From positions 2,329-66,328 of IMG/VR virus record IMGVR_UViG_3300029188_000196: a stretch of 64,000 nt of DNA; one strand, written 5' to 3'. Below, in pieces: positions 1 through 64,000 of this stretch. The DNA comes from a virus. The notes beneath the pieces are model-generated. The model worked only from the letters and a program-made list of their open reading frames with translations, was not told where the DNA came from and made no database searches. Numbering within the stretch: the first letter of the stretch is position 1; each line of letters opens with the position of its first letter. Made by a program: the position numbers and the translations under genes.

Positions 1-559
1 GTGAAATATGGCCAATTTCAGTAACTCAATTAGTGTGCAAAACAGGTTCTTTTTGGCAATGCTACGTCAATACGGTTTGTTGAGTAGACATTTGTTTTGT
101 ACTTTTGTTGCATATAAATAGTTAAATCGTGCAATTATATTTACATTTCGCTTCAACCGGGGTAGTCATTTTCTGAATCGAGTGATTATTCAGGGATTAT
201 GACCGTCCAAAGCCTCTCTTGAAAGAATGAAATTTGCATAAAAATAAGGCCTACCGACAGACGTCGATAGACCTTAGGCATGATAAAATCATTTATTTTG
301 AAATATTGCTCATAGCTGATTATAATCACCTATTTTTATCTTATAAGTAATTATAATCAGTTTTTCATTTTACTTTCCTACACACCACATTTTTTCTTTG
401 CAATGCTAAATTGTAACCAGAGTGGCACTTAGCTGTTCTCCTTCCCAACATTGCCCCTTAGTCTGTTCAGCTGCTATTGTTGCTTTACGACATACAGTGT
501 CTTCTACTCAACGTAGAGTAACCTTGGGACTTATAGCCTCGTCCTTTCTTTATCTGTTG

Positions 560-964
560 CTATAGAGTTCCTGATGCTCCAAATTCCTTTAGTGAGATTA
601 GGTTTCCTTTTTCATTTGCCGCAAGCGAAATAACAACAGCGTTTTTCTCTATATCATACCGCCCACTAAATTGATAGTCTTTTCCCGTAACAAGACCGTT
701 AGCATCCAAAAGTGACTGAACAAACCCCATTCCGTTGATTCTCATTTTGCATTGTCCATCAGTCAACAGCTTATCCGGAACCCGAAATGACATAGGGTGA
801 ACCGCAGCACACGGCGTAATCACTATGGATTTTCGATCTTTTCTCTGCAAAACGCAAATATAATCCGGGCTTCCAAGAATACGAATGATGTCCTTTCCAA
901 TATGTACTCTCCGACTTTCCGCTGGAATCGTCACCAATAAATTCATGATTCGTCCTGAATTCAT
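560..964 (-). CDS. Hypothetical small protein, possibly an AbrB/SpoVT-like DNA-binding fold
   Basis: 134-aa ORF. The N-terminal segment 'RRVHIGKDIIRILG' resembles the swapped-hairpin AbrB/MazE motif. No other recognisable motif. Confidence 0.3.
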   Translation of the reverse strand: MNSGRIMNLLVTIPAESRRVHIGKDIIRILGSPDYICVLQRKDRKSIVITPCAAVHPMSFRVPDKLLTDGQCKMRINGMGFVQSLLDANGLVTGKDYQFSGRYDIEKNAVVISLAANEKGNLISLKEFGASGTL

Positions 965-1785
965 GTCGGAGTTCCTCTCTCGACAGCTGTACTATCTGGT
1001 GGCTCCATATTCTCAGACTGTTCCTGCAAAACGGATAAAGAGGTTTCCTTAGAGGCTTCATCGGTCTGGAGTGTTGATTCTTTTGAAAGTTCATCCTTTT
1101 CCTGTTCAGGCTCATTCAATGCCACAGCCCCCTGATACCCGATAAAATCCTCAAACATGTTCATCTGATGAGCTGCAACATAATCATTATAAGATTTTCC
1201 GATACAATTCTTATAGGCATCCGGGAAGAATTTTATCTGCTTTTTCTTCGTTTCGCCAGTAACAGGGTCTGTATATTGCTGTGGTTTCGGTGTGAACATG
1301 ATGGCCTCTTCCAAGTCGAATAGCATACAGAGACCTTGATTTGAGTTAGCCACCCGTCCAAGCACTTTATAACGGCATTCTCTATTCCAGCTCATCATTT
1401 TATAGATTTTCTCTACAAATTCTAATGATACAATGTCCTTATTCACCCAACTTTCACCCTTTTGTCTGGCCCATTCAACAGAAGCACTGTCTTCTTCCGG
1501 GCACATAATCAATGCAAGTCGCTTCTTGTACGGATTCAAAATCGGGACTACATACTTAATTCCTTCAAAAAGTCGGATGCAGGCCATGTTAAATTTCATA
1601 ACGCCATATTTTATGCTCAATGCGGGTTTATTCAGCATAGAGAACTGTGTACGCGGTGGAAGTTCATAGCCATCGAAATTTTCGTACTCCAGTTCTCTTT
1701 TTTGTTCTTTCCGTATCTGCGCCAGTTCACGAATCAGCGTAATTTCCTGTGCACTCAGTTTCTGCTCCCGGCTTTTTTCTTCCAT
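961..1785 (-). CDS. Hypothetical protein
   Basis: 274-aa ORF translationally coupled to the downstream gene. Acidic N- and C-termini, no motif recognised. Confidence 0.35.
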   Translation of the reverse strand: MEEKSREQKLSAQEITLIRELAQIRKEQKRELEYENFDGYELPPRTQFSMLNKPALSIKYGVMKFNMACIRLFEGIKYVVPILNPYKKRLALIMCPEEDSASVEWARQKGESWVNKDIVSLEFVEKIYKMMSWNRECRYKVLGRVANSNQGLCMLFDLEEAIMFTPKPQQYTDPVTGETKKKQIKFFPDAYKNCIGKSYNDYVAAHQMNMFEDFIGYQGAVALNEPEQEKDELSKESTLQTDEASKETSLSVLQEQSENMEPPDSTAVERGTPT

Positions 1786-1799
1786 TCTACAAGTTCCTC

Positions 1800-3644
1800 C
1801 TACATAGACATCAAAAGAGCATCCAGTTCACGCTGTACCTCATTTTTGCTCGGAATTGCGCCAATCATGGGATTTTCTACGACCAGTCCATACTCCATTA
1901 CATCGCTGTTCATAATGCTTTGAATCCACTTGCTCCGATATAATCGACATCCCAGATTCATAGCGGAGTTCTCAGCCTTCTTATAATGATTTTTTCCAAT
2001 CAAAGTCTGAGATTCATCCAGTTCAAAAATCAAGAATTTCGTATTTTGCCGCCCACGAGAGATACCACGACACTGATAGCGACAGTCCTGTTTCCAGTTC
2101 ATTTCATCTAATATCGCACCCGCAAAAGCTCTAGATGAAAATCTATTGCAGATGTCATTTGCATTTTGCCAATGAATCGCCGTTGAAGAGTCATGACCGC
2201 TCTTTCGCAGAATTATGACCTGCAGGATTGGATGATATAGCAGTTCCACATATTCACAGTCGTCCAATCTGGTATGACAAGCCTTGCTAAAACGAATTTC
2301 ATTTTTAGCAATTGTAATAACTGGGCTACTATGGTTGATAAAGCAGGCGCTGGAAGCCGTCAGATATTCAGACTGATACATCGAATCTTGTTTTTTCCCG
2401 GCCCTCATATCAGCCATAGCATTTAATTCTACCACTTCTTCTGGCATATAGGCACTCAGACAAAGGCTGCGGATACTTTCATCGTTTATACCACTCCAGT
2501 TCGGATGAATGCCTACAAATCCTTTCAATGCTCCCTGTTTAATTACAACGATATCCTGTACCCCACACCTTTTGCTGCTGGATGCCACAAGATGTGCAGC
2601 TCGTGCAATCTCCGGTGAAACAATCGCTTCGTGATGTTCTGGGACATAAGCCGAGCATCGGTCGCCATTATTCTTCGTCACCTTCCCCAGCTTATAATCT
2701 ACCACGATGCTCTTCCGAGCTTCCAAATCACCCCAGCGGCGTTCGTTTTTCATGATGTTGGCTACCATCATGCCGTTCCACTTTTGCCTGCCTCGCAGGG
2801 TGCTGCGCTTCTTTTTCGTAAGGATCATTGCAATTTGGTCGTAGTCGTACCCTTGAATAAAGGCCAGAAAAATAAAACGTACTGTCTTTGCTTCTTCCGG
2901 CTCGATTACCAGCTGCCCATCCGTTGTATGCCGATATCCCATCAAATCAGCTACCGGATATTGGCCAGTCATAATACGCTGATCATACGAAAGAATCATG
3001 CGACGGCTCTTATTACCAGATTCCCAGTCTGCTAAAAGAGCCTGAACATCCAAGCTATACTGGCTGTCAGGATTAAGCGTGTAAATATTTTCAGTTTCAA
3101 AGTACACACCAATCGGATGAGCCGGATGCATAGTTTTCAGGGCAGCGATTTGTGTCATGCAATCCGAGAAATTTCGAGCAAAACGCGAAACACTGGCACA
3201 AACAACCAAGTCGATTTTTCGCTCTTTTGCATCCTGCATCATGCGCTTAAAAGCATCACGCTTTCTCAGTGATGTACCGGATTTTCCTTCATCACTGTAT
3301 ATATTCTGCAGTGTCCAGTTCTCGGTTTCTGCAATCTTTTTAGTGTAATAGAGAGTTTGATTTTCAATTGAAGAAATCTGCTCTTCGCTGGAAGTACTAA
3401 CACGGGTATAAACCGCCACACGTTTCAGATTACTGTCATAAATAGATGGCGTGGGTTTTGCCGGACGGAAATAGTCTTTTGCCGTTTTCTGGCAGTGGTC
3501 CGTCTGCTTATGAATTCTACCACGAATTTCCGCTTTTCGTCTTTCTGCTTCCGTATGTCGGCTCTGCCAGTCCGTTCCAAGTGGGAGCATCTCAGTTTGT
3601 CCTGCAGGAATATACTCTATGGCTTTTTGTCCTTCTACAATCAT
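1800..3644 (-). CDS. Large serine recombinase (integrase)
   Basis: Resolvase catalytic motif 'VAVYTRVSTSSEEQ...SVSRFARN' followed by a recombinase domain and a long C-terminal extension. 614 aa, with about 75 aa ahead of the catalytic domain. Confidence 0.9.
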   Translation of the reverse strand: MIVEGQKAIEYIPAGQTEMLPLGTDWQSRHTEAERRKAEIRGRIHKQTDHCQKTAKDYFRPAKPTPSIYDSNLKRVAVYTRVSTSSEEQISSIENQTLYYTKKIAETENWTLQNIYSDEGKSGTSLRKRDAFKRMMQDAKERKIDLVVCASVSRFARNFSDCMTQIAALKTMHPAHPIGVYFETENIYTLNPDSQYSLDVQALLADWESGNKSRRMILSYDQRIMTGQYPVADLMGYRHTTDGQLVIEPEEAKTVRFIFLAFIQGYDYDQIAMILTKKKRSTLRGRQKWNGMMVANIMKNERRWGDLEARKSIVVDYKLGKVTKNNGDRCSAYVPEHHEAIVSPEIARAAHLVASSSKRCGVQDIVVIKQGALKGFVGIHPNWSGINDESIRSLCLSAYMPEEVVELNAMADMRAGKKQDSMYQSEYLTASSACFINHSSPVITIAKNEIRFSKACHTRLDDCEYVELLYHPILQVIILRKSGHDSSTAIHWQNANDICNRFSSRAFAGAILDEMNWKQDCRYQCRGISRGRQNTKFLIFELDESQTLIGKNHYKKAENSAMNLGCRLYRSKWIQSIMNSDVMEYGLVVENPMIGAIPSKNEVQRELDALLMSM

Positions 3645-4132
3645 TTTTCTTCAACCTTTTCCATTTCATTTTCCAATCGTGCTCTCCAAGCAAGATAGTC
3701 TGCTTTACGGATTGCTGTGTATTTTTCGGCTAAAACTTTCAGACTCCGCCTCTGATCTTCCACATCCAAAATAGTATCGATTCGCTGATCATTATCGTCC
3801 GTAACAATGTCAATCCGCATTGGCAAGTCAAACAGATATTGCAATAAGAAACAAAATTCGCATGTATTGGCTGCAAGGTAGGCTCGTGTCTGCGAAGAAA
3901 TTAGATTGATTTTCCCCTTTTTGCAGTCACGGAGTAAATGTACCATCTCTGGACGTTTGAAGATTTCTTTATTGCCTGTAATGTCAATGTACACACCGAA
4001 CAGCTCTTTATCTGTATCATCTTTGAATTTTTCAGCATAGTAGGAACTATGATAGGCTACTACGGCATCTTTAGAGCGTTCCCATAGTTTTGCCAGTTTT
4101 ACATAGCCGCCGACCTTATATTTGCTGTCCAT
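3641..4132 (-). CDS. Resolvase-like domain protein, catalytically degenerate
   Basis: Aligns to a resolvase N-terminal domain ('GGYVKLAKL...KRPEMVHLLRDCKKGKINLISSQTRAYLAANTCEF'). The Y-A-R-V-S nucleophile motif is replaced by Y-V-K-L-A, so the catalytic Ser is absent. Its stop overlaps the recombinase start. Confidence 0.55.
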   Translation of the reverse strand: MDSKYKVGGYVKLAKLWERSKDAVVAYHSSYYAEKFKDDTDKELFGVYIDITGNKEIFKRPEMVHLLRDCKKGKINLISSQTRAYLAANTCEFCFLLQYLFDLPMRIDIVTDDNDQRIDTILDVEDQRRSLKVLAEKYTAIRKADYLAWRARLENEMEKVEEK

Positions 4133-5105
4133 TTATAGCACCTTCTTCCGGCTGAACACTCCAATACCATCTCCGTTTCTTCTGATAGCAATGAATGCCC
4201 ATTTCCGTTTTCGCCATCCGTGCAACTCGTTTGCTGATGCCCTCATTATCCAGACGGCAATAAATTTCATTTGCACTCATATCACCATTTGCAAGAAAAT
4301 GTTTGATCCAATAGGCCGCCTTCTGCTGCTCAGAGTCAAATTTAGGCTTATCATCTTTCTGCTGAAATTCATAGGTTTGTGGTTTGCATTCCAGCCACTG
4401 AAAGCCACTCTCGGCAGAAATGGAAAAGCGAATGTCTTCTGCTGTAGGAGCAAGGCTGTTTTTGATTTGGTGTACGATTCTTATATCGGAGTTTTCCGTA
4501 TCTCGTTCTACCTGCAGGACGCTCCGCGCAGCTGCCACAACATCAATACTTCCAAGGCTACGGTACAGTCCCTTGGAGCCTTCCTTTTTATTAAGGTGTC
4601 CGATTAGAACGATGGCGCAGTCGTAGCCAGTAGCCCACATTCCAAGGCGGCGCATAAGTTTTCGTGCCCTACCTGCGATTTGCAAATCCGAATCGCTACC
4701 GAGGTATGCTTGGATCGGGTCAATCACGACCAATCGCGGCCGGAATTCAACAATTGCCTGACGGATACGCTCATCATCCAAGGTAAGACCGTTGTATACT
4801 TCCTCATTAATGAAAGCTATCTTCCTGCAATCTGCTCCGCATCGTTCCAGACGGGGTTTTATTGTGTCCGAAGCGTCATCTTCGGAGCACTGATAAATCA
4901 CCTTTTGTGGTACACCTACTTTACAGCCGTCTGGGGTCTTTCCTCCTGTCGAAAGCTCTGCAATCAGATTCATCATCATAGTGGATTTTCCATCGCCAGG
5001 ATCTCCCTGCAATAATGTGATTTTCCCAATTGCAATAAACGGATACCATAACCATCGTACATCTGTTGACTGAACTTCGCTGTACAACGTCAGTAACTGT
5101 TCCAC
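4116..5105 (-). CDS. AAA_25 / RecA-like (KaiC/DnaB-like) ATPase with C-terminal HTH-like region
   Basis: Walker A 'GDPGDGKST', Walker B 'LVVIDPIQ', then 'IGHLNK'. Typical of RepA/primase-associated helicases on mobile elements. GTG start. Confidence 0.75.
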   Translation of the reverse strand: MEQLLTLYSEVQSTDVRWLWYPFIAIGKITLLQGDPGDGKSTMMMNLIAELSTGGKTPDGCKVGVPQKVIYQCSEDDASDTIKPRLERCGADCRKIAFINEEVYNGLTLDDERIRQAIVEFRPRLVVIDPIQAYLGSDSDLQIAGRARKLMRRLGMWATGYDCAIVLIGHLNKKEGSKGLYRSLGSIDVVAAARSVLQVERDTENSDIRIVHQIKNSLAPTAEDIRFSISAESGFQWLECKPQTYEFQQKDDKPKFDSEQQKAAYWIKHFLANGDMSANEIYCRLDNEGISKRVARMAKTEMGIHCYQKKRRWYWSVQPEEGAINGQQI

Positions 5106-5177
5106 GTCGTTCTCACCGCCTCATCCTTGCAACTTAACTTCACGCTTTTATTATACGCCTGTCAGATAATTTTTTCT

Positions 5178-5225
5178 GTGAAGTAACACTTCACATGTGC
5201 AAGGAATTGTGATGTAACACTTCAC
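5178..5225. promoter_or_regulatory. Pair of 17-bp palindromic operators in a divergent promoter region
   Basis: A perfect palindrome GTGAAGTaacACTTCAC at 5178-5194 and a near-copy GTGATGTAACACTTCAC at 5209-5225 lie 31 bp apart, between the minus-strand ATPase gene and the plus-strand XRE gene. Confidence 0.5.
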
Positions 5226-5372
5226 AAAATCGCCTCAGAATACATGACCGCTAGAGGTAGGGCTGTAATCTCTGAGCATTTTCTATCATCAAATGCCCAT
5301 TGCTTGTATACGCTTCCTGAAAAGCGAATAATTATATTGTCTTATGCGGGCATTTGAAAGGAAGTTTTACTT

Positions 5373-5717
5373 ATGTCCGTCAATTATTCCGCTTTAGGGA
5401 AACGTATTGGCTATTTCAGAATGCAGTGCGGTAACATCACCCAAGAAGCCTTAGCTTCTAAAATCAATCGCAGCCGTGAATTTTTGGCTAAAATTGAAAA
5501 AGGCACCGAACATCCAAGCATTGCCACGCTAGTCGATATTGCTGATGCCCTTTGCATTTCTGTTGATGATTTGTTGATTGATAGTCTTCACTATTCTGTT
5601 TCAACATCTAACTCCGAACTGCATCGTTTACTATTGGATTGCAATGAAACAGAGCAGGCCATAATCACCCGCATGGCAAAAGAGTTAAAGGCTACTCTTG
5701 TCAGCCTTGGAATTTAA
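5373..5717 (+). CDS. XRE-family HTH transcriptional regulator (Cro/CI-like)
   Basis: HTH motif 'ITQEALASKINRSREFLAKIEKG'. 114 aa, divergent from the recombinase operon. Confidence 0.9.
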   Translation: MSVNYSALGKRIGYFRMQCGNITQEALASKINRSREFLAKIEKGTEHPSIATLVDIADALCISVDDLLIDSLHYSVSTSNSELHRLLLDCNETEQAIITRMAKELKATLVSLGI

Positions 5718-5823
5718 CATTTTTTCGTAGCAAAGGTTAAAATAAAAAGGCTCGCATAAGCTGCAGACGCACCCTCGAATTCTCCTAGGTGCTGTCTGTG
5801 GTTTATGCGGCCATAGACAGCAA

Positions 5824-5876
5824 TAAAAAAAGCCCACCAACGAACCATGTAGCAATTACACAGTGCGTTAGTGGGC
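5824..5876 (-). terminator. Rho-independent terminator downstream of the AAA-ATPase gene
   Basis: On the minus strand, hairpin GCCCAC...GTGGGC followed by TTTTTTT. Confidence 0.6.
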
Positions 5877-5882
5877 ATGTGG

Positions 5883-7514
5883 TCAATCTTTCTCGTATTT
5901 TTCAATCAGGCATTGATGTTCTTTAGTGTCCTTGTCGTAATTAATTCCTACGAGTAGGATATCTCCAGTATAGCTCAGAATCGAAGACGGATACTTTTTG
6001 TCTTTTATCTGTTGCATGGCTGTCGCAGCATTTTTACTCCACTTCAATTCAACGACCATCGCTGGATATGATGAAATATACTCTGGCTTCGGTATGAAAA
6101 CAAAATCTGCAAAGCCTCGGCCAGTTGGCAGCTCCCGAATCGGTTTGAAATAATACTGCATTGCGCTCAAGTATGCGATTGCCAGTACACTGCTCAACGA
6201 ATTTTCGTTATGATACTGGATTACCGATACATATTCATTATGGATTTTCTCAATTTGAGCAGCGACTGTTATGCCATCCATGTCCAATGTTGCATCAAGT
6301 AGACGTTCTGAATCTCGCTGGAAAGACAGCATCTCATTCCACGCTCCACTTTCGACTGCTGCTGTGAGCTCCTGCCGAATTTCTTCATTGGGTACGAAAG
6401 CCGTCTTCAATTTTTGATTAAACCCAAGATATCCCAGATGAATCATATAGGTCAGCACATCGTCCCTACTTTTTATATTAACTGTATCATTTTTGAACGT
6501 CGCTGTGTTCACCTTGACCTCTGCACCAGAAAGCATCTCGATGATGGCCGTTTTTAGTCCATCGAAATCCATATTAATCAGTGGCACAATTGCATCATAG
6601 GAAGCAGTTTCTGACCAATAGCTTTTGAATTCTCCTCGCAGCATTACACTGACAACCGCTCTAGGATTATAGACTTGATAATCCTTCAGAAGATATCCGT
6701 CATACCACCGCTTCACCTCATCGAAATCCTGATGGTACTCCTCCGCCAGTTTCCGCACCTCATCTTCTGTAAATCCAATATATGGTGCTAGTCTGCTTGC
6801 ACTCAGCATTGTAAATTCATCAAAATTATTCAGTGCCGACTGAGTTTTTTCCTTCTTTATGGGAAGGATGCCTGTCAGATAAGCCAGTTGAATATACTTT
6901 GTTGGCTCTGTTCCTTTGAACATTCCTCTGAGGAAATTGATGTAATCTTCCTGTGCCTTCGTATTAGCAGCCTCGTCACGAATAAGAACATCCCATTCAT
7001 CAATAATGACGATGAACTTTTTTCCTGTTAGGGCATTGATTTGTGATAAAGCCTCTGGCAGCGACTTTGTTTCCTCTGGAAGCGTATCTGGATAGTACTC
7101 CTTAAGCTCTGCAATTGTCCTCTCAGAAATGTAAGGAACTACCTGTTCCGCTCCCCCCGCTGGTTCCATACACCATTGAATATCAAGATGAATTACGTCA
7201 TATTGATTTAAGTGCTTCTTAAAATCCGCGCTCTTGCTGATTTCCAAATCTGCGAACATCGCTTCTGAGTCGCAGCCTCTACTATAGTAAGCTGTGAGCA
7301 TATTCGCTGTAATAGACTTACCGAATCTTCTCGGACGGCTGTTGCAAATATAACCTTGCAGTGTATTTAAAACTCTATTTGTGTATTTAATGAGTCCGCT
7401 TTTGTCCACATAGATTTCAGAATTCAAAGCGACTTGGAACGCAGAATTGTCTGGATTCACAAACATTCCCATATCGTATCCCGTTCCTTTCCGTGACTGT
7501 TTGATACAAATCAC
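5883..7514 (-). CDS. AAA-ATPase-like (PF09820-type) plus PD-(D/E)XK (PDDEXK_9-type) family protein
   Basis: 'SRPRRFGKSITANMLTAYY' P-loop region typical of the 'predicted AAA-ATPase' family, with a C-terminal nuclease-like region. The likely true start is the internal ATG at 7472 ('MGMFVNPDN'), preceded by AAAGGAA. A TTGCTA-17-TAAAAT promoter sits at about 7528-7556 on the minus strand. Confidence 0.75.
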   Translation of the reverse strand: MICIKQSRKGTGYDMGMFVNPDNSAFQVALNSEIYVDKSGLIKYTNRVLNTLQGYICNSRPRRFGKSITANMLTAYYSRGCDSEAMFADLEISKSADFKKHLNQYDVIHLDIQWCMEPAGGAEQVVPYISERTIAELKEYYPDTLPEETKSLPEALSQINALTGKKFIVIIDEWDVLIRDEAANTKAQEDYINFLRGMFKGTEPTKYIQLAYLTGILPIKKEKTQSALNNFDEFTMLSASRLAPYIGFTEDEVRKLAEEYHQDFDEVKRWYDGYLLKDYQVYNPRAVVSVMLRGEFKSYWSETASYDAIVPLINMDFDGLKTAIIEMLSGAEVKVNTATFKNDTVNIKSRDDVLTYMIHLGYLGFNQKLKTAFVPNEEIRQELTAAVESGAWNEMLSFQRDSERLLDATLDMDGITVAAQIEKIHNEYVSVIQYHNENSLSSVLAIAYLSAMQYYFKPIRELPTGRGFADFVFIPKPEYISSYPAMVVELKWSKNAATAMQQIKDKKYPSSILSYTGDILLVGINYDKDTKEHQCLIEKYEKD

Positions 7515-7585
7515 CTATTGTACTTTGATTTTACCATTTAGAAGGACAAATAGCAAGTTGATATTCCCTCGCAGCACCACTCTTT

Positions 7586-7975
7586 TCAGTCTTTTCTCAA
7601 GAGGATATACACATCTTCGACAAAACTCATGAATTCCACACTGGCTCTCTCGACCATGTGCTTTCCATTTATACCTTTCAACTCTTCCATGACCTTTTCT
7701 GCCGCAACACCTCTCCGCTCTCCCACTTCTTGCATCGTACTCACCACCGCCTCATCGATGAAAGAAGCGTACTTTGCACCATCGATATGGCTTCGTACTG
7801 GCACAAGTTCGCCACTTTCAATGCGGAGCACGTTCGGCATATAGATTCGTTCAATCCTTGCCAGTGCTTCATCAGCTTCCATTTTACAAAGATACAGCTG
7901 CATGGCACTTACAGCCGCAACCTCCGATGCACAAACTCCATAGTTCTCCGATACGAGCTTTGAGATGTTATTCAT
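7586..7975 (-). CDS. Hypothetical protein at the prophage/host junction
   Basis: 129-aa ORF with an AGGAG RBS 8 nt upstream. It sits just downstream of the strong terminator that ends the recombinase operon. Confidence 0.5.
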   Translation of the reverse strand: MNNISKLVSENYGVCASEVAAVSAMQLYLCKMEADEALARIERIYMPNVLRIESGELVPVRSHIDGAKYASFIDEAVVSTMQEVGERRGVAAEKVMEELKGINGKHMVERASVEFMSFVEDVYILLRKD

Positions 7976-8061
7976 TTTGCTTTCTCCTATGTGTATTACT
8001 TGCTACCCACAACATATAACAAAATTCTGCACATAGCAATCCCTGAAAAAAAAATACCTAT

Positions 8062-8104
8062 AAACGAAAAAAGGCCCCGCCAGACTATTTTGTCCAGCGG
8101 GGTC
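8062..8104 (-). terminator. Strong rho-independent terminator ending the prophage late/integrase transcript
   Basis: On the minus strand, GACCCCGCTGG...CCAGCGGGGCC hairpin (6-bp GC stem) followed by TTTTTTCGTTTAT. Confidence 0.7.
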
Positions 8105-8146
8105 GTGATTGTTCACATTTTGCTTCTAGTCGAATCATCTTTTTTC

Positions 8147-10415
8147 TTACACAGCATCTTTACGCTCACGCTTTGCAGCCATCGTCAGGTATCGGCGGTA
8201 CTGAATGCTGAATCCATAAACCTTATACGGAGCATCCACATACTCAACCGTGCCATCCATATTGCACCGCTTGAAACCTCGGAAGCTGTTCAGCGTCCGG
8301 CGGTTTCCAACCGTAGTAAGGGTCACACCGAAGGTCGTCTTGAACTCGACCACATCTCCTTTGACCGTTTCCTTTTCAATGAAAGCACAGTAGATGCCCT
8401 TTTCAAAATGAAGCAGGTCGGGAGCCTCGGCAATCAGCTCCGGTGTAAGTTTCAGGCTACGCTTACGAGTACTCGTAGGGTTGCCATCTTCATCCCTATA
8501 TGCACTACTCTGAACATTCAGCCCATATACCTTCAGAGGCATACCTGCCGTGTTCTGTTCAGGAAGCTGTTTCAGGCAGTCGATGAAGACATCGAAGTTC
8601 TTCTTCATGTTTCCGAGTTCTCCCTGTTCGTTTTCCAGCATACTGCGCTCTTTTCGCAGGTCATCCATACGCTTCCGAATCTCATTTGCAAGCGTGTTAT
8701 AGGTTTCGACCACAGAACCTTCCTCGACATCGATGCTGTACATTCTCGTTCCAAGGTCACTGGCTGTCAGTCCATTGCGGATGTCCATTTCAAGGTCACC
8801 AATGGAAAGGTCACCGTTTGCAATGGCTTCTTTTAAATTCTCGTTCTGCTCCATCGCCGCCTCACGCATTGCAACCACCTGTTTACCGATGATTTCATTC
8901 AGTTTGACTTCCAATTCTTTCACCTGATCGTCCAGAGCTTCGATACGCTGAGCAGAAACTGCACTGTTTTTCACTTTCCGGTAAAACTTGTCGTAGGCAG
9001 CCTTAAACATCCGGACGATATCCGAACCATCACCTTTTGTCTCGTAGTCATACTTTAGTCGGTAGAGCATTTCCATGAAGCTCTGTTCCAAAGCGACCTC
9101 ATGGTAGAGTATGGTAGAGTTCGGAAGGACACCGCTCCTCGGCGGCTTCCCGTTCCGCATCTGTCATCCGCCCCAGTTTGCTGCGGCAGTATTTCTTCTG
9201 GTCAAGAGTTCCAGTCTTGGGTTCTTCCCCTTCCCGTACTCCGGCTTTCCTCTTACAACGCCAGACCGGGAATGCAAAAGTGTACTTCTCCAGATATTCA
9301 CCGCCGTCCTCACCTGTTGCCTGCAAACTCCGCTCATCCGTATAGCCAGATGCCACGTTCGTGTAGGTGAGGCGGAAGAATCCGGCACCGCACTCTTCTC
9401 CATCCGGCAAATGCGTTCCACAGACAAGGTTTACAAAGGGACGTTTCACAATGGTCTTCTTCTCTTTGGTCTTGATGTCTCCCCGGTTGGGTTTGTTGTA
9501 CATCATGGCCTGTACTTTATCCCAAGTCAGACGGTCGATGATTGCGACATGATGGTTTTCGATATAGTAGCGAGGTGCTTCACCACTGTTCTTTGAAGAC
9601 CGATGGGTTAGGAAGTCTTTTGTGATGGTCTTCTGCATCTCAATGTCGCCCACATACTTCTCATTCCGAAGAATGATCATAACGGAACCAGCTGCCCATT
9701 TCTTTCCGTTTACTGTCGGCCGCCCCATCTCATTCAATTCTGCCGCGATTTTAGTGGCGGACAGTCCCAGCAGATACCGCTCAAAGATGTAGCGGACGGT
9801 GGCCGCCTGATCGGAGTTGATGATCCATTCACCATCCGGACCCATATCGTAGCCAATCATGCGCTTCAGATTGATCTGCGGACTGCCGCGCTGGAACTTG
9901 CGCTGGAGTGCCCAGCGGATGTTGTCCGAAATGGAGCGGCTTTCGTCTTGCGCCAGAGCCGAAAGAATGGTCAAAATCAATTCACCAGTTGCATCCAGCG
10001 TATCGATATTCTCTTTTTCAAAGAAAACGCCCACCGGAGGATTGAGCTGTCGAAGCTCACGGATACAAGTTAGTGTATCAACCGTGTTACGGGCAAAACG
10101 GGAAATGGACTTCGATACGATATAATCGATTCTTCCTGCCTTGGCATCATCCATCATGCGGTTGAACTCCACGCGGTGCGCACGGCTCGTGCCGGACAAT
10201 GCTTCGTCCGCATAGATGCCAGCGAAACGCCAGCCCGGTTTGCTGGTGATGAAACTCGTATAAAAAGCTTTCTGGGTCGTATAGGAAGTCTGCTGACTTT
10301 CATCTCCCGTGGAAACACGGCAGTAGGCAGCCACACGGATGTTGTTCTGCATCTTCAACTGACCGCCATTTTGCACAGAGCGTTTGGTTGCCGGAATAAT
10401 AGAAACATTTGCCAT
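8147..10415 (-). pseudogene. Large serine recombinase disrupted by a frameshift (10-bp tandem duplication)
   Basis: An N-terminal ORF (9099..10415; 'VAAYCRVSTGDE...SKSISRFARN') and a C-terminal ORF (8147..9160; coiled-coil and C-terminal domain) sit in frames that differ by +1. Deleting one copy of ATGGTAGAGT at 9101-9120 restores a single reading frame of about 755 aa ('...CPSELYHEVALEQSF...'), matching the neighbouring intact paralog. Confidence 0.8.
9101..9120. repeat. Perfect 10-bp tandem duplication (ATGGTAGAGT x2) causing the recombinase frameshift
   Basis: Read directly from the sequence. Confidence 0.9.
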
Positions 10416-10429
10416 AGTGCTTTCTCCTC

Positions 10430-12661
10430 TCATTTTATAAACCGTTTCCGGTATGCGTTATCCCGCATGACCTGTCCATCATAGTAGCTGGCGGTATTGC
10501 GGAAGTCTTCAATATTGCTGTCCATCTCCACTTTTGTTCGAGTGTCATCGAACCAATGAACACTGTACTTCAGCGGAGAGTAAACCGTGATGGACAGGAT
10601 GAACGCTTTGCAGTGTTCCCCTGTCAATCCATTCAAGAATGCTACGGTTCCCTCTCGGCCCTTGGGAAGCTGTCTCATCCACTGCACCGCTTCTTCTCTG
10701 CGGTCGTAGTCATCTTCCAGCTCATCCCAGTAGTCTTCCAGATAATCGAGCTTGTCCTCCAGCTTCTGGGCTTCGGTCTCATCCTGCTCTATCCGTTTTC
10801 TCAACCGCTCGATTTCCTCTTTTCGCTCAGTCAGGGCCGCTTCATCTATCGTTTCATCTCCAAGCAAGTCCCGCCGGGTCTCCATCGCATCTTTCTGGCT
10901 TTGAAGAAGGCTCATTCTCTTATGGGCAGCTTCTGCGTCTTTCTGGAGTGCGATGATTTGCTTTTTGTAGAAACAACGGTCACGCTCCATGAAGTCAATC
11001 TTCTGCAGGTTTTCAAGCCGTGCCTGCATCTGAATCACAAAGTCATCGGCCTCATGAGTAAGAAAGTCGGTATTCTCTGCGTACCGTCCGCTCATAATGT
11101 CTGCCACGCTCACATCATCCCGAATGGGGGCGCTCGACAACTGGAAGCGTTCTATCACGGCCCTGCGGATAACACGGACAATCTGCTCTTCGTAGACACT
11201 TTCGGCATGGCAGATGCTCTTTCCATTGTTCTGCTTCGCCGAAGGGCAAAACCATATAGGATTCAGATTTCTATTTCTTACATTGAAAAATCGTCCGCAG
11301 CTTCCGCAGATAAGCCGTCCTGAAAAAGCCCACTGTGTTTTTTCCTCTCTCTTGTGCGAATCCGATTTTGCATTGACGATCTTTTGCACCTTTTCAAACA
11401 GTTCCCTGCTCACAATCGCTGGATGATGGTCTTTAATGTAGTACTGCTGAACTTCACCTTTGTTTTTCCGCACTTCATGCGACAGATAGTCAGCAGTATA
11501 GCTTTTCTGTACCAGAACATCTCCAGTATACCGTTCATTGCGAATCATCCCAGCAATCCGACCGTTTGTCCATCCGGTGTCAAGCTCGCTGTTAAGCTGA
11601 CCTTTCTTGGATTTGACCTTGCGCAACTTCTGTGCACTGCTCTCCGGAGCAGGAATGTGCTCACGGTTCAATTTCCTTGCGATGTCTGCAAACGAGAACC
11701 CTTCTGCGACCTCTTGGAAGATGCGCCGGATAACTACAGCTTCCTCCTTAACGATTTCAACTGCCTTATACTTGTAGCCGCTTTCGCTGGTAATCATCTC
11801 ACCATTGTAGCGGTATCCATAGATGTCAACATTCCGCACATCTCCACGCTTAAAGCGCATCTTATTGCCAAGGTTGATGTTGCCGGAGATGCTTCGGCTT
11901 TCCTCTTGCGCAATAGCCCCCAGTGTAGTAAGGATGAATTCACTGGTCGGGTCTGCTGTATCGAGATTTTCTTTCTCGAATAGAATCGTCACATTGTTTT
12001 CTCGAAGCAAATCCAGTGCCATCATAAAATCAGCCGTATTTCGGGCGAATCTCGAAATCGACTTGCAAATCACGCGGTCGATTTTCCCTGCCTTGCAATG
12101 CCGAAGCAGTCTGCGGAAGCCGGTACGCTTTTCACTGTTCGTGCCAGAGATACCATAGTCCGAATATACACCGATGGGATTCCACTCAGGGTTGGCTTCA
12201 ATCAGCTGGTTAAAGTACCGTTCCTGCGTTTCATAGGAGTTTTCCTGGTCAGATGAATCCGTTGAAACACGGATATAAGCGGCAACATTCAGCGTTCCAG
12301 TCTTCTGCTTCGTTGCACGGAAGCTCTCAGCAGAGATGAAATCACCCGGTTTTGCTTCATATACCAATTCCTGAGAGGGCTCATCACTCCTCTCAACCGG
12401 AATCGTAATGTCCTGCCGTACCACGGCGGCCTTCTTTGTGGTGACTGCTTGGTCGATGAACGCCTGCAATGCGGGGTCAACTTTCTTTTTTTGTTGAGTA
12501 GACTTGTCTTTCGTCTGATTTTTCTTGGGTGAAAAAAGAACCGCAGCGGAACCCAGTTCAGGCAGGTTCACAGCTGCGGTCTTGTTAGATGTCTTTGGCT
12601 GTACCGACTTTTCTTCAGTCATCTTCTGCAATTTTGCCAAGAAATCAGTTGTTGTACTCAT
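10430..12661 (-). CDS. Large serine recombinase (integrase) with about 125-aa N-terminal extension
   Basis: 'LNVAAYIRVSTDSSDQ...CKSISRFARNTADF' catalytic domain, recombinase domain, zinc ribbon 'CGSCGRFF', coiled coil. AAAGGAGAG RBS precedes the first ATG, so the Lys/Thr/Gln-rich extension is translated. Its stop overlaps the start of the next recombinase (ATGA). Confidence 0.9.
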   Translation of the reverse strand: MSTTTDFLAKLQKMTEEKSVQPKTSNKTAAVNLPELGSAAVLFSPKKNQTKDKSTQQKKKVDPALQAFIDQAVTTKKAAVVRQDITIPVERSDEPSQELVYEAKPGDFISAESFRATKQKTGTLNVAAYIRVSTDSSDQENSYETQERYFNQLIEANPEWNPIGVYSDYGISGTNSEKRTGFRRLLRHCKAGKIDRVICKSISRFARNTADFMMALDLLRENNVTILFEKENLDTADPTSEFILTTLGAIAQEESRSISGNINLGNKMRFKRGDVRNVDIYGYRYNGEMITSESGYKYKAVEIVKEEAVVIRRIFQEVAEGFSFADIARKLNREHIPAPESSAQKLRKVKSKKGQLNSELDTGWTNGRIAGMIRNERYTGDVLVQKSYTADYLSHEVRKNKGEVQQYYIKDHHPAIVSRELFEKVQKIVNAKSDSHKREEKTQWAFSGRLICGSCGRFFNVRNRNLNPIWFCPSAKQNNGKSICHAESVYEEQIVRVIRRAVIERFQLSSAPIRDDVSVADIMSGRYAENTDFLTHEADDFVIQMQARLENLQKIDFMERDRCFYKKQIIALQKDAEAAHKRMSLLQSQKDAMETRRDLLGDETIDEAALTERKEEIERLRKRIEQDETEAQKLEDKLDYLEDYWDELEDDYDRREEAVQWMRQLPKGREGTVAFLNGLTGEHCKAFILSITVYSPLKYSVHWFDDTRTKVEMDSNIEDFRNTASYYDGQVMRDNAYRKRFIK

Positions 12662-12828
12662 AATTCTACTCTCCTTTCTGCCCTTTATTTCCTTTGGGCA
12701 GTCACATATTCCCTCTGTTTCGTGATATTATCAAGTAAATTTGGCGCAGAAAAACGGAGAATAATCTGTCGGATTATTGTCTTTTCTGCACGATATGTAC
12801 TCCCCGCCCAATAAGGACGGGGACAGAC

Positions 12829-14283
12829 TCAGATACGAGTCACAAGGTCGAGCGAGATCCAGCCTGCACCGGATTTCAGCTTGCCCCAGCCTTTCGTGGA
12901 ACCAACGCCAGTAGATTCTGCCACAATGGTGAATACACCCTTTCTGGTGTACTGCCCGGTCTTTGCATAGTTCGTGCCCGGACCTTTGCGGATGTTGAGG
13001 TCGCTGACGGACACACGGACTGCATACGGAACAGAGGACTTCTGCTCCGGATAGACCGCCTTGCCCGCCGGGTCAAACACACAGTAGCCCGGATTGGCAT
13101 CCGCACACTGCTTTGCGTTGGCGAGGTCACGGAACGCCCCCTTCTGGGATGCAGCGTTCTGCCAGCTCTTACGCACACGATACCATCCGGAAATCGTAGT
13201 GTCGGTGGTGGAATTGAACTTCGTCAGATTCCATTGCTCGATGATGCTGCAAAGGTTTTGTACATAGTCATGACTGGTAGCGTAACCACCATCCTTGATG
13301 ATTTGTGCGGCCTTCTTGTAATCGGTACAGCCAGCCAGACTCTCATAGCGTTTCTTGCTGCCATTCATCGCACCGAGCAGATACGCCGCATGGTCGGCAA
13401 TAGAGTCCTCGACACAAGTGTACTTACGGAAATCAGCATTGAACATCACATAGCTTCCTTCTGCATTCTGTTCCTGCGTTTTCTTGGTGTAGACGGACTT
13501 GCCATCCCACACAGAGTTCGGCCAGCTGTTCCCGGAAAGGCTGGTCTTCATACCAAAGCAGTTGTTCGCCTTTCGTGCCAGTTCGGAAGAACCGTAGCTG
13601 GATTCCAGAATGAACTGCGCCATCGACACACAGGCGAGGATGCCAGTGGTTTTCTGGTTTGCAGTAAACAGCGGACCGATTTTGGCTACCGTCTCCGCTC
13701 TAGTAAGATTTTCCAAGTCAGCCGCCTGCAAGCCGGGAGAATCATTCAGGGCAGCTGTAACCTTTTCGGCCAGATCCCCAAGACGAGCATACAGCCAGTC
13801 GCCGGGGCAGCTTTTATTTGCATACCAGCGATGGACCGTCAGTACCATCTCATCCGACGCAGGTGCGTAATTGAGAGTTTTATTCTTGTCGCCAAGCCAT
13901 AAAAGTTTCCGCTTGCCATTGCGCTGGCAAATGTCAGTGCAGAGTTTGATGAGCGAGGCATACACGGCACTGTTCATGGCATACGGCTCGCTCTTATCGC
14001 TTGCACACTCAATCGTGATGGCGCGCTGGTCATTGGCATTGCTGGACGAACACCAGCTGCGGTTTTTCTCTTCTACGCAAAGAGAGATTTTCCCGTCTTT
14101 GCCAATACCATAGTTACAGCTTGCCTGACGGCTCGTGCTTGCAAAGCATCCGCAGATACTTTCCGCAGAAAGCTGACCGACCACACAATGCGGAGTGATA
14201 CGGTCAATGCTGTGGGTGCGCTGCCCGGAATGATTCGGACTGAGTTTGGTGTAGGACACCAGAGGGCTATTGGAATAAGCCAT
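12829..14283 (-). CDS. Endolysin: N-acetylmuramoyl-L-alanine amidase (Amidase_2/PGRP) + glucosaminidase + ~50-aa module + SH3b
   Basis: 'HSIDRITPHCVVGQ' amidase_2 region. 'MAQFILESSYGSSELARKANNCFGMK' mannosyl-glycoprotein endo-beta-N-acetylglucosaminidase motif. C-terminal SH3-like 'VRVSVSDLNIRKGPGTNYAKTGQY...GWGKL'. Start at 14283, preceded by AAAGGAG. Confidence 0.85.
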   Translation of the reverse strand: MAYSNSPLVSYTKLSPNHSGQRTHSIDRITPHCVVGQLSAESICGCFASTSRQASCNYGIGKDGKISLCVEEKNRSWCSSSNANDQRAITIECASDKSEPYAMNSAVYASLIKLCTDICQRNGKRKLLWLGDKNKTLNYAPASDEMVLTVHRWYANKSCPGDWLYARLGDLAEKVTAALNDSPGLQAADLENLTRAETVAKIGPLFTANQKTTGILACVSMAQFILESSYGSSELARKANNCFGMKTSLSGNSWPNSVWDGKSVYTKKTQEQNAEGSYVMFNADFRKYTCVEDSIADHAAYLLGAMNGSKKRYESLAGCTDYKKAAQIIKDGGYATSHDYVQNLCSIIEQWNLTKFNSTTDTTISGWYRVRKSWQNAASQKGAFRDLANAKQCADANPGYCVFDPAGKAVYPEQKSSVPYAVRVSVSDLNIRKGPGTNYAKTGQYTRKGVFTIVAESTGVGSTKGWGKLKSGAGWISLDLVTRI

Positions 14284-14356
14284 TTCACACACTCCTTTAT
14301 AATAAGGAAAGGCCCGGACCACTCCGAGCCTTTATGGGTTGATTACTTCTTTGTGT

Positions 14357-15064
14357 TTAGGGAATCAGCAATTTCATACCGACACGGATGGCATTGGAAG
14401 TCAGACCGTTCAGGGTACGGATATCCGCACAGCGACTTCCATCTCCCAGTTCCTCCTTGGCAATCTTCCAGAGGTTGTCACCGGGCTGGACGGTATAGGT
14501 CTTGCTGGCCGTGAATGCGTAGGTGTCTGCACTGTTCAGGACATATGCCACGCCATCTTCTGCTTCCGCACACTTGATCTTCAGCCAGCCATCACAGAAC
14601 TGGATGATCTCTACAAGGGTGTTTTTCTTATAGACCGTCACGATCTCCGCACTGGTATCCGGTTTTTTGCGGATGTTCATGAGGGTCTTGAGCTTGCCAT
14701 AGGCAATGGTAGCCGGAAGTTCTTCTGCGGTCGGAAACTCGGTCTCGTCCACATCAGCCTCGGCTTTCTCCTCTGCCAAATCATCCGTCTTCGGCTGTTC
14801 CTCTACATCAGGTTCTTTCTCTTCCTGCTCGTCCAGAACCGGCTGTTCCTCGCTCTCCTCTGCTCCGGTGACAGGCACAGCCTCCTCCGGGTAGATCACA
14901 TTGCCGTCGTTGTCGAACACACGGCTGCCGGGATTCTCATCACACTTGGCTTTTGCGTTCGCCAACAGACGGTACGCGCCCAGCTGAGATGCTTCATCCT
15001 CCCAGTCCATGCGCACGCGATAGTAACCGGTCGTCAGTTTTGCAGGATAATTGTTCTTACTCAT
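14357..15064 (-). CDS. Cell-wall-binding protein (shared ~50-aa module + acidic linker + SH3-like + LysM) with no catalytic domain
   Basis: N-terminal 'TGYYRVRMDWEDEASQLGAYRLLANAKAKCDENPGSRVFD' is paralogous to a segment of the endolysin. C-terminal LysM 'YTVQPGDNLWKIAKEELGDGSRCADIRTLNGL'. GGAGG RBS 8 nt before the ATG at 15064. Confidence 0.65.
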   Translation of the reverse strand: MSKNNYPAKLTTGYYRVRMDWEDEASQLGAYRLLANAKAKCDENPGSRVFDNDGNVIYPEEAVPVTGAEESEEQPVLDEQEEKEPDVEEQPKTDDLAEEKAEADVDETEFPTAEELPATIAYGKLKTLMNIRKKPDTSAEIVTVYKKNTLVEIIQFCDGWLKIKCAEAEDGVAYVLNSADTYAFTASKTYTVQPGDNLWKIAKEELGDGSRCADIRTLNGLTSNAIRVGMKLLIP

Positions 15065-15116
15065 AGCACTTGCCTCCATAAAATGTGGGAGGGGCCGTTA
15101 CACCCCTCCCGGTTGC

Positions 15117-15560
15117 TCACTGTTTCTTCTCTTCGCTGGTTTTACCGTTCAGTTTAGCCGCATGATTCTCATCCACAAGCTGAATGAGCATGGCTTTCAA
15201 CTTCTCCGGCACAGGGAGTCCGATCACAGCACAGTTCTCCAGAATAGAAAGGCCCTCGTTAGAGATTGCCCAGAAAATCAGAGCAGTTCGGAGTGCTGCG
15301 CCCTCGCCGATGATCTGCGTATCGATCACACTGGAGATACCAACAAGGATGAAGATGCATACCTTCTTGGCGATACCCTTAAACCCGACCTCAGAAGACA
15401 GCTCATGTCGCACGGCCGCTGCAAGCACCCCAGTGAAATAATCACAGGTCACAAAAACAACCAGCGCATAAAAGAAGCCGTCAAAACCGCCGAAGAACCA
15501 GCCCAGGAATGCACCCATACCTGCAAACATCAGCTCTAACTTATCGATCACATTCTGCAT
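15117..15560 (-). CDS. Holin (TcdE/phage_holin_4-like, three predicted TMs)
   Basis: 147 aa with hydrophobic segments 'FAGMGAFLGWFFGGF', 'ALVVFVTCDYFTGVLAA', 'VCIFILVGISSVI' and a charged C-terminus. Sits immediately upstream of the lysin genes. Confidence 0.75.
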   Translation of the reverse strand: MQNVIDKLELMFAGMGAFLGWFFGGFDGFFYALVVFVTCDYFTGVLAAAVRHELSSEVGFKGIAKKVCIFILVGISSVIDTQIIGEGAALRTALIFWAISNEGLSILENCAVIGLPVPEKLKAMLIQLVDENHAAKLNGKTSEEKKQ

Positions 15561-15690
15561 AATTCTTTCCTTTCCGCCCTCTTGAGGGCATAAAAATTGG
15601 GCGGCATTGCTGCCACCCTGTGTAACTGTCTGTCTATACTAAACACCGTGGAGCAGGAGCAAGGAACACCTCTGCCCTTTCGGTGGGAAT

Positions 15691-18600
15691 TTACGAGGAG
15701 CTATCTTCCGTCAGCCACGCGCGGATCTGACAGTAGTAACCATCTGCCCATGCCTGATAGCCTCTTGCGGAGGGATGGATGCTGTTCGTCAGCGTCCGGC
15801 TCGTTTCCGTGAAGCGGTTCGTTACAGGCTTGTCCGAATACGGGAATGCCAGACGGCGGTCAGTACGCAGACCGTGCGCAAAGCAGGTCACATTCTTATG
15901 GTACTTGCCAGCATCAAATGCTTTGATGAGTGCGAGATTGAGCGTGTTGATGCTCATATGGAAGATGCCCATGCTTGCACCGCACTGATAAGAATAATCC
16001 GAACCGGGACCACAAAGACCGATACCGATCTTGCAATTCGGGAAGCCCGTTTCCTTATCCAGCAGCGCATCGATGAACTGCTTTGCCTGATCCACGAACT
16101 TCTGTACCTCTGCTTCCGTGCGGTATAGTGTAGTGCCCTGCGATACATCATTGGTACCAAGTGCGATCAGGAAGTAGTCGATGCCCTCATAGCCGTTGGT
16201 CTCGCAATATTTCTGGAAGTCCAAACGGCCTTTGATCTTGTCCCAGAACGCATTCGTTTTGCCAGCGTAATCCGTGTCTGCCAGATACCGGGCAAATGTC
16301 CAGCTGCCGCGTCCTTCGTGTTTACCGCCTTCCGGTCCTCTCGTTCCCAGCGGATGGATCACGCAGTCATTATCCTCTGCCAGCAGACGGTACACTTCCG
16401 TTGCCACAGAACCATTGTCCACGAGAGAATCTCCACAGATGCAGATATTTTTCGTGAGCTTATCCTTCAGCTTATGGTGGACCCTGACCTGCACAGGTTT
16501 GGACGATACCGTATGGCAGTCTTCTTCATCCAAACGGCGGACGGTCAGTGCAAAATCCGTACTGTCCTTCGTCGGCGTGTAATTCATGCAATACTCGTTC
16601 CGGGTCAAGCTCGGTGCATTCGTGCCTCTGGCGAGCACATACAGATTTTCCTTGCCATCATGCCGGGAAAGACAGTCAAAGAAGATGGAAAGCTGGCGCC
16701 CTTCCATGCAGTCCCAGTGGGACGGGGTCACGATGTCATCTTCTACAGCCGGAGTAATAGCTCTCTGCACATAATCCGTGATACGCTTCGGGATAAAAGA
16801 CGCCTCGTTATCTGCGAACAGATTGCCCGCTTTGTATTCCTTACCGCCCACAATGAACTTCACATCCGGGTGAATGTGCGGATTATATAGCTTGCTCTGA
16901 TACCAGCTTGCAATATAGAAACCATTCGTTCCCAGCTTGCGGAACAGGCTGGTGTCGTACAGATTGATGGTTCTCGTGCCAGCGTCATAAGCAAGAATGC
17001 GCATCGGCATGCCAAATGTCGAGCTGGGTGTGTTAAACGCCATCTCTACCGGATCACCTGCCGTGATCCACTCATAGTGAAACGTATCCGGAACACCCAG
17101 ACACTTGGTACTGACCTGGATCGTACCGGCATTCTGGTCAATGGTAATACCGCCGCTTGCCAGATACATGTGACGGGAATCCTTACCGGCGAGATCCGTG
17201 CGGAGCTGCTGGAAGCGGTCCTCATACTTCTTTTCGATATAGGAATCACGCCGTTCCTCATCGAACAGCTCACCAGCCTTATAAGTCGTGCCATCCAGTA
17301 CAATGCTGAAAGAGGAACCCATGTGCGGATACCAGAAATGCTTTTCATACCAGGCAGCGATATAGTAGCCGTTTACTCCCAATGCACGGTACTGCGCAGT
17401 GTTGTAAAGATTGATCTGGTCCTTGGATGAGTCATAGGCAAGGATCAGCATATGATTCTTTTCCGCTTCCGTACTATCCAACATCGGCACCGGCTCCTCG
17501 CTAGCACTGATCCAGTAGTAAGCACCGTTATCAACCACCGCCAGGATACGTTTTGTGACCTGAATGGTGCGGTTGACCGTATCGATCGCAAACTGGCCCG
17601 TGGACAGGAACATCTTTGCTGAACGGTACTTGTGCTGGGTCATCGCAGTATTCGCAATTTTGGCTGGATTGCCATAATCGATCCCGTTGATGACTGTACC
17701 GCTACTCGAAGGAGCTGCATACACCACATTCCAGTCAAAAAAGACCGCAAAAACAAAGCGCCCCCTTGTGAATAGATCGCCCCAGCTATCGCCGCTCGTA
17801 TTTTCCACCTTAATGACCGGAACCTCTGTCTTTTCTCCCGTCTCGTCTGCGGATACTTCCGCACCATCATAGTAGATCGCCCACCATTTTCCCACCACCG
17901 CAAAGTCAGCCGAAATACTGTTTTCCGCCACCAGTTTCGTCTGCTCGTACTGTGTACCATTTGTACGGCGGCAGACATATACACTCTTTCCCTCCGGGAA
18001 TGTGACCGTCACCTTGCTGCCAGTGAGCCTGATGTCCACACTTCCGTTCATCCACTGCCATCCAGTTGCATAATTCGACAGTAATCTCAGCGGAAGCATG
18101 TTGTCATAAAGGTAAACAGAGAGCTTCGAGAACAGCTTTTCATTGGTGGTGACCGAAATAAATCGAGTGTTCGGAAGCAATGTGATCACATAGTTGTCAT
18201 AAACCTTGCCGCTCTCTGCCCGGAAACAGCCGCCAAGAAATTTGCGGTCCATGTCATAGCAGACCATGTTGTTGTAGTCGTCCCGGCCGCTCATATAGCC
18301 GAACTCACCATCTACCAGAATTGCTCCGCCACTAACAGGGACCATATATGCCGCCCGCCAGCCCTCAGAGGATGCCAACCTGCCATACTGGTTTACAAAA
18401 CCATTTTTGATTACCCAGTTCTTCATGATATTCTGCATGGAACGTACCCTGCCGATGGCACGGACATTCTCTCCAGCAGTACCATAGGTCTTCCCGGTGT
18501 TATCCACACGGGCATCTACCAGCTCCTGTGCATAGTTGGCATTTTTGTCCGTAGATGCCTTGACATTGGCATTGATCTGGGCTTTCAGCGTTTCTGCGGT

Positions 18601-18933
18601 CTTATCCATCTCGGACTTACTGGCCACAACAGCACTGTTTGCGGCATCGACCTTCTGAGTGATATCCGCCACATCCTGTGCGGTCATCTTGCGCAGGGTG
18701 GCCACATCTGCTGCAGTATTCTGGCGGTACAGAGCCATCTGCTCCGAGAACCGAGAACACATCGCCCAGTATTCCTCCTGTGACAAAAGCGTTCCGGCCG
18801 GCACAGGTTTCCGGCTGAGATAGCTGTCACCCGTTGCTTCCTCATATACAATCGTAAGAGGCTCATACTCTTTTGCTTTGTCCCAGATACCATCATGGCG
18901 AGGGACGATTCGGTTTCCGATATATTTCGACAT
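15691..18933 (-). CDS. Tail fibre / receptor-binding protein with tandem duplicated beta domains and C-terminal SGNH/GDSL hydrolase domain
   Basis: C-terminal 'ICICGDSLVDNGS...DYFLIALGTNDVS' has the GDS(L) and GTND SGNH esterase motifs. An internal domain of about 150 aa is duplicated (residues ~425-572 and ~603-722; 'ILAYDSSKDQINLYNT...YKAGELF' versus 'ILAYDAGTRTINLYDT...YKAGNLF'). Start at 18933 with a GGGG RBS. Confidence 0.7.
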   Translation of the reverse strand: MSKYIGNRIVPRHDGIWDKAKEYEPLTIVYEEATGDSYLSRKPVPAGTLLSQEEYWAMCSRFSEQMALYRQNTAADVATLRKMTAQDVADITQKVDAANSAVVASKSEMDKTAETLKAQINANVKASTDKNANYAQELVDARVDNTGKTYGTAGENVRAIGRVRSMQNIMKNWVIKNGFVNQYGRLASSEGWRAAYMVPVSGGAILVDGEFGYMSGRDDYNNMVCYDMDRKFLGGCFRAESGKVYDNYVITLLPNTRFISVTTNEKLFSKLSVYLYDNMLPLRLLSNYATGWQWMNGSVDIRLTGSKVTVTFPEGKSVYVCRRTNGTQYEQTKLVAENSISADFAVVGKWWAIYYDGAEVSADETGEKTEVPVIKVENTSGDSWGDLFTRGRFVFAVFFDWNVVYAAPSSSGTVINGIDYGNPAKIANTAMTQHKYRSAKMFLSTGQFAIDTVNRTIQVTKRILAVVDNGAYYWISASEEPVPMLDSTEAEKNHMLILAYDSSKDQINLYNTAQYRALGVNGYYIAAWYEKHFWYPHMGSSFSIVLDGTTYKAGELFDEERRDSYIEKKYEDRFQQLRTDLAGKDSRHMYLASGGITIDQNAGTIQVSTKCLGVPDTFHYEWITAGDPVEMAFNTPSSTFGMPMRILAYDAGTRTINLYDTSLFRKLGTNGFYIASWYQSKLYNPHIHPDVKFIVGGKEYKAGNLFADNEASFIPKRITDYVQRAITPAVEDDIVTPSHWDCMEGRQLSIFFDCLSRHDGKENLYVLARGTNAPSLTRNEYCMNYTPTKDSTDFALTVRRLDEEDCHTVSSKPVQVRVHHKLKDKLTKNICICGDSLVDNGSVATEVYRLLAEDNDCVIHPLGTRGPEGGKHEGRGSWTFARYLADTDYAGKTNAFWDKIKGRLDFQKYCETNGYEGIDYFLIALGTNDVSQGTTLYRTEAEVQKFVDQAKQFIDALLDKETGFPNCKIGIGLCGPGSDYSYQCGASMGIFHMSINTLNLALIKAFDAGKYHKNVTCFAHGLRTDRRLAFPYSDKPVTNRFTETSRTLTNSIHPSARGYQAWADGYYCQIRAWLTEDSSS

Positions 18934-18955
18934 ATTTTCCCCTTTCCCGGCCGCA

Positions 18956-19624
18956 TTAGCCGTTTGCAAACTCTACGATCAGCCGCCCATTACCATCCAT
19001 GGAAAAGATGAGTTTCAGACCATCTTCGGTACTAAAGGCAAGATAACCATCATCCGTGACCGTACAGTTCAAAAGATTCTCGATGAATTTCTGGATGGTG
19101 CTGGATTCCGACTTGTCACTGAAGCCGAGTCCGTCCTCCGACACAACGGCAAAATAGCCATCGTCCGTGATATACACTTCCAGCAGTCCCTGGCGGATGG
19201 CTTCCACAACACCGGCGTAGGTATAAGTGGCGATCTTGCCGTTGTTGATGGCTGCCCGCTCCACCTTCAGCGTGAGGGAGAACGACCCAAGGACATCCCC
19301 TGCTGTGCTGAGCATAACAACATCCAGTGGAAAACACCCTGCCTGTGCGGTCATGAAGGTCGTGATCGTAAAGATGACCGCCCCATTTTCAACAAACACA
19401 AGGTCGGATGCCGTCTCGCTGGTGTAATGGAATATTGTGCCGTCCGGTCTGGTACCGGAGCAGGCAACGATGCAGTCCTGCGGCACGGAATACTGTACCG
19501 AGTTGTTATACAGGACACATCTGACTTTCCGTGCCCTGTTATCATATTGTTTGACCGGGACTATCACCGGGATCAGATTCTCCGTCAGTGACAGCTCCAC
19601 TTCCTGATAAATGCTTGTGATCAT
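18956..19624 (-). CDS. Putative tail/baseplate-associated structural protein
   Basis: The likely start is ATG at 19624 with GGAGGG 9 nt upstream. The Arg-rich N-terminal extension in the ORF track is read-through of the upstream gene. Its position between Tal and the tail fibre suggests a structural role. Confidence 0.4.
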   Translation of the reverse strand: MITSIYQEVELSLTENLIPVIVPVKQYDNRARKVRCVLYNNSVQYSVPQDCIVACSGTRPDGTIFHYTSETASDLVFVENGAVIFTITTFMTAQAGCFPLDVVMLSTAGDVLGSFSLTLKVERAAINNGKIATYTYAGVVEAIRQGLLEVYITDDGYFAVVSEDGLGFSDKSESSTIQKFIENLLNCTVTDDGYLAFSTEDGLKLIFSMDGNGRLIVEFANG

Positions 19625-21584
19625 TACGCGCTCCCTCCTGATCGGTCTTCTTATCCTCTGTTTCTTCTTTATTCCCATTATCTTTCTCTTCGGTGTCCGG
19701 GTTCTCCGGCTCCGGCTGTTCCGGTTCCGTTGGTGTAGTCGGTTCCGTTGGCTGTTCCGGCTCATAGCCAATGGTCTGCCACTGTTCTCCATCCCAGAGC
19801 TTTAACCGAAGGTTCTTCTTATCGATCCAGAGCGTATCTGCTGCCAGGGCCTCCGGTGCGGTTTCCGATACCGGGATACTCGGCTGGTACTTTTCATCCA
19901 GTTCTTTTTCAACCTCTTCCGACAGCTTCTTCGCCGCACTGTATCTCTCGTCCAACTCCTTTTGCAGATCTTCTGAGATTTCCGTAAGGGTGCCATACCG
20001 CTTATCCAGTTCCTCATACAGCTCTATGGACAGCTTTTTGGCAGTTTCGTACCGCTGATCGAGTGTTTTCTGAAGCTCGGCAGAGATAGCGGTCGCTGTT
20101 TTGTACCGCTCATCCAGTTCCTTCAGCAGCTCCTCGGAAAGCTCCGTGGCTTTCTTATAGCGGTCATCCAGTTCCTTGAGGGTCTGTTCCAGCAGGATCG
20201 CTGTCCTGACTGCCGTGTCATCCGACTCCCAGCCATAGCTCCACGTCTTACCGCCATCCGTGGATACAAACAGTCCGGCAGAGCTGTTCTTCCATGCGAC
20301 CGTGGACTGTTTCAAAGTCGCCGCATTGAATGCATACCGGGTCGTGTTTCCCTTGCTGTCCGTCTCATTTTTATAATGAAGGCCAAATAGCGCAGCAAAA
20401 AGCGCACCGTCATAAATAATAGATGCTGTGATCCCACCGACCTGCTCCCCCACTGCTGTCTCCGCACGGACTGCCGTATCGTAGGCAATCGTTGCTGTAT
20501 TCCGGATGCTGTTGAGCGAACCGGTCAGAGAAGAATTCCGGCTGCTGACCGTGGAGTTTGAGAGCGTGATGCTGTTATAACGTTCCAGCAGCGCATCATA
20601 CTCGGTCTCGGTGACTTTGGAACTGACCTCAATGCCCAGCTTTGAGATATACACATGGACCGTATCACAAAGGGAAACACGCTCTGCTTCCACAATGTCC
20701 TCATACCCCGGCGTATTCCAGAGCTGTAAAAAGTCGATCTTGATGTCGATCTCCGGCTCCGTTAAGTCCGTGGTGTCGATATAGTTCTGTGCGTATTCCC
20801 GGAGTGCCGCTTCACTCGGCTTTTCCTGAAAATTACTGGTACAGTCCAGCACGGTGATCTTCTGGTAGGGGATCGACCGTTTGCTTTGCAGCACCACCTT
20901 CTCCGGCAGTTCCATGACCGCCTGGGTTTCATTATCCACCCAGTACGGATGCACACCAGTGATTGTGTTCTCGATAGATTTTTCCATCTTGAAATCCGTC
21001 AGGTTCTTACCGTAGATGATGTGGACGTTATGGTCGGCACCTCTTGCCTTATGGAACCTGACCGTATACCGGTCCCACTCGAATTCACCGCCAAAAACAT
21101 CCAGAACTGACCCTGCCATACCTCCAAGGCAGTTTCGGAAGGAAGATGGAACCCCAAGCGTAAAAGTCGCGCTGGATTCCACATCCGTCCAGACATTAAA
21201 CGGACAGTCAGAAGCCGCATGGCTTTTCAACCCCTGCATTGCCCCGACACAGCCAGTCACTGAAAAAGACGATACCGTGATAAAGTTGAGCTGGTAGGAA
21301 ATATGCCGTGCCTGCACCTCCAGCTTTCCGTCAATGGGAGTAGTGATCTTGTAGATACGGAACGGCTGAGACTGCATGGTATCGGATGGCTTGGCAAGGA
21401 TGATATTCCCCTCCTCCAGCATCTCTGCATGGATGCCATCTGCCGGACAGATGAGTTTCAGCTCATAGCTTCCGTTTCTCTTTTCCGTTACGGTACAGGA
21501 CTGTGCATCTGCCAGCTTTCCGATGCCGTTATGGTCAAATCTCATTTCTCTGGAATCATATAAACATGGGATCACTGGCTGCAC
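19542..21584 (-). CDS. Tail-associated lysin / Tal-like tail tip protein (prophage tail endopeptidase family) with C-terminal coiled-coil repeats
   Basis: Located after Dit. The N-terminal ~350 aa are typical of siphovirus tail endopeptidase. The C-terminus carries six 18-aa 'ELDxRYxxAxxLSEEL' repeats and a Pro/Glu/Thr-rich tail. Confidence 0.7.
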   Translation of the reverse strand: MQPVIPCLYDSREMRFDHNGIGKLADAQSCTVTEKRNGSYELKLICPADGIHAEMLEEGNIILAKPSDTMQSQPFRIYKITTPIDGKLEVQARHISYQLNFITVSSFSVTGCVGAMQGLKSHAASDCPFNVWTDVESSATFTLGVPSSFRNCLGGMAGSVLDVFGGEFEWDRYTVRFHKARGADHNVHIIYGKNLTDFKMEKSIENTITGVHPYWVDNETQAVMELPEKVVLQSKRSIPYQKITVLDCTSNFQEKPSEAALREYAQNYIDTTDLTEPEIDIKIDFLQLWNTPGYEDIVEAERVSLCDTVHVYISKLGIEVSSKVTETEYDALLERYNSITLSNSTVSSRNSSLTGSLNSIRNTATIAYDTAVRAETAVGEQVGGITASIIYDGALFAALFGLHYKNETDSKGNTTRYAFNAATLKQSTVAWKNSSAGLFVSTDGGKTWSYGWESDDTAVRTAILLEQTLKELDDRYKKATELSEELLKELDERYKTATAISAELQKTLDQRYETAKKLSIELYEELDKRYGTLTEISEDLQKELDERYSAAKKLSEEVEKELDEKYQPSIPVSETAPEALAADTLWIDKKNLRLKLWDGEQWQTIGYEPEQPTEPTTPTEPEQPEPENPDTEEKDNGNKEETEDKKTDQEGARNDHKHLSGSGAVTDGESDPGDSPGQTI

Positions 21585-21591
21585 CTCCCTC

Positions 21592-22374
21592 TTACAGCGT
21601 CCACCAGCGTGGAGTCACCTCCACCGCCGTGATACCGCCTGTCCATGTGATCTGTGTCTTTCCTTCCGGCAGTTCCGGGAAATCATCCGAAAGGATTGTC
21701 TCATTGCAGAAGCCGGAAGCGTTGTAGGCATTGTGCGTCTCACAGTTGAGCAGCACATAGTCCTGAATGCTGTGGATCGTAATCTTTTGTTCTCCCACAT
21801 ACAGCTCACCACCGCTGTCTCCGTAAACCTTGAAGATGGGCTGTGCCGGAAAAGCAAAGGGGTTCTTTAAGGTCGACCTGCCATCCAGCCGGATCACCCT
21901 CTGCCCATCCACGCTCCACCTCTGGGGCTTACAGTTGAATGTCAGCTCCATCTCAGCGGCTTTCTGGGCGGTGATATCAAAGGCAAGGGCATCCTTGCAG
22001 ACCGCCATCCGGAAAAAATCCGGATCGTAGGTATCCTGCAATTTCTGATACCCGATCGGAGATAACAGCCACGCCTTGACCGCTGCTGTCTTGGCTGGCA
22101 GACCATTGAAGAAAAATGCCTTATATTTGATATCCACGTTCTGATATCTGCGCCTGCCTGTTCTTGCATTCTCGGTGATGATATCCCCGTTCCTGCCGGG
22201 TACGGAGGTGCTCTCCACATCCGCAGCCGGGGAATCATACACACCGGGGCCAGACAAATATAATAGGAAGTCCTTACTGGACTTCCCGGCAAAGGACAGA
22301 TACTGTCTGGCGTATCTGCCTTTAAGCTGAAACTGTGATACTGTCTGCTTTGGGGCATTGTAGCCCATACGCAT
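21592..22374 (-). CDS. Distal tail protein (Dit, Sipho_tail family)
   Basis: 260 aa, immediately downstream of the TMP, conserved synteny. 'FFFNG...AFDITAQKAAEMELTFNCKPQRW' beta-sandwich-like region. Confidence 0.75.
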   Translation of the reverse strand: MRMGYNAPKQTVSQFQLKGRYARQYLSFAGKSSKDFLLYLSGPGVYDSPAADVESTSVPGRNGDIITENARTGRRRYQNVDIKYKAFFFNGLPAKTAAVKAWLLSPIGYQKLQDTYDPDFFRMAVCKDALAFDITAQKAAEMELTFNCKPQRWSVDGQRVIRLDGRSTLKNPFAFPAQPIFKVYGDSGGELYVGEQKITIHSIQDYVLLNCETHNAYNASGFCNETILSDDFPELPEGKTQITWTGGITAVEVTPRWWTL

Positions 22375-22383
22375 CTACCTCCT

Positions 22384-25300
22384 TTACTTGAAGACCGAAT
22401 CATCCTCGTGGATCATGCCGTTGATCTTATCGGCAACGGTCTGTGCGAGTTCATCATCGTTCCGGGCATTGTAGCCATTGACCGTGATATACACACCGCC
22501 AAGGTTGGTCGTCCGGGTGGTGCCGCCTCCGGCCAGAGCCGCCTGCGGGAAGTTCCAGCCAGAGCCATCGAAGTGCGGCAGGGTCAGTTCCGGCAGGCTG
22601 AAGGAACTGATGCCCTCCATTCCCTGCTGTACCTTTGCTGCCATCGACCTGATCTGGCTGATCAGTCCGCCCTCGCCTTTCTTGATGCCACCGGAAAGCA
22701 GTTTCATAAAGTCGGGCATATAGGTGTCCGCATCTGCCAGAGGTCCTTCATCCGGCACAGAGAAGTGCAGGAACGAACGGATACCGCTTGCCACACTCTT
22801 GACCGCATTGCCGACCCAGCTCACACCCTTCTTGATGCCTCCTGCAATGCCGCCAACGATGTCCTTGCCCCAGCTGACTGCCGAGGAAGCCACGTTCTTG
22901 ATACCGCCCCAGATGGACGATGCCACGTTGCCAATAGCAGATGCCGCATTGGAGATTCCGTTCTTGATGGCGTTTATTCCATTCGAGAATACCGAAGTGA
23001 CCTTGTTCCAGATATTTGTGACACCTTCCCGGAAGCCATCGCAGTTTTTCCAGAGAGCGGTCAGTCCAAGACCGATGCCGCCAACGGCTGCCACTGCGAT
23101 ACCTGCAGGACCCGCCAAACCAGCAAGTGCCGTGCCTGCGGATGCGAGGAAACCACCTGCGGAGCTTGCTACCCCTGCAAGGGCTGTACCTGCACCAGCA
23201 GCCAGGCCGGATACGGTCGTACCCACAGAACCGAGCAGACCGGAAAGCGTTGTGCCGACTGTCCCGGCAATACCGCCCAGCGAAGAACCGATAGACGATA
23301 CGATGCCGGAAAGACTACCGCCTAAGCCGCCGATCTTCGATACCACACCAGAGAGCAGTCCGCCCAGATTCGACAGGATTCCCCCACCGCTGGAGCCAAG
23401 GCTTCCCAGCTTCGAGATGATGCCGGAGATTCCCTCTCCCAGACCGCCCATTTTGGAGGTCAGTCCGGAGATCAGATTGCCAAAGTTCGACACGATCTGA
23501 CCGCCATCTGCACTGCCGATTTTTGACAGGAAACTGCCGATGTTGGATAACAGACCACCGCCGTTCTCTGTACCGAGGACATTGCCGAGGTTCTGCATGG
23601 TATCACCAATGTTTCCGATGGTGCTCTTCATGGAACCAAGCTTGTCCACAAGCCCCGTGACCGTATTGACCGTATCGCCGACTTTGCTGATACCATTGCC
23701 CAGACTCTTTAAGAAATCCGAGTTGAAAGTATCGCCAAGGCTTCGGATCGAATTTCCAAGGGAACTGGTCTGAGAACTCAGCTCGCCAATGGAAGATTTC
23801 ATGTCCGCAAAACCCTGCTTTACTTCATCACTCATGCCGCCGACTGCGGTTTTGGTGATGCCCTGCAAGTCTGTCCAGAGCTGTTGAAACTGTGTTTTCA
23901 CACCGGAAAGGCCAGACATCAACTGAGTCTGGATACTACTGCCAACGCTCCGTGCAGCCGAACCGATTCCGCTCTGGTTTCTGCTGATTGTTGCAGCAAA
24001 GCCCCCGACCACCGAATCCATCCAGTCTCCCAGAGAATTCACAGGGGTCGTAAGGTTATTGCTCATTGACCCAGCCAGACCTTTCACGGCTTTAACTACA
24101 ACTTTTACATTTTTCTTGATACCACTTGCCAGCAGCTTCATAAAGTCTGGCATATACTCATCGGCATCGGACAGCGGACCTTCATCTGGCACTGAGAAGT
24201 GCATGACGGAACGAATCTTATCCGCAACACCATTGATGGCACTTGTCACCTCTCCGATCTTCGACTGAATGCCAGAAACGATATTCCCGATAATATCCGC
24301 ACCCCAAGAGAAAGCCTGACTTGCCAGCCCCTTGATATACGCAACTGCGCTGTTGAACCCTGCTTCAATTGCGGAACGAATGTTTCCGACCGTACTTATG
24401 ATGCCACTATGCATAGCAGTGAAAGCACTGATTGCCGCATCCCTTGCGCTGTTGCTGAAAGAAGTAACCGCAGTCTTTGCCGCATTCCACCCAGCAGAAA
24501 TTGTGGACTGGATCGTAGCGGTAACGGACGAAATCGTACTGCTGATGCCGGTCCAGATGGAAGAAACAGTGGACTGGATTGCAGAAAGGACCGTCGAGAT
24601 GACTGTCTTGATCGCATTCCATACCGTGCTCATCTGGGTCTGGATGCCAATCAGCAGCGGAGATAGGAACGATACAATGGCGTTCCACACCGTAGTCACT
24701 GCGGTCTGGATCGCAGTCAACGCGGTGGAGATCGCGGTCTGGATGGCTGTCCAAATCGTAGAGAAAGTTGTTTGCAATCCGGTCAAAATCGGCGTTATAA
24801 ATGCAACGATGGCGTTCCAGATGGAAGTGATTTTCGTCTGGATTGCGGTCAATGCCGCACCGATCAGGATTTGTATTGCCTGCCAGATGGTCTCAAACAA
24901 ATATTTGAACGCATCCAACAGAGGTTTCATGGTGTTATAGATGCCATTCCACACCGAAGTGATGGTCGTGCTGATGGTATTCATGACCGTAGTGATCGCG
25001 GTCGAGATCGCCGTCCACACAGTTGTCACCGTGGTATGGATCGTATTCAGCACGGAAGAAACTGCTGTAGAAATGGCAGTCCAGATGGTGCTGAAGGTCG
25101 TCTGGATACTCGTAAGGACAGTCGTAAAGAAACTCGAAACTGCTGTAAATACTGTCGTTGCCACACTCTGGATAGCGGAAACTGTGTTTGAAAAGAAGCT
25201 GCTGATTCCGCTCCACACGGTCTCGAAGAAGCTCTTGATACTGCCCCAGACCGTCTGCCAGTCTGTCCCAAACAGACCGAGGAACACATCCAGTGCGCTC

Positions 25301-27375
25301 TTTAGTGCGGTAAGCGTCGTGGAGAATACAGACTTCACACCTTCCCAGATGCTGGCGAAGATTTCCTTTACCGCTTCCCATGCACCGCTCCAATTGCCGG
25401 AGAACACATTGGAAAAGACATCGAACAGACCGAGCAGCGTATCCAGAACCGTACTCAATACCGTAGCCATAATCTGGAATGCTCCCTCGAACAGCGGTGC
25501 AAGCACCTGACAGAAGCCATCCCAGACGGCTTTCAGTACCTCAGTGACATCCTTAAAATCAAAGCCCAGCCCGTTGATCCGCTGTGTCAGCTGGTCGCAG
25601 AAGCCTTTCACCTTGGAAACAATGTCGTTCCAGATGCCGGTAATGGCAGTGCGGAACTCCTCGTTGGTGTTCCAGAGGTTCATGAACGCCGCCACCAGCG
25701 TACCGATGACCGCCACCACTGCTACGACCGGCCCGGACAGACCACCCAGAACCACACCCAGCTTGCTGAACACACCGCTGGCACTGCCCACATGGGTGAT
25801 GAGAAGCCGGACACCCTTTGCAAGAGAACTGAATCCCCGCATCGCTGTGCCGACGGTCGATATGGTCTTGCCCAGCACAATAAGCAACGGACCAATGGAT
25901 GCCGCCAGAAGTCCGATCTTGATGATCGTTTCCCTGGTGCTTTCATCCATGCTGTTCAGCTTGTCCACGAACTGCTGCACGGCAGATACGATCTTGCGGA
26001 TGGTGGGCATCAGGATATCGCCAAAAGAAATAGCCAGCTCCTCCAGCTGAGATTTCAGGATGGTAAGCTGACCATTTAAATTGTCCTGCATGGTCTCTGC
26101 CATGCTCTCGGATGCGCCATCGCAGTTTTCAATGGCACCACGCAGTTTGTTGATGTCCGTCTCGCTGGAATTCATCAGGGCAAGGAAACCGGACATGGCA
26201 TTCTTACCGACCAGTGCCTCTGCGTTGGCTGCCTTCTCAGATTCCGACAGCCCGGAGAATGCCACACGGCAGTCCGCAAGGATGTCGTTTAGGCTTCTCA
26301 TGCTGCCATCTGCGTTGCTGGTCGCAATCGTGACCTCACCGATGTTTTTACCAACATAGGTCACTTCACCGGAAAGGTTGTTCATGATGGTACGAAGGGA
26401 AGTACCAGCCTGAGAAGCCTTGATACCACTGTTTGCCATCAGACCGATGGCTTCTGCGGTATCCTCTGCCGAGAACCCCAGTGCACCGGCAATAGGCGCA
26501 CAGTACTTGAACGTCTCGCCCATCATGGAGACATTGGTGTTCGCATTGGAAGAAGCGGCCGCAAGGATATCTGCAAAATGCCCGGAATCTGCCGCAGACA
26601 AACCGAAAGCTGTGAGGGCATCCGTAACGATATCCGAAGTCGTAGCGAGGTCTTCACCGGATGCCGCCGCAAGGTTCATGATACCTTCGATACCGTTCAG
26701 CATGTCGGAGGTCTTCCATCCGGCCATGGTCATATACTCCATCGCCGAAGCTGCCTCGGATGCAGAGAACTTGGTCTTTGCACCCATCTCACGGGCTTTC
26801 GCACGAAGCTGGTCGAAGTCATCCCCGGTCGCACCGGAAATGGCAGAGACCTTGCTCATCTCGGAATCGAAATCTGCTGCAGTCTTCACTGCAGCAGTGC
26901 CAAGACCCGTTACAGCGGCAGTCACCGGCAGGAACTTCTTACCGACATTCTCCACAGAAGATCCAATGTTCTGGAGCTTTTCTCCGGCTTCATCGATTTT
27001 GGCAAGAGTCGCATTCGTGGTCGCCGCCTGGTCCTGTAAGGATCGCAGATTCTGTTCAGTCTCCACGATCTCACGCTGGAGAGCATCGTACTGCTGCTGG
27101 GTGATCTCACCGTTGGCAAGCTGCTCATTAGCCTGCTGTGCGGCAGTCTTCAGCGTTGCCAGCTTTTCCTTGGTGGCTTCAATGGCATCCTTGAGCATCT
27201 TTTGCTTCTGGACGACCAGTTCTGTATTGGAGGGGTCCAACTTCAGGAGTTTGTTGACATCCTTCAGTCCGGACTGCGTCCCCTTGATTGACTTGTTTAC
27301 ACTTTCCAGTGCTTTGGAGAGCTTTGTGGTATCGCCGCCGATCTCAACGGTGATGCCCTGGATTCTGGATGCCAT
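22384..27375 (-). CDS. Tail tape measure protein (about 1660 aa)
   Basis: N-terminal TMP helical region ('KLDPSNTELVVQKQKMLKDAIEATKEKLATLKTAAQQ'). Long internal T/V/W-rich repeats ('STIWTAIQTAISTALTAIQTAVTTVWNAIVSF...'). Gly/Ser-rich tract. Duplicated 'HFSVPDEGPL(S/A)DAD(E/T)YMPDFMKLL' modules. Start at 27375 with AAGGAGGTGG RBS. Confidence 0.9.
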   Translation of the reverse strand: MASRIQGITVEIGGDTTKLSKALESVNKSIKGTQSGLKDVNKLLKLDPSNTELVVQKQKMLKDAIEATKEKLATLKTAAQQANEQLANGEITQQQYDALQREIVETEQNLRSLQDQAATTNATLAKIDEAGEKLQNIGSSVENVGKKFLPVTAAVTGLGTAAVKTAADFDSEMSKVSAISGATGDDFDQLRAKAREMGAKTKFSASEAASAMEYMTMAGWKTSDMLNGIEGIMNLAAASGEDLATTSDIVTDALTAFGLSAADSGHFADILAAASSNANTNVSMMGETFKYCAPIAGALGFSAEDTAEAIGLMANSGIKASQAGTSLRTIMNNLSGEVTYVGKNIGEVTIATSNADGSMRSLNDILADCRVAFSGLSESEKAANAEALVGKNAMSGFLALMNSSETDINKLRGAIENCDGASESMAETMQDNLNGQLTILKSQLEELAISFGDILMPTIRKIVSAVQQFVDKLNSMDESTRETIIKIGLLAASIGPLLIVLGKTISTVGTAMRGFSSLAKGVRLLITHVGSASGVFSKLGVVLGGLSGPVVAVVAVIGTLVAAFMNLWNTNEEFRTAITGIWNDIVSKVKGFCDQLTQRINGLGFDFKDVTEVLKAVWDGFCQVLAPLFEGAFQIMATVLSTVLDTLLGLFDVFSNVFSGNWSGAWEAVKEIFASIWEGVKSVFSTTLTALKSALDVFLGLFGTDWQTVWGSIKSFFETVWSGISSFFSNTVSAIQSVATTVFTAVSSFFTTVLTSIQTTFSTIWTAISTAVSSVLNTIHTTVTTVWTAISTAITTVMNTISTTITSVWNGIYNTMKPLLDAFKYLFETIWQAIQILIGAALTAIQTKITSIWNAIVAFITPILTGLQTTFSTIWTAIQTAISTALTAIQTAVTTVWNAIVSFLSPLLIGIQTQMSTVWNAIKTVISTVLSAIQSTVSSIWTGISSTISSVTATIQSTISAGWNAAKTAVTSFSNSARDAAISAFTAMHSGIISTVGNIRSAIEAGFNSAVAYIKGLASQAFSWGADIIGNIVSGIQSKIGEVTSAINGVADKIRSVMHFSVPDEGPLSDADEYMPDFMKLLASGIKKNVKVVVKAVKGLAGSMSNNLTTPVNSLGDWMDSVVGGFAATISRNQSGIGSAARSVGSSIQTQLMSGLSGVKTQFQQLWTDLQGITKTAVGGMSDEVKQGFADMKSSIGELSSQTSSLGNSIRSLGDTFNSDFLKSLGNGISKVGDTVNTVTGLVDKLGSMKSTIGNIGDTMQNLGNVLGTENGGGLLSNIGSFLSKIGSADGGQIVSNFGNLISGLTSKMGGLGEGISGIISKLGSLGSSGGGILSNLGGLLSGVVSKIGGLGGSLSGIVSSIGSSLGGIAGTVGTTLSGLLGSVGTTVSGLAAGAGTALAGVASSAGGFLASAGTALAGLAGPAGIAVAAVGGIGLGLTALWKNCDGFREGVTNIWNKVTSVFSNGINAIKNGISNAASAIGNVASSIWGGIKNVASSAVSWGKDIVGGIAGGIKKGVSWVGNAVKSVASGIRSFLHFSVPDEGPLADADTYMPDFMKLLSGGIKKGEGGLISQIRSMAAKVQQGMEGISSFSLPELTLPHFDGSGWNFPQAALAGGGTTRTTNLGGVYITVNGYNARNDDELAQTVADKINGMIHEDDSVFK

Positions 27376-27400
27376 TTGCGTAACCACCTCCTTGCAGGCA

Positions 27401-27479
27401 TGAAAAAAGCCCATCTGCACGGAGCAGACAGGCTAAAAAATGGGTATAAAAATACCCTGCCAGCTTTCACCAGCAGGGT
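27401..27479 (-). terminator. Two tandem rho-independent terminators between the ATPase moron and the TMP gene
   Basis: On the minus strand, ACCCTGCTGGTGAAAGCTGGCAGGGT + ATTTTTAT, then CCCAT...ATGGG + CTTTTTTCA directly before the TMP RBS. Confidence 0.55.
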
Positions 27480-27491
27480 TGATTAGAATTT

Positions 27492-28889
27492 TTACTTGTA
27501 AAGGTCTTCCAGCGTTATCAGCCGAACTTCACCTCGCTCTTGTGCCTGAAGAAGTCCATCTGTGAATCCGCCTTTCGAGAAGATATAGTAGTGATAGTTG
27601 TTGCCCTTTCCAAAAACTGAGGCATAATTCCGAATCAAATCGAGTTCATCCACACCGATTTTCTCATTCCGGTATTTGCATGAACCGATGATATAGTCTT
27701 TGCCCTCAACAGGAGTTCCGACGATATCAATCTGTATCTGCTTTTTCTTCTTCGGGTCTGTCCCCCACCACTGGCCGATTTCACTCAGCTCAATAGGAAG
27801 GCTATCCGAATAATAGAGCAGGTAATCCTGACACATCTTCTCATAAATTAGACCCATGTAATCCGGAAGATACTGTTTTACAGCGTGTGGATAGGTCTTT
27901 GCAATTCTGCCAGAGTCAATGGCACTCATATTGATTGGCACAAACCGATACCAGAAACGGAAGAAGTTATCAGCCAGCAGATAGATGGTTTTCTTACCCG
28001 GTTTTTCTGTAATCGGTGTTTCTTTCTTAGCAATGCCAAGGTCGATCAGCGTTTTCAGGTACTTCGATACGACCGAGTTCTCCTCGCCGACCTTCATCTT
28101 GATATCGTTCATTCGGGAAGCACCTTCTGCAATCGCTTTAATGATTGCATTATAAATGGCTGGCTCCCGGAGTTCCTGCTTCAGTAAGTTCCCCGGTTCC
28201 TCATACAGATAGCTGGAGCGGTCAAAGAAATTATCCAACAGAGCTTCATCCACACTATCTCGCACATCCAACTTATTGATATAGTGGGGAACTCCTCCCG
28301 TGATTCCATAAATCAGGGAATTGTCTTCTGCGGACAGATTTGGGTGGAACACAGCGGTTTCTTTATAGTCTAGCGGCTCAATCTTAAACTGGCCAGTACG
28401 TCTGCCATACAGCGGACTTTCCTTGCCAAGCACCTGACTCTCCATGAAGCTCATAGAGGAGCCGCAAAGAATCAGGTACATCTTTGATTCTGTCCACTTG
28501 TGGTCGATGATGTGCTGCAGCATCGCTGAAATGGCCGGCTTTGCCTTTGCAAGATACGGGTACTCGTCAATAACAAAGACTATTCGTTTTTCCTTTGAAA
28601 GTGCAGTCAGCTCGTCCAAGGCAGCATCATAAGACCTGAACTCTGGTGCAAACTCCATATCTGGCCGCTCAAAACTCATGATTGACTTTGAGAGAGCCTC
28701 CAGATTTTCCTTTCCTGTCGTATTCAATGCAGAAAAGAAAATGGTAGGCTTATCTTTACAGAACTCATTGATCAATGCTGTTTTACCAACACGTCGTCTG
28801 CCGTAGATGACGATGCACTCAAACTTATCACCAGCGTACCGTTTATTCAGTTTCCGAAGCTCATCCTCACGGCAATAGAATTGATTCAT
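27492..28889 (-). CDS. AAA+ ATPase (Arch_ATPase/DUF234-type 'ATP-binding protein'); moron in the tail module
   Basis: Walker A 'GRRRVGKTALI', 'VFVIDEYPYL' Walker B, DUF234-like C-terminal region. It has its own TTGACT-17-TATTAT promoter and its own terminators, and sits between G/GT and TMP where no conserved tail gene is expected. Confidence 0.7.
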   Translation of the reverse strand: MNQFYCREDELRKLNKRYAGDKFECIVIYGRRRVGKTALINEFCKDKPTIFFSALNTTGKENLEALSKSIMSFERPDMEFAPEFRSYDAALDELTALSKEKRIVFVIDEYPYLAKAKPAISAMLQHIIDHKWTESKMYLILCGSSMSFMESQVLGKESPLYGRRTGQFKIEPLDYKETAVFHPNLSAEDNSLIYGITGGVPHYINKLDVRDSVDEALLDNFFDRSSYLYEEPGNLLKQELREPAIYNAIIKAIAEGASRMNDIKMKVGEENSVVSKYLKTLIDLGIAKKETPITEKPGKKTIYLLADNFFRFWYRFVPINMSAIDSGRIAKTYPHAVKQYLPDYMGLIYEKMCQDYLLYYSDSLPIELSEIGQWWGTDPKKKKQIQIDIVGTPVEGKDYIIGSCKYRNEKIGVDELDLIRNYASVFGKGNNYHYYIFSKGGFTDGLLQAQERGEVRLITLEDLYK

Positions 28890-28950
28890 ACGTCCACCTC
28901 CAATAATTATACTCGTGAGTTAGTAACTCGTAAGTTACTTCTTTGCGAGT

Positions 28951-28979
28951 ATAATAAATCAGATGGTCTGCAAAGTCAA
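28951..28979 (-). promoter_or_regulatory. Sigma70-type promoter (TTGACT-17-TATTAT) of the ATPase moron, followed by a nested palindromic 5'UTR
   Basis: The -35 and -10 hexamers are 17 bp apart. Downstream are nested inverted repeats TTATACTCG...CGAGTATAA and GTAACtcgtaaGTTAC (28908-28954), then a GGAGGTGG RBS. Confidence 0.5.
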
Positions 28980-28997
28980 GTAAAATAAGTCGAACCT

Positions 28998-29539
28998 TTA
29001 GAACCGGTCGAAGTCCGACTGACTTGCCAGCTCTTTGTACGGATAGTCGTCGTTCTGCCGCTCCGTGAACATATCATTGACCAACCCGATGGTCAGCAGG
29101 TCGAGGTCGGCGATGCTGATACCGAGCTGTACACAGCGCAGCAGAAAGAGCGGGGTGGTCATTTCCCGCTCACTTTTTCGAGGTTTTTTCTGGATTCCAC
29201 CTCGGTCTGCACGTTCAGACCCCACAGTTCGATCAGCTGGGGAAGGATCTGATAAATGGAGAACGTGTTGAACTGGTCCAGGAACTCCTCCGGGCTGTCC
29301 GGCACATTCGCAGGGTCAGCATGACGGGCCATCAGCCATGCCAGATCCTCGAACATTTCCAGACTGAACAGGTCGAGGTTGGAATTGTCCTCATCGTTCT
29401 CACCCACGCTCTTTTCCAGCTGGCGCAGGTCTTTATAGATGTCACGGCCGAACTTGATGCGGTACAGGCGAGGCACAGCGGCACTTGCCTTAAAGATGAC
29501 TTCCTTGCCATCGATCTCGATTTTCTTTGTAACTGCCAT
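28998..29539 (-). CDS. Tail assembly chaperone GT, -1 frameshift fusion product
   Basis: The -1 frame is open from the slippery site to 28998 ('GIQKKPRKSEREMTTPLFLLRCVQLGISIADLDLLTIGLVNDMF...'). Conserved position between the major tail protein and the TMP. Confidence 0.6.
29159..29539 (-). CDS. Tail assembly chaperone G (gpG-like)
   Basis: 'MAVTKKIEIDGKEVIFKASAAVPRLYRIKFGRDI' is a typical TAC N-terminus. Start at 29539 with GGAGGA 9 nt upstream. It ends 7 codons after the slippery site. Confidence 0.7.
   Translation of the reverse strand: MAVTKKIEIDGKEVIFKASAAVPRLYRIKFGRDIYKDLRQLEKSVGENDEDNSNLDLFSLEMFEDLAWLMARHADPANVPDSPEEFLDQFNTFSIYQILPQLIELWGLNVQTEVESRKNLEKVSGK
29183..29189 (-). other. 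Programmed -1 ribosomal frameshift slippery heptamer A_AAA_AAC (G/GT)
   Basis: The minus-strand sequence AGA AAA AAC in the G frame becomes CAG AAA AAA C in the T frame. This is a classic X_XXY_YYZ site near the 3' end of G. Confidence 0.65.
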
Positions 29540-29572
29540 AATCGTAATCCTCCAAAATTTCATGTAAAATTG

Positions 29573-29593
29573 GCAGAGCCGAAGCCCTGCCGT
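29573..29593. repeat. Direct repeat copy 1 (CAGAGCCGAAGCCCTGC hairpin-like) flanking the SPFH gene
   Basis: A 17-bp element identical to that at 30461-30481. It forms a GGCAG...CTGCC stem followed by a U-rich tract on the minus strand. Confidence 0.7.
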
Positions 29594-29605
29594 ATATCGT
29601 GTTTC

Positions 29606-30439
29606 TTACTCTGCCGGGTCAATGCTGACCAGTGCATTACCGCCACTCACAGTCGGCAGCTTTCCATCCCACTTCTGGATCTTCTGGTAATCGATCAGCG
29701 TATCGGACAGGCTTTCTGCCAGTTTGCGGTTTGCCTCTGCCTGTGCTTCTGCGGCAATGGAAGTCTTCTGGGCTTCCGCCTCTGCATTGGTGATCGCCAC
29801 CTGCTTATCCGCTTCTGCCTTGGCAATGGCGGCTTCATTCTCGATCTTCTGCTTATCTGCGTTCTGCTGGGCAATGGACTTCTGCTGGATGGCTTCGTTG
29901 TAGGCATCCTCGAAATTCATGTCGTTGATGACGACCTTATTCACGAACACAACGTCCTCACCATACTTCTGCACAAGGGACTCTGCCAGCTTCTGCTGCG
30001 CCAAAGGTTCAATCTTAGTGCGGTTGGTTACCTCATTGGGGCCAAGTTCAGCCATCGCAGACTTGATGGCAGATGCCACCAGCTCGTCACCGACCAAATT
30101 CTTGATGTCGGACACATTCGCATACAGCCATGCACTCTTCTCAGGAAGCACCTGATAGGTCACGATCACATCTGCAGCATACACAGGTGTTTTATCGGCG
30201 GCTTCGCCCCAGACCTGTGCTTCGATATGCTTATCCTGCTGCTTGTTGTTGACCTTGTGGATACTCTGCACAAAGGGAATGCAGAAGTTGAGCTTGCCAC
30301 TCTGAATGGTGGTCTCCTTGATCTGACCGAAGCTGGTCTTCACGCCGGTGTAGCCGGTAGGGATGATGTGGAACGAGCAGACAGCCAGCACCAGAACGAT
30401 GATCACTGCGAACAAAGGAAAAATCTTCTTCATAATCAT
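29606..30439 (-). CDS. SPFH/Band 7 (prohibitin/HflKC-like) membrane protein; moron in the tail module
   Basis: N-terminal TM helix 'IFPLFAVIIVLVLAVC', SPFH core 'IIPTGYTGVKTSFGQI...', Ala/Glu/Gln-rich coiled-coil C-terminus. Inserted between the major tail protein and G/GT. Confidence 0.8.
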   Translation of the reverse strand: MIMKKIFPLFAVIIVLVLAVCSFHIIPTGYTGVKTSFGQIKETTIQSGKLNFCIPFVQSIHKVNNKQQDKHIEAQVWGEAADKTPVYAADVIVTYQVLPEKSAWLYANVSDIKNLVGDELVASAIKSAMAELGPNEVTNRTKIEPLAQQKLAESLVQKYGEDVVFVNKVVINDMNFEDAYNEAIQQKSIAQQNADKQKIENEAAIAKAEADKQVAITNAEAEAQKTSIAAEAQAEANRKLAESLSDTLIDYQKIQKWDGKLPTVSGGNALVSIDPAE

Positions 30440-30460
30440 ATACCTCTTTATAATAATGTA

Positions 30461-30481
30461 AGCAGAGCCGAAGCCCTGCGG
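30461..30481. repeat. Direct repeat copy 2 flanking the SPFH gene
   Basis: Same 17-bp element as 29573-29593. It lies immediately downstream of the major tail protein gene and acts as a terminator-like hairpin. Confidence 0.7.
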
Positions 30482-30497
30482 TGTGTGTGTCGGTCAC

Positions 30498-31112
30498 TTA
30501 GCCCTGCGGCTCCTCGGTGTGACCGGTGTCTTCGGTGTCCACAGCTTCCGCCTGCGGCTCATAGACCGCATCGTACCACTTGTTATAGACATCATCGGTG
30601 GTGTTGGTACCGGTCTTTGCCTTTACATAACCGTTTGCCAAAGGGGTTGCCTGCAGGTTCAGGGTGTCCGTCTTGACTTCCTTGCTGTCCTCATTGGTCT
30701 CACCCTCGATGGACGGACGGCTTGCCACACAGTTGTACAGCACATGACGGATGTGGCGCTGGTCACCATCGAACTCGAACAGGAACGCAAAATGCTCCAG
30801 TTCCACATTGGCATTCTCAGCAAGCACGCCGTTGCCGTCCAGCTCCTCGTGCATGATGTCCGTAAGGAAGCTCTCCGGAATCAGTGCGATCTCCAGATCA
30901 CCCTCGTAGCCGGAGTTGTTATTCACGACATAGTAAGCGATATTGTCCGCATAGAACGGCTCGATCTCGCCATTGGCATCCATAGAAAGACTGACTGCAC
31001 CGGGGATGCGGACCGGCTTTGCGTAAGTGACGCTGCCATCTTCGTCAAAGGTTGCCTTGGCATAATGGCAGTTTTTCAGGCCAAATTTGACCTTATTGCT
31101 TTTCTTCGACAT
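30498..31112 (-). CDS. Major tail protein (TP901-1/phi13 family)
   Basis: 'KFGLKNCHYAKATFDEDGSVTYAKPVRIPGAVSLSMDANGE' family signature. 204 aa with an acidic C-terminus. Confidence 0.8.
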   Translation of the reverse strand: MSKKSNKVKFGLKNCHYAKATFDEDGSVTYAKPVRIPGAVSLSMDANGEIEPFYADNIAYYVVNNNSGYEGDLEIALIPESFLTDIMHEELDGNGVLAENANVELEHFAFLFEFDGDQRHIRHVLYNCVASRPSIEGETNEDSKEVKTDTLNLQATPLANGYVKAKTGTNTTDDVYNKWYDAVYEPQAEAVDTEDTGHTEEPQG

Positions 31113-31146
31113 AGTGTTCCTCCCATAAAAATATCCTGCATGAGCA

Positions 31147-31464
31147 TCACACGGTCAGCTCATACAGGACTTCATACATCTTTTCGGTTTCGATCCAGAC
31201 CTCACTTTTCTCATAGTAGAGTTCATGCTCGGTCAGGACTTCTTCAATATTTGCTTCCATATCCGGGTCTTTGTAATCGGTGTAGACCTCAATGTCCAGC
31301 CGGTTGAAATGGTGGTACACAAGGTTATCCGCACCAAAGTTCTCAGCCCTGGGATACAGAAAGCAGATAAACGGTGGATCAGGACTCTCCCCTTCTGCGA
31401 AATGGTCATACGCATAAGGAAGCCCCATCTCCTCCACCAGAGCTTTTACTTCTTCGTGGGTCAT
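31147..31464 (-). CDS. Putative tail completion/terminator protein
   Basis: 105 aa, placed between the gp10-like and major tail genes. Called on synteny only. Confidence 0.35.
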   Translation of the reverse strand: MTHEEVKALVEEMGLPYAYDHFAEGESPDPPFICFLYPRAENFGADNLVYHHFNRLDIEVYTDYKDPDMEANIEEVLTEHELYYEKSEVWIETEKMYEVLYELTV

Positions 31465-31473
31465 TGGTTTCTC

Positions 31474-31851
31474 CTATTTCAGCGCCTTTTCGATGAGGGA
31501 CTGGAGCTGCTCGATGCCGGCCTGTTCTGCTGGAGCGATATGCGGTCTTCCTGCCACCCGTCCGCCACCGCGCTTGGCATGACCTTTTTCCAGCAGATGT
31601 GCCAGCTGGTAGCGGTTCTTGGAATGCACTACCATCTGAAGGCTCTGGCTGGATTCGGACTGCTTGGTCGCCATCCAGCTTCCTTTGTACGCGCCCGTCC
31701 GGGATGGTGCATTGGCCGAGATCTGGTCTTTGACCGTTTTCGCAGATTTGCGGACTGCCTTCTTGACCTCCGTGGAGGCAAGGGTCGCATACTCTTTCAG
31801 TCCTTCGTTGATGGCGTCTGCCATCTCATCAATGCTGACGGTTCTGCTCAT
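31474..31851 (-). CDS. HK97 gp10-family head-tail joining protein
   Basis: 125 aa at the conserved position; 'APSRTGAYKGSWMATKQ' region. Confidence 0.55.
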   Translation of the reverse strand: MSRTVSIDEMADAINEGLKEYATLASTEVKKAVRKSAKTVKDQISANAPSRTGAYKGSWMATKQSESSQSLQMVVHSKNRYQLAHLLEKGHAKRGGGRVAGRPHIAPAEQAGIEQLQSLIEKALK

Positions 31852-32182
31852 CCGGCTGCCTCCTTTCCAGTCTGCAATGAATCTTCAGAATCTTCTTCTG
31901 ATAGTTCATCGGGTCAACGGATTCGATATTGTAGAGCTGCTCCCGGAAGCGGATGCGGAAACCCGTTGATGTGAGATTTCTGGTCTCACTGCACCAGCGC
32001 ACCGTAAACACCACGCTCTTCTGTTCGGCTGTGACCTCACCCTCTTCTTCCTGCGCCTGATAGGTCGAAGCGTAGGCAAAGCAGGTGAAATATTCCTCCC
32101 ATGTGTTCCGATGGTTTCCGACCTTATCGGTCACAACCGTGCTTTTCTCGATCGTGATCCGCTCATTCAGTTTCTCGATCAT
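31829..32182 (-). CDS. Head closure / head-tail adaptor protein (SPP1 gp16-like)
   Basis: 117 aa, synteny and 'VFTVRWCSETRNLTSTGFRIRFREQLYNIESV' motif region. Confidence 0.6.
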   Translation of the reverse strand: MIEKLNERITIEKSTVVTDKVGNHRNTWEEYFTCFAYASTYQAQEEEGEVTAEQKSVVFTVRWCSETRNLTSTGFRIRFREQLYNIESVDPMNYQKKILKIHCRLERRQPDEQNRQH

Positions 32183-32520
32183 CAGAACACCCCCTCCCTC
32201 ACAGCAAACAGAATGGAACGAAGCGTCAGCATCAGCTGGTGATGATCAGCTTCGTCCCGGTGCTCATAGAGATACCCCAGTGCATACAGAATCGCTACAC
32301 GGCAGGTGCTTCGCAGGGCTTCCAGTTCCCTTGTGGGCTGTATCCCATTTTCGGCATCCCGGTCAGCGGCATTGACTGCCTCCCACTGGTCTTCCGATAA
32401 ACGTCCCACATCCTTGCACATCTGCTCCGCAGAAGATAAAAGGATGCCGATCAGGGCATCCTCATCACTGCTGTCCACGCGGAGATAGGTCTTCGCTTCG
32501 TAAAGCGGGATCAGTGCCAT
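32182..32520 (-). CDS. gp6-like head-tail connector protein
   Basis: 'MALIPLYEAKTYLRVDSSDEDALIGILLSSAE' is a typical Phage_connect_1 N-terminus. Confidence 0.65.
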   Translation of the reverse strand: MALIPLYEAKTYLRVDSSDEDALIGILLSSAEQMCKDVGRLSEDQWEAVNAADRDAENGIQPTRELEALRSTCRVAILYALGYLYEHRDEADHHQLMLTLRSILFAVREGVF

Positions 32521-32546
32521 AACCGGCTCCTCCTTTCCAGGCTTTC

Positions 32547-33752
32547 TTAGCCCTGCGGTGCCATCTGCAGAAGCTGTACGGCTTCCGGCAGGATCAGCTT
32601 GCCATCCACACGCTGGGTGGTCAGGAAACCGACCTGATCAGTACGGGCATACAGCTCGTTCAGACGGCGGAAGGTGCGGTTCTGGCGGTCAGCCACCCAG
32701 TAGTAGCTGTAATCACCAAAGGCCATGACCTTGCTGCCACCCTTGATCTCCGGCATGAAGGCGGAGGTCTTCAGCGGACGGTTCAGCAGGGTATCAGGCT
32801 TGCCGATTTCCAGACCCGGCTTCCAGATATAGTTGCCGTTGTTGTCCTTGATGGTCATCAGCTGCAGCACCAGGGCTTCGTTGCAGAGGAACTGTGCCTT
32901 CTTGCGGTACGGAGCCTTCAGTGCGTAGTAGAGCTTGAAGATCTCATCAAAGGACACAGCATCCTTCTGGGCAGCGGTCACACCGACCTTGGCACCGCCG
33001 GTCTCTGCCAGCAGGCCCAGAGGCTTGCCCACACCGTCGCCGGTGATAAATGCACGCTCCTCTGCGTTGCCCATACGCACACCGAAACGGCGGGCAATAT
33101 AGGTGGCAAGGTCGAATGCAGAGTCGTTCAGCAGCTCGTTGGAGATCTTGATCATAGTGCCCAGCTTGTAAGCAGACAGCATGGTCTGACCGAAGGTGGT
33201 GTCGCTCTCCGGGATCTCCTCGCCCTCATCGATCCAGCTTGCCTCGCCGGTATCCTCTGCGATAGGAATCTTACGGGTACCGGAGCTGGTGCGGATGACG
33301 GTCGCCATACCACGGAAGATGTTGTTCTCCTCCAGTGCCTCTACCAGCTTCTTCTCAAACTCATCGGGAACGGTAAAGCCGCCCTCGGTGTCCTCACCCA
33401 CAGACAGGGCATTGCGGACCTCGCCGTAATGGCCGCGGTTGCGGATCATGTTCCAGAAGTTCTCAGCGTACTCGGCAGTGGCGGTCGGCTTGACATCCTT
33501 CTTGGCACCGTTCTTCGGGTCCGCATGGACAGGGCTGGAAGTCGGTGCGGACAGCTGTGCCTCGATCTGTGCCTGCTGCTCCAGACGCTCGATCTCCGCA
33601 CCCAGGTCCTTGACCTCCTGTGCCATCTTGTTGTACTGCTCCACGGCATCAGCCTTTACCAGACCATTCTCGCCGCGGTTCTTCTCCAGAAAGTCCTTGG
33701 TCTGCTCCCAGAGAGTGTTGCGCTTGGTGCGCAGTTCCAGAATCTTACTCAT
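32547..33752 (-). CDS. Major capsid protein, HK97 family
   Basis: 401 aa; 'GGFTVPDEFEKKLVEALEENNIFRGMATVIRTSSGTRKIPIA' HK97-fold signature. N-terminal delta-domain-like coiled coil. Confidence 0.85.
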   Translation of the reverse strand: MSKILELRTKRNTLWEQTKDFLEKNRGENGLVKADAVEQYNKMAQEVKDLGAEIERLEQQAQIEAQLSAPTSSPVHADPKNGAKKDVKPTATAEYAENFWNMIRNRGHYGEVRNALSVGEDTEGGFTVPDEFEKKLVEALEENNIFRGMATVIRTSSGTRKIPIAEDTGEASWIDEGEEIPESDTTFGQTMLSAYKLGTMIKISNELLNDSAFDLATYIARRFGVRMGNAEERAFITGDGVGKPLGLLAETGGAKVGVTAAQKDAVSFDEIFKLYYALKAPYRKKAQFLCNEALVLQLMTIKDNNGNYIWKPGLEIGKPDTLLNRPLKTSAFMPEIKGGSKVMAFGDYSYYWVADRQNRTFRRLNELYARTDQVGFLTTQRVDGKLILPEAVQLLQMAPQG

Positions 33753-33809
33753 AGTGTTTGTCCTCCATAAATTGATTTGTGGTGATATGAAAAACAGCCT
33801 GAATGCACA

Positions 33810-34709
33810 TCACTTCATGCACTCAAGCTGCTTCATCAGGATATTGTAGGGGATGCTGCCATCCTCAGTCTTGCCGTCCATGTCAAGGACAGGCCCCGGA
33901 TTAGCAGGCGGTTCTACCTGAGGGGTCGGCTCGGCGGACGGTTTCGGGTCAGCAGGCGGCTCCTTCGGCTCAGTGTGTTTCTGGCCCACATCTTCCGGTT
34001 TCACACCCAGACGGTTCAGGACGATTAGATCCATCTGACGGCTGGAGAAAAGGTGCCCTGCCGTGTCCTTCTGGAACGGCTTCTCTTCTCCGCCCTCGCC
34101 CGGTTCACTGTCGGGGGCTTCTTCCGGATTCTCCGGGTCTGCCGGGTCACTGTCCGGCTCCTCCTCTTTCTTTGCAAAGAGGATCTCGTCTGCAAAGCCC
34201 AGCTCCACCGCCTTCTTCGCATTCATCCAAGTTTCATTGCTCATAAGGTTGGCGATGCGAGCATGGCTGAGTCCGCTCTTTGCAGCGTAGGCATTGATAA
34301 TGCTCTCCTTGACCTCGGTCAGCACCTCGATGGCTTTCTCCATGTCCTTAGTATTGCCCATCGCTACCGTGCTGGGGTCATGGATCATCAGCATGGCAAC
34401 GGGACTCATCTGGACAATGTCACCGGCCATTGCCACAACGGATGCAGCAGATGCCGCAATCGCATCGATCTTGACCGTGATGCTGCCCTTGTAATCCTTA
34501 AGCATGGTATAGATCTCAGCAGCGGCGAACACATTTCCGCCCGGAGAGTTGATCCAGACGGCCACATCCCCCTCACCGGATTCCAGCTCATCCCGGAACA
34601 TCTGTGGCGTGATCTCATCGCCCCAGAACGATTCCTCATCGATGGGGCCTTCCAGCCGGAGGATTCTGGTATCGTCACTGTTTTTGATCCAGTTCCAGAA
34701 TTTCTTCAT
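33810..34709 (-). CDS. Prohead protease (ClpP/S14 family) with acidic C-terminal extension
   Basis: 'VWINSPGGNVFAAAEIYTMLKD...AASAASVVAMAGD...MIHDP' ClpP motifs including the catalytic Ser and His regions. Confidence 0.85.
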   Translation of the reverse strand: MKKFWNWIKNSDDTRILRLEGPIDEESFWGDEITPQMFRDELESGEGDVAVWINSPGGNVFAAAEIYTMLKDYKGSITVKIDAIAASAASVVAMAGDIVQMSPVAMLMIHDPSTVAMGNTKDMEKAIEVLTEVKESIINAYAAKSGLSHARIANLMSNETWMNAKKAVELGFADEILFAKKEEEPDSDPADPENPEEAPDSEPGEGGEEKPFQKDTAGHLFSSRQMDLIVLNRLGVKPEDVGQKHTEPKEPPADPKPSAEPTPQVEPPANPGPVLDMDGKTEDGSIPYNILMKQLECMK

Positions 34710-36106
34710 CGGGTTCTCCTTCTTTCATTTTTCCGTGGCTTACTCTCACTCAGCCGGTTATCGCTTTCAGGTTCTTCTTCCGGGTCGGGCTGTGTTTCTT
34801 TCGGCTGATTCTGCTGGACGGCGGCAGCTTTATTCTGCTGTGCCACTCCTGCATCTTTCAGCTTTACATAGCCGCCGTTCAGGTAGTAGTCATCTCCGCC
34901 CTCCTCTGCCGGGATGAGATCCATGTTCTCCAGCCGATGCACATCATTCGGGGAGAGGAACCCATTGCTGATGCCGGTCGCATAACCGTTCATCCGGCTC
35001 TGATAGTCGCCACGGAGCAGACCGTCCACATTGAACTTCGGGAAGTAGGTGTCCTGCTCCTCTTCCAGCAGCAGATCCTTGATGATGCCCTGCTCGATGC
35101 GGACAAGCCACGGAGTCAGGGAGTGCATCACGAAGTTCAGTGACTGGTATTCAATGTTGGAGAAGGTCGCTCTGGACAAGTCCGCCACCAGATGCGGAGG
35201 CACACGGAAGATACGGCAGATCTCCGTCACGGAAAACTGCTTCGTTTCCAAAAACTGGCTGTCCTCCGGCGGCAGGGAGATTGGTTTGTAGGATAGGCCC
35301 TCTTCCAGCACAGCCACACGATGTGCATTGGAAGCACCACCGTAAGCCGCTTCCCAGCTGTCCCGGATACGGTTCGGGTCTTTCACAACGCCGGGATGCT
35401 CCAGCACACCGCTAGGCTGTGCACCATTCTTGAAGAAGGACGAGCCGTACTTGTCCACCGCAATGGATGTGCCGAGGCTGTTCTTCATCATGGCAATCGG
35501 TGAGAAACCAATCAGACCATTAAAGCCAAGCCCCGGCACATGGAAGATCTCGTCCCGGCGGAAGTAGATGTCTTTATTCTGCTCTCCCGGAACTTCATCC
35601 GTGTATGCGTGGTAGATATAGTAAAGCTCGCCACTCTCATCTCGATCCACTTCGACATTCTCCGGCAAAAGCGGATACAGACCCAGCACCGTGTTCTTGC
35701 CATCCCGAACAATCTGTGCATAGGCGTTGCCCCAGAGGAGCAGGTGGGTCATCAGTGTCTCCCAGAAGACAAAGGATGTCATCTCCGGGTTGGGCTGCCG
35801 ATACAGAATCTTGTACAGCGGATGATCCCGTGCCTTTTCCTTGTTGCCGTTATCGTCCGTCACACGGTAGAGATGCAGCGGCAGTGCTGCAATGGACTCT
35901 GCCAGCAGACGGACACAGGCATATACGGTCGGGATCTGCATGGCGGCTTTTTCATCCACCTGCTCCCCGGCATTGGAACGACCAAACACAAAGGTCTGCC
36001 CGGAATCGCGGACGTTATCCGTGACCTGCGGCAGACCTTCTTTTGGCTGTTCTGTTTTGGGAGAATCCCTTGGGTTCTCAAACCCCATCCATTCCCAGAA
36101 TCCCAT
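34706..36106 (-). CDS. Portal protein (HK97 family)
   Basis: 466 aa; conserved portal core ('LPLHLYR...GNAYAQIVRDG'). Start codon overlaps the stop of the upstream gene. Confidence 0.85.
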   Translation of the reverse strand: MGFWEWMGFENPRDSPKTEQPKEGLPQVTDNVRDSGQTFVFGRSNAGEQVDEKAAMQIPTVYACVRLLAESIAALPLHLYRVTDDNGNKEKARDHPLYKILYRQPNPEMTSFVFWETLMTHLLLWGNAYAQIVRDGKNTVLGLYPLLPENVEVDRDESGELYYIYHAYTDEVPGEQNKDIYFRRDEIFHVPGLGFNGLIGFSPIAMMKNSLGTSIAVDKYGSSFFKNGAQPSGVLEHPGVVKDPNRIRDSWEAAYGGASNAHRVAVLEEGLSYKPISLPPEDSQFLETKQFSVTEICRIFRVPPHLVADLSRATFSNIEYQSLNFVMHSLTPWLVRIEQGIIKDLLLEEEQDTYFPKFNVDGLLRGDYQSRMNGYATGISNGFLSPNDVHRLENMDLIPAEEGGDDYYLNGGYVKLKDAGVAQQNKAAAVQQNQPKETQPDPEEEPESDNRLSESKPRKNERRRTR

Positions 36107-36321
36107 TAAGCCTTATCCTCCTTCTCCAGCTCCGGCAGACCGGCAAGGCTGGTACCGAGGGATGCAACGCCTGCCACGATAGCTGCACTGCCAACTGCCA
36201 TCCAGTCCACAGTACCACCGGGCATCTGGGTCACGATCAGAGCTGCGCCGGTCTGGAACATCGTCTTTGCAGCACGGATACCGGCTGCCTTCCACCATTC
36301 TGCACTCATCAGATACTTCAT
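36106..36321 (-). CDS. Small membrane protein (holin-like) between terminase and portal
   Basis: 71 aa, two hydrophobic segments. GGGAGG RBS; stop overlaps the portal start (TAATG). Confidence 0.5.
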   Translation of the reverse strand: MKYLMSAEWWKAAGIRAAKTMFQTGAALIVTQMPGGTVDWMAVGSAAIVAGVASLGTSLAGLPELEKEDKA

Positions 36322-36399
36322 AGAAACCTCCCTTTCTTTCCCGATTCTTTCCTGCTTTCTTTCTCGTCTTAATGTGGAAAGAAAGAAGTGAAAGAAAAA

Positions 36400-38025
36400 C
36401 TAAAAAACGATCATGTCACGTTCGTCGTAGACGCTTCCCTGCTGCTGTCCTTCGTTTCGGATGCAGCGGTCCAGTGCCATGATCGCAGCGACGATACCAT
36501 CGATCTTCTCCGGCGACTTCGCCTTTGTCGGCTTGATGTTGCCCGCCGGGTCGGTATCCACGACCACATTGCCGGCCATCCATGCCATGACCGGGTTGCC
36601 GCCGTGGATAATTCTGCCTTCCATCAGGAGCTTGTAGAACTCCTTGGTAGGCGGGCTCATATCTTTGAAGCCCTGACCAAAAGGCACGACCGTAAATCCC
36701 ATCCCCTCAAGGTTCTGGGTCATCTGCACGGCTCCCCATCGGTCAAAGGCAATCTCTAAAATGTGATAGGTCTTGCCCAGTTCCTCGATGACCTTTTCGA
36801 TAAAACCGTAGTGGATGACATTGCCCTCGGTCGCCATCAGGTAGCCCTGCTGGTACCAGACATCATACGGAACGGATGCCCTGCGCACACGCTGGGGGAT
36901 CGTATTATCCGGTATCCAGAAGAACGGAAGCATGATGTATTTTTCTTCCGAGGTTCTGGGCGGGAACATCAGCACAAAAGCAGTGATGTCTCCGGTGCTG
37001 GACAAGTCCAGTCCTCCATAACAGTCACGGCCTTTGAGAGTTTCCATATCGATAAGCTGGTTGCCGAGGTCATAGATGTGTTCTGGGATGAACCGGGTCA
37101 GCGAGGACACCCACATATTCAGACGGAGCTGCTTGAACACATTCTCCTCTGCCGGATTGTCCGGTGCCTCCTGATACGCATCCCGAACACGCTGGATCTG
37201 AATGGTCTGGCCGAGAGAGGGATTGGCTTTATACCAGTTCGCTTCGTCGTGCCAGTCATCTTCATCCGTTAGTCCGTAGACCACGGGGTAAAAGGTGTGG
37301 TCAATCTTACGTCCAGCCAACAAGTCAAGTGCCTTCATGTGGAGTTCGTAACAGATGCTCTCCTTGTCCGTGCCGGCCGTGGTGATCAGGAAGAACAACG
37401 GCTGCTCACGGGCATCACCGGAGCCTTTGGTAAGGACATCATAGAGCTTTCGGTTGGGCTGGGCATGAACCTCATCCAGCACCAGACCCGACACATTCAA
37501 GCCGTGCTTCGTGCCGACTTCGGCAGACAGGACTTGGTAAAATCCTACATTGCCGTAATTCACGATACGCTTCGTTGCCGCCATAATCTTGCACCGCTTC
37601 AAGAGTGCCGGTGTCATCTGCACCATCTGGTGCGCGACATCAAAGACGATGGATGCCTGCTGGCGGTCGGCGGCAGCACCATAGACTTCGGCAGAGGGTT
37701 CGTTATCGGCAAAGAGCAGATACAGAGCCACCGCAGCGGCAAGTTCGGACTTGCCGTTCTTCTTACCGATTTCGACATAAGCCGTGCGAAACTGACGGTT
37801 TCCTCTCTCGTCCACGATGCCGAACACATCCCGGATGATCTGTTCCTGCCACGGAAGCAGCCAGAACCGTTTTCCCGCCCACTTGCCTTTAGTGTGTCGG
37901 AGGTTCTCAATAAAGGTCACTGCCCGGTCTGCTTTTGCGGCATCGTAGTGGCAGGTTGAAAGCATGAACCGGCTTGGCTTATAGTCCTTCAGTTTCGGAT
38001 AGTTTTTTGGTCTGCACTCTGCCAT
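36400..38025 (-). CDS. Terminase large subunit (Terminase_1 family)
   Basis: ATPase Walker A 'EIGKKNGKSELAA', 'LVLDEVHAQ' Walker B/DE and a C-terminal nuclease region. 541 aa. Confidence 0.9.
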   Translation of the reverse strand: MAECRPKNYPKLKDYKPSRFMLSTCHYDAAKADRAVTFIENLRHTKGKWAGKRFWLLPWQEQIIRDVFGIVDERGNRQFRTAYVEIGKKNGKSELAAAVALYLLFADNEPSAEVYGAAADRQQASIVFDVAHQMVQMTPALLKRCKIMAATKRIVNYGNVGFYQVLSAEVGTKHGLNVSGLVLDEVHAQPNRKLYDVLTKGSGDAREQPLFFLITTAGTDKESICYELHMKALDLLAGRKIDHTFYPVVYGLTDEDDWHDEANWYKANPSLGQTIQIQRVRDAYQEAPDNPAEENVFKQLRLNMWVSSLTRFIPEHIYDLGNQLIDMETLKGRDCYGGLDLSSTGDITAFVLMFPPRTSEEKYIMLPFFWIPDNTIPQRVRRASVPYDVWYQQGYLMATEGNVIHYGFIEKVIEELGKTYHILEIAFDRWGAVQMTQNLEGMGFTVVPFGQGFKDMSPPTKEFYKLLMEGRIIHGGNPVMAWMAGNVVVDTDPAGNIKPTKAKSPEKIDGIVAAIMALDRCIRNEGQQQGSVYDERDMIVF

Positions 38026-38510
38026 CAGCTTCCACCTCCTCCCAGCAGATTCTCCATCTCATCGGCTGCATCCGCAGGACCACCGTCCGAAGCAATGATC
38101 CGGCTTCGGGAGGACGGGGTCAGACCGAACTGCTCTGCAAACTTGTTCATGATCTTCAGATAGGTCTGTGCAATGGACACCTGCGGCACTTGCTGCCAGT
38201 AGCCGGACGGGGTCTTGACGATGGTGCCGTGCTGGGTGATGAACTCCTCAGCCTCTTTCCATCGGGCATAGGCCTGACAGTAACCGGCAAAGGCCGCCAT
38301 ATCCACTTCGGTCAGGATGCCGATGGCTTCCATCTGCTTTGCAAGTCTGCGCCACTCTTTCTTTGCTTCCGGCTCCAGCCACTTCGGACAGGCCGGCGCT
38401 TTCTTATTGGGCTTCGGTTCGCTGGTATTCAGCGGATGCTTGCCCGGATTGCCTTCCAGCTCCTTCATGGCGGTCGGCTTTGGTTTTCTGCCTCTGGTAG
38501 CCATTGGCAT
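38025..38510 (-). CDS. Terminase small subunit (P27 family)
   Basis: 'MATRGRKPKPTAMKELEGNPGKHPLN' is a typical P27 N-terminus. The start is at 38510 or 38504 (GGGAGGAG RBS). The ORF-track N-terminal extension is untranslated leader. Confidence 0.7.
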   Translation of the reverse strand: MPMATRGRKPKPTAMKELEGNPGKHPLNTSEPKPNKKAPACPKWLEPEAKKEWRRLAKQMEAIGILTEVDMAAFAGYCQAYARWKEAEEFITQHGTIVKTPSGYWQQVPQVSIAQTYLKIMNKFAEQFGLTPSSRSRIIASDGGPADAADEMENLLGGGGS

Positions 38511-38632
38511 CTCCTCCCTTCTGCAAAAATGGGTAAAGAAAAAGGACCTCCGAAGAAGTCCTTGAAATCTATATAAAACACATCGGATACGAGGCACAGC
38601 CCCTTTACGGGGCGTGTACCCTTTGGGTGCTG

Positions 38633-39013
38633 TTAGGTGTTGGGGTTGGCTTCCTTCCAAGCCTCGTACTCATCGACCAGCTCCGCTTCCTCGATGACCT
38701 GCCAGACGCTGCAGAAGCGGCTTCTTTGCTGCTCGATCTCCGCTTCCGTCCAGTCTTCCGGCTTGCGGCTCATGTCGTGGTAGGCATCCATCTCCGCCTT
38801 CGTCCGGAAGAATAGGATCTGCTTCAGCTTCAGCGTTTCCTCGTTGTTCCGCAGGCTGTACCGCTTATCCTCTGCCGCCCTGCAAAGGCTTCCGAGGTCG
38901 TTGCAGCCAAGGGTCATGTCCTGCTTGAAGGCGATCTCGATGCCGATCAGCTTCTTCTCGGTGTCGGCTTCCTGAATGTTCTTAAGGTAGGTTTTTGCTT
39001 TGTTCGTCATGGT
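38633..39013 (-). CDS. Hypothetical early protein
   Basis: 126 aa starting 'MTNKAKTYLKNIQEAD'. Preceded by GGAGG and promoter-operator module P1. Confidence 0.5.
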   Translation of the reverse strand, partial: TMTNKAKTYLKNIQEADTEKKLIGIEIAFKQDMTLGCNDLGSLCRAAEDKRYSLRNNEETLKLKQILFFRTKAEMDAYHDMSRKPEDWTEAEIEQQRSRFCSVWQVIEEAELVDEYEAWKEANPNT

Positions 39014-39060
39014 CTGTATCCTCCGTATGTTTTGTTTTCCGTAGGGCTTTTCCCTTCGTT

Positions 39061-39110
39061 GTGACTGTATATTACCGTCACTGCCGGATACTATCAAGCG
39101 GCTATACTGC
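39061..39110 (-). promoter_or_regulatory. Repeated early promoter-operator module, copy P1 (TTGATA-17-TAATAT with GTGAC-N11-GTCAC)
   Basis: Read on the minus strand: CTTGATAG, a 17-nt spacer, TAATAT. The palindrome GTGACGGTAATATACAGTCAC overlaps the -10. Confidence 0.6.
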
Positions 39111-39210
39111 ACGATCATACACACCTCTTTTTGTCGGATTTATGTGTATTTACACGCCGGAAGAATCCGCCACTACGAGCAAAAGCTCCCGAAGGAGCCC
39201 TGCCCATTTC

Positions 39211-39495
39211 TTAGTGTGCGTTTTTAATGCACCACTCGATTGCGTGTCCGGCATCCGTGTAGGTCTCATCGGAAATCTTCAGAAGCTCCAGCCGGCACTC
39301 AATCGGTGACCAGCCTTCCTCTGGGTCTTCCACAAATCCGTATACCGCTCCCTCCAGCATGCCGTTCCAGTTCATCTGGGCTACCAGAACCCGGTCACCG
39401 AACTGCATGATGCTGTCGTAGCAAGGTCTGAGTCGGTCATAGAAACTCTCGATGCTGATGTTGTTTTCCGGGAAGTCGATCAAATGCATTTTCAT
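39211..39495 (-). CDS. Hypothetical early protein
   Basis: 94 aa from 'MKMHLIDFPENN'. Preceded by module P2 and a GGAGG RBS. Confidence 0.5.
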   Translation of the reverse strand: MKMHLIDFPENNISIESFYDRLRPCYDSIMQFGDRVLVAQMNWNGMLEGAVYGFVEDPEEGWSPIECRLELLKISDETYTDAGHAIEWCIKNAH

Positions 39496-39540
39496 GGTAA
39501 AATCCTCCGTGTTTTCGTTATTCCTTGGGGCTTTCCCCTT

Positions 39541-39595
39541 TCGGTATGTGCATATTACCGTCAGGTGCAAAGGATAGCAAGCGGCTAAAGTACAC
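39541..39595 (-). promoter_or_regulatory. Early promoter-operator module, copy P2 (TTGCTA-17-TAATAT)
   Basis: Conserved module sequence. A GGGGAAAGCCCC 5'UTR hairpin lies downstream. Confidence 0.6.
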
Positions 39596-39629
39596 GATCT
39601 TCTGCCCGGAATACCAAGCAGAATGTACA

Positions 39630-39836
39630 TCACTCTGCATCCTGCTCCATGAGTTCCACAATGGTATCGTAGAAGAACTGCGGGTCATATGCCAGCGGCT
39701 CCCGTCCGGCTTCCTTGTCCATCCTGATCTGGTCTTCCACCATATCCTCGGCATCCTCCAGCGTGAAGGCATCCTTATCGCTGTCATCCATGTGGTTGTA
39801 GATTTCCACGATGGTATCCATCATCCGTTCTTCCAT
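39630..39836 (-). CDS. Small acidic hypothetical protein
   Basis: 69 aa, very acidic ('DDSDKDAFTLEDAEDMVEDQIRMDKEAG'). GGAGGG RBS 8 nt upstream. Confidence 0.45.
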   Translation of the reverse strand: MEERMMDTIVEIYNHMDDSDKDAFTLEDAEDMVEDQIRMDKEAGREPLAYDPQFFYDTIVELMEQDAE

Positions 39837-39885
39837 GTGCTTTTCCCTCCTGGCGCATCCACGCCGCCACATCTGCCCCTGTCTG

Positions 39886-39951
39886 GGGCGTTACCGGTTC
39901 ATCCGGATTGTTTTGCCACCCGTGGCACAAGCCCCTGTGTGGGGCTGTGTC
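39886..39951. repeat. Two GC-rich hairpins GCCCC-TGTNT-GGGGC about 36 bp apart
   Basis: GCCCCTGTCTGGGGC (39886-39900) and GCCCCTGTGTGGGGC (39937-39951) lie between two early genes. No U-tract follows, so they are not canonical terminators. Confidence 0.5.
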
Positions 39952-39964
39952 GGGGGCTGCCGGT

Positions 39965-40156
39965 TTATCTGTTCATCCGTCCCAGCAGGTAGGCTTCCTC
40001 CATTGCTTTCTGGATGCCCCAGACCGGAACCTCGATGAAGTCCTCGCTGTCATTGTCGCGGACTTCGAGGTCTCCCCGGCTGTCTACCGCTGCCATCAGG
40101 CGCTTGGCGATCTCCAGCAGGGCTTTTTCCTCTTCCTTGGTGATGTTCTTCTTCAT
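39965..40156 (-). CDS. Hypothetical early protein
   Basis: 64 aa from 'MKKNITKEEEKALLEIAKRL'. Preceded by module P3. Confidence 0.45.
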   Translation of the reverse strand: MKKNITKEEEKALLEIAKRLMAAVDSRGDLEVRDNDSEDFIEVPVWGIQKAMEEAYLLGRMNR

Positions 40157-40186
40157 GGTGGTTTCCTCCGTTTTTCTTGGTTTTCC

Positions 40187-40240
40187 GTTTCGGTATGTGC
40201 ATATTACCGTCACTTCCACACACTATCAAGCGGCTATACT
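40187..40240 (-). promoter_or_regulatory. Early promoter-operator module, copy P3 (TTGATA-17-TAATAT)
   Basis: Conserved module sequence. Confidence 0.6.
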
Positions 40241-40327
40241 ACACAAAGATGGGAAATCAGAACTGTGAGTATTACGGTAGAAGAAAAGGGCTGCCGTTTT
40301 TCGGCAAGCCCCATGTGTTTCTCTGGC

Positions 40328-40792
40328 TTAGTAGTCTTCTTCGTCCTCGTAATCTTCCTCGTCGTAGTCCTCTTCGTCCCAGCCGTCTTCCTCTTCTTCC
40401 ATCCAGCTGTCATCCCGGTCTTCTTGCTCATCCTTGAAGTCCCACATGTCTTTGGTCGGCTGGTTTCGGAGGTCTGGGTTCTGTTCGATGTAGTCGGCGA
40501 CCGCTCCCTCAAGGGTATCCAGCACCTTTTCGTAAGCATCCTCGCTGAAGATTTCCCAAAGGGCAACCGTCAGGTCTGCGATTTCGTGGTTGCCTTTTGC
40601 AATCAGGAATCGGGCCGGCGGGTTGCAGGTTTCCTTGCCGTAGGCAATGTTCACCATGTCGCCGTCGTTGCAGAATCGGTATCCGATTCGGTTGATGGCT
40701 CTGACCAGTTCTCCGGCGAGGCTTTCTGCCTTGCCCATGTCCGGCACCAGTTCCTTAAAAAGTTTGCTCAGTCGCTCTTCGTTCTTCGTCAT
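40328..40792 (-). CDS. Acidic early protein with poly-Asp/Glu C-terminus (candidate DNA-mimic / anti-restriction protein)
   Basis: 154 aa ending 'DDSWMEEEEDGWDEEDYDEEDYEDEEDY'. Preceded by module P4. Confidence 0.45.
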   Translation of the reverse strand: MTKNEERLSKLFKELVPDMGKAESLAGELVRAINRIGYRFCNDGDMVNIAYGKETCNPPARFLIAKGNHEIADLTVALWEIFSEDAYEKVLDTLEGAVADYIEQNPDLRNQPTKDMWDFKDEQEDRDDSWMEEEEDGWDEEDYDEEDYEDEEDY

Positions 40793-40822
40793 TGTCGTAT
40801 CCTCCGTTTTTGTTGTTTTCCC

Positions 40823-40878
40823 CTTTCGGTGACTGTATATTACCGTCACCTCGGAGCACTATCAAGTGGCTATACTAC
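40823..40878 (-). promoter_or_regulatory. Early promoter-operator module, copy P4 (TTGATA-17-TAATAT with GTGAC-N11-GTCAC)
   Basis: Conserved module sequence including the full palindrome. Confidence 0.6.
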
Positions 40879-40994
40879 ACGATCATTCGGCCCTGTAATT
40901 GTCATATTCATGTGCTTTTCATGCCAGCTTTCGGAAGACAGACACGAGCAAAAGGCTGGTCGATTCCAGCCCCTTGCGCCTGTCGGTCTTGCCC

Positions 40995-41255
40995 TTATCG
41001 GATAATTTCGAGGTAGCTGATGTTGCCCCAGCAATCCGTACCCTTGAAGCGGATGCGCTTTTCGTTCTCCCTGTCGAGGGTGAATTTCCGCAGGAGCTTC
41101 ATCTTCTGGATACGGTTCAGAAGGTCCTTGCCGTTCTTCGCATCCTCAACGGCATCCCTGATCTCGACCACCGCACTGTCGCTTCCGTACCAAAGGTTGC
41201 TGAGTGCCTCCGGAATTCCGTTTGCAAGGTAAAGGTTGATTTTTGTGTAGGTCAT
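40995..41255 (-). CDS. Hypothetical early protein
   Basis: 86-aa ORF, second gene of a two-gene unit behind P5. Confidence 0.45.
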   Translation of the reverse strand: MTYTKINLYLANGIPEALSNLWYGSDSAVVEIRDAVEDAKNGKDLLNRIQKMKLLRKFTLDRENEKRIRFKGTDCWGNISYLEIIR

Positions 41256-41270
41256 GTTTTTGTTCTCCTC

Positions 41271-41477
41271 TCAGAATGTCATCGTTTCCAGAATCTCATC
41301 CATGCCTGTCTCCCAGTCATGGCGGCTAAGTTCAATTTTGCTGTACATCTCTGCGCTGTCCGGCTCATCGAAAAGCCGGAAGCATTCTCTTGCCAGCTCC
41401 TCGCTAGTGTGCTGCTGGATTTCATCCGGCTGTCCATCCAGCCGTGTAAAGGTGATCTCGTAAGTGTAGCGTTCCAT
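41271..41477 (-). CDS. Hypothetical early protein
   Basis: 68 aa, 'MERYTYEITFTRLDGQPDEIQQH...'. Preceded by module P5. Confidence 0.45.
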   Translation of the reverse strand: MERYTYEITFTRLDGQPDEIQQHTSEELARECFRLFDEPDSAEMYSKIELSRHDWETGMDEILETMTF

Positions 41478-41496
41478 GTTCTTTGCCCCTTTCGTT

Positions 41497-41550
41497 TTGG
41501 TAGCTGTATATTACCGTCACTGCCGGATACTATCAAGCGGCTAAAGTACA
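41497..41550 (-). promoter_or_regulatory. Early promoter-operator module, copy P5 (TTGATA-17-TAATAT)
   Basis: Nearly identical to P1 over more than 50 bp. Confidence 0.6.
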
Positions 41551-41616
41551 CGATCATCTGCGCCCTGATCTGGTGGATTTATGTGTTTATCCGGGGAGGT
41601 TTCCCTCCCCGTTTTC

Positions 41617-41793
41617 TTAGCTGAACATCTCTGCCGTGTCATCGTCAATCCAAAGGTGCATGCCATCTGCTTCCATGATCGCGTGGTCTTCATGAACCTC
41701 GGTGATGATTCCTTCCCGGCTTCCGCTACCATCGAATTCGTTCCAGTGCCATGTTGTCTTTCTTCCTTTTTTCCATGTTCTCCAATCAGCCAT
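41617..41793 (-). CDS. Hypothetical early protein
   Basis: 58 aa from 'MADWRTWKKGRK'. Preceded by module P6. Confidence 0.4.
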   Translation of the reverse strand: MADWRTWKKGRKTTWHWNEFDGSGSREGIITEVHEDHAIMEADGMHLWIDDDTAEMFS

Positions 41794-41816
41794 TCTGCTG
41801 TCCTCCTTTGCTTTTT

Positions 41817-41866
41817 GTAGCTGTATATTACCGTCACTGCCCTGTGATAGCAAGGCCATAAAACCT
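41817..41866 (-). promoter_or_regulatory. Early promoter-operator module, copy P6 (TTGCTA-17-TAATAT)
   Basis: Conserved module sequence. Confidence 0.55.
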
Positions 41867-42002
41867 CATATTATCAACGATCTTCGTCCCTCATGTTTGG
41901 TACATATATGACCCCTGATTGACTTGCTATATATGTGTTTCTGCGGCATTATACACACAACGAAAGCAAAGAAAACCAAACCAAAAACGGAGGACAAAAA
42001 CC

Positions 42003-42254
42003 ATGAAAAAGACCATTACAGAAGTTGAAACCGCAATCGAAAACCGCATCGCAGAGCTTGAAGAAGAATACGAGCTGGACATTTACGACCGCAACGACAT
42101 TCGGGAAGAAGAATACCAGAAAGCCGGATGGCGGCACGACCCTTTCCCAGAGGAGCTTGAGGAAAAGGACGAAGAAGAGGAAGAGGATTGGCACTACCAC
42201 AGCATGGAGGAACGACTGAACGAGGTCGGCATGAGCATGAGGGATTTCTTCTAA
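42003..42254 (+). CDS. Small acidic coiled-coil protein (only plus-strand gene in the prophage)
   Basis: 83 aa from 'MKKTITEVETAIENRIAELEEEY' with an 'EEKDEEEEEDWHYH' acidic tail. GGAGG RBS 9 nt upstream. Confidence 0.5.
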   Translation: MKKTITEVETAIENRIAELEEEYELDIYDRNDIREEEYQKAGWRHDPFPEELEEKDEEEEEDWHYHSMEERLNEVGMSMRDFF

Positions 42255-42373
42255 GGAATCCCAAGAGGCTCCCCAGCAGAGGCTGGGGCTCTGCCTCGTA
42301 TCCCCCGTTTTGGTTTGGTATGATACACAAAACCGCTGCCAGATGTTTGTGTACATTATGGCGGCGGTTTTCC

Positions 42374-42402
42374 TTGCTATCGTTGCTTTCCAGAGGTAAT
42401 AT
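42374..42402 (+). promoter_or_regulatory. Inverted-orientation copy P9 of the early promoter module (TTGCTA-17-TAATAT, plus strand)
   Basis: Same module on the opposite strand. It fires into the 42412-42447 hairpin and runs antisense to the minus-strand genes at 42453..43099. Confidence 0.45.
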
Positions 42403-42411
42403 ACAGTAAAC

Positions 42412-42447
42412 TGGAAGGGGGTTCTCATTCTTTTGAGGCCCCCATTT
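42412..42447. terminator. Bidirectional terminator hairpin between convergent genes
   Basis: GGGGG-ttctcattcttttgagg-CCCCC, followed by ATTTTCC on the plus strand. Confidence 0.55.
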
Positions 42448-42452
42448 TCCGT

Positions 42453-42644
42453 CTAATCGGCTTCGCCCTGTATTGCCTGATGCATCACCCTGCGGTTATG
42501 CGCTCTGGCTTTCTTTTTCAGATCCCTTTTCCATCTGCGGATGGTCACCGCCTTGCAGTGGTTTCTCGACCATTCGTATTCATCCAGAACGTATCTGCCG
42601 CCGTGTTCCCTCTCGCCATAAGCCGGCATCTTTCTGTGTCCCAT
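42453..42644 (-). CDS. Small basic hypothetical protein
   Basis: 63 aa, Arg/Lys/His-rich. Confidence 0.4.
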   Translation of the reverse strand: MGHRKMPAYGEREHGGRYVLDEYEWSRNHCKAVTIRRWKRDLKKKARAHNRRVMHQAIQGEAD

Positions 42645-42715
42645 AGGCTCCTCCTGTTAAACTAAGCCCTCCCGGTCTTTTCTGGCCGAGAGGGTATTTT
42701 TCTGATTGTGGTATC

Positions 42716-43099
42716 TTATTCCGGTTTCGTGCCGTCATCCATCCGGATGATACTCATCTGCCCGAACATGCTGACGAATGCTTCCGGCACCCAGAAGCGT
42801 TCCGTATATTTGCGGATGAGGTCTTCCGGCAGCTCTGCGAAATCCTCCTCGCCCAATCCGCAAATGAAGAAGTTTCCCTTGATGGGCTGCTTCAGCTCTG
42901 GGATGTATCTGCTGAACGGCTTCTCAGTGAACAGCCCGTTGTCGTCCGTTACCAATGCGACTGCATCGGCTTCCCACGGGTAGGTTGCCGTAATGCAGTC
43001 GCATTCGAGGATGCGGTAGAATTCATCCAGCGAATCCTCGATGTCGACCACCTGCGGATGCTCCATAGGCTTGATCAGAAGGACTTTCATTCGACCCAC
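42716..43099 (-). CDS. DUF3846-like protein
   Basis: 'MKVLLIKPMEHPQVVDIEDSLDEFYRIL' N-terminus resembles DUF3846, a family common in early/anti-restriction regions of phages and conjugative elements. Family assignment is from memory. Confidence 0.45.
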   Translation of the reverse strand: MGRMKVLLIKPMEHPQVVDIEDSLDEFYRILECDCITATYPWEADAVALVTDDNGLFTEKPFSRYIPELKQPIKGNFFICGLGEEDFAELPEDLIRKYTERFWVPEAFVSMFGQMSIIRMDDGTKPE

Positions 43100-43106
43100 C
43101 CCGCTT

Positions 43107-43556
43107 TCACGATTCCGTATCCATGCATTCTTTCAGCGCACTTTCGAGGATGTGCATCGGGAACTTGAATGTCTTGTAGCCGTCATGCAGAACTTTGTAG
43201 TAATGCAGACTCGGTGCGCGCCGACCGAAGTCGTTTTCCATAATGTAGACCATTGCGGTCACCATCTCCGGCTCTGCGCCCTCACGGAGCAGTTCGATGT
43301 TCAGTTCTTCCTTGCGGTAGTAGGTCGGGTAGCCCTCGTAGGTGTCGAGGTTCTTTTCATCCCTCTCGGAAATCTCCCACACCAGAACCGGGGTGTTCTT
43401 CTTCGGATTCGGTGCAATGGTGGCGCAGCCCCGGAACAAAAGCTCCCAGCCGGCCAGCACCGCCTGTCCTGCGATTCTGGCATCCGGACACCGGTGTGCC
43501 ATCTGCTCCACCGACAGGTTGCTGCCGTAGGCAATGTAGTATTTCTTGTTTTTCAT
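43107..43556 (-). CDS. Gamma-glutamyl cyclotransferase-like (GGCT/AIG2-like) protein
   Basis: 'KYYIAYGSNLSVEQMAHRCPDA...VLAGWELLF' matches the AIG2/GGCT fold signature (YGSN(L/M) motif). 149 aa. Confidence 0.65.
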   Translation of the reverse strand: MKNKKYYIAYGSNLSVEQMAHRCPDARIAGQAVLAGWELLFRGCATIAPNPKKNTPVLVWEISERDEKNLDTYEGYPTYYRKEELNIELLREGAEPEMVTAMVYIMENDFGRRAPSLHYYKVLHDGYKTFKFPMHILESALKECMDTES

Positions 43557-43686
43557 TATTTCTTCGCGCTCCTTTCGTTTTCGCCCTTGTAAGGTGGTAT
43601 GGTATATATGCCTCTGTTCGGCTTAATTATCAAGGTCGATGAGCATCATATACTGCACAATGTTTTCTACCTGTGATCGTGTACTT

Positions 43687-43917
43687 TTACATTGGCGGCA
43701 GTTCACACGCCGTTACTTCGACTCCCTGGAAATCTTCGGTTCCCAGTTCGATTTGGCTGTCCTGCCACCAATCCTCCGCAACACGCTCGGCTTCCTGAAC
43801 GGTCGGCTCTTTCATTTCGGATTCATACACGGTGATGGTTCTCTGGTAGGTTTCGGTAATGGTCACCTTGAACGCTCTGCCATTCGGCTGGTTCTTTGTC
43901 TTGCTGGTATTGTTCAT
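43687..43917 (-). CDS. Hypothetical protein
   Basis: 76-aa ORF downstream of amidoligase-1, preceded by a GGGCGG..CCGCCC hairpin and a GAGGAAGGGAG RBS. Confidence 0.4.
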   Translation of the reverse strand: MNNTSKTKNQPNGRAFKVTITETYQRTITVYESEMKEPTVQEAERVAEDWWQDSQIELGTEDFQGVEVTACELPPM

Positions 43918-43990
43918 AGCTTTCGCTCCCTTCCTCTACCACCTAAAGGGCGGTTGTCCGCCCATAAGGTTCTTTCAGTTTGCGTAAGGC

Positions 43991-44926
43991 TTACCGCCAT
44001 GCGCTGTTCCCTTCCATGTTGTTCAGGTAGTATTCTCTGGCAGTCTTGAATTCGTCACCGATGAAGCCAAGCCTCAGCATCCAGCACCGCATTGCGTACT
44101 TTTCGTTCTCGGTCTGCTGGGGTTTAGGGCTTGCTGTTCTGACCATCTTGGCAAGCTGGTTGATGGCAAGGCAAAGCTGGATGAATGACTTGACCTGTCC
44201 AGCATGCATTCCGTTCTGCTTGCCATCGTGAGGGCAGTCGAATTGAAAAAGCCGAAATTCGATGGTGTGGTGTCCGTGGAAGAAGCTGTGCAGGTTGCAA
44301 ACTCGATATCGTGACGAATTGTAGTGGGTGTACCGATTCCCGTCCGCATTCTGTGTCTGATACCAGAGGTCTTCAAGCTCCTCCATCGTTCTGGGCTTCT
44401 TTCGATTGACCCCTTCCAGAAACTTGGGGTCAACCGTTCGGCAGTAACGGTTCATTCGGTTGCGGTCAATTCGGATTGCTTTTGCCAGCTGGCTTTCATG
44501 GGCCGCCATGATGTTCACGAGGTTTCGGATGGTCTGCGGTGTGTGTCCCTCCCCGCTGATATGAACATGAACTCCCGCCATTCTGGTGTAATCACTTTTC
44601 ATTCCGGCTTTCCGCAGTGCTCTTACAACCCCCTGCAGAAGTTCCATGTCCTCGTAATGAAGAATGGGGCTGACCATTTCACATTTCTGGCTTTCCGGGC
44701 CGGTAATGCTGACATCCTTCTGAAACTTCCACTCCCTGCCCTGCGCATCCCACGCACTCCACGCATCGTAGCCGTTGCGTCCTGCAGTGTATTCGTAGCG
44801 GTCGGTCTCAAAATACCGTGCCGCCGTTCTGGCAGCTTTCTCTCTCGTGATATTGTTACCCTCGATTTCAATACCGAATGTAGGCTTCTTCATGGCTTCA
44901 ATCTGCTCTCTTGTTTTATCATTCAT
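43991..44926 (-). CDS. Amidoligase (GCS2/COG2170-like carboxylate-amine ligase, 'Amidoligase_2')
   Basis: 'KKPTFGIEIEGNN' N-terminal strand and 'GVHVHISGEGH' HxH motif, as in the glutamate-cysteine-ligase-2 / PF12224 family. 311 aa. Preceded by module P7. Confidence 0.7.
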   Translation of the reverse strand: MNDKTREQIEAMKKPTFGIEIEGNNITREKAARTAARYFETDRYEYTAGRNGYDAWSAWDAQGREWKFQKDVSITGPESQKCEMVSPILHYEDMELLQGVVRALRKAGMKSDYTRMAGVHVHISGEGHTPQTIRNLVNIMAAHESQLAKAIRIDRNRMNRYCRTVDPKFLEGVNRKKPRTMEELEDLWYQTQNADGNRYTHYNSSRYRVCNLHSFFHGHHTIEFRLFQFDCPHDGKQNGMHAGQVKSFIQLCLAINQLAKMVRTASPKPQQTENEKYAMRCWMLRLGFIGDEFKTAREYYLNNMEGNSAWR

Positions 44927-44948
44927 GGTATGTTCTCCTTTGGCTTTC

Positions 44949-44997
44949 TTCCCTTTCGGTGTGTGTATATTACCGTCAGGAACGGACTAATTCAAGG
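44949..44997 (-). promoter_or_regulatory. Early promoter-operator module, copy P7 (TTGAAT-17-TAATAT)
   Basis: Conserved module sequence. Confidence 0.55.
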
Positions 44998-45065
44998 CCA
45001 TAAAAGAACATATAGTCGACAAATATACAGTAGAAAAATCGTGTACATTTCTGCGATTTATCCGC

Positions 45066-45094
45066 TTGATAATGTACATTTGAAGAGTTAATAT
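45066..45094 (+). promoter_or_regulatory. Inverted-orientation promoter P10 (TTGATA-17-TAATAT, plus strand), antisense to the amidoligase-2 3' end
   Basis: It shares the CCGCTTGATA -35 context with the early modules. No RBS-preceded ORF lies downstream. Confidence 0.4.
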
Positions 45095-45151
45095 CGGTAC
45101 AATGGAAGAAGGTCTCGCATATTTCCGGCCCCCATTGGGGGGCTTGGGAGC

Positions 45152-46300
45152 TTACGCTCCCGCCTCCAGCATCTGCGCCGTGTCTGCCTCACAGTCGGGC
45201 TGTGTTGGCTCGGCATTTGCCGATGCGACCGTTACCCCAGAGGGGAAACCGCCCTCCTGTGCCGCCTGTTTCGCGGCCTTGAGTGAATCTCGTTTTGCCT
45301 TTTCCCTTGCGAGGAACTTCTGTGCTTCCTCATCCGTGCGGAAAGCCGCATGCCCGGAAAGATTCTCCATGAGGATCTTGCGAGTTGCTTTGAAATCCGA
45401 CCCATTCATGCCCAGACGGATGAGCCATGTGCGGAGCGCATATTTTTCATTTTCATCGTTGACATTCTTAGCCTGAATGCGCTTCTGGCTGATGGCCTGC
45501 TGGTTCATCAGAACGGCAAGCTGTGCGAAAGCTGTCAGGTGTTCGTGGTCCGGTGCAGTCGGGAAGCCAGTGAAAATGACCTTCTCGGTGGTGATTTTCA
45601 AGCCTTCCAATGCCGCGCCATGCTCTGCTTCATAACCATTGACTGCGCTGATGAAGTTCATGGTGGCAAGGGTGCAAGTGTCATCCTTCAGCTTGTCGAC
45701 CAGCCCCTCTTCCACATGAAAGTGGCCGCCCGTTGCTTTCCCGATAAGATTTCCGCGGCTGTAAAGGAGGTTGACCAGATTACGCAGGGTCACACCGTTG
45801 TGCTGACTGACCAGGAAGGAAAGTTCCAAATCCAGAGGAACTTCATCCTGCTGGTCTTCCTCTTCCGTTTGCTCTTCGGTCTCCTGCTCCCCTGTATCCA
45901 ACTCTTCTTCCGGCTCATCCTCTGCTGTGTCGTCCGGCTCCGGTACTTCCGCAGGTTCATTCTGCTCTGCAAAATCATCTGCTTCGGATTCCTGCTCATC
46001 GGGAACTTCCGGTTCTGCTTCAGTCGGCTGTTCCTCTTCCGGTGCCGACTCTGCGTTCTCCGGCTGAACATCCGTGCTCTCGGCGTTGCGAATCAGCCCC
46101 TCGTTCAGCAGGCTCGTCAACAGCTCTGCATCCGCATTCTCCGGTTCGACCAGCAGGTTTCCATCCCGGTCGATGGTATAGTCGCCAATATCATAGGCAT
46201 ACAGAGGTGCTTTGGTGTAGTAAGGGTGGATGCCAGTCAGCTCCTCCATGCGTCTTGCGAGGGTCTTGCGCTCGGCTACATTCAGTTCAAATTTCAACAT
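45152..46300 (-). CDS. Amidoligase paralog with a large acidic insert (possibly divergent/inactive, or a partner/substrate)
   Basis: The C-terminal half aligns with the 43991..44926 protein ('GGHFHVEEG' ~ 'GVHVHISGEGH'; 'ENEKYALRTWLIRLGMNGSDFKATRKILMENLSGHAAFR' ~ 'ENEKYAMRCWMLRLGFIGDEFKTAREYYLNNMEGNSAWR'). An acidic Glu/Pro/Thr-rich insert of about 130 aa lies after the N-terminal domain. Preceded by module P8. Confidence 0.6.
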   Translation of the reverse strand: MLKFELNVAERKTLARRMEELTGIHPYYTKAPLYAYDIGDYTIDRDGNLLVEPENADAELLTSLLNEGLIRNAESTDVQPENAESAPEEEQPTEAEPEVPDEQESEADDFAEQNEPAEVPEPDDTAEDEPEEELDTGEQETEEQTEEEDQQDEVPLDLELSFLVSQHNGVTLRNLVNLLYSRGNLIGKATGGHFHVEEGLVDKLKDDTCTLATMNFISAVNGYEAEHGAALEGLKITTEKVIFTGFPTAPDHEHLTAFAQLAVLMNQQAISQKRIQAKNVNDENEKYALRTWLIRLGMNGSDFKATRKILMENLSGHAAFRTDEEAQKFLAREKAKRDSLKAAKQAAQEGGFPSGVTVASANAEPTQPDCEADTAQMLEAGA

Positions 46301-46346
46301 AATTCGTCGCTCCTTTTTTAATTAGTCTTTTGTGCATTCCGATGTT

Positions 46347-46395
46347 CTTTTCGGTAGCACATATATCCCTCTAAACCGAGCAAATAGCAAGGCCA
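46347..46395 (-). promoter_or_regulatory. Early promoter-operator module, copy P8 (TTGCTA-17-GATATA)
   Basis: Conserved -35 context GGCCTTGCTAT; the -10 is more divergent. Confidence 0.45.
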
Positions 46396-46522
46396 TTTCC
46401 CGATATTCTTCATGTTCAACCATTTACACAACACGGTTCAAAAGCTGTTGTGTAAATGGTCCTGATATGTATGCCCACCATATCACTGGGTAGCTGTCTA
46501 CCTAGTAATATAGCGGGCCAGT

Positions 46523-48694
46523 TTATTCTTCCAGTCCTGCGCACCATGCGATGCCTGCCAGAACAAAGTACACACATGGAAGTGCGACACCGTTACCCCA
46601 GAGTTTGTACTCAGCCGCATCCGAATACGGATCTGCCAGCCATTTCCGGATTTGCTTCTCCGTCTTCGGCTTCTTCGCATGGGTCACGATCTTACGGTGT
46701 GTTTCAAACACATCTGCCCAGAATGCCAACTCTTCCTCGGTTGGATTTTCCGTTCCAAGGTCTCTGCACCACCAATCCGGGAATCCTTGAAGTCTGGCAC
46801 ACTCGGTCGGTGTCAGGCGGCGGACGGTGTAGGTCACAGGTGTGGACTGTGCTTCCGGGTTGTCGATGACAAGACGGTCATTGAAAGCGTCCTGCCCATT
46901 GAAGCCGCTGGGATGTGCCCCGCTCGCCACGGTACCAGCCACACCCTCGTTCAGATGCGGTGCCGGTGCAATGGTGGTCGGGTCTTTGTAATCCCGTGCC
47001 ATCAGAGTCGGAGATACATTCTCCTCTACTCGCATAAAGGAGCCAGTGGTCATGGCATACACATCTTCCGGTGCGCAGACTGCATGACGGTCAGTGGCGT
47101 CCAGCGTAAAGCAGACATCCTCATTGACCCCATCTCCCTGTGGACCATTCTCGTCCTTGCGGCCGATCATGTTACCCTGCAGGACGAAGGTCTGCATCTG
47201 GTCGCTTCGGGTCGCCATGAGTGCGCCAGACTTTCCATGCAGGTCAATCAGCTCATTGCGCTGATTCACATGGAAAGCAGTCACATCTTCCGGCTGTACC
47301 ACAAAGGTCTGCTGTTTCATTCCCGGCTCTGCTGCCAGTGCCGCTGACTTGTCCCCCAGATCCCGGACTTCATCTCTCTGGTTCTGGGTAAAAGCAACAG
47401 GCTCTACCACACAGATGCCGCCCTGATTGCAAGTCGGAGCACCGCCGCTGCGGTCCAGTGTCCGGGAAGTTTCCGCTTCATAGAAACCGCTATGCGGATT
47501 GTCGGACATCATGGAATGGCTGGCTTTCGAGCAGACACCATAGCATTTCGGGACGAACAGTGTCTGGTCGTTGTTACAGCCAAGGGTGGCCGATTTTTCT
47601 TCCTGCCAGATGACTCCCTTGCCGCCGCCCTCACACCCGGAACGGATCTTCAGCGTGACTGCCGGAGAATTATCTGCACCATCCATGACCAGCGGAACAT
47701 TGCCACCGCCCGTACCGCATCGGCTGGTCAGCGTTTGAACCTTGCCATCTTCGGAAATCTTCACCCTGCTGTCTGCCGGATGATTTTCCAATGCAATGGC
47801 GGCAGGTACGACACCTGCCCGGAGGGTCGGTGACCGTTCTTCCTCATATCCGATGCTTCTGGCATTTGCGGAATGCTCAGTACAGAAACCAGCAGCTTCA
47901 AGAATCTCTCCCGGCTTGTTCAGGCCGATTCTTCCTGCACAGCTTGCCGTTCCAATGCCGCTTTCAGAACTGGCGGCAGCTCTTTGCCACGCACGGAAGC
48001 TCTCCGGAGAATACCGAGACAGGCCTTCGGACTTAAATAGTACTTTTCCGGCACTTTGACCTGCAAAGTCTGCGACAAGGAACAGACGTTTTCTTCGTTG
48101 AGCCAAGCCGAAGTGTTGAGCATCGAGAGTTCTGTATGCCACGCTCCATCCGTCTCCCAGAATAATATCGGCGGTTGCCCACTTTCCCTTTTCAGGCATA
48201 GGCAGCGGTGGCGCTTCTGGCTCTTTGACTGCGATGATTTCTTCAAGGACCGACTTAAAGTCCTCACCGGATTTGCTGGAGAACAGTCCGGGAACGTTCT
48301 CGACGACAAAATATCGTGGGTTTTCTCCATCGGTTGCTTCCCTCATTTCTTTAATAATCCTGACCGCCTCATAAAACAGACCACTTCGGGTTGTCTTTTC
48401 TCCGCCGTGGTCGATATGCTGAACGCCCTCTCTTTTTCCAGCCACAGAAACGGACTGGCAAGGGAAACCACCTGTGATGATATCTACAGGAGGGAGTTCC
48501 GCTCCACGAAGACTGGAAATATCTCCGTAGTGGATTACCTGCGGCAGTCGTTTTGTAGTCACACGAATTGGGAATGGTTCAACTTCACAGTTCCAGACCG
48601 GCTGGATTCCTGCAAGCAGCCCTCCCAATTCAAAACCCCCGGAACCTGCAAAGAGGCTGCCGAGGGTCAAGGTCTTATTCTGTTCTGTACTCAT
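46523..48694 (-). CDS. DNA (cytosine-5)-methyltransferase, large (723 aa; probably multispecific phage-type)
   Basis: Motif I 'LFAGSGG', motif IV 'GFPCQSVSVAG', motif VI 'FVVENVPGL'. A long variable region suggests several target-recognition domains. Confidence 0.85.
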   Translation of the reverse strand: MSTEQNKTLTLGSLFAGSGGFELGGLLAGIQPVWNCEVEPFPIRVTTKRLPQVIHYGDISSLRGAELPPVDIITGGFPCQSVSVAGKREGVQHIDHGGEKTTRSGLFYEAVRIIKEMREATDGENPRYFVVENVPGLFSSKSGEDFKSVLEEIIAVKEPEAPPLPMPEKGKWATADIILGDGWSVAYRTLDAQHFGLAQRRKRLFLVADFAGQSAGKVLFKSEGLSRYSPESFRAWQRAAASSESGIGTASCAGRIGLNKPGEILEAAGFCTEHSANARSIGYEEERSPTLRAGVVPAAIALENHPADSRVKISEDGKVQTLTSRCGTGGGNVPLVMDGADNSPAVTLKIRSGCEGGGKGVIWQEEKSATLGCNNDQTLFVPKCYGVCSKASHSMMSDNPHSGFYEAETSRTLDRSGGAPTCNQGGICVVEPVAFTQNQRDEVRDLGDKSAALAAEPGMKQQTFVVQPEDVTAFHVNQRNELIDLHGKSGALMATRSDQMQTFVLQGNMIGRKDENGPQGDGVNEDVCFTLDATDRHAVCAPEDVYAMTTGSFMRVEENVSPTLMARDYKDPTTIAPAPHLNEGVAGTVASGAHPSGFNGQDAFNDRLVIDNPEAQSTPVTYTVRRLTPTECARLQGFPDWWCRDLGTENPTEEELAFWADVFETHRKIVTHAKKPKTEKQIRKWLADPYSDAAEYKLWGNGVALPCVYFVLAGIAWCAGLEE

Positions 48695-49464
48695 TCGGCA
48701 ACCTCCTCTCCGAGCATCTGCTCATTGGCTTTCTGGTAAAAATCTCTGGATACCTCAAATCCATAGCTGTTGCGGCCAAGCTCCCGTGCGGCACGAAGGG
48801 TCGAACCGCTGCCAGCACATGGGTCAATAACCACATCGCCGGGGTCAGTGAAAGTTTCGATCAGGCGTTTCAGCACAGAGATTGGTTTCTGAGAGGGATG
48901 AATTTTCGGATATTCCTTACTATCCCGTTTCCAGTCAAACCAGTTGAAGATCATGTGGGGCTTGCCGTCCTCACCGAGATTGCGGAACTTGGGGAGCTTG
49001 CCCCGGTACAGCACCAGCGCATACTCCGTTGCACCCACAATCTTCATGTTGGCTTTGAGTACCTGTGGACTGTAGTTCTTACAGAACACCAGTGGGATAT
49101 AATTCTTGAAGCCGTATTTTTCCGCTTCGGTGATCACCTTCGGGATCTGCTGGAACGCACAGAACACAATCATGCATGGCGCGTCCTTTTCACCCGTGCC
49201 GGGTTCTTTCTTCAGCAGGCGGTTGCAGAAATGGAAATATTCTGCAATGTTGAAAGTGAAGTCGGTATTGAATGCCGCTTTCCTCGCCTTGCTGCTCTCC
49301 CCGTTTTTGTTGTCGCCATCCACATACCAGTCCGGCCGACTGGCGTAGAAGTCCGTACCGATGTTGTACGGAATGTCTGCGATCACCAGCTGTGCCTTGG
49401 GGATGTTGTAGGACTTGAAGTTCTGGAAGTTGTCATGGATGAGGACACATTTTACATCAGGCAT
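48691..49464 (-). CDS. DNA N6-adenine/N4-cytosine methyltransferase (beta-class)
   Basis: 'VIADIPYNIG' DPPY motif and 'HPSQKPISVLKRLIETFTDPGDVVIDPCAGSGST' AdoMet motif. The likely start is the internal ATG at about 49464. Confidence 0.8.
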   Translation of the reverse strand: MPDVKCVLIHDNFQNFKSYNIPKAQLVIADIPYNIGTDFYASRPDWYVDGDNKNGESSKARKAAFNTDFTFNIAEYFHFCNRLLKKEPGTGEKDAPCMIVFCAFQQIPKVITEAEKYGFKNYIPLVFCKNYSPQVLKANMKIVGATEYALVLYRGKLPKFRNLGEDGKPHMIFNWFDWKRDSKEYPKIHPSQKPISVLKRLIETFTDPGDVVIDPCAGSGSTLRAARELGRNSYGFEVSRDFYQKANEQMLGEEVAE

Positions 49465-50737
49465 CGGCATCCACACTTTCCGGCTCAAAGGTCGCCACTT
49501 CCTCAAACTTCAGCTTCTGACTGTCACGGATAACATACACATCATCGTAGTGACCCTCCCGGAACTGAATGTAGCGTTTGACTGCAACATCCACGAACTT
49601 CGGTTCCACCTCCACACCATAACAGATACGATCGATCTGTTCACAGGCAATCAGGGTCGATGCGCTGCCGAGGAAGCCGTCCAGAACAATGCCGTTGGTC
49701 ATGGTGGACTGCTTGATCAGATAGGCAATCAGTGGAACAGGCTTGCTGGAGGGGTGGCCGAAACCATCCTCTTTGGAGTTCTTGATGCCCTCAAATTCAA
49801 ACACATTGGTCTGCTTCTGATCGCCGTACCAGCGATGACGGCCGTCCTTACGCCAGCCAAAGATGATAGGCTCGGAGTTGAACTTCCAGTCGGTACGCAT
49901 AAAAGGCGCACGAGGCTTCTTCCAAATCAGGCCGGCTCCCACCTTGAAGCCCGCATCCTCGAAAGCATCGTAAAACACACGGGCTTTCATCGTGGCGTAG
50001 AATTCATAGATGGAAGCGTCCATCGCCATCGCATTTTTGAAGTTGGCGTAGACCTTCATCAAAAACTCGTAGGCGGACTTGTCATCCAGATCATCATTCT
50101 TGATACTGCCGGAAGCATTCTCCAGCTTGACGAAGTAAGGTGCATCGGTACAGACCAGATTAACCTTGGTATCGCCCAGCAGATTTTTATAAACCTCCGG
50201 GTCCGTGGAATCTCCGCAGATGGCTGTGTGTTTACCAAGGTGCCAGATATCTCCGGCCTTGGAAAAACACGGCTGTTTCAGTTCAGATTCCACATCGAAA
50301 TCATCATCTTTCACATCCTTGTCGTGGACACTAGTAAAGAGTTCACTGATTTCCGGTGGCTCAAAACCTGTCTTTCCGAGGTCGAAGTTTGAATCTTCGA
50401 GGTCTTTCAGCAGATCAGCCAGCAGGGAATCATCCCATGCACCCGTAATCTTGTTGAGTGCGATGTTCAGGGCTTTCTCCCTGGTCTTGTCGATGTCCAC
50501 CACCGCGCAAGGCACTTCGGTGTAGCCCAGCTCCATCGCTACGGTCAGTCTCTGGTGACCACCGATGATCGTCATATCGGCATTGACCACCAAAGGATCT
50601 GCGAAGCCGAACTCCGTGATGGAGTTCTTGATCTTCTCGTACTCTTTGTCCCCCGGCTTCAGCTTCTTCCGGGGATTGTATGCGGCCGGCTTGAGTACGG
50701 ACACCGGCAGCATCTTCAATTCAGCAGTCGCTTTCAT
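49457..50737 (-). CDS. ParB-like nuclease domain fused to DNA methyltransferase (N6/N4 family)
   Basis: N-terminal ParB/Srx motif 'IIGGHQRLTVAMELG'. C-terminal 'HPSSKPVPLIAYLI...DGFLGSASTLIACEQ' MTase motifs. Confidence 0.8.
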   Translation of the reverse strand: MKATAELKMLPVSVLKPAAYNPRKKLKPGDKEYEKIKNSITEFGFADPLVVNADMTIIGGHQRLTVAMELGYTEVPCAVVDIDKTREKALNIALNKITGAWDDSLLADLLKDLEDSNFDLGKTGFEPPEISELFTSVHDKDVKDDDFDVESELKQPCFSKAGDIWHLGKHTAICGDSTDPEVYKNLLGDTKVNLVCTDAPYFVKLENASGSIKNDDLDDKSAYEFLMKVYANFKNAMAMDASIYEFYATMKARVFYDAFEDAGFKVGAGLIWKKPRAPFMRTDWKFNSEPIIFGWRKDGRHRWYGDQKQTNVFEFEGIKNSKEDGFGHPSSKPVPLIAYLIKQSTMTNGIVLDGFLGSASTLIACEQIDRICYGVEVEPKFVDVAVKRYIQFREGHYDDVYVIRDSQKLKFEEVATFEPESVDADA

Positions 50738-50758
50738 GTAGATCCTCCCACTTTAGAT

Positions 50759-50977
50759 TCACACGCGCATGACCCCAGAGAACGGCACGAAAAAGGAGCC
50801 GAATAAAAAGCCCGACTCCATCTCATCGCCATTTTCCCGCGGCTGTTCGGTCATCTCGCACCATTCCGGGTTTTCTCCGTTCACGGATGCCAGCACCTTA
50901 TCTTCCGCATCGTCAATCGCATGTACACAGATCCCCCCGGTGTTGAACATCGGGAACACACCGACAATCTTACTCAT
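50759..50977 (-). CDS. Hypothetical protein
   Basis: 72-aa ORF. Confidence 0.35.
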   Translation of the reverse strand: MSKIVGVFPMFNTGGICVHAIDDAEDKVLASVNGENPEWCEMTEQPRENGDEMESGFLFGSFFVPFSGVMRV

Positions 50978-51470
50978 CCTGCTTTGCCCCCTTTAACCCA
51001 TATCGAAATTCAAAATAGCATTCCCGGCTGCAAAATCTTCTCTGTCCGTTACATTCGTGGACGGCCTTAAACTCTCTTCCACAGTTCTGGCAGATTGCAT
51101 TTCGGCCGGTCGCCAGACTTTTGTAGTGTTTTCGCTCGTACTCGTCTTTGCATTCCTTTGAGCAAAAGCGCCGAACACCACCGACTTTCTGCAACACCGG
51201 TTTTCCACACACCGGACAGAACTTCCCTTTCGTCATGTTCGGAGGGATCAGGTGACAATTCCCGACTTCCGGCAGCCCAAGTTCTCTGCAATAGTCGATG
51301 ACCTGTTCTATCGGAAGGCCTGTTTTCTCTGCGATTTCCACGCACTCCACGCCTGCCAGCCGCTGATTCCGCACTTCTTCACGCTCTGCGGAATAGGCCA
51401 TGCCTTCTATCAGGCAGTCCAGACGAACTCCATGCTTTACCACATCACGCTGTATTGTCAAAGGTTCCAT
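50970..51470 (-). CDS. Sigma-70 region-4-like HTH + double zinc-ribbon protein (putative transcription regulator)
   Basis: 'REEVRNQRLAGVECVEIAEKTGLPIEQVI' region-4-like HTH, followed by two CxxCG...RRFCSxEC modules. AAGGAG RBS 8 nt before the ATG at 51470. Confidence 0.55.
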   Translation of the reverse strand: MEPLTIQRDVVKHGVRLDCLIEGMAYSAEREEVRNQRLAGVECVEIAEKTGLPIEQVIDYCRELGLPEVGNCHLIPPNMTKGKFCPVCGKPVLQKVGGVRRFCSKECKDEYERKHYKSLATGRNAICQNCGREFKAVHECNGQRRFCSRECYFEFRYGLKGAKQDE

Positions 51471-51753
51471 CCGATGCACTCCTTCCTCGATTCGCACAGG
51501 CGCGGCTGCAATATTTCCGTTCTAGTCCATACTGTTGTCGGTAGGAAAATTCCCTGCCGCACACCGGGCAGATCTTCGACCGCACGGTCTTCCAGTTCTC
51601 CAGTTTCGGATGAGTGTTGTTCCACCGTGACCGGCATTCCGGTGAACAGAACTTCCGTGGTCTGCCTTTATGGTTTGGTACGATTGCCGTACCGCACTGA
51701 GGACAGAACGAAAACGCCATGTCCTTGATCATCTCAGCCGTGAAATCTTCCAT
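51445..51753 (-). CDS. Double zinc-ribbon protein, paralog of the C-terminal half of 50970..51470
   Basis: 'FCPQCGTAIVPNHKGRPRKFCSPECRSRW' and 'ICPVCGREFSYRQQYGLERKYCSRACANRG' repeat the same module found in the neighbouring gene. Confidence 0.5.
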   Translation of the reverse strand: MEDFTAEMIKDMAFSFCPQCGTAIVPNHKGRPRKFCSPECRSRWNNTHPKLENWKTVRSKICPVCGREFSYRQQYGLERKYCSRACANRGRSASDGTFDNTA

Positions 51754-52155
51754 CTGCCCTCACCCCACTCTCATTTTTCGCCGTTTCTTCGGCGGTTTCT
51801 TGGAAAAGTTTCATAATTCATATGAAAAGCGGCGAAGTGGAAATCGGCACCGCCCCGCCAGGTCGGATTGTTGTTGCGGCGGCCGATTCGCACTCGCCCC
51901 TGCTCCTCCCGGAACAAGCTAAAATGTGCGAAAGCTCCCTGTTTACGAGAGTTTTCACACACTTTGGTTCATTTCGGGGAAAAAGGAAGGCACCTGAACC
52001 GAAGCTCCGATGCCTGTGCATTTTCCTGTTTCATTTTGCGCCGTTAATCCTCTGACCCCCGGCCTACTAATTTTGCGATTTTTCACACGAAAGCCATCGC
52101 CGGTCTCCGTGTGACTTCACCATAGAGAAGTGACCCCGGCCCCCGGTGGGCCCTG
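51754..52155. other. 400-bp GC-rich noncoding region with multiple hairpins (function unknown)
   Basis: No RBS-supported ORF. Contains GGCCC-ACCG-GGGCC and GTGAC...GTGAC elements. Lies between the HNH gene and the zinc-ribbon genes. Confidence 0.4.
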
Positions 52156-52515
52156 TCAGTAGGTGTAGGTCGGGTTGATGTCCTCGGTCAGTGTCTTGCG
52201 GTCATGACACTCTTTGCAGAGAGCCTGCCAGTTGCTCCGATCCCAGAACAATTTCTGGTCACCACGGTGTGGTTTGATGTGATCCACCACCGTTGCCCGG
52301 ACGTACTTTCCTCGCTTGGCACACTCCACACACAGCGGATGAGCTTCGAGATACGATTTTCTCGCTTTCTGCCACCGCCTGTTATAACCTCGCCTGGCGG
52401 CGGGTCTTGTTGCTTCCGGATGGAGAGGCAGATGCTTCTCACAGTAGAGCCGGCCGGCTTCCACCAGTTCTGGGCAACCGGGATGGTGGCACGGTGTCTT
52501 TGGTCTGTACGGCAT
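52156..52515 (-). CDS. HNH endonuclease
   Basis: 'VDHIKPHRGDQKLFWDRSNWQALCKECHDRKT' HNH motif with CxxC pairs. Confidence 0.85.
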   Translation of the reverse strand: MPYRPKTPCHHPGCPELVEAGRLYCEKHLPLHPEATRPAARRGYNRRWQKARKSYLEAHPLCVECAKRGKYVRATVVDHIKPHRGDQKLFWDRSNWQALCKECHDRKTLTEDINPTYTY

Positions 52516-52518
52516 GGG

Positions 52519-53586
52519 TCAGTCCTCCCACGGAAGACCAGCCTTGCCGAAGTGACCGTAGGCACTGACCTTGTTGTAGTCCACGTCCAGCAATCCCAGC
52601 CGCTTGATGATACCCTGCGGAGTCAGGTCGTAGCTGTCTTTGACATAAGCCTGAATGAACTCCAAGTCCTCACGCTCCGTGCCGAAGCACTCGACCGACA
52701 CACCCACCGGCTGAACCACACCAATGGCGTAGGCCAGCTGGACTTCGCACTTGTCAGCGTAGCCAGCCTGCACAATGTTCTTGGCAATCTTCCGTGCCAT
52801 GTATGCTGCGGAGCGGTCCACCTTGGTGGGGTCTTTACCGCTCAGAGCACCACCGCCCATGCGACCGATGCCGCCATAGGTGTCACACGCCAACTTCCGG
52901 CCGGTCACACCGCAGTCTGCGTAGCTACCACCCAGCACGAAACGGCCGGTCGGATTCACAAGCTTCGTGAAGTCACCGTTCAGACCATACTCGCAGGCGG
53001 CCAGCACCATCATAGATTCGATGATGTGGCGGAAGTCGCTGACCTCCACATCCGGGCTATGCTGCACGGAGCAGAGAAATGTGGTAATGCGACCAGTGTC
53101 GTAATCATAGCTGACCTGTGCCTTGGCATCTGCACGGAACATCTTAGTTGGATGATTCTTCAGCAGTTGCAGGAACTTGGTTGCTACCATGTATGGAATC
53201 GGCATCTGCTCTGCCGTTTCGTTTGTAGCGTAACCGTACATGATTCCCTGGTCACCGGCACCACCCTTATCCACGCCGAGTGCGATGTCCGGCGACTGTT
53301 TGTCCACCAAAACGCCGATGCGAATTCGGTCGCTAAAGTCGAAGCCCATCTTCTCCGCACCAATGTGAGTAATCACATTGTGTACGAGCTGATGGTAGTT
53401 CGGCTGATAGTCAGTCGTCATCTCGCCAGCAATAAAGAGCTGGTTCTTCTTCAGCAGGCATTCGATTGCGACACGCGCATTCTTGTCGTGCTTCAGAACA
53501 TCCGTCACGATGGCGTCTGCAATCTGGTCACAGATTTTATCGGGATGGCCGTTGCTGACCTGTTCACAGGTAATGATCTTGCTCAT
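52519..53586 (-). CDS. metK: S-adenosylmethionine synthetase (MetK), phage-encoded
   Basis: 'SEQVSNGHPDKICDQIADAI' N-terminal signature and 'GGGALSGKDPTKVDRSAAYMAR' C-terminal signature. Start at 53586 with a GGAGGG RBS. Confidence 0.85.
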   Translation of the reverse strand: MSKIITCEQVSNGHPDKICDQIADAIVTDVLKHDKNARVAIECLLKKNQLFIAGEMTTDYQPNYHQLVHNVITHIGAEKMGFDFSDRIRIGVLVDKQSPDIALGVDKGGAGDQGIMYGYATNETAEQMPIPYMVATKFLQLLKNHPTKMFRADAKAQVSYDYDTGRITTFLCSVQHSPDVEVSDFRHIIESMMVLAACEYGLNGDFTKLVNPTGRFVLGGSYADCGVTGRKLACDTYGGIGRMGGGALSGKDPTKVDRSAAYMARKIAKNIVQAGYADKCEVQLAYAIGVVQPVGVSVECFGTEREDLEFIQAYVKDSYDLTPQGIIKRLGLLDVDYNKVSAYGHFGKAGLPWED

Positions 53587-53983
53587 GGTTCTTGCCCTCC
53601 ATCTCTTTCCAGCCATTTTCTTTATTGCCACAGTTCTTACAAGTGTAGTAAAGCGTGGAATTGTCGCACTCCTCCATGTGAGGTTGAAGGCGTTTCCCGC
53701 ACTTGGGACAGTGTCGAATCGGGACGACCGTAGCTCTCAAATCGAAGCCACTCCAATTGGACAACTCATACGGATAAACTACGCGCTTACCCTCTTCCTC
53801 CGCTTCTGCCAGACAATAGCAGTTCGGTGTGTCTACACAATCACGCATCACGACATTGTCCTCGTCATCGGTATCCACACACATAACCGTCATGCCATCG
53901 GGCAAAGGAATGAGCCGCATCAGCTGGATGTCCTCATATCCGTCTGTATCTGTTCCCAAGAAGTCCTGATTACCGTTTTTCAT
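53564..53983 (-). CDS. Hypothetical acidic protein with C-terminal zinc ribbon
   Basis: 'CPKCGKRL...CKNCGNK' CxxC pairs. The ATG at 53983 is the likely start. Confidence 0.4.
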   Translation of the reverse strand: MKNGNQDFLGTDTDGYEDIQLMRLIPLPDGMTVMCVDTDDEDNVVMRDCVDTPNCYCLAEAEEEGKRVVYPYELSNWSGFDLRATVVPIRHCPKCGKRLQPHMEECDNSTLYYTCKNCGNKENGWKEMEGKNHEQDHYL

Positions 53984-54374
53984 TGTATATGTCCTCCAGA
54001 CCAAGTTGTACTTTTACCGCCGTTTCGATATCTGCGACCATTTTTGCATCCTCGCAGGCACACAGCTTTCGCCGCAGCCTCCACTTTGGAATGGCGGTGA
54101 TCTGTTCTGCCAACACCACAGAGTCCTCATCCAGCAGGTCACTGATGATGCAATGGGTCGGCATATACATCTTCTTTATCTGGCTCGTCATCGGAAGTAC
54201 CGTCACAACATCCGAGCATCGATTCGCCACATCATTGCTGATAACCAGCACAGGACGGTCACCTTCCTGCACGGAAGTACCGGTGTTCTCTCTCAGGTGT
54301 GCGTACCAGATATCCATCCTTTTGGGAGGCTGGATATTCGTCACCGAAGGCAGCGGTTTTCTGTAGATTCGCAT
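53970..54374 (-). CDS. MazF/PemK-family toxin (mRNA interferase-like)
   Basis: 'DIWYAHLRENTGTSVQEGDRPVLVISNDVANRCSDVVTVLPMTSQIKK' matches the PemK/MazF core (RPxxVxS...P.TS). The start is uncertain (54374 or 54317). Confidence 0.7.
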   Translation of the reverse strand: MRIYRKPLPSVTNIQPPKRMDIWYAHLRENTGTSVQEGDRPVLVISNDVANRCSDVVTVLPMTSQIKKMYMPTHCIISDLLDEDSVVLAEQITAIPKWRLRRKLCACEDAKMVADIETAVKVQLGLEDIYNEKR

Positions 54375-54378
54375 CGGC

Positions 54379-54696
54379 TTATTCTTCCTGCTCATCTCTC
54401 GCCCTTTCTGCGGATTCTTTCCACGGCATCTTACCACCGTAGTATCTCTCCGCATAGGCTTTCTGCTCATATGCAGGAAGGCGGTTCATGCGCTCATCAT
54501 GCTTACGGATAGACTCTTCATGCTGTTCTCTGGTCTTTCGGAACGGGCACGGAGTCTCCGGAGTGTGAGAACATACAGGGTTTGCAAGTGCCCTGCAAAG
54601 ATGGAGATTTCCAACAAAGGCACATCCTTTACTGTTCTCCTCGCTGACTGCCTTCTGCTTTGCGGTCAGCTTGCGTTCTGCTTGACGAAAATCCAT
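54379..54696 (-). CDS. Cys/His-rich hypothetical protein translationally coupled to the MazF-like gene (candidate non-canonical antitoxin)
   Basis: 106 aa from 'MDFRQAERKLTAKQ'. Contains C..C..C..H..C.C. Its stop lies 2-5 nt from the MazF-like start. No AbrB or RHH similarity. Confidence 0.4.
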   Translation of the reverse strand: MDFRQAERKLTAKQKAVSEENSKGCAFVGNLHLCRALANPVCSHTPETPCPFRKTREQHEESIRKHDERMNRLPAYEQKAYAERYYGGKMPWKESAERARDEQEE

Positions 54697-54849
54697 AATC
54701 AAATCATCCTTTCCGGGGTTTCCCCACATCGTTTATGTATAAAAAGATGCCATGTGGCTTCATAGAACCGCACAGCACCCTTTTATCACCAAAAGCAGTC
54801 ACCCAGCGGAGCAAGTCAGCACCAGGCAACCGCAGCAAAAGTAAACAGG

Positions 54850-54895
54850 CATAAAAAAAGACCGACCGGGTGTTACGCCGGTTGGCCTATCTTTC
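54850..54895 (-). terminator. Rho-independent terminator after the sigma factor gene
   Basis: On the minus strand, GGCCAACCGGCGTAACACCCGGTCGGTC + TTTTTTTATG. Confidence 0.6.
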
Positions 54896-55090
54896 AGGAT
54901 CATCGCCTGTTCTTCCTGTTCACTTTTGCATTATAAGTATAACACAGCATTTCGTTTCTGTCCAGTGCCAAAATGGTACAATTTTGTTTCTGTTCAGATT
55001 TGTTTTTGATTTTTCATACGCAATATCAAATTCATCTGTTCAAAGTTGCTCGAATATTGAGCAACAACTAATTATTGGGCAACACTCTTG

Positions 55091-55747
55091 TCACCCCAGC
55101 ATGATGCGGAGCTTATTGTTTTCCCGTTCTTCAAGAACCCCAGCCATATAAACGATGGCTTTGTCCTTGATTCGGCTGATTGTAGTATGTGACCGGACAT
55201 GGAGAGCATCTGCGATGGCATCCCAGCCCTGGTCTTCGATCCAGAGCATTCTTGCCACGAGCGATGTTTTCTCATCCATGCCGGATATCGTAGTACTGAT
55301 GAAATCAACTACGCTTTTCTTTTCGAGATACCGACTTTCAAGCATCAAGAGCTGTTCTTTGTAATACGCCGGCTCATCATTCAACTCTGCCATCAGCCTG
55401 TCGTACTCTTTTTCATAGTTGAGAGCGATTCGTGCTGTCGGGTCAGAGATGTTACTGCTCTTCACTCGCTCACAGTCGGTACTGACTCCGGGGTGGCACA
55501 TCATTTCGATGACTTCTGTTTTCGACAACGACCGGTGCGGAAGACTACCCTTTTCGCCCCTTGCCTTCAAGTCCTCCAACTGATGCTTTGCCGTGCGCAT
55601 CTCAAACTCCACCTTGCGATAGTTTTCCAGAAGCGTTCTGGCAGCAGCTACAAAATAGCTGTTACAGGCTGCGCGTGTTTCATCGCTCAATTCAAGGGTG
55701 ATCATTTCGCCATTTGCAGTTTCAAACTCCATCTGATTTCTTGACAT
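55091..55747 (-). CDS. Sigma-70 family (ECF-like) sigma factor
   Basis: C-terminal region 4 'TSLVARMLWIEDQGWDAIADALHVRSHTTISRIKDKA'. GGGGAGG RBS 8 nt upstream. Confidence 0.7.
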   Translation of the reverse strand: MSRNQMEFETANGEMITLELSDETRAACNSYFVAAARTLLENYRKVEFEMRTAKHQLEDLKARGEKGSLPHRSLSKTEVIEMMCHPGVSTDCERVKSSNISDPTARIALNYEKEYDRLMAELNDEPAYYKEQLLMLESRYLEKKSVVDFISTTISGMDEKTSLVARMLWIEDQGWDAIADALHVRSHTTISRIKDKAIVYMAGVLEERENNKLRIMLG

Positions 55748-55818
55748 ATCTTTGTCCTCCCCTATTGGTTTATATTGTCAGTATTCAGTTATCAACTATC
55801 TGCCGGACGCTGTTTTGC

Positions 55819-57213
55819 TCACCCGTAAAGGCGTGCTTTGACGGCTCCAATCAGGTCATCCTGCCGGATTTCCTTCCTGTCGAGAGCTTTCATAACATCT
55901 TCATCTACGGTATCTTTCATCAGGATGTGGTGGATCGTTACAACGCTTTTCTGGCCCTGCCGCCACAGACGAGCATTCGTCTGCTGGTAAAGTTCCAGCG
56001 ACCATGTAACCCCGAACCAAATCAGGATGTGCCCGCCAGACTGGATATTCAGTCCATGCCCTGCGGAAGCCGGGTGAATCAGAGCAACTGAGATTTTCCC
56101 ATCACACCAGTTCTCCATATCCTTGCTGCTTTTGAGTTCCCTCACCGGAGTATGCTTCTTTTTGAAATACTCAATGATTCGATCCTTATCGTGCTTGAAC
56201 CAATATGCCACCAGAACGCTCTGCCCATTAGCCAATTCGATTAGTTCGTCCAAGGCTTCCAGTTTTTTGTTGTGGATCTCACGAACCGTGCCGTTCTCAT
56301 CGTAGACAGCTCCGTTCGCCATCTGGTGGAGCTTCCCGGACAATGCTCCTGCGTTTGCTGCTTCCACATCTCCGTCTACCATTGGCAAAATCAGGTCTGC
56401 TTTCATCTGGTCATAGAGTTTGCGTTCTCGTTCATCCATCTGGATCTCGACCTTGTTGTAAATGCACTCTGGCATATCAAGGTAATCCAGAGCCTTCATG
56501 GAGATGCAAATATCTGAGATTCGGTCGTATATCAGTTTATCTGCGCCCTTCCGCAGCTCGTAACTGAATACAACACCCGTATTGGGATTCATGCTTCCGG
56601 GTCGGAAGTACGCATAACGGTAATCCGTAATGAACCGTCCCAGCCGTTGTCCCATGTCCAAGATTCCAATTTCTGCCCACAGATCCATGAGACCATTCGG
56701 GCTGGGTGTACCGGTAAGCCCTACCACTCGTTTGAACTTCGGGCGAATCGACTTGAGCTTTTTCCACCGGGCGCTTTTGTTATTCTTAAACGAGGACAGT
56801 TCATCAATCACGAGCATATCAAAGTCCCATTCGAGCTGATGCTCCTCATAGTACTTCACCAGCCACGGAATGTTTTCACGGTTGATGGTGTAGATGATGG
56901 ATTTCCGCTCCAAGGCTTTGATTCGCTGCTTCTCCGTTCCGACCATGACGGACACCGTCAAATACTGAAGGTGCTCCCACTTGATCACTTCTGCCGGCCA
57001 AGTGTCCCGTGCGCCCCGGAGCGGAGCTACGATCAAGACCTTCTGAATGAGGAACTGCTCCAGTACCAGCTCTTCGATTGCCGTCAAAGTGATAACCGAC
57101 TTACCGAGTCCCATGTCCAGAAGCAATATTGCAACAGGATGCGTCAGGAGAAAACTCGATGCAAACCTCTGATACTCATGAAGCTGTTCTTTTTTCAACT
57201 TCTCACTTTCCAT
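55819..57213 (-). CDS. SNF2-family helicase
   Basis: 'LLDMGLGKSVITLTAI' motif I, 'LVIDELSSFKN' DExx motif, and helicase-C motifs in the C-terminal half. Confidence 0.85.
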   Translation of the reverse strand: MESEKLKKEQLHEYQRFASSFLLTHPVAILLLDMGLGKSVITLTAIEELVLEQFLIQKVLIVAPLRGARDTWPAEVIKWEHLQYLTVSVMVGTEKQRIKALERKSIIYTINRENIPWLVKYYEEHQLEWDFDMLVIDELSSFKNNKSARWKKLKSIRPKFKRVVGLTGTPSPNGLMDLWAEIGILDMGQRLGRFITDYRYAYFRPGSMNPNTGVVFSYELRKGADKLIYDRISDICISMKALDYLDMPECIYNKVEIQMDERERKLYDQMKADLILPMVDGDVEAANAGALSGKLHQMANGAVYDENGTVREIHNKKLEALDELIELANGQSVLVAYWFKHDKDRIIEYFKKKHTPVRELKSSKDMENWCDGKISVALIHPASAGHGLNIQSGGHILIWFGVTWSLELYQQTNARLWRQGQKSVVTIHHILMKDTVDEDVMKALDRKEIRQDDLIGAVKARLYG

Positions 57214-57216
57214 TTC

Positions 57217-57681
57217 TTACCCTCCATCAGTGGAGTTCTTTATAGCGGGGATATTATCGAAATCCGAAAAAGGATCTCCGTACTTTGCCACAACTGCATC
57301 GTACTCCCTGAACTCCACATCACCCATCTGCTTCACCACATCTTCCACTGCTCTCAGGATCGGGATTTTCGCTCCAACACCCTCTGTGCTGTCTCCGGGG
57401 CGGTATTCTCGAATCGCATCAATGACCGGACGAATCTGTTCAAAGCGATCTACACAGTAGACTGGAAATCCGAGTTCTTCAAGCTGTATCTTCCGCTTCA
57501 CTTGCAACGGGCGCATCATCTTGCCCGGAGCTTTCAGCTCACAAAAACCGACGTGACCTCCAGGAAGAAGCACAAGACGATCCGGCACACCGTTCATCGT
57601 CTGGGAAGAAAACTTTAACGCCAGACCTCCCTGCTTCTTCACTTCATCACGGAAAGCCTGTTCAACCACATACTCTCTCAC
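57217..57681 (-). CDS. VRR-NUC domain nuclease
   Basis: 'GVPDRLVLLPGGHVGFCELKAPGK' PD-(D/E)xK core, as in VRR-NUC proteins. Confidence 0.8.
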   Translation of the reverse strand: MREYVVEQAFRDEVKKQGGLALKFSSQTMNGVPDRLVLLPGGHVGFCELKAPGKMMRPLQVKRKIQLEELGFPVYCVDRFEQIRPVIDAIREYRPGDSTEGVGAKIPILRAVEDVVKQMGDVEFREYDAVVAKYGDPFSDFDNIPAIKNSTDGG

Positions 57682-57699
57682 TGTCCTCGCCTAATCCTT

Positions 57700-58188
57700 T
57701 CCCTATCCTTCTCAGCCCTTCCGCTTTGCGTGTTTCTCAATGTTGCTCTTCGCGCGCGCGTATATGGGCGAATCGCGTGTTTTACCTGTTTTCTGTATGT
57801 CTATCTGTCTATTTTTATATAAATACATAGATAGTAATTATTAAGCAACAGAGCAACAACAGTACAGAAAACACAGTAAAATCAACAACTTTTTGGCGTT
57901 GCCGAGAACTGTTGCCCTCGTGTTGTGTTGCTGGACTGTTAAGCAACACCTTTGTTGACACTCGGCACTTTTTCTCGAAAATTACCGATTTTGTTGCCTG
58001 TTGCTCGCCCCTCATTTCTGAGCAACGGCAACAGCAACAACCCAAAACAGAGTTATTTTCCGCTCTACATTCCCATCTTCTCCTTTCCTTCACCCGTAAC
58101 CCAATCAACAAGAGTTGCCCTAGAGCGTCCCTCTGCTCTCCTGCAACACCTGTCAAGTCGGTTCGCTGTGACAGCCCATGACGTTCTC
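57700..58188. other. Putative phage origin of replication: iteron array (GTTGC/GCAAC x >12) plus AT-rich inverted-repeat unwinding element
   Basis: 'TTAAGCAACA' occurs twice; many AGCAACA/TGTTGC copies lie at 57840-58070. The AT-rich palindrome CTATCTGTCTATTT-ttatata-AAATACATAGATAG is at 57800-57840. The region lies between the VRR-NUC and primase genes and contains no ORF. Confidence 0.55.
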
Positions 58189-60837
58189 TCATTCTTCGTC
58201 ACCTGCATCACGGACATAGACATTCACGATGCCGTAGCCCTTGACGCGCTGCTTTTTAGGGCTTCGCTTCCAGCCATCGATACGCTCCATCATAGCGATG
58301 ATTGAATTGGAGTCCTGACGCCCAATAGAACCACGATCCCGGCCGAAGCACTCGCACCAGATCTCCTGATTGCATACGACCGTACGCTTCACCGTTCCCG
58401 GCAGCGTGGACACACCATCGTTGCTGAACTCGGTTCCCTGAATATAGTCCCGACGTTGGAACAGAGTAAGGCTGTCCCAGTTTGCAGGGAGCAGCTTGTC
58501 CAGATACTCACGCACCATAGGCTCACGGTCATCCGTCTCCATCGACATCTTCTGCTGATGGATCGCTTCGATACCGATATCACCTTCGAGGTACAGTTTC
58601 TCGCCCTGCTCATAGCGATACAGAGCTTCCGCCCAAATCTGCTTAACCTCCTCATCCGAGAGTTCCCACGAGGGGCGGCAACCACGCACACGGTCTTCTT
58701 CTTTGAAGCCCGGAGTATTGACAGGCCAGAAACGGCGGTTACCAGTAACATCGCGGAGATAACCGTTTTCCGCATTCGTTGTGCCGATGAAAACACACTG
58801 GCGCGGATGCGGCGTGGCACGGCGGCCGAATGCAGCGCGGAAGATGTCATCCTGACGAGATAGAAAGCCTTTCAGGATTTCAGTGTCGGCCTTGCGCAGA
58901 CCTGCCAGCTCACCGATTTCCATGATCCAGTAGCCCTGCAGTTTTTCGGCAGCAGTCTTATCCTTGGTATCGTTCAGCTGAAGAGAGTCGTTGTACCAGT
59001 TTCCGCCCATGCGGCGAATCAGTGTAGACTTGCCACAGCCCTGCTCACCCTTCATGACCAGCATGGAATCGAACTTTATGCCCGGATGCTTAACACGAGC
59101 AATAGCAGCCACAAAAGTCTTTCTGGTAACGGCACGGATATAGGGCGTATCTTCTGCGCCCAAAGTAATATACAGAAGCGTGTCCAGCCGTTCGGTACCA
59201 TCCCATTTGGGCAGCGCATCCAGCCACTGCTTGATAGGATGGTAGGAGCGGTCATCTGCGATTTTGGTAAGACCCGCCTTGAAGTTACGGTCGGAAAAAG
59301 TACCATAGTGAGCTTCTAAGTACGCCATAAGCTGCGCATCATCCTGATCGCGCCAGAATTCTTTCTCCGGCCGGCCCCACGGTGCTTTTCCCGTAAATTC
59401 AATGTTATCTGCCAAAGCGTTATAGCGAATGCCTTTCAATTCCGGGTCATTGCTCAGGATCAAAAGGAGGTTACGGATGCTGTTCACAAGCTGTCCGGAT
59501 TTCGAGTAGTCCAGTGCAGTCTTCCACGCATCCGGGTCAGCAGGAGTACCACCGACATTGTTGGCAGATACTGTTGCACCGGCTGTGTTACTGGCGTTAC
59601 CGCTGTTACCGCTTTTGGGCGGCTTACCACCCATCAGCTTGAAATCCGCTTCCGCTGCGGCTTCACGCATCTGGAGCAGCACCTTTTTCACTTCACCATC
59701 TGCGGCCGCGAACTCACACATTGCTTTGTAGGACGGCAGCTTCGTGGTTTCCGTCACCGTGACAGATTCGCCATCCAGATTGCCGAAGCGGTGGACACGG
59801 ACAGCATCAAAGGAATTCAGCAGCATACCACTTGCCGGGTCGGTAGCATGATGGGAATACATAAACTTGTTCTCATATACCACGACACCAGCAACAGAGT
59901 CTGCCGGGATATAGCTGTATCGGTCCGGAGAGGCAGTCGGCTCATACACCTCGTTGAGAAAACTGCCAATAGCAGACGGAATGTCGTATGCCTGACAGAA
60001 TGCACCGATCAGGTTATTTTTCGTCAGTGGGTCTTTCTGCTTCTGCATCATGTGCTGAACGATCTTCGTCTGCCGGGAAGAAACCGGGTACTCGCTGACA
60101 TCGTGCCAGTTCTTGTACCTAGCAAGGACGCTGTCCGGATTCAGCAGGTCACCATGCAGTTCCCGGTACACATATACGCCGTCCTTAGAGGTGCTGGGCC
60201 AGTACATTAGTCGGTTCGGTTCGTAGGTAGTGTCATCGAACATCTCGATGTCGATTTCCTCAGCCACCTTACGAGCAATTGCTACATATTCCTCTGCCAT
60301 AACCGAACGCGACAGAGGAATGACCAAACGGAGGCGTGGAGCTTCCGGCTTATGCTTGTGCGTGGAATAGATGATGCCGGCGAAGTCCGTAGTAAAGTCC
60401 AGAACATCTTCAATACCAGGCACACCGTAATCGATGTCCAGCGTGATCGCAGAGCGGGACAAAACATCCTGCTTGCCACGATGACCACCTTTCAGCACGG
60501 CCATGACCATGCCGCCGACATCCTTGATCTCGCCCTGCTTGGTACGGCTGAAAGTCGCATACTGTGCCATCGTTTCATCGGTGTACACCGTCTTGGCAAG
60601 GCGCTCCTTAAGCTGTTTGAATGTGATTTTATACGGTTTCCAATTCTTCTGGTTACGATTTTTGCCTACAGCGATGTCCAGAACGAAATCATCGTGGGGA
60701 GACAACTCCACCTCGATTTTAGGATGAGGCTGCCCTGCGGCAGCCGCCTCCTTCTGCATTATCGTGGTGTTGGCCGACTCGACCGGGACTGCGGTGGTCT
60801 CCATGCCCATCACAGTATTCTCTTTCTTTTCACTCAT
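58189..60837 (-). CDS. Bifunctional primase-polymerase / VirE-type (D5-like) helicase
   Basis: 882 aa; C-terminal P-loop 'VMKGEQGCGKSTLIRRMGG' of the VirE/D5 family and N-terminal prim-pol-like region. GGAGGA RBS. Confidence 0.8.
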   Translation of the reverse strand: MSEKKENTVMGMETTAVPVESANTTIMQKEAAAAGQPHPKIEVELSPHDDFVLDIAVGKNRNQKNWKPYKITFKQLKERLAKTVYTDETMAQYATFSRTKQGEIKDVGGMVMAVLKGGHRGKQDVLSRSAITLDIDYGVPGIEDVLDFTTDFAGIIYSTHKHKPEAPRLRLVIPLSRSVMAEEYVAIARKVAEEIDIEMFDDTTYEPNRLMYWPSTSKDGVYVYRELHGDLLNPDSVLARYKNWHDVSEYPVSSRQTKIVQHMMQKQKDPLTKNNLIGAFCQAYDIPSAIGSFLNEVYEPTASPDRYSYIPADSVAGVVVYENKFMYSHHATDPASGMLLNSFDAVRVHRFGNLDGESVTVTETTKLPSYKAMCEFAAADGEVKKVLLQMREAAAEADFKLMGGKPPKSGNSGNASNTAGATVSANNVGGTPADPDAWKTALDYSKSGQLVNSIRNLLLILSNDPELKGIRYNALADNIEFTGKAPWGRPEKEFWRDQDDAQLMAYLEAHYGTFSDRNFKAGLTKIADDRSYHPIKQWLDALPKWDGTERLDTLLYITLGAEDTPYIRAVTRKTFVAAIARVKHPGIKFDSMLVMKGEQGCGKSTLIRRMGGNWYNDSLQLNDTKDKTAAEKLQGYWIMEIGELAGLRKADTEILKGFLSRQDDIFRAAFGRRATPHPRQCVFIGTTNAENGYLRDVTGNRRFWPVNTPGFKEEDRVRGCRPSWELSDEEVKQIWAEALYRYEQGEKLYLEGDIGIEAIHQQKMSMETDDREPMVREYLDKLLPANWDSLTLFQRRDYIQGTEFSNDGVSTLPGTVKRTVVCNQEIWCECFGRDRGSIGRQDSNSIIAMMERIDGWKRSPKKQRVKGYGIVNVYVRDAGDEE

Positions 60838-60852
60838 ATTGTGAGTCCTCCA

Positions 60853-61920
60853 TTACTGGTTCAGGATCTTCCACTGCTTCGGCTCCATCGTAGCGACCTG
60901 CCAGCCCACTTCCTCCAGCACCGTTGCACGGTCATAGGACTCGATGTCCTGTGATGCACGAGTGATGGCGTTCGACAGACCATACTTGGAGAGGTCACCA
61001 CCCTCAATGAGATACTTGAGGATGCTGTTCTGTTCGTCACTGTTCATGCCGTAGTTCTTCGCAGTAAGCTCCACCACATCAGTGACAGCACCCTCGATGG
61101 GGATACCTGCCGCTTCTTTCAGCTGGTCAACTGCCGTATGGAAGCGGCTCTCCTCAATGGCTGCAGTCGTTGCGTCACGGAGTTTGAGCAGGAAAGCTTT
61201 GTCCTCAGCTTCCATCGTTTCGTCCGAATAAACGGTATAATCGCAATCTTCGATGGCTTTCTGCTGGCGTCCGACATGGTGACGGCGTTCGCCCAGACTA
61301 TTCAGTATCATGCCATTGGTGCAGACAAGGCGGTACAAAAGAGGGCGCACAGACACGGCTCCCAGTCCGACCTCGGAGTTGGAAATCACCACACCAGCCT
61401 GCACAATATCGCCCTTTTTCACCTCTGCTTCCAGACGATGGTTGACGATTTTGATGTGGAGACGGGATTCCGTCACCTCTGTGGACACCACTTCAACATC
61501 CGGCAGGCCAGCGAAAAGAGGAAGCGTGGCAGTTGCAATTTCCAGATTGTCCACACGGCGGTAACGCTCCGACAGGAAAGCACGAGCAGTCGGCATGCCG
61601 CTGCCGTAATCCATCGTGCGAACCATGTAATTGACTTTACGGTCATAGACGAGGGTATTCACGGTACTGACCAGCAGTTCCGGGTGGGTCTGTGCCAGAT
61701 AATCATAGAACTTGGTGGGGATGTTCAACGCACTTGCCATCTGATGATGGAACAGCGTATTCGGCGCAAAACGCTCGGTACTGTTTTTGTTGTAGATGCC
61801 GATCCAGTCCGCCTCATCGCCCATGAAGATGCTCTGCGCCGGAACAATAAGATCACGCTTTGCCTTCGCTTCTTTTTCGACCTGTTGCATGACCTCAGCG
61901 AGTGTACGACCCTGTTTCAT
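60853..61920 (-). CDS. DUF932-family phage/plasmid protein
   Basis: 355 aa, conserved partner of primase genes on mobile elements. Domain family assigned from memory. AAGGAG RBS. Confidence 0.5.
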   Translation of the reverse strand: MKQGRTLAEVMQQVEKEAKAKRDLIVPAQSIFMGDEADWIGIYNKNSTERFAPNTLFHHQMASALNIPTKFYDYLAQTHPELLVSTVNTLVYDRKVNYMVRTMDYGSGMPTARAFLSERYRRVDNLEIATATLPLFAGLPDVEVVSTEVTESRLHIKIVNHRLEAEVKKGDIVQAGVVISNSEVGLGAVSVRPLLYRLVCTNGMILNSLGERRHHVGRQQKAIEDCDYTVYSDETMEAEDKAFLLKLRDATTAAIEESRFHTAVDQLKEAAGIPIEGAVTDVVELTAKNYGMNSDEQNSILKYLIEGGDLSKYGLSNAITRASQDIESYDRATVLEEVGWQVATMEPKQWKILNQ

Positions 61921-61972
61921 AATGTGCTCCTTCCTGCGGACAGTCCGCTTTAAAATAAGTGATAGTTGATTG

Positions 61973-62329
61973 TCATTGGTTGAGTTCTAACCGGATACGG
62001 TTAGAAAGCTGCATAACAACCTCCCCCATTTTCTCCCGGCTCAAGTGTTTCTCATATAAGAGCGAGGACACTGCCTCTGTCTTCTCCAGTAAATCCAGAA
62101 GTATATTTCGATGCTGTTCGCGGCGCATTTCTGCGTCCTGCACCATCTGCTCAAGGATTTTTTCATAGTCATCGCCATCTGCCAGATTTACCTCATAGTA
62201 GCTGGCAAGATATCGTTTGAGCTCCTCCCCGGCATACTCCCCGGCATACTCTCCGACTGCTTCCAAGGCATCATCCAAAGAGAGAATGACGAGGAGTTGC
62301 TGGTCCTTCAGTTCCACGCTGTATGCCAT
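61973..62329 (-). CDS. Hypothetical protein with EYAG tandem repeat
   Basis: Likely start 'MAYSVELKDQQ'. Contains a 12-bp tandem DNA duplication at 62227-62254 encoding EYAGEYAGE. Confidence 0.45.
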   Translation of the reverse strand: MAYSVELKDQQLLVILSLDDALEAVGEYAGEYAGEELKRYLASYYEVNLADGDDYEKILEQMVQDAEMRREQHRNILLDLLEKTEAVSSLLYEKHLSREKMGEVVMQLSNRIRLELNQ

Positions 62330-62342
62330 GATGCGCCTCCTG

Positions 62343-64000
62343 TCAGTCTTTGCGGTACCACTCGCACTCGTAACCATCTGCACGAAGCGGGAGCTTGTCA
62401 TCGACCCAGTCCGGTGATTCGGCCATCATATCACAGAGTTCCTTGACTGAGGATTTACCATTGGGGACTTCCACGATCATTTCATCGTGAACGTGGGCAA
62501 CGATGTCAAACCCGGTGGCATCGACACGAAGCATAGCCTCTGCCAGAATATCTCTGGCGATTGCCTGAATGCAGTTCTCAACGAGTTTCGGGCCGTAAGT
62601 CATGATACGCTCCCATTTGCGTGTCTTACCGACACCCATGTAGGTCAGTTCCATACGATTGAAGCTGTTCAGCCGTTTTTCTGGCTCGATGTAAGCCAGC
62701 TTCCGTCCAGACGGCAGACAGATGAACAGCTTGTGGTCATAGTAACCAATCTTCAAACGGCCAGCTGTCTGCATCTTTCCCGTATCAAGAGCTTTGTTAG
62801 CGGCACGGTCAACATCCCACCAGAACTTCGTAATAGCAGGACTGGCGGCGCGCCACTGCTTGATGATATCCGGGAGTTCTTCCTCTTTCAGTCCTTTATC
62901 GATAGCTCCCATCGACTTCATTGCACCAACGCCGCCACCATAACCGAGGGCCAGCTCAGCGACCTTTCCGGTCGTTCTCAGCTCACCGTTGATGCCATGC
63001 TTCTCAACAGGTACATGGAACATCTGGCTGGCAGAAGCGCAATAGATATCCTTTCCTTCACGGAAAACATCCAACCGCCACTGCTCCCCTGCCATCCATG
63101 CAAGAACACGAGCCTCGATCTGGCTGAAGTCTGCCACAATGAACCGGCAGCCCGGTTTCGGAATAAACATGGTACGAATCAACTGAGAGAGCACATCTGG
63201 GGTGTTTTCGTAAATCATCTCAAGAACACCGAACTCTCCCATACGAACGAGCGTCCGGGCCTCTGCCAGAGTTTCAATGTGATTCTGCGGCAGGTTTTGA
63301 AGCTGCACGAGACGCCCTGCCCAACGACCAGTACGATTGGCACCCATAAACTGAAAACAACCGTGTATCCGGCCATCCTTGCACACGCTCCGTGCTGCTG
63401 CTTCATATTTTTTGACTGAGGACTTTGCCATCTTTGCCCGGAGTGCCAAAACCTCGATTGCTTCCGCATTAGAGGAGGCGTTCTTCTCTAGTTCTTTCAT
63501 GGTCTGCTTGACGGCCTTTTTAGAGAGGCTGTCGATTTCAACGCCCTGCTCCGAGAGCCATCCTTTTAATTGGGATACGCTATTGGGATTGTCACAGCCA
63601 GTCAGTTCATAGGCTCTTGCGGTAGCGGTTTCGCTGTGCATCACATCGCAGGCGATTGCCTGCTTTACCAGCTCCATATCTACTAGCACACCACGGTCAT
63701 TGATACGCTGGTCAAGGCGATACAGCTCCATTTCGTGCGGACTGATTGGATACAACGAGATTTTCTTCTCGATGTCACGTTCTGTCTCAACATCCTGGCA
63801 GCAGTAATATTTGAATTTGTCCCATTTTTCCGGTGCATGTTCCGGGAGATTCCAAGTGCGGCCACTGTTCAGTTTGGTAGGTTTGCACGGAACACAAAAG
63901 TAGCGGATCAGGTCGTGCCCCTCCTTATCTTTCTGCTCTACTGTTTTCAGGGCTTCTGCACAGCCCTCCAGAGACAGCGGCAGCGACAAGTAACAGGCCT
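62343..64000 (-). CDS. Family A DNA polymerase (partial; N-terminus beyond the window end)
   Basis: Motif A 'FIVADFSQIEARVLAW', motif B 'RTTGKVAELALGYGGGVGA', motif C 'VHDEMIVEV'. The ORF remains open up to the window edge. Confidence 0.85.
   Translation of the reverse strand, partial: ACYLSLPLSLEGCAEALKTVEQKDKEGHDLIRYFCVPCKPTKLNSGRTWNLPEHAPEKWDKFKYYCCQDVETERDIEKKISLYPISPHEMELYRLDQRINDRGVLVDMELVKQAIACDVMHSETATARAYELTGCDNPNSVSQLKGWLSEQGVEIDSLSKKAVKQTMKELEKNASSNAEAIEVLALRAKMAKSSVKKYEAAARSVCKDGRIHGCFQFMGANRTGRWAGRLVQLQNLPQNHIETLAEARTLVRMGEFGVLEMIYENTPDVLSQLIRTMFIPKPGCRFIVADFSQIEARVLAWMAGEQWRLDVFREGKDIYCASASQMFHVPVEKHGINGELRTTGKVAELALGYGGGVGAMKSMGAIDKGLKEEELPDIIKQWRAASPAITKFWWDVDRAANKALDTGKMQTAGRLKIGYYDHKLFICLPSGRKLAYIEPEKRLNSFNRMELTYMGVGKTRKWERIMTYGPKLVENCIQAIARDILAEAMLRVDATGFDIVAHVHDEMIVEVPNGKSSVKELCDMMAESPDWVDDKLPLRADGYECEWYRKD

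What the first reader, a model, noticed from the sequence alone, without database searches (positions are those of the whole stretch)
57700..58188. Iteron-rich putative replication origin between the VRR-NUC and primase genes
More than 12 GTTGC/GCAAC pentamers, two TTAAGCAACA copies and an AT-rich inverted repeat (CTATCTGTCTATTT-ttatata-AAATACATAGATAG) fill 490 bp with no ORF. The region is next to the prim-pol/helicase gene, which is the typical ori location.
Basis: seen in the sequence. Interest (0 to 1): 0.5.

Follow-up and report, generated by a model that had tools for sequence, protein, structure and literature searches.

The report
SaPI-type iteron replication origin in phage
The 507-bp gap right after a gut phage's primase-helicase gene is very probably the phage's replication origin, built like the known origins of staphylococcal pathogenicity islands; the same design recurs in most related phages examined, so it is a clear but ordinary member of a known kind.

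Summary
The gap 57682..58188 holds 14 GTTGC/GCAAC pentamers against 0.85 expected (P 5e-13). Both TTAAGCAACA copies and the AT-rich inverted repeat are also present. The one long ORF in the gap (125 codons) is spurious.

The upstream gene is a primase fused to a helicase that matches SaPI1 Rep (PDB 7PDS, E 1e-65). Its predicted structure ends in a winged helix. SaPI Rep proteins bind 5-6-nt iterons placed immediately downstream of rep, on both sides of an AT-rich centre and in opposite orientation. The window shows this layout:
- GTTGC...GCAAC modules.
- A TGTTGC pair 8 bp apart.
- A 103-bp AT-rich spacer.
- GCAACA on the far side.

The layout recurs in relatives. In 58 distinct related gaps nearly all have a 5-mer at 6-12 copies, with the core changing between lineages (GGAACA, GCAACA, GTAACA). 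The distance between the inner sites stays at 92-106 bp in the eleven loci where I measured it. Staphylococcus phage 3A has the same plan.

A conserved alternating purine-pyrimidine block (CATATACGCGCG) lies in the spacer. I found no description of it in the papers I searched.

Verdict: new member of a known kind. Function has not been tested experimentally.

The parts
58189..60837 (-). Primase-helicase gene (882 aa). It has an N-terminal primase part and a Rep-like SF3 helicase half. This is the presumed initiator of the origin.
   Evidence: Pfam VapE-like PF05272, E 4e-70. PHROG 256 and 9765, DNA helicase and primase. Residues 436-834 match PDB 7PDS, SaPI1 Rep with DNA, at E 1.2e-65. Foldseek of the AF2 model against the PDB puts 7PDS first, E 7e-28.
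58210..58380 (-). Predicted C-terminal winged helix (protein residues 820-876). It is the presumed iteron-binding domain.
   Evidence: The AF2 model shows strand, helix, helix and a beta-hairpin at fragment residues 385-441, with pLDDT 84-89. This segment diverges more between iteron classes (37-53% identity) than the ATPase core does (51-74%). In SaPI Rep the C-terminal winged helix recognises the iterons (PMC9371898).
57682..58188 (.). The whole non-coding gap, proposed as the origin region.
   Evidence: The gap is 97.4% identical to L002, against 92.0% for the VRR-NUC gene and 94.9% for the SNF2 gene downstream.
58143..58147 (+). Iteron core, GCAAC on the + strand. In the gene direction this is the first site, 41 nt after the primase stop. 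Together with 58114-58118 it forms module 1 around the hairpin GAGAGC...GCTCT.
58114..58118 (+). Iteron core, GTTGC on the + strand. Module 1 partner.
57993..58038 (.). Module 2. It holds five cores (57993, 58000; 58022, 58028, 58034) arranged as TGTTGCCTGTTGCTC-N13-GAGCAACGGCAACAGCAAC. It includes the only tandem array, AGCAAC x3.2.
   Evidence: This palindrome produced the weak sub-threshold HDV-ribozyme hit.
57898..57947 (.). Module 3. It holds four cores (57898, 57911, 57927 as GTTGC; 57943 as GCAAC) and includes the second TTAAGCAACA copy.
57831..57858 (.). Inner iteron pair on the primase side of the spacer. The cores are at 57845-57849 and 57853-57857, 8 bp apart. On the - strand the block reads CTGTTGTTGCTCTGTTGCTTAATAATT. 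It is the best-conserved block between the window and L003.
   Evidence: Alignment A2. The same pair with 8-9 bp spacing is seen in L003, L051, L070, L079 and L073.
57767..57844 (.). AT-rich spacer, the presumed DNA-unwinding element. It contains the imperfect inverted repeat 57801-57834.
   Evidence: It includes the second most AT-rich 60-mer of the 64-kb window. The inner-iteron distance is 103 bp here and 92-106 bp in all the other related loci where it was measured.
57751..57766 (.). Conserved alternating purine-pyrimidine block, CATATACGCGCGCGCG on the - strand. Its role is unknown. It may be a melting or priming site.
   Evidence: It is the longest alternating run in the window. A run of 12 nt or more, mostly 19-21 nt, lies in 51 of 58 distinct related gaps and is usually the only one in the locus. 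The consensus is ACACG-CATAT-ACGCGCG-TATAGAG.
57731..57746 (.). Iterons on the far side of the spacer, in the opposite orientation. There is one exact core (GTTGC on + at 57742-57746, which is GCAACA in the gene direction). A 5-of-6 copy (GAAACA, 57731-57736) follows 10 bp further on.
   Evidence: L003 has two exact copies 10 bp apart, and L051 has two copies 13 bp apart, at the same place. The block AGCAACATnGnGnAACAC is conserved with L003.
58150..58174 (.). Inverted repeat CTGTCA-N13-TGACAG just after the primase stop. Its role is unknown and it has no T-run.
   Evidence: GCTGTCACAG is conserved in L003.
57217..57681 (-). VRR-NUC-like endonuclease gene, the downstream boundary of the element.
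   Evidence: PHROG 93, endonuclease, E 4e-22. It is followed by an SNF2 helicase gene at 55819..57213.

Best explanation
The gap 57682..58188 is the phage's origin of replication, of the type used by self-loading SF3 helicase initiators such as SaPI Rep.

Proposed mechanism (inferred):
1. The primase-helicase encoded just upstream binds the G-C-A-A-C-A iterons through its C-terminal winged helix.
2. The iterons are arranged as inverted GTTGC...GCAAC modules. The last module straddles a ~100-bp AT-rich spacer.
3. Two helicase rings assemble facing each other across that spacer and melt it.
4. The primase part of the same protein then makes the first primers, and the phage family-A DNA polymerase extends them.
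5. The extra primase-proximal modules (13 of 14 sites) probably recruit or concentrate initiator.
6. The conserved alternating CG/TA block in the spacer is a candidate nucleation point for melting or priming.

What is shown: the motif enrichment, the conserved layout across relatives, the homology of the protein to SaPI1 Rep, and the predicted winged helix.

What is inferred: binding, melting, double-ring loading, and origin activity itself.
For: 1. Enrichment. There are 14 GCAAC cores against 0.85 expected, and 10 RGCAACA against 0.12.

2. Initiator. Residues 436-834 match SaPI1 Rep (7PDS) at E 1.2e-65. The AF2 model matches 7PDS along its whole chain, E 7e-28, and ends in a winged helix.

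3. Published definition. SaPI origins are penta- or hexanucleotide iterons immediately downstream of rep, with an AT-rich centre and at least two iterons on each side in opposite directions. Rep binds them through its C-terminal winged helix (PMC9371898; PMC7581432).

4. Conserved grammar. The window, L003 and L051 all show (-,+) modules, then a '-' pair 8-9 bp apart, then a 96-104-bp spacer, then '+' site(s).

5. Same layout, different letters.
- 75 of 78 further loci have a gap of at least 169 bp between the primase-helicase and VRR-NUC genes.
- In 58 distinct gaps nearly all have a 5-mer at 6-12 copies against 0.3-1 expected. The cores are GGAACA, GCAACA, GTAACA or GGCAA. ACACAAC and AACAAC classes occur in L048-L066.
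- The inner-site distance is 92-106 bp in every locus where I measured it.

6. Cultured phages.
- Staphylococcus phage 3A has 9 TGAT[G/A]CAACA sites with a 105-bp inner distance.
- Clostridium phage phiCT453A and Paenibacillus and Sporanaerobium prophages have comparable arrays.

7. DNA-level rather than RNA-level signal. Both strands fold equally well against shuffles (z -5.4 and -6.1). The conserved features are the motif sequence and its orientation.

8. Conservation. The gap is 97.4% identical to L002, against 92-95% for the downstream genes.

9. Precedent in a phage. A SaPI5-like origin was recently predicted in Enterococcus phage Abitsa by the same logic (PMC13517437).
Against: - There is no experimental evidence for this element or for any close relative. 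None of the cultured-phage examples has a mapped origin that I could find.
- The iterons are very asymmetric. Thirteen lie on the primase side and only one exact copy plus one 5-of-6 copy on the far side. SaPI origins are described as roughly half on each side.
- The cumulative GC skew shows no inflection at the site. This is uninformative here because all genes are on one strand.
- The covariation between winged helix and iteron class is confounded with overall phylogeny. L051 shares the GCAACA core but has a rather different winged helix.
- A transcriptional role for some elements cannot be excluded.
Confidence: 0.8

Rival explanations
1. The gap is mainly a transcriptional control region. 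It would hold a promoter for the VRR-NUC/SNF2 and later genes inside the AT-rich segment, and the GCAACA sites would be operators for a phage regulator.
For: - The gap sits between two co-directional gene blocks.
- In many relatives a conserved TATAGAG lies ~35-40 nt upstream of the VRR-NUC start codon. That geometry would suit a -10 element.
- Inverted short repeats flanking an AT-rich stretch also fit operators.
Against: - No sigma-70-like promoter is found on the coding strand in the window gap or in the L079 gap.
- The window itself lacks the TATAG part of the conserved block.
- Fourteen sites spread over 400 bp, with a fixed ~100-bp inner distance, are unusual for an operator.
- The motif class changes together with the adjacent initiator lineage.
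- The two readings are not exclusive, since origins often contain promoters.
Confidence: 0.1
2. The gap encodes a structured non-coding RNA, for example an HDV-like ribozyme, on the - strand. The GUUGC/GCAAC motifs would form its stems.
For: - Rfam RF02682 (HDV-F-prausnitzii) hits 57963..58026 (-) at 23 bits, E 0.05-0.17.
- The - strand folds well against shuffles, z -5.4.
Against: - The score is far below the gathering score of 44. The hit rests on the GTTGCTC-N13-GAGCAAC palindrome, with 7 nt where the model has 19.
- The + strand folds just as well, z -6.1, as expected for DNA inverted repeats.
- No Rfam family reaches threshold in 16 related loci.
- In relatives the motif sequence and orientation are kept, rather than pairing with compensatory change.
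Confidence: 0.03
3. The 125-codon ORF 57815..58192 (-), translationally coupled to the primase gene by an ATGA overlap, is a real small gene. The pentamers would then be a codon artefact.
For: It has an ATG start overlapping the primase stop, and the ORF is intact in L001 and L002.
Against: - It has no PHROG hit, and its only Pfam hit (PF25301 CUT_C, 17.6 bits) is below the 30-bit cutoff.
- Its sequence is implausible.
- It is absent from L003.
- It shows 4 synonymous against 7 non-synonymous changes with no third-position bias.
- The pentamers occur in both orientations and continue beyond the ORF.
Confidence: 0.02
4. The element is a different cis site built from repeats, such as a packaging (pac/cos) site or a partition centromere.
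For: Such sites also consist of short repeats bound by a dedicated protein.
Against: - The terminase genes lie about 20 kb away (36400..38025), and pac or cos sites normally sit next to them (established knowledge).
- No ParA or ParB genes turned up among the genes I scanned. That scan covered only part of the window.
- The element is strictly linked to the primase-helicase gene across relatives.
Confidence: 0.03

Closest known systems
SaPI replication origins (SaPI1, SaPIbov1, SaPI5), bound by Rep or PriRep self-loading helicases
   Same: - The initiator is a sequence homologue (7PDS, E 1.2e-65). As in SaPI5, primase and helicase are fused.
- The origin lies immediately 3' of the initiator gene.
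- The iterons are 5-6 nt long.
- An AT-rich segment is flanked by iterons in opposite orientation.
- The initiator has a C-terminal winged helix.
   Different: - The element is in a complete ~60-kb tailed-phage genome, not a satellite.
- It has more sites (14) and they are strongly skewed to the rep side, 13 to 1(+1).
- The array is organised as four inverted modules.
- The spacer carries a conserved alternating CG/TA block that I did not see described for SaPIs in the papers I could read.
- The next gene is a VRR-NUC nuclease.
Putative origin of Enterococcus phage Abitsa (Efquatrovirus), PMC13517437
   Same: It is a phage origin predicted by the same logic: a SaPI5-PriRep-like helicase plus repeats around an AT-rich region.
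   Different: - Abitsa has seven 10-bp repeats and a different, lytic phage lineage.
- Its helicase resembles PriRep5 rather than Rep1.
- Its origin is also untested experimentally.
SCCmec Cch2 origin (PMC7581432)
   Same: The helicase binds short 5-nt iterons in the intergenic region directly downstream of its own gene.
   Different: - It has only three direct iterons.
- Cch2 is of the PriRep5/D5 type.
- Its primase is a separate PolA-like protein pair.
Phage P4 ori/crr with the alpha protein (from my own knowledge, not tested here)
   Same: One polypeptide carries a primase, an SF3 helicase and a C-terminal winged-helix origin binder. It recognises short repeats (TGTTCACC) in both orientations. 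That motif resembles the TGTTCC/TGTTGC cores seen here.
   Different: P4 needs two separated cis regions, ori and crr. I did not test homology of alpha to this protein.
SV40/polyomavirus and papillomavirus core origins (from my own knowledge)
   Same: An SF3 helicase initiator binds pentanucleotides (GAGGC) arranged as inverted pairs. These are flanked by an AT tract and a palindrome that melts first. Two hexamers load head to head.
   Different: - Those are eukaryotic viruses.
- Their origin-binding domain is N-terminal to the helicase and has a different fold.
- There is no sequence relationship between the sites.
pRN1 ORF904 origin (PMC4234260)
   Same: The origin lies just downstream of a prim-pol/SF3-helicase/winged-helix gene. 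The authors noted similar elements in phages.
   Different: The pRN1 element is a ~100-nt stem-loop and no iterons have been identified in it.

Membership tests
SaPI-type (Rep self-loading helicase) iteron origin | The origin lies immediately downstream of the initiator (rep or pri-rep) reading frame. | tested here: met
   The first iteron core (58143-58147) begins 41 nt after the primase-helicase stop codon (58189-58191). The definition comes from PMC9371898.
SaPI-type (Rep self-loading helicase) iteron origin | Multiple (6-12) short penta- or hexanucleotide iterons. | tested here: met
   There are 14 GCAAC cores, 11 of them GCAACA, P 5e-13 to 6e-15. This is slightly more than the published range.
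SaPI-type (Rep self-loading helicase) iteron origin | An AT-rich region with at least two iterons on each side, pointing in opposite directions. | tested here: met
   Two cores (57845, 57853) lie on one side. One exact core plus one 5-of-6 core (57742-46, 57731-36) lie on the other side in the opposite orientation. Relatives L003 and L051 have two exact copies on each side. In the window itself the second far-side copy is degenerate.
SaPI-type (Rep self-loading helicase) iteron origin | The AT-rich region is roughly central, with about half of the iterons on each side. | tested here: not met
   The cores split 13 to 1 (+1 degenerate). The same skew is seen in L003 (9:2), L051 (7:2) and phage 3A (8:1).
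SaPI-type (Rep self-loading helicase) iteron origin | The cognate initiator is a Rep-family SF3 helicase with a C-terminal winged-helix domain. | tested here: met
   phmmer against 7PDS gives E 1.2e-65. Foldseek gives E 7e-28 over 460-477 columns. A winged helix is predicted at residues 820-876.
SaPI-type (Rep self-loading helicase) iteron origin | The initiator binds the iterons specifically and melts the origin, and the fragment supports replication. | not testable with these tools
   This needs EMSA or footprinting, plasmid replication assays, or marker-frequency sequencing.
Iteron-plasmid / lambda-type origins (RepA, pi, TrfA, lambda O) | Tandem direct repeats of ~17-22 bp at regular spacing, often with DnaA boxes. 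In lambda the origin lies inside the initiator gene. | tested here: not met
   The only tandem array is AGCAAC x3.2. The sites are 5-6 nt, of mixed orientation and irregularly spaced. No DnaA box with up to 1 mismatch lies in the gap. The element lies outside the initiator gene.
HDV-like ribozyme (Rfam RF02682) | A score at or above the family gathering threshold, with the nested double-pseudoknot core. | tested here: not met
   The score is 23 bits against 44, and the insert region is truncated. No hit was found in 16 related loci.

The most novel reading that the evidence does not exclude
The conserved alternating purine-pyrimidine block in the spacer may be a separate core origin element. 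Its consensus is ACACG-CATAT-ACGCGCG-TATAGAG, and in the window it reads CATATACGCGCGCGCG at 57751-57766. It keeps its sequence across lineages whose iterons differ, so something other than the specificity-determining winged helix may read it. One candidate reader is the prim-pol domain, using it as a fixed primer start site. Another possibility is that it acts as a Z-DNA- or cruciform-prone nucleation point for melting. If so, this large family of Firmicutes phage replicons, and perhaps the SaPI replicons if they derive from it, would share a three-part origin code: variable iterons, a ~100-bp AT-rich ruler, and an invariant CG/TA block.
Probability: 0.3. Interest if true: 0.5.

Novelty: new member of a known kind. 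Interest (0 to 1): 0.35.

Why it matters
Most phages known only from metagenome sequences have no mapped origin.

- Annotation rule. This case gives a simple, transferable rule for a very large group of gut and Firmicutes phages. More than 5,700 homologues of the initiator scored E <= 1e-10 in one search. The rule is that the origin is the gap of about 170 bp or more just after the VapE/Rep-type primase-helicase gene. It can be recognised by a 5-6-nt G-N-A-A-C-A-like iteron in inverted modules, a ~100-bp AT-rich spacer and a CG/TA block.
- Correcting gene calls. The rule explains why gene callers place spurious ORFs on these gaps. Examples are the window ORF, L068 4843-5088 and probably phage 3A ORF076.
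- Specificity. The single-base iteron series (GGAACA, GCAACA, GTAACA) paired with divergent winged helices offers a natural set for studying how origin specificity changes.
- Engineering. It gives a compact initiator-plus-origin cassette that could be tested as a replicon for gut Firmicutes that are hard to manipulate genetically.
- Evolution. It is consistent with an evolutionary link between the SaPI replicon and this phage module.

Tried and rejected
- Coding reading. I rejected the 125-aa ORF 57815..58192.
- Known RNA families. Only a sub-threshold HDV-like hit appeared, driven by an iteron palindrome. Nothing reached threshold in 16 relatives. The window has no tRNAs.
- RNA structure. Both strands fold equally well, so the signal is DNA symmetry.
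- Promoter and terminator scans. No coding-strand promoter was found. One weak terminator-like hairpin is made of iterons, and one antisense promoter-like match is within chance.
- GC skew. It falls monotonically with no inflection, which is uninformative because all genes are on one strand.
- DnaA boxes. None lie in the gap.
- Tandem repeats. The only one is AGCAAC x3.
- Host identification. An exact 27-mer and the primase protein found nothing in the representative genomes. The only near-identical public records are an unannotated human faecal phage scaffold, MT837827, and IMG/VR contigs.
- Literature.
  - No paper held contains the conserved 12-mer.
  - I found no mapped origin for the VapE/VRR-NUC/SNF2 phage module.
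  - Ubeda et al. 2007 (PMC1964853) is not held, so SaPI origin details are taken from later papers that cite it.
- Winged helix against iteron class. The trend fits, because the winged helix is the most divergent segment. It is confounded by phylogeny and is not decisive.

Full report
**Setting**

The window is a tailed, probably temperate phage or prophage from the human gut. All genes run on the - strand.
- PHROG scans identify large serine recombinases, an endolysin, a tape-measure protein, a major head protein, a portal and a large terminase.
- The replication block lies at 55-64 kb. In the direction of transcription it reads: family-A DNA polymerase (62343..63989), a DUF932 protein, an 882-aa primase-helicase (58189..60837), the gap in question, a VRR-NUC-like nuclease (57217..57681) and an SNF2 helicase (55819..57213).
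- The only near-identical public records are an unannotated human faecal phage scaffold (MT837827, 99.3%) and two IMG/VR contigs.
- No host genome was found.

- The region 57742-58147 has 14 exact GTTGC/GCAAC pentamers, out of 120 in the whole 64 kb. For the 507-bp gap this is 14 against 0.85 expected (P 5e-13).
- GCAACA occurs 11 times against 0.26 expected, and RGCAACA 10 times against 0.12.
- No 400-bp window in 200 Markov simulations held more than 8 sites, against 13 observed. The next-best real window has 4.
- Both TTAAGCAACA copies and the AT-rich inverted repeat are present. The repeat lies in the second most AT-rich 60-mer of the window.

The statement 'no ORF' needs correcting. A 125-codon ORF (57815..58192, -) overlaps the primase stop. 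I consider it spurious for these reasons:
- Its translation is implausible.
- It has no PHROG hit, and its only Pfam hit is below the curated cutoff.
- It is absent from L003.
- It shows 4 synonymous against 7 non-synonymous differences from L002, without third-position bias. The VRR-NUC gene shows 23 against 12.

**Anatomy**

Read in the direction of the genes, the sites form four modules. Each has GTTGC on the left and GCAAC on the right.
1. 58147/58114, around a small hairpin.
2. 58038-57993, reading GTTGCTGTTGCCGTTGCTC-N13-GAGCAACAGGCAAC.
3. 57947-57898.
4. A TGTTGC pair 8 bp apart (57857-57845), then a 103-bp AT-rich spacer, then GCAACA (57746-57741) followed 10 bp later by a 5-of-6 copy, GAAACA.

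Inside the spacer, next to the far-side iteron, lies CATATACGCGCGCGCG (57766-57751). It is the longest alternating purine-pyrimidine run in the window.

**The neighbouring protein**

- Residues 436-834 of the primase-helicase match PDB 7PDS at E 1.2e-65. 7PDS is the SaPI1 Rep-DNA complex (PMC9371898).
- I built an AlphaFold2 model of residues 436-882 from 20 homologues. Its mean pLDDT is 73.6.
- The model ends in a strand, two helices and a beta-hairpin with pLDDT 84-89, which is a winged helix.
- Foldseek puts 7PDS first (E 7e-28, 460-477 aligned columns). Other SF3 primase-helicases follow: NrS-1, poxvirus E5/D5, SaPI5 PriRep5 and papillomavirus E1.

**What is known about such proteins**

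- SaPI Reps are both helicases and initiators. Their C-terminal winged helix recognises penta- or hexanucleotide iterons.
- Six to twelve iterons lie immediately downstream of rep. An AT-rich region sits in the middle, and at least two iterons on each side point in opposite directions.
- SaPI5 has primase and Rep fused, as this phage does.
- The window's gap fits this description except in one respect: the iterons are heavily skewed to the rep side.

**Comparative evidence**

This is the strongest part of the case.

The first set of relatives was found through the VRR-NUC protein.
- L003 (VRR-NUC 76% identical) has a ~590-bp gap with 11 GCAAC cores against 0.76 expected.
- L051 and L049 (about 60% identical) have a 225-bp gap with 8 CGGCAAC sites against 0.33 expected.
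- Both show the same grammar as the window: a '-' pair 8-9 bp apart, a spacer of 96-104 bp, and two '+' copies.
- Between the window and L003 the conserved islands are exactly the iteron blocks that border the spacer.
- More distant loci keep the layout but change the letters. L048, L052, L061 and L065 use ACACAAC...GTTGTGT, and L054, L056 and L060 use AACAA-type cores. The inner distances are 92-106 bp.

The second set of 78 loci was found through the Rep-like half of the protein.
- In 75 of them a VRR-NUC gene follows after a gap of at least 169 bp. Most gaps are 200-300 bp.
- Nearly all of the 58 distinct gaps have a 5-mer at 6-12 copies against 0.3-1 expected. The cores are mostly GGAACA, with GCAACA, GTAACA or GGCAA in some.
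- 51 of the 58 contain an alternating purine-pyrimidine run of at least 12 nt, usually 19-21 nt. It is generally the only such run in the 4.3-kb locus.
- These runs align to a consensus ACACG-CATAT-ACGCGCG-TATAGAG, followed by a T-tract and the far-side iteron.

Cultured and genomic examples share the plan.
- Staphylococcus phage 3A has 9 TGAT[G/A]CAACA sites with a 105-bp inner distance.
- Clostridium phage phiCT453A has a comparable array.
- So do prophages of Paenibacillus and Sporanaerobium.

Two further points:
- The winged-helix segment is the most divergent part of the protein between iteron classes, at 37-53% identity against 51-74% for the ATPase core. This fits a role as specificity determinant but is confounded with phylogeny.
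- The gap is better conserved between the window and L002 (97.4%) than the downstream genes are (92-95%).

**Rivals**

- RNA element: unlikely. Both strands fold equally well. The only Rfam hit is a sub-threshold HDV-like match caused by an iteron palindrome. Sixteen relatives give no hit.
- Promoter-operator reading: cannot be fully excluded. No coding-strand sigma-70-like promoter is found, and the window lacks the TATAG part of the conserved block.
- Classical iteron-plasmid or lambda-type origins: these do not fit. There are no long tandem direct repeats and no DnaA boxes.
- GC skew: uninformative.

**Verdict**

- The element is best described as a SaPI-type (Rep, self-loading SF3 helicase) origin in a gut phage. 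That makes it a new member of a known kind.
- The same inference has already been published for an Enterococcus phage (PMC13517437).
- This analysis adds three things: the breadth of the pattern, the fixed ~100-bp inner spacing, and the conserved CG/TA block. I did not find that block described in the papers I searched.
- Binding, melting and origin activity remain untested.

Noticed in passing
window 57751-57766; also L070 5049-5069, L079, L073, L056 2925-2945 and others: A conserved alternating purine-pyrimidine block lies in the spacer of the origin-like element. Its consensus is ACACG-CATAT-ACGCGCG-TATAGAG. It is present in 51 of 58 distinct related gaps and keeps its sequence across different iteron classes. 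No paper I could search holds the 12-mer.
   Followed up: partly
window 58150-58174: An inverted repeat, CTGTCA-N13-TGACAG, lies directly after the primase-helicase stop. GCTGTCACAG is conserved in L003, which carries a longer version. It has no T-run, so it is not an obvious terminator.
   Followed up: no
window 57955-57982 (+ strand): A promoter-like match, TTGACA-16-GAAAAT (10 of 12), points antisense into the primase gene from inside the iteron array. It is within chance expectation. It could matter if transcription activates the origin.
   Followed up: no
window 1800-3644, 9099-10433, 10430-12661 (all - strand); 4116-5105: There are three large serine recombinase genes, two of them adjacent, plus an AAA/DnaB-like ATPase gene beyond the lysis module. 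This may reflect a multi-recombinase integration module or a nested mobile element.
   Followed up: no
window ~280-380: This is the most AT-rich stretch of the whole window (80-88% AT), near the window edge and beyond the recombinase genes. It may be an attachment site or a phage-end region.
   Followed up: no
L068 4843-5088; L151 (Staphylococcus phage 3A) 2784-2984; window 57815-58192: Gene callers and GenBank annotation place small ORFs on these iteron arrays, for example ORF076 of phage 3A. These calls are probably annotation artefacts.
   Followed up: partly
L003 977-1228; L074, L080, L108, L115-L134 (gaps of 440-790 bp): In some relatives one or more small ORFs are inserted between the origin-like element and the VRR-NUC gene. 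In L003 this is an 83-aa Cys-rich protein. The spot just after the far-side iteron therefore seems to tolerate insertions.
   Followed up: no
L151 = NC_007053.1 40184-40523 (Staphylococcus phage 3A): A cultured S. aureus Triavirus carries the same GCAACA iteron core (TGAT[G/A]CAACA x9) with a 105-bp inner spacing. The array lies downstream of its virE/VapE-type helicase gene. This would be a convenient experimental model, and it hints at an evolutionary link with the SaPI replicon.
   Followed up: partly
window vs L002 (IMGVR_UViG_3300029469_000115): There is a step in nucleotide identity along the module: primase 3' kb 99.4%, gap 97.4%, VRR-NUC 92.0%, SNF2 94.9-96.7%. This suggests that the initiator and its origin are inherited together, with a recombination boundary just downstream.
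   Followed up: partly
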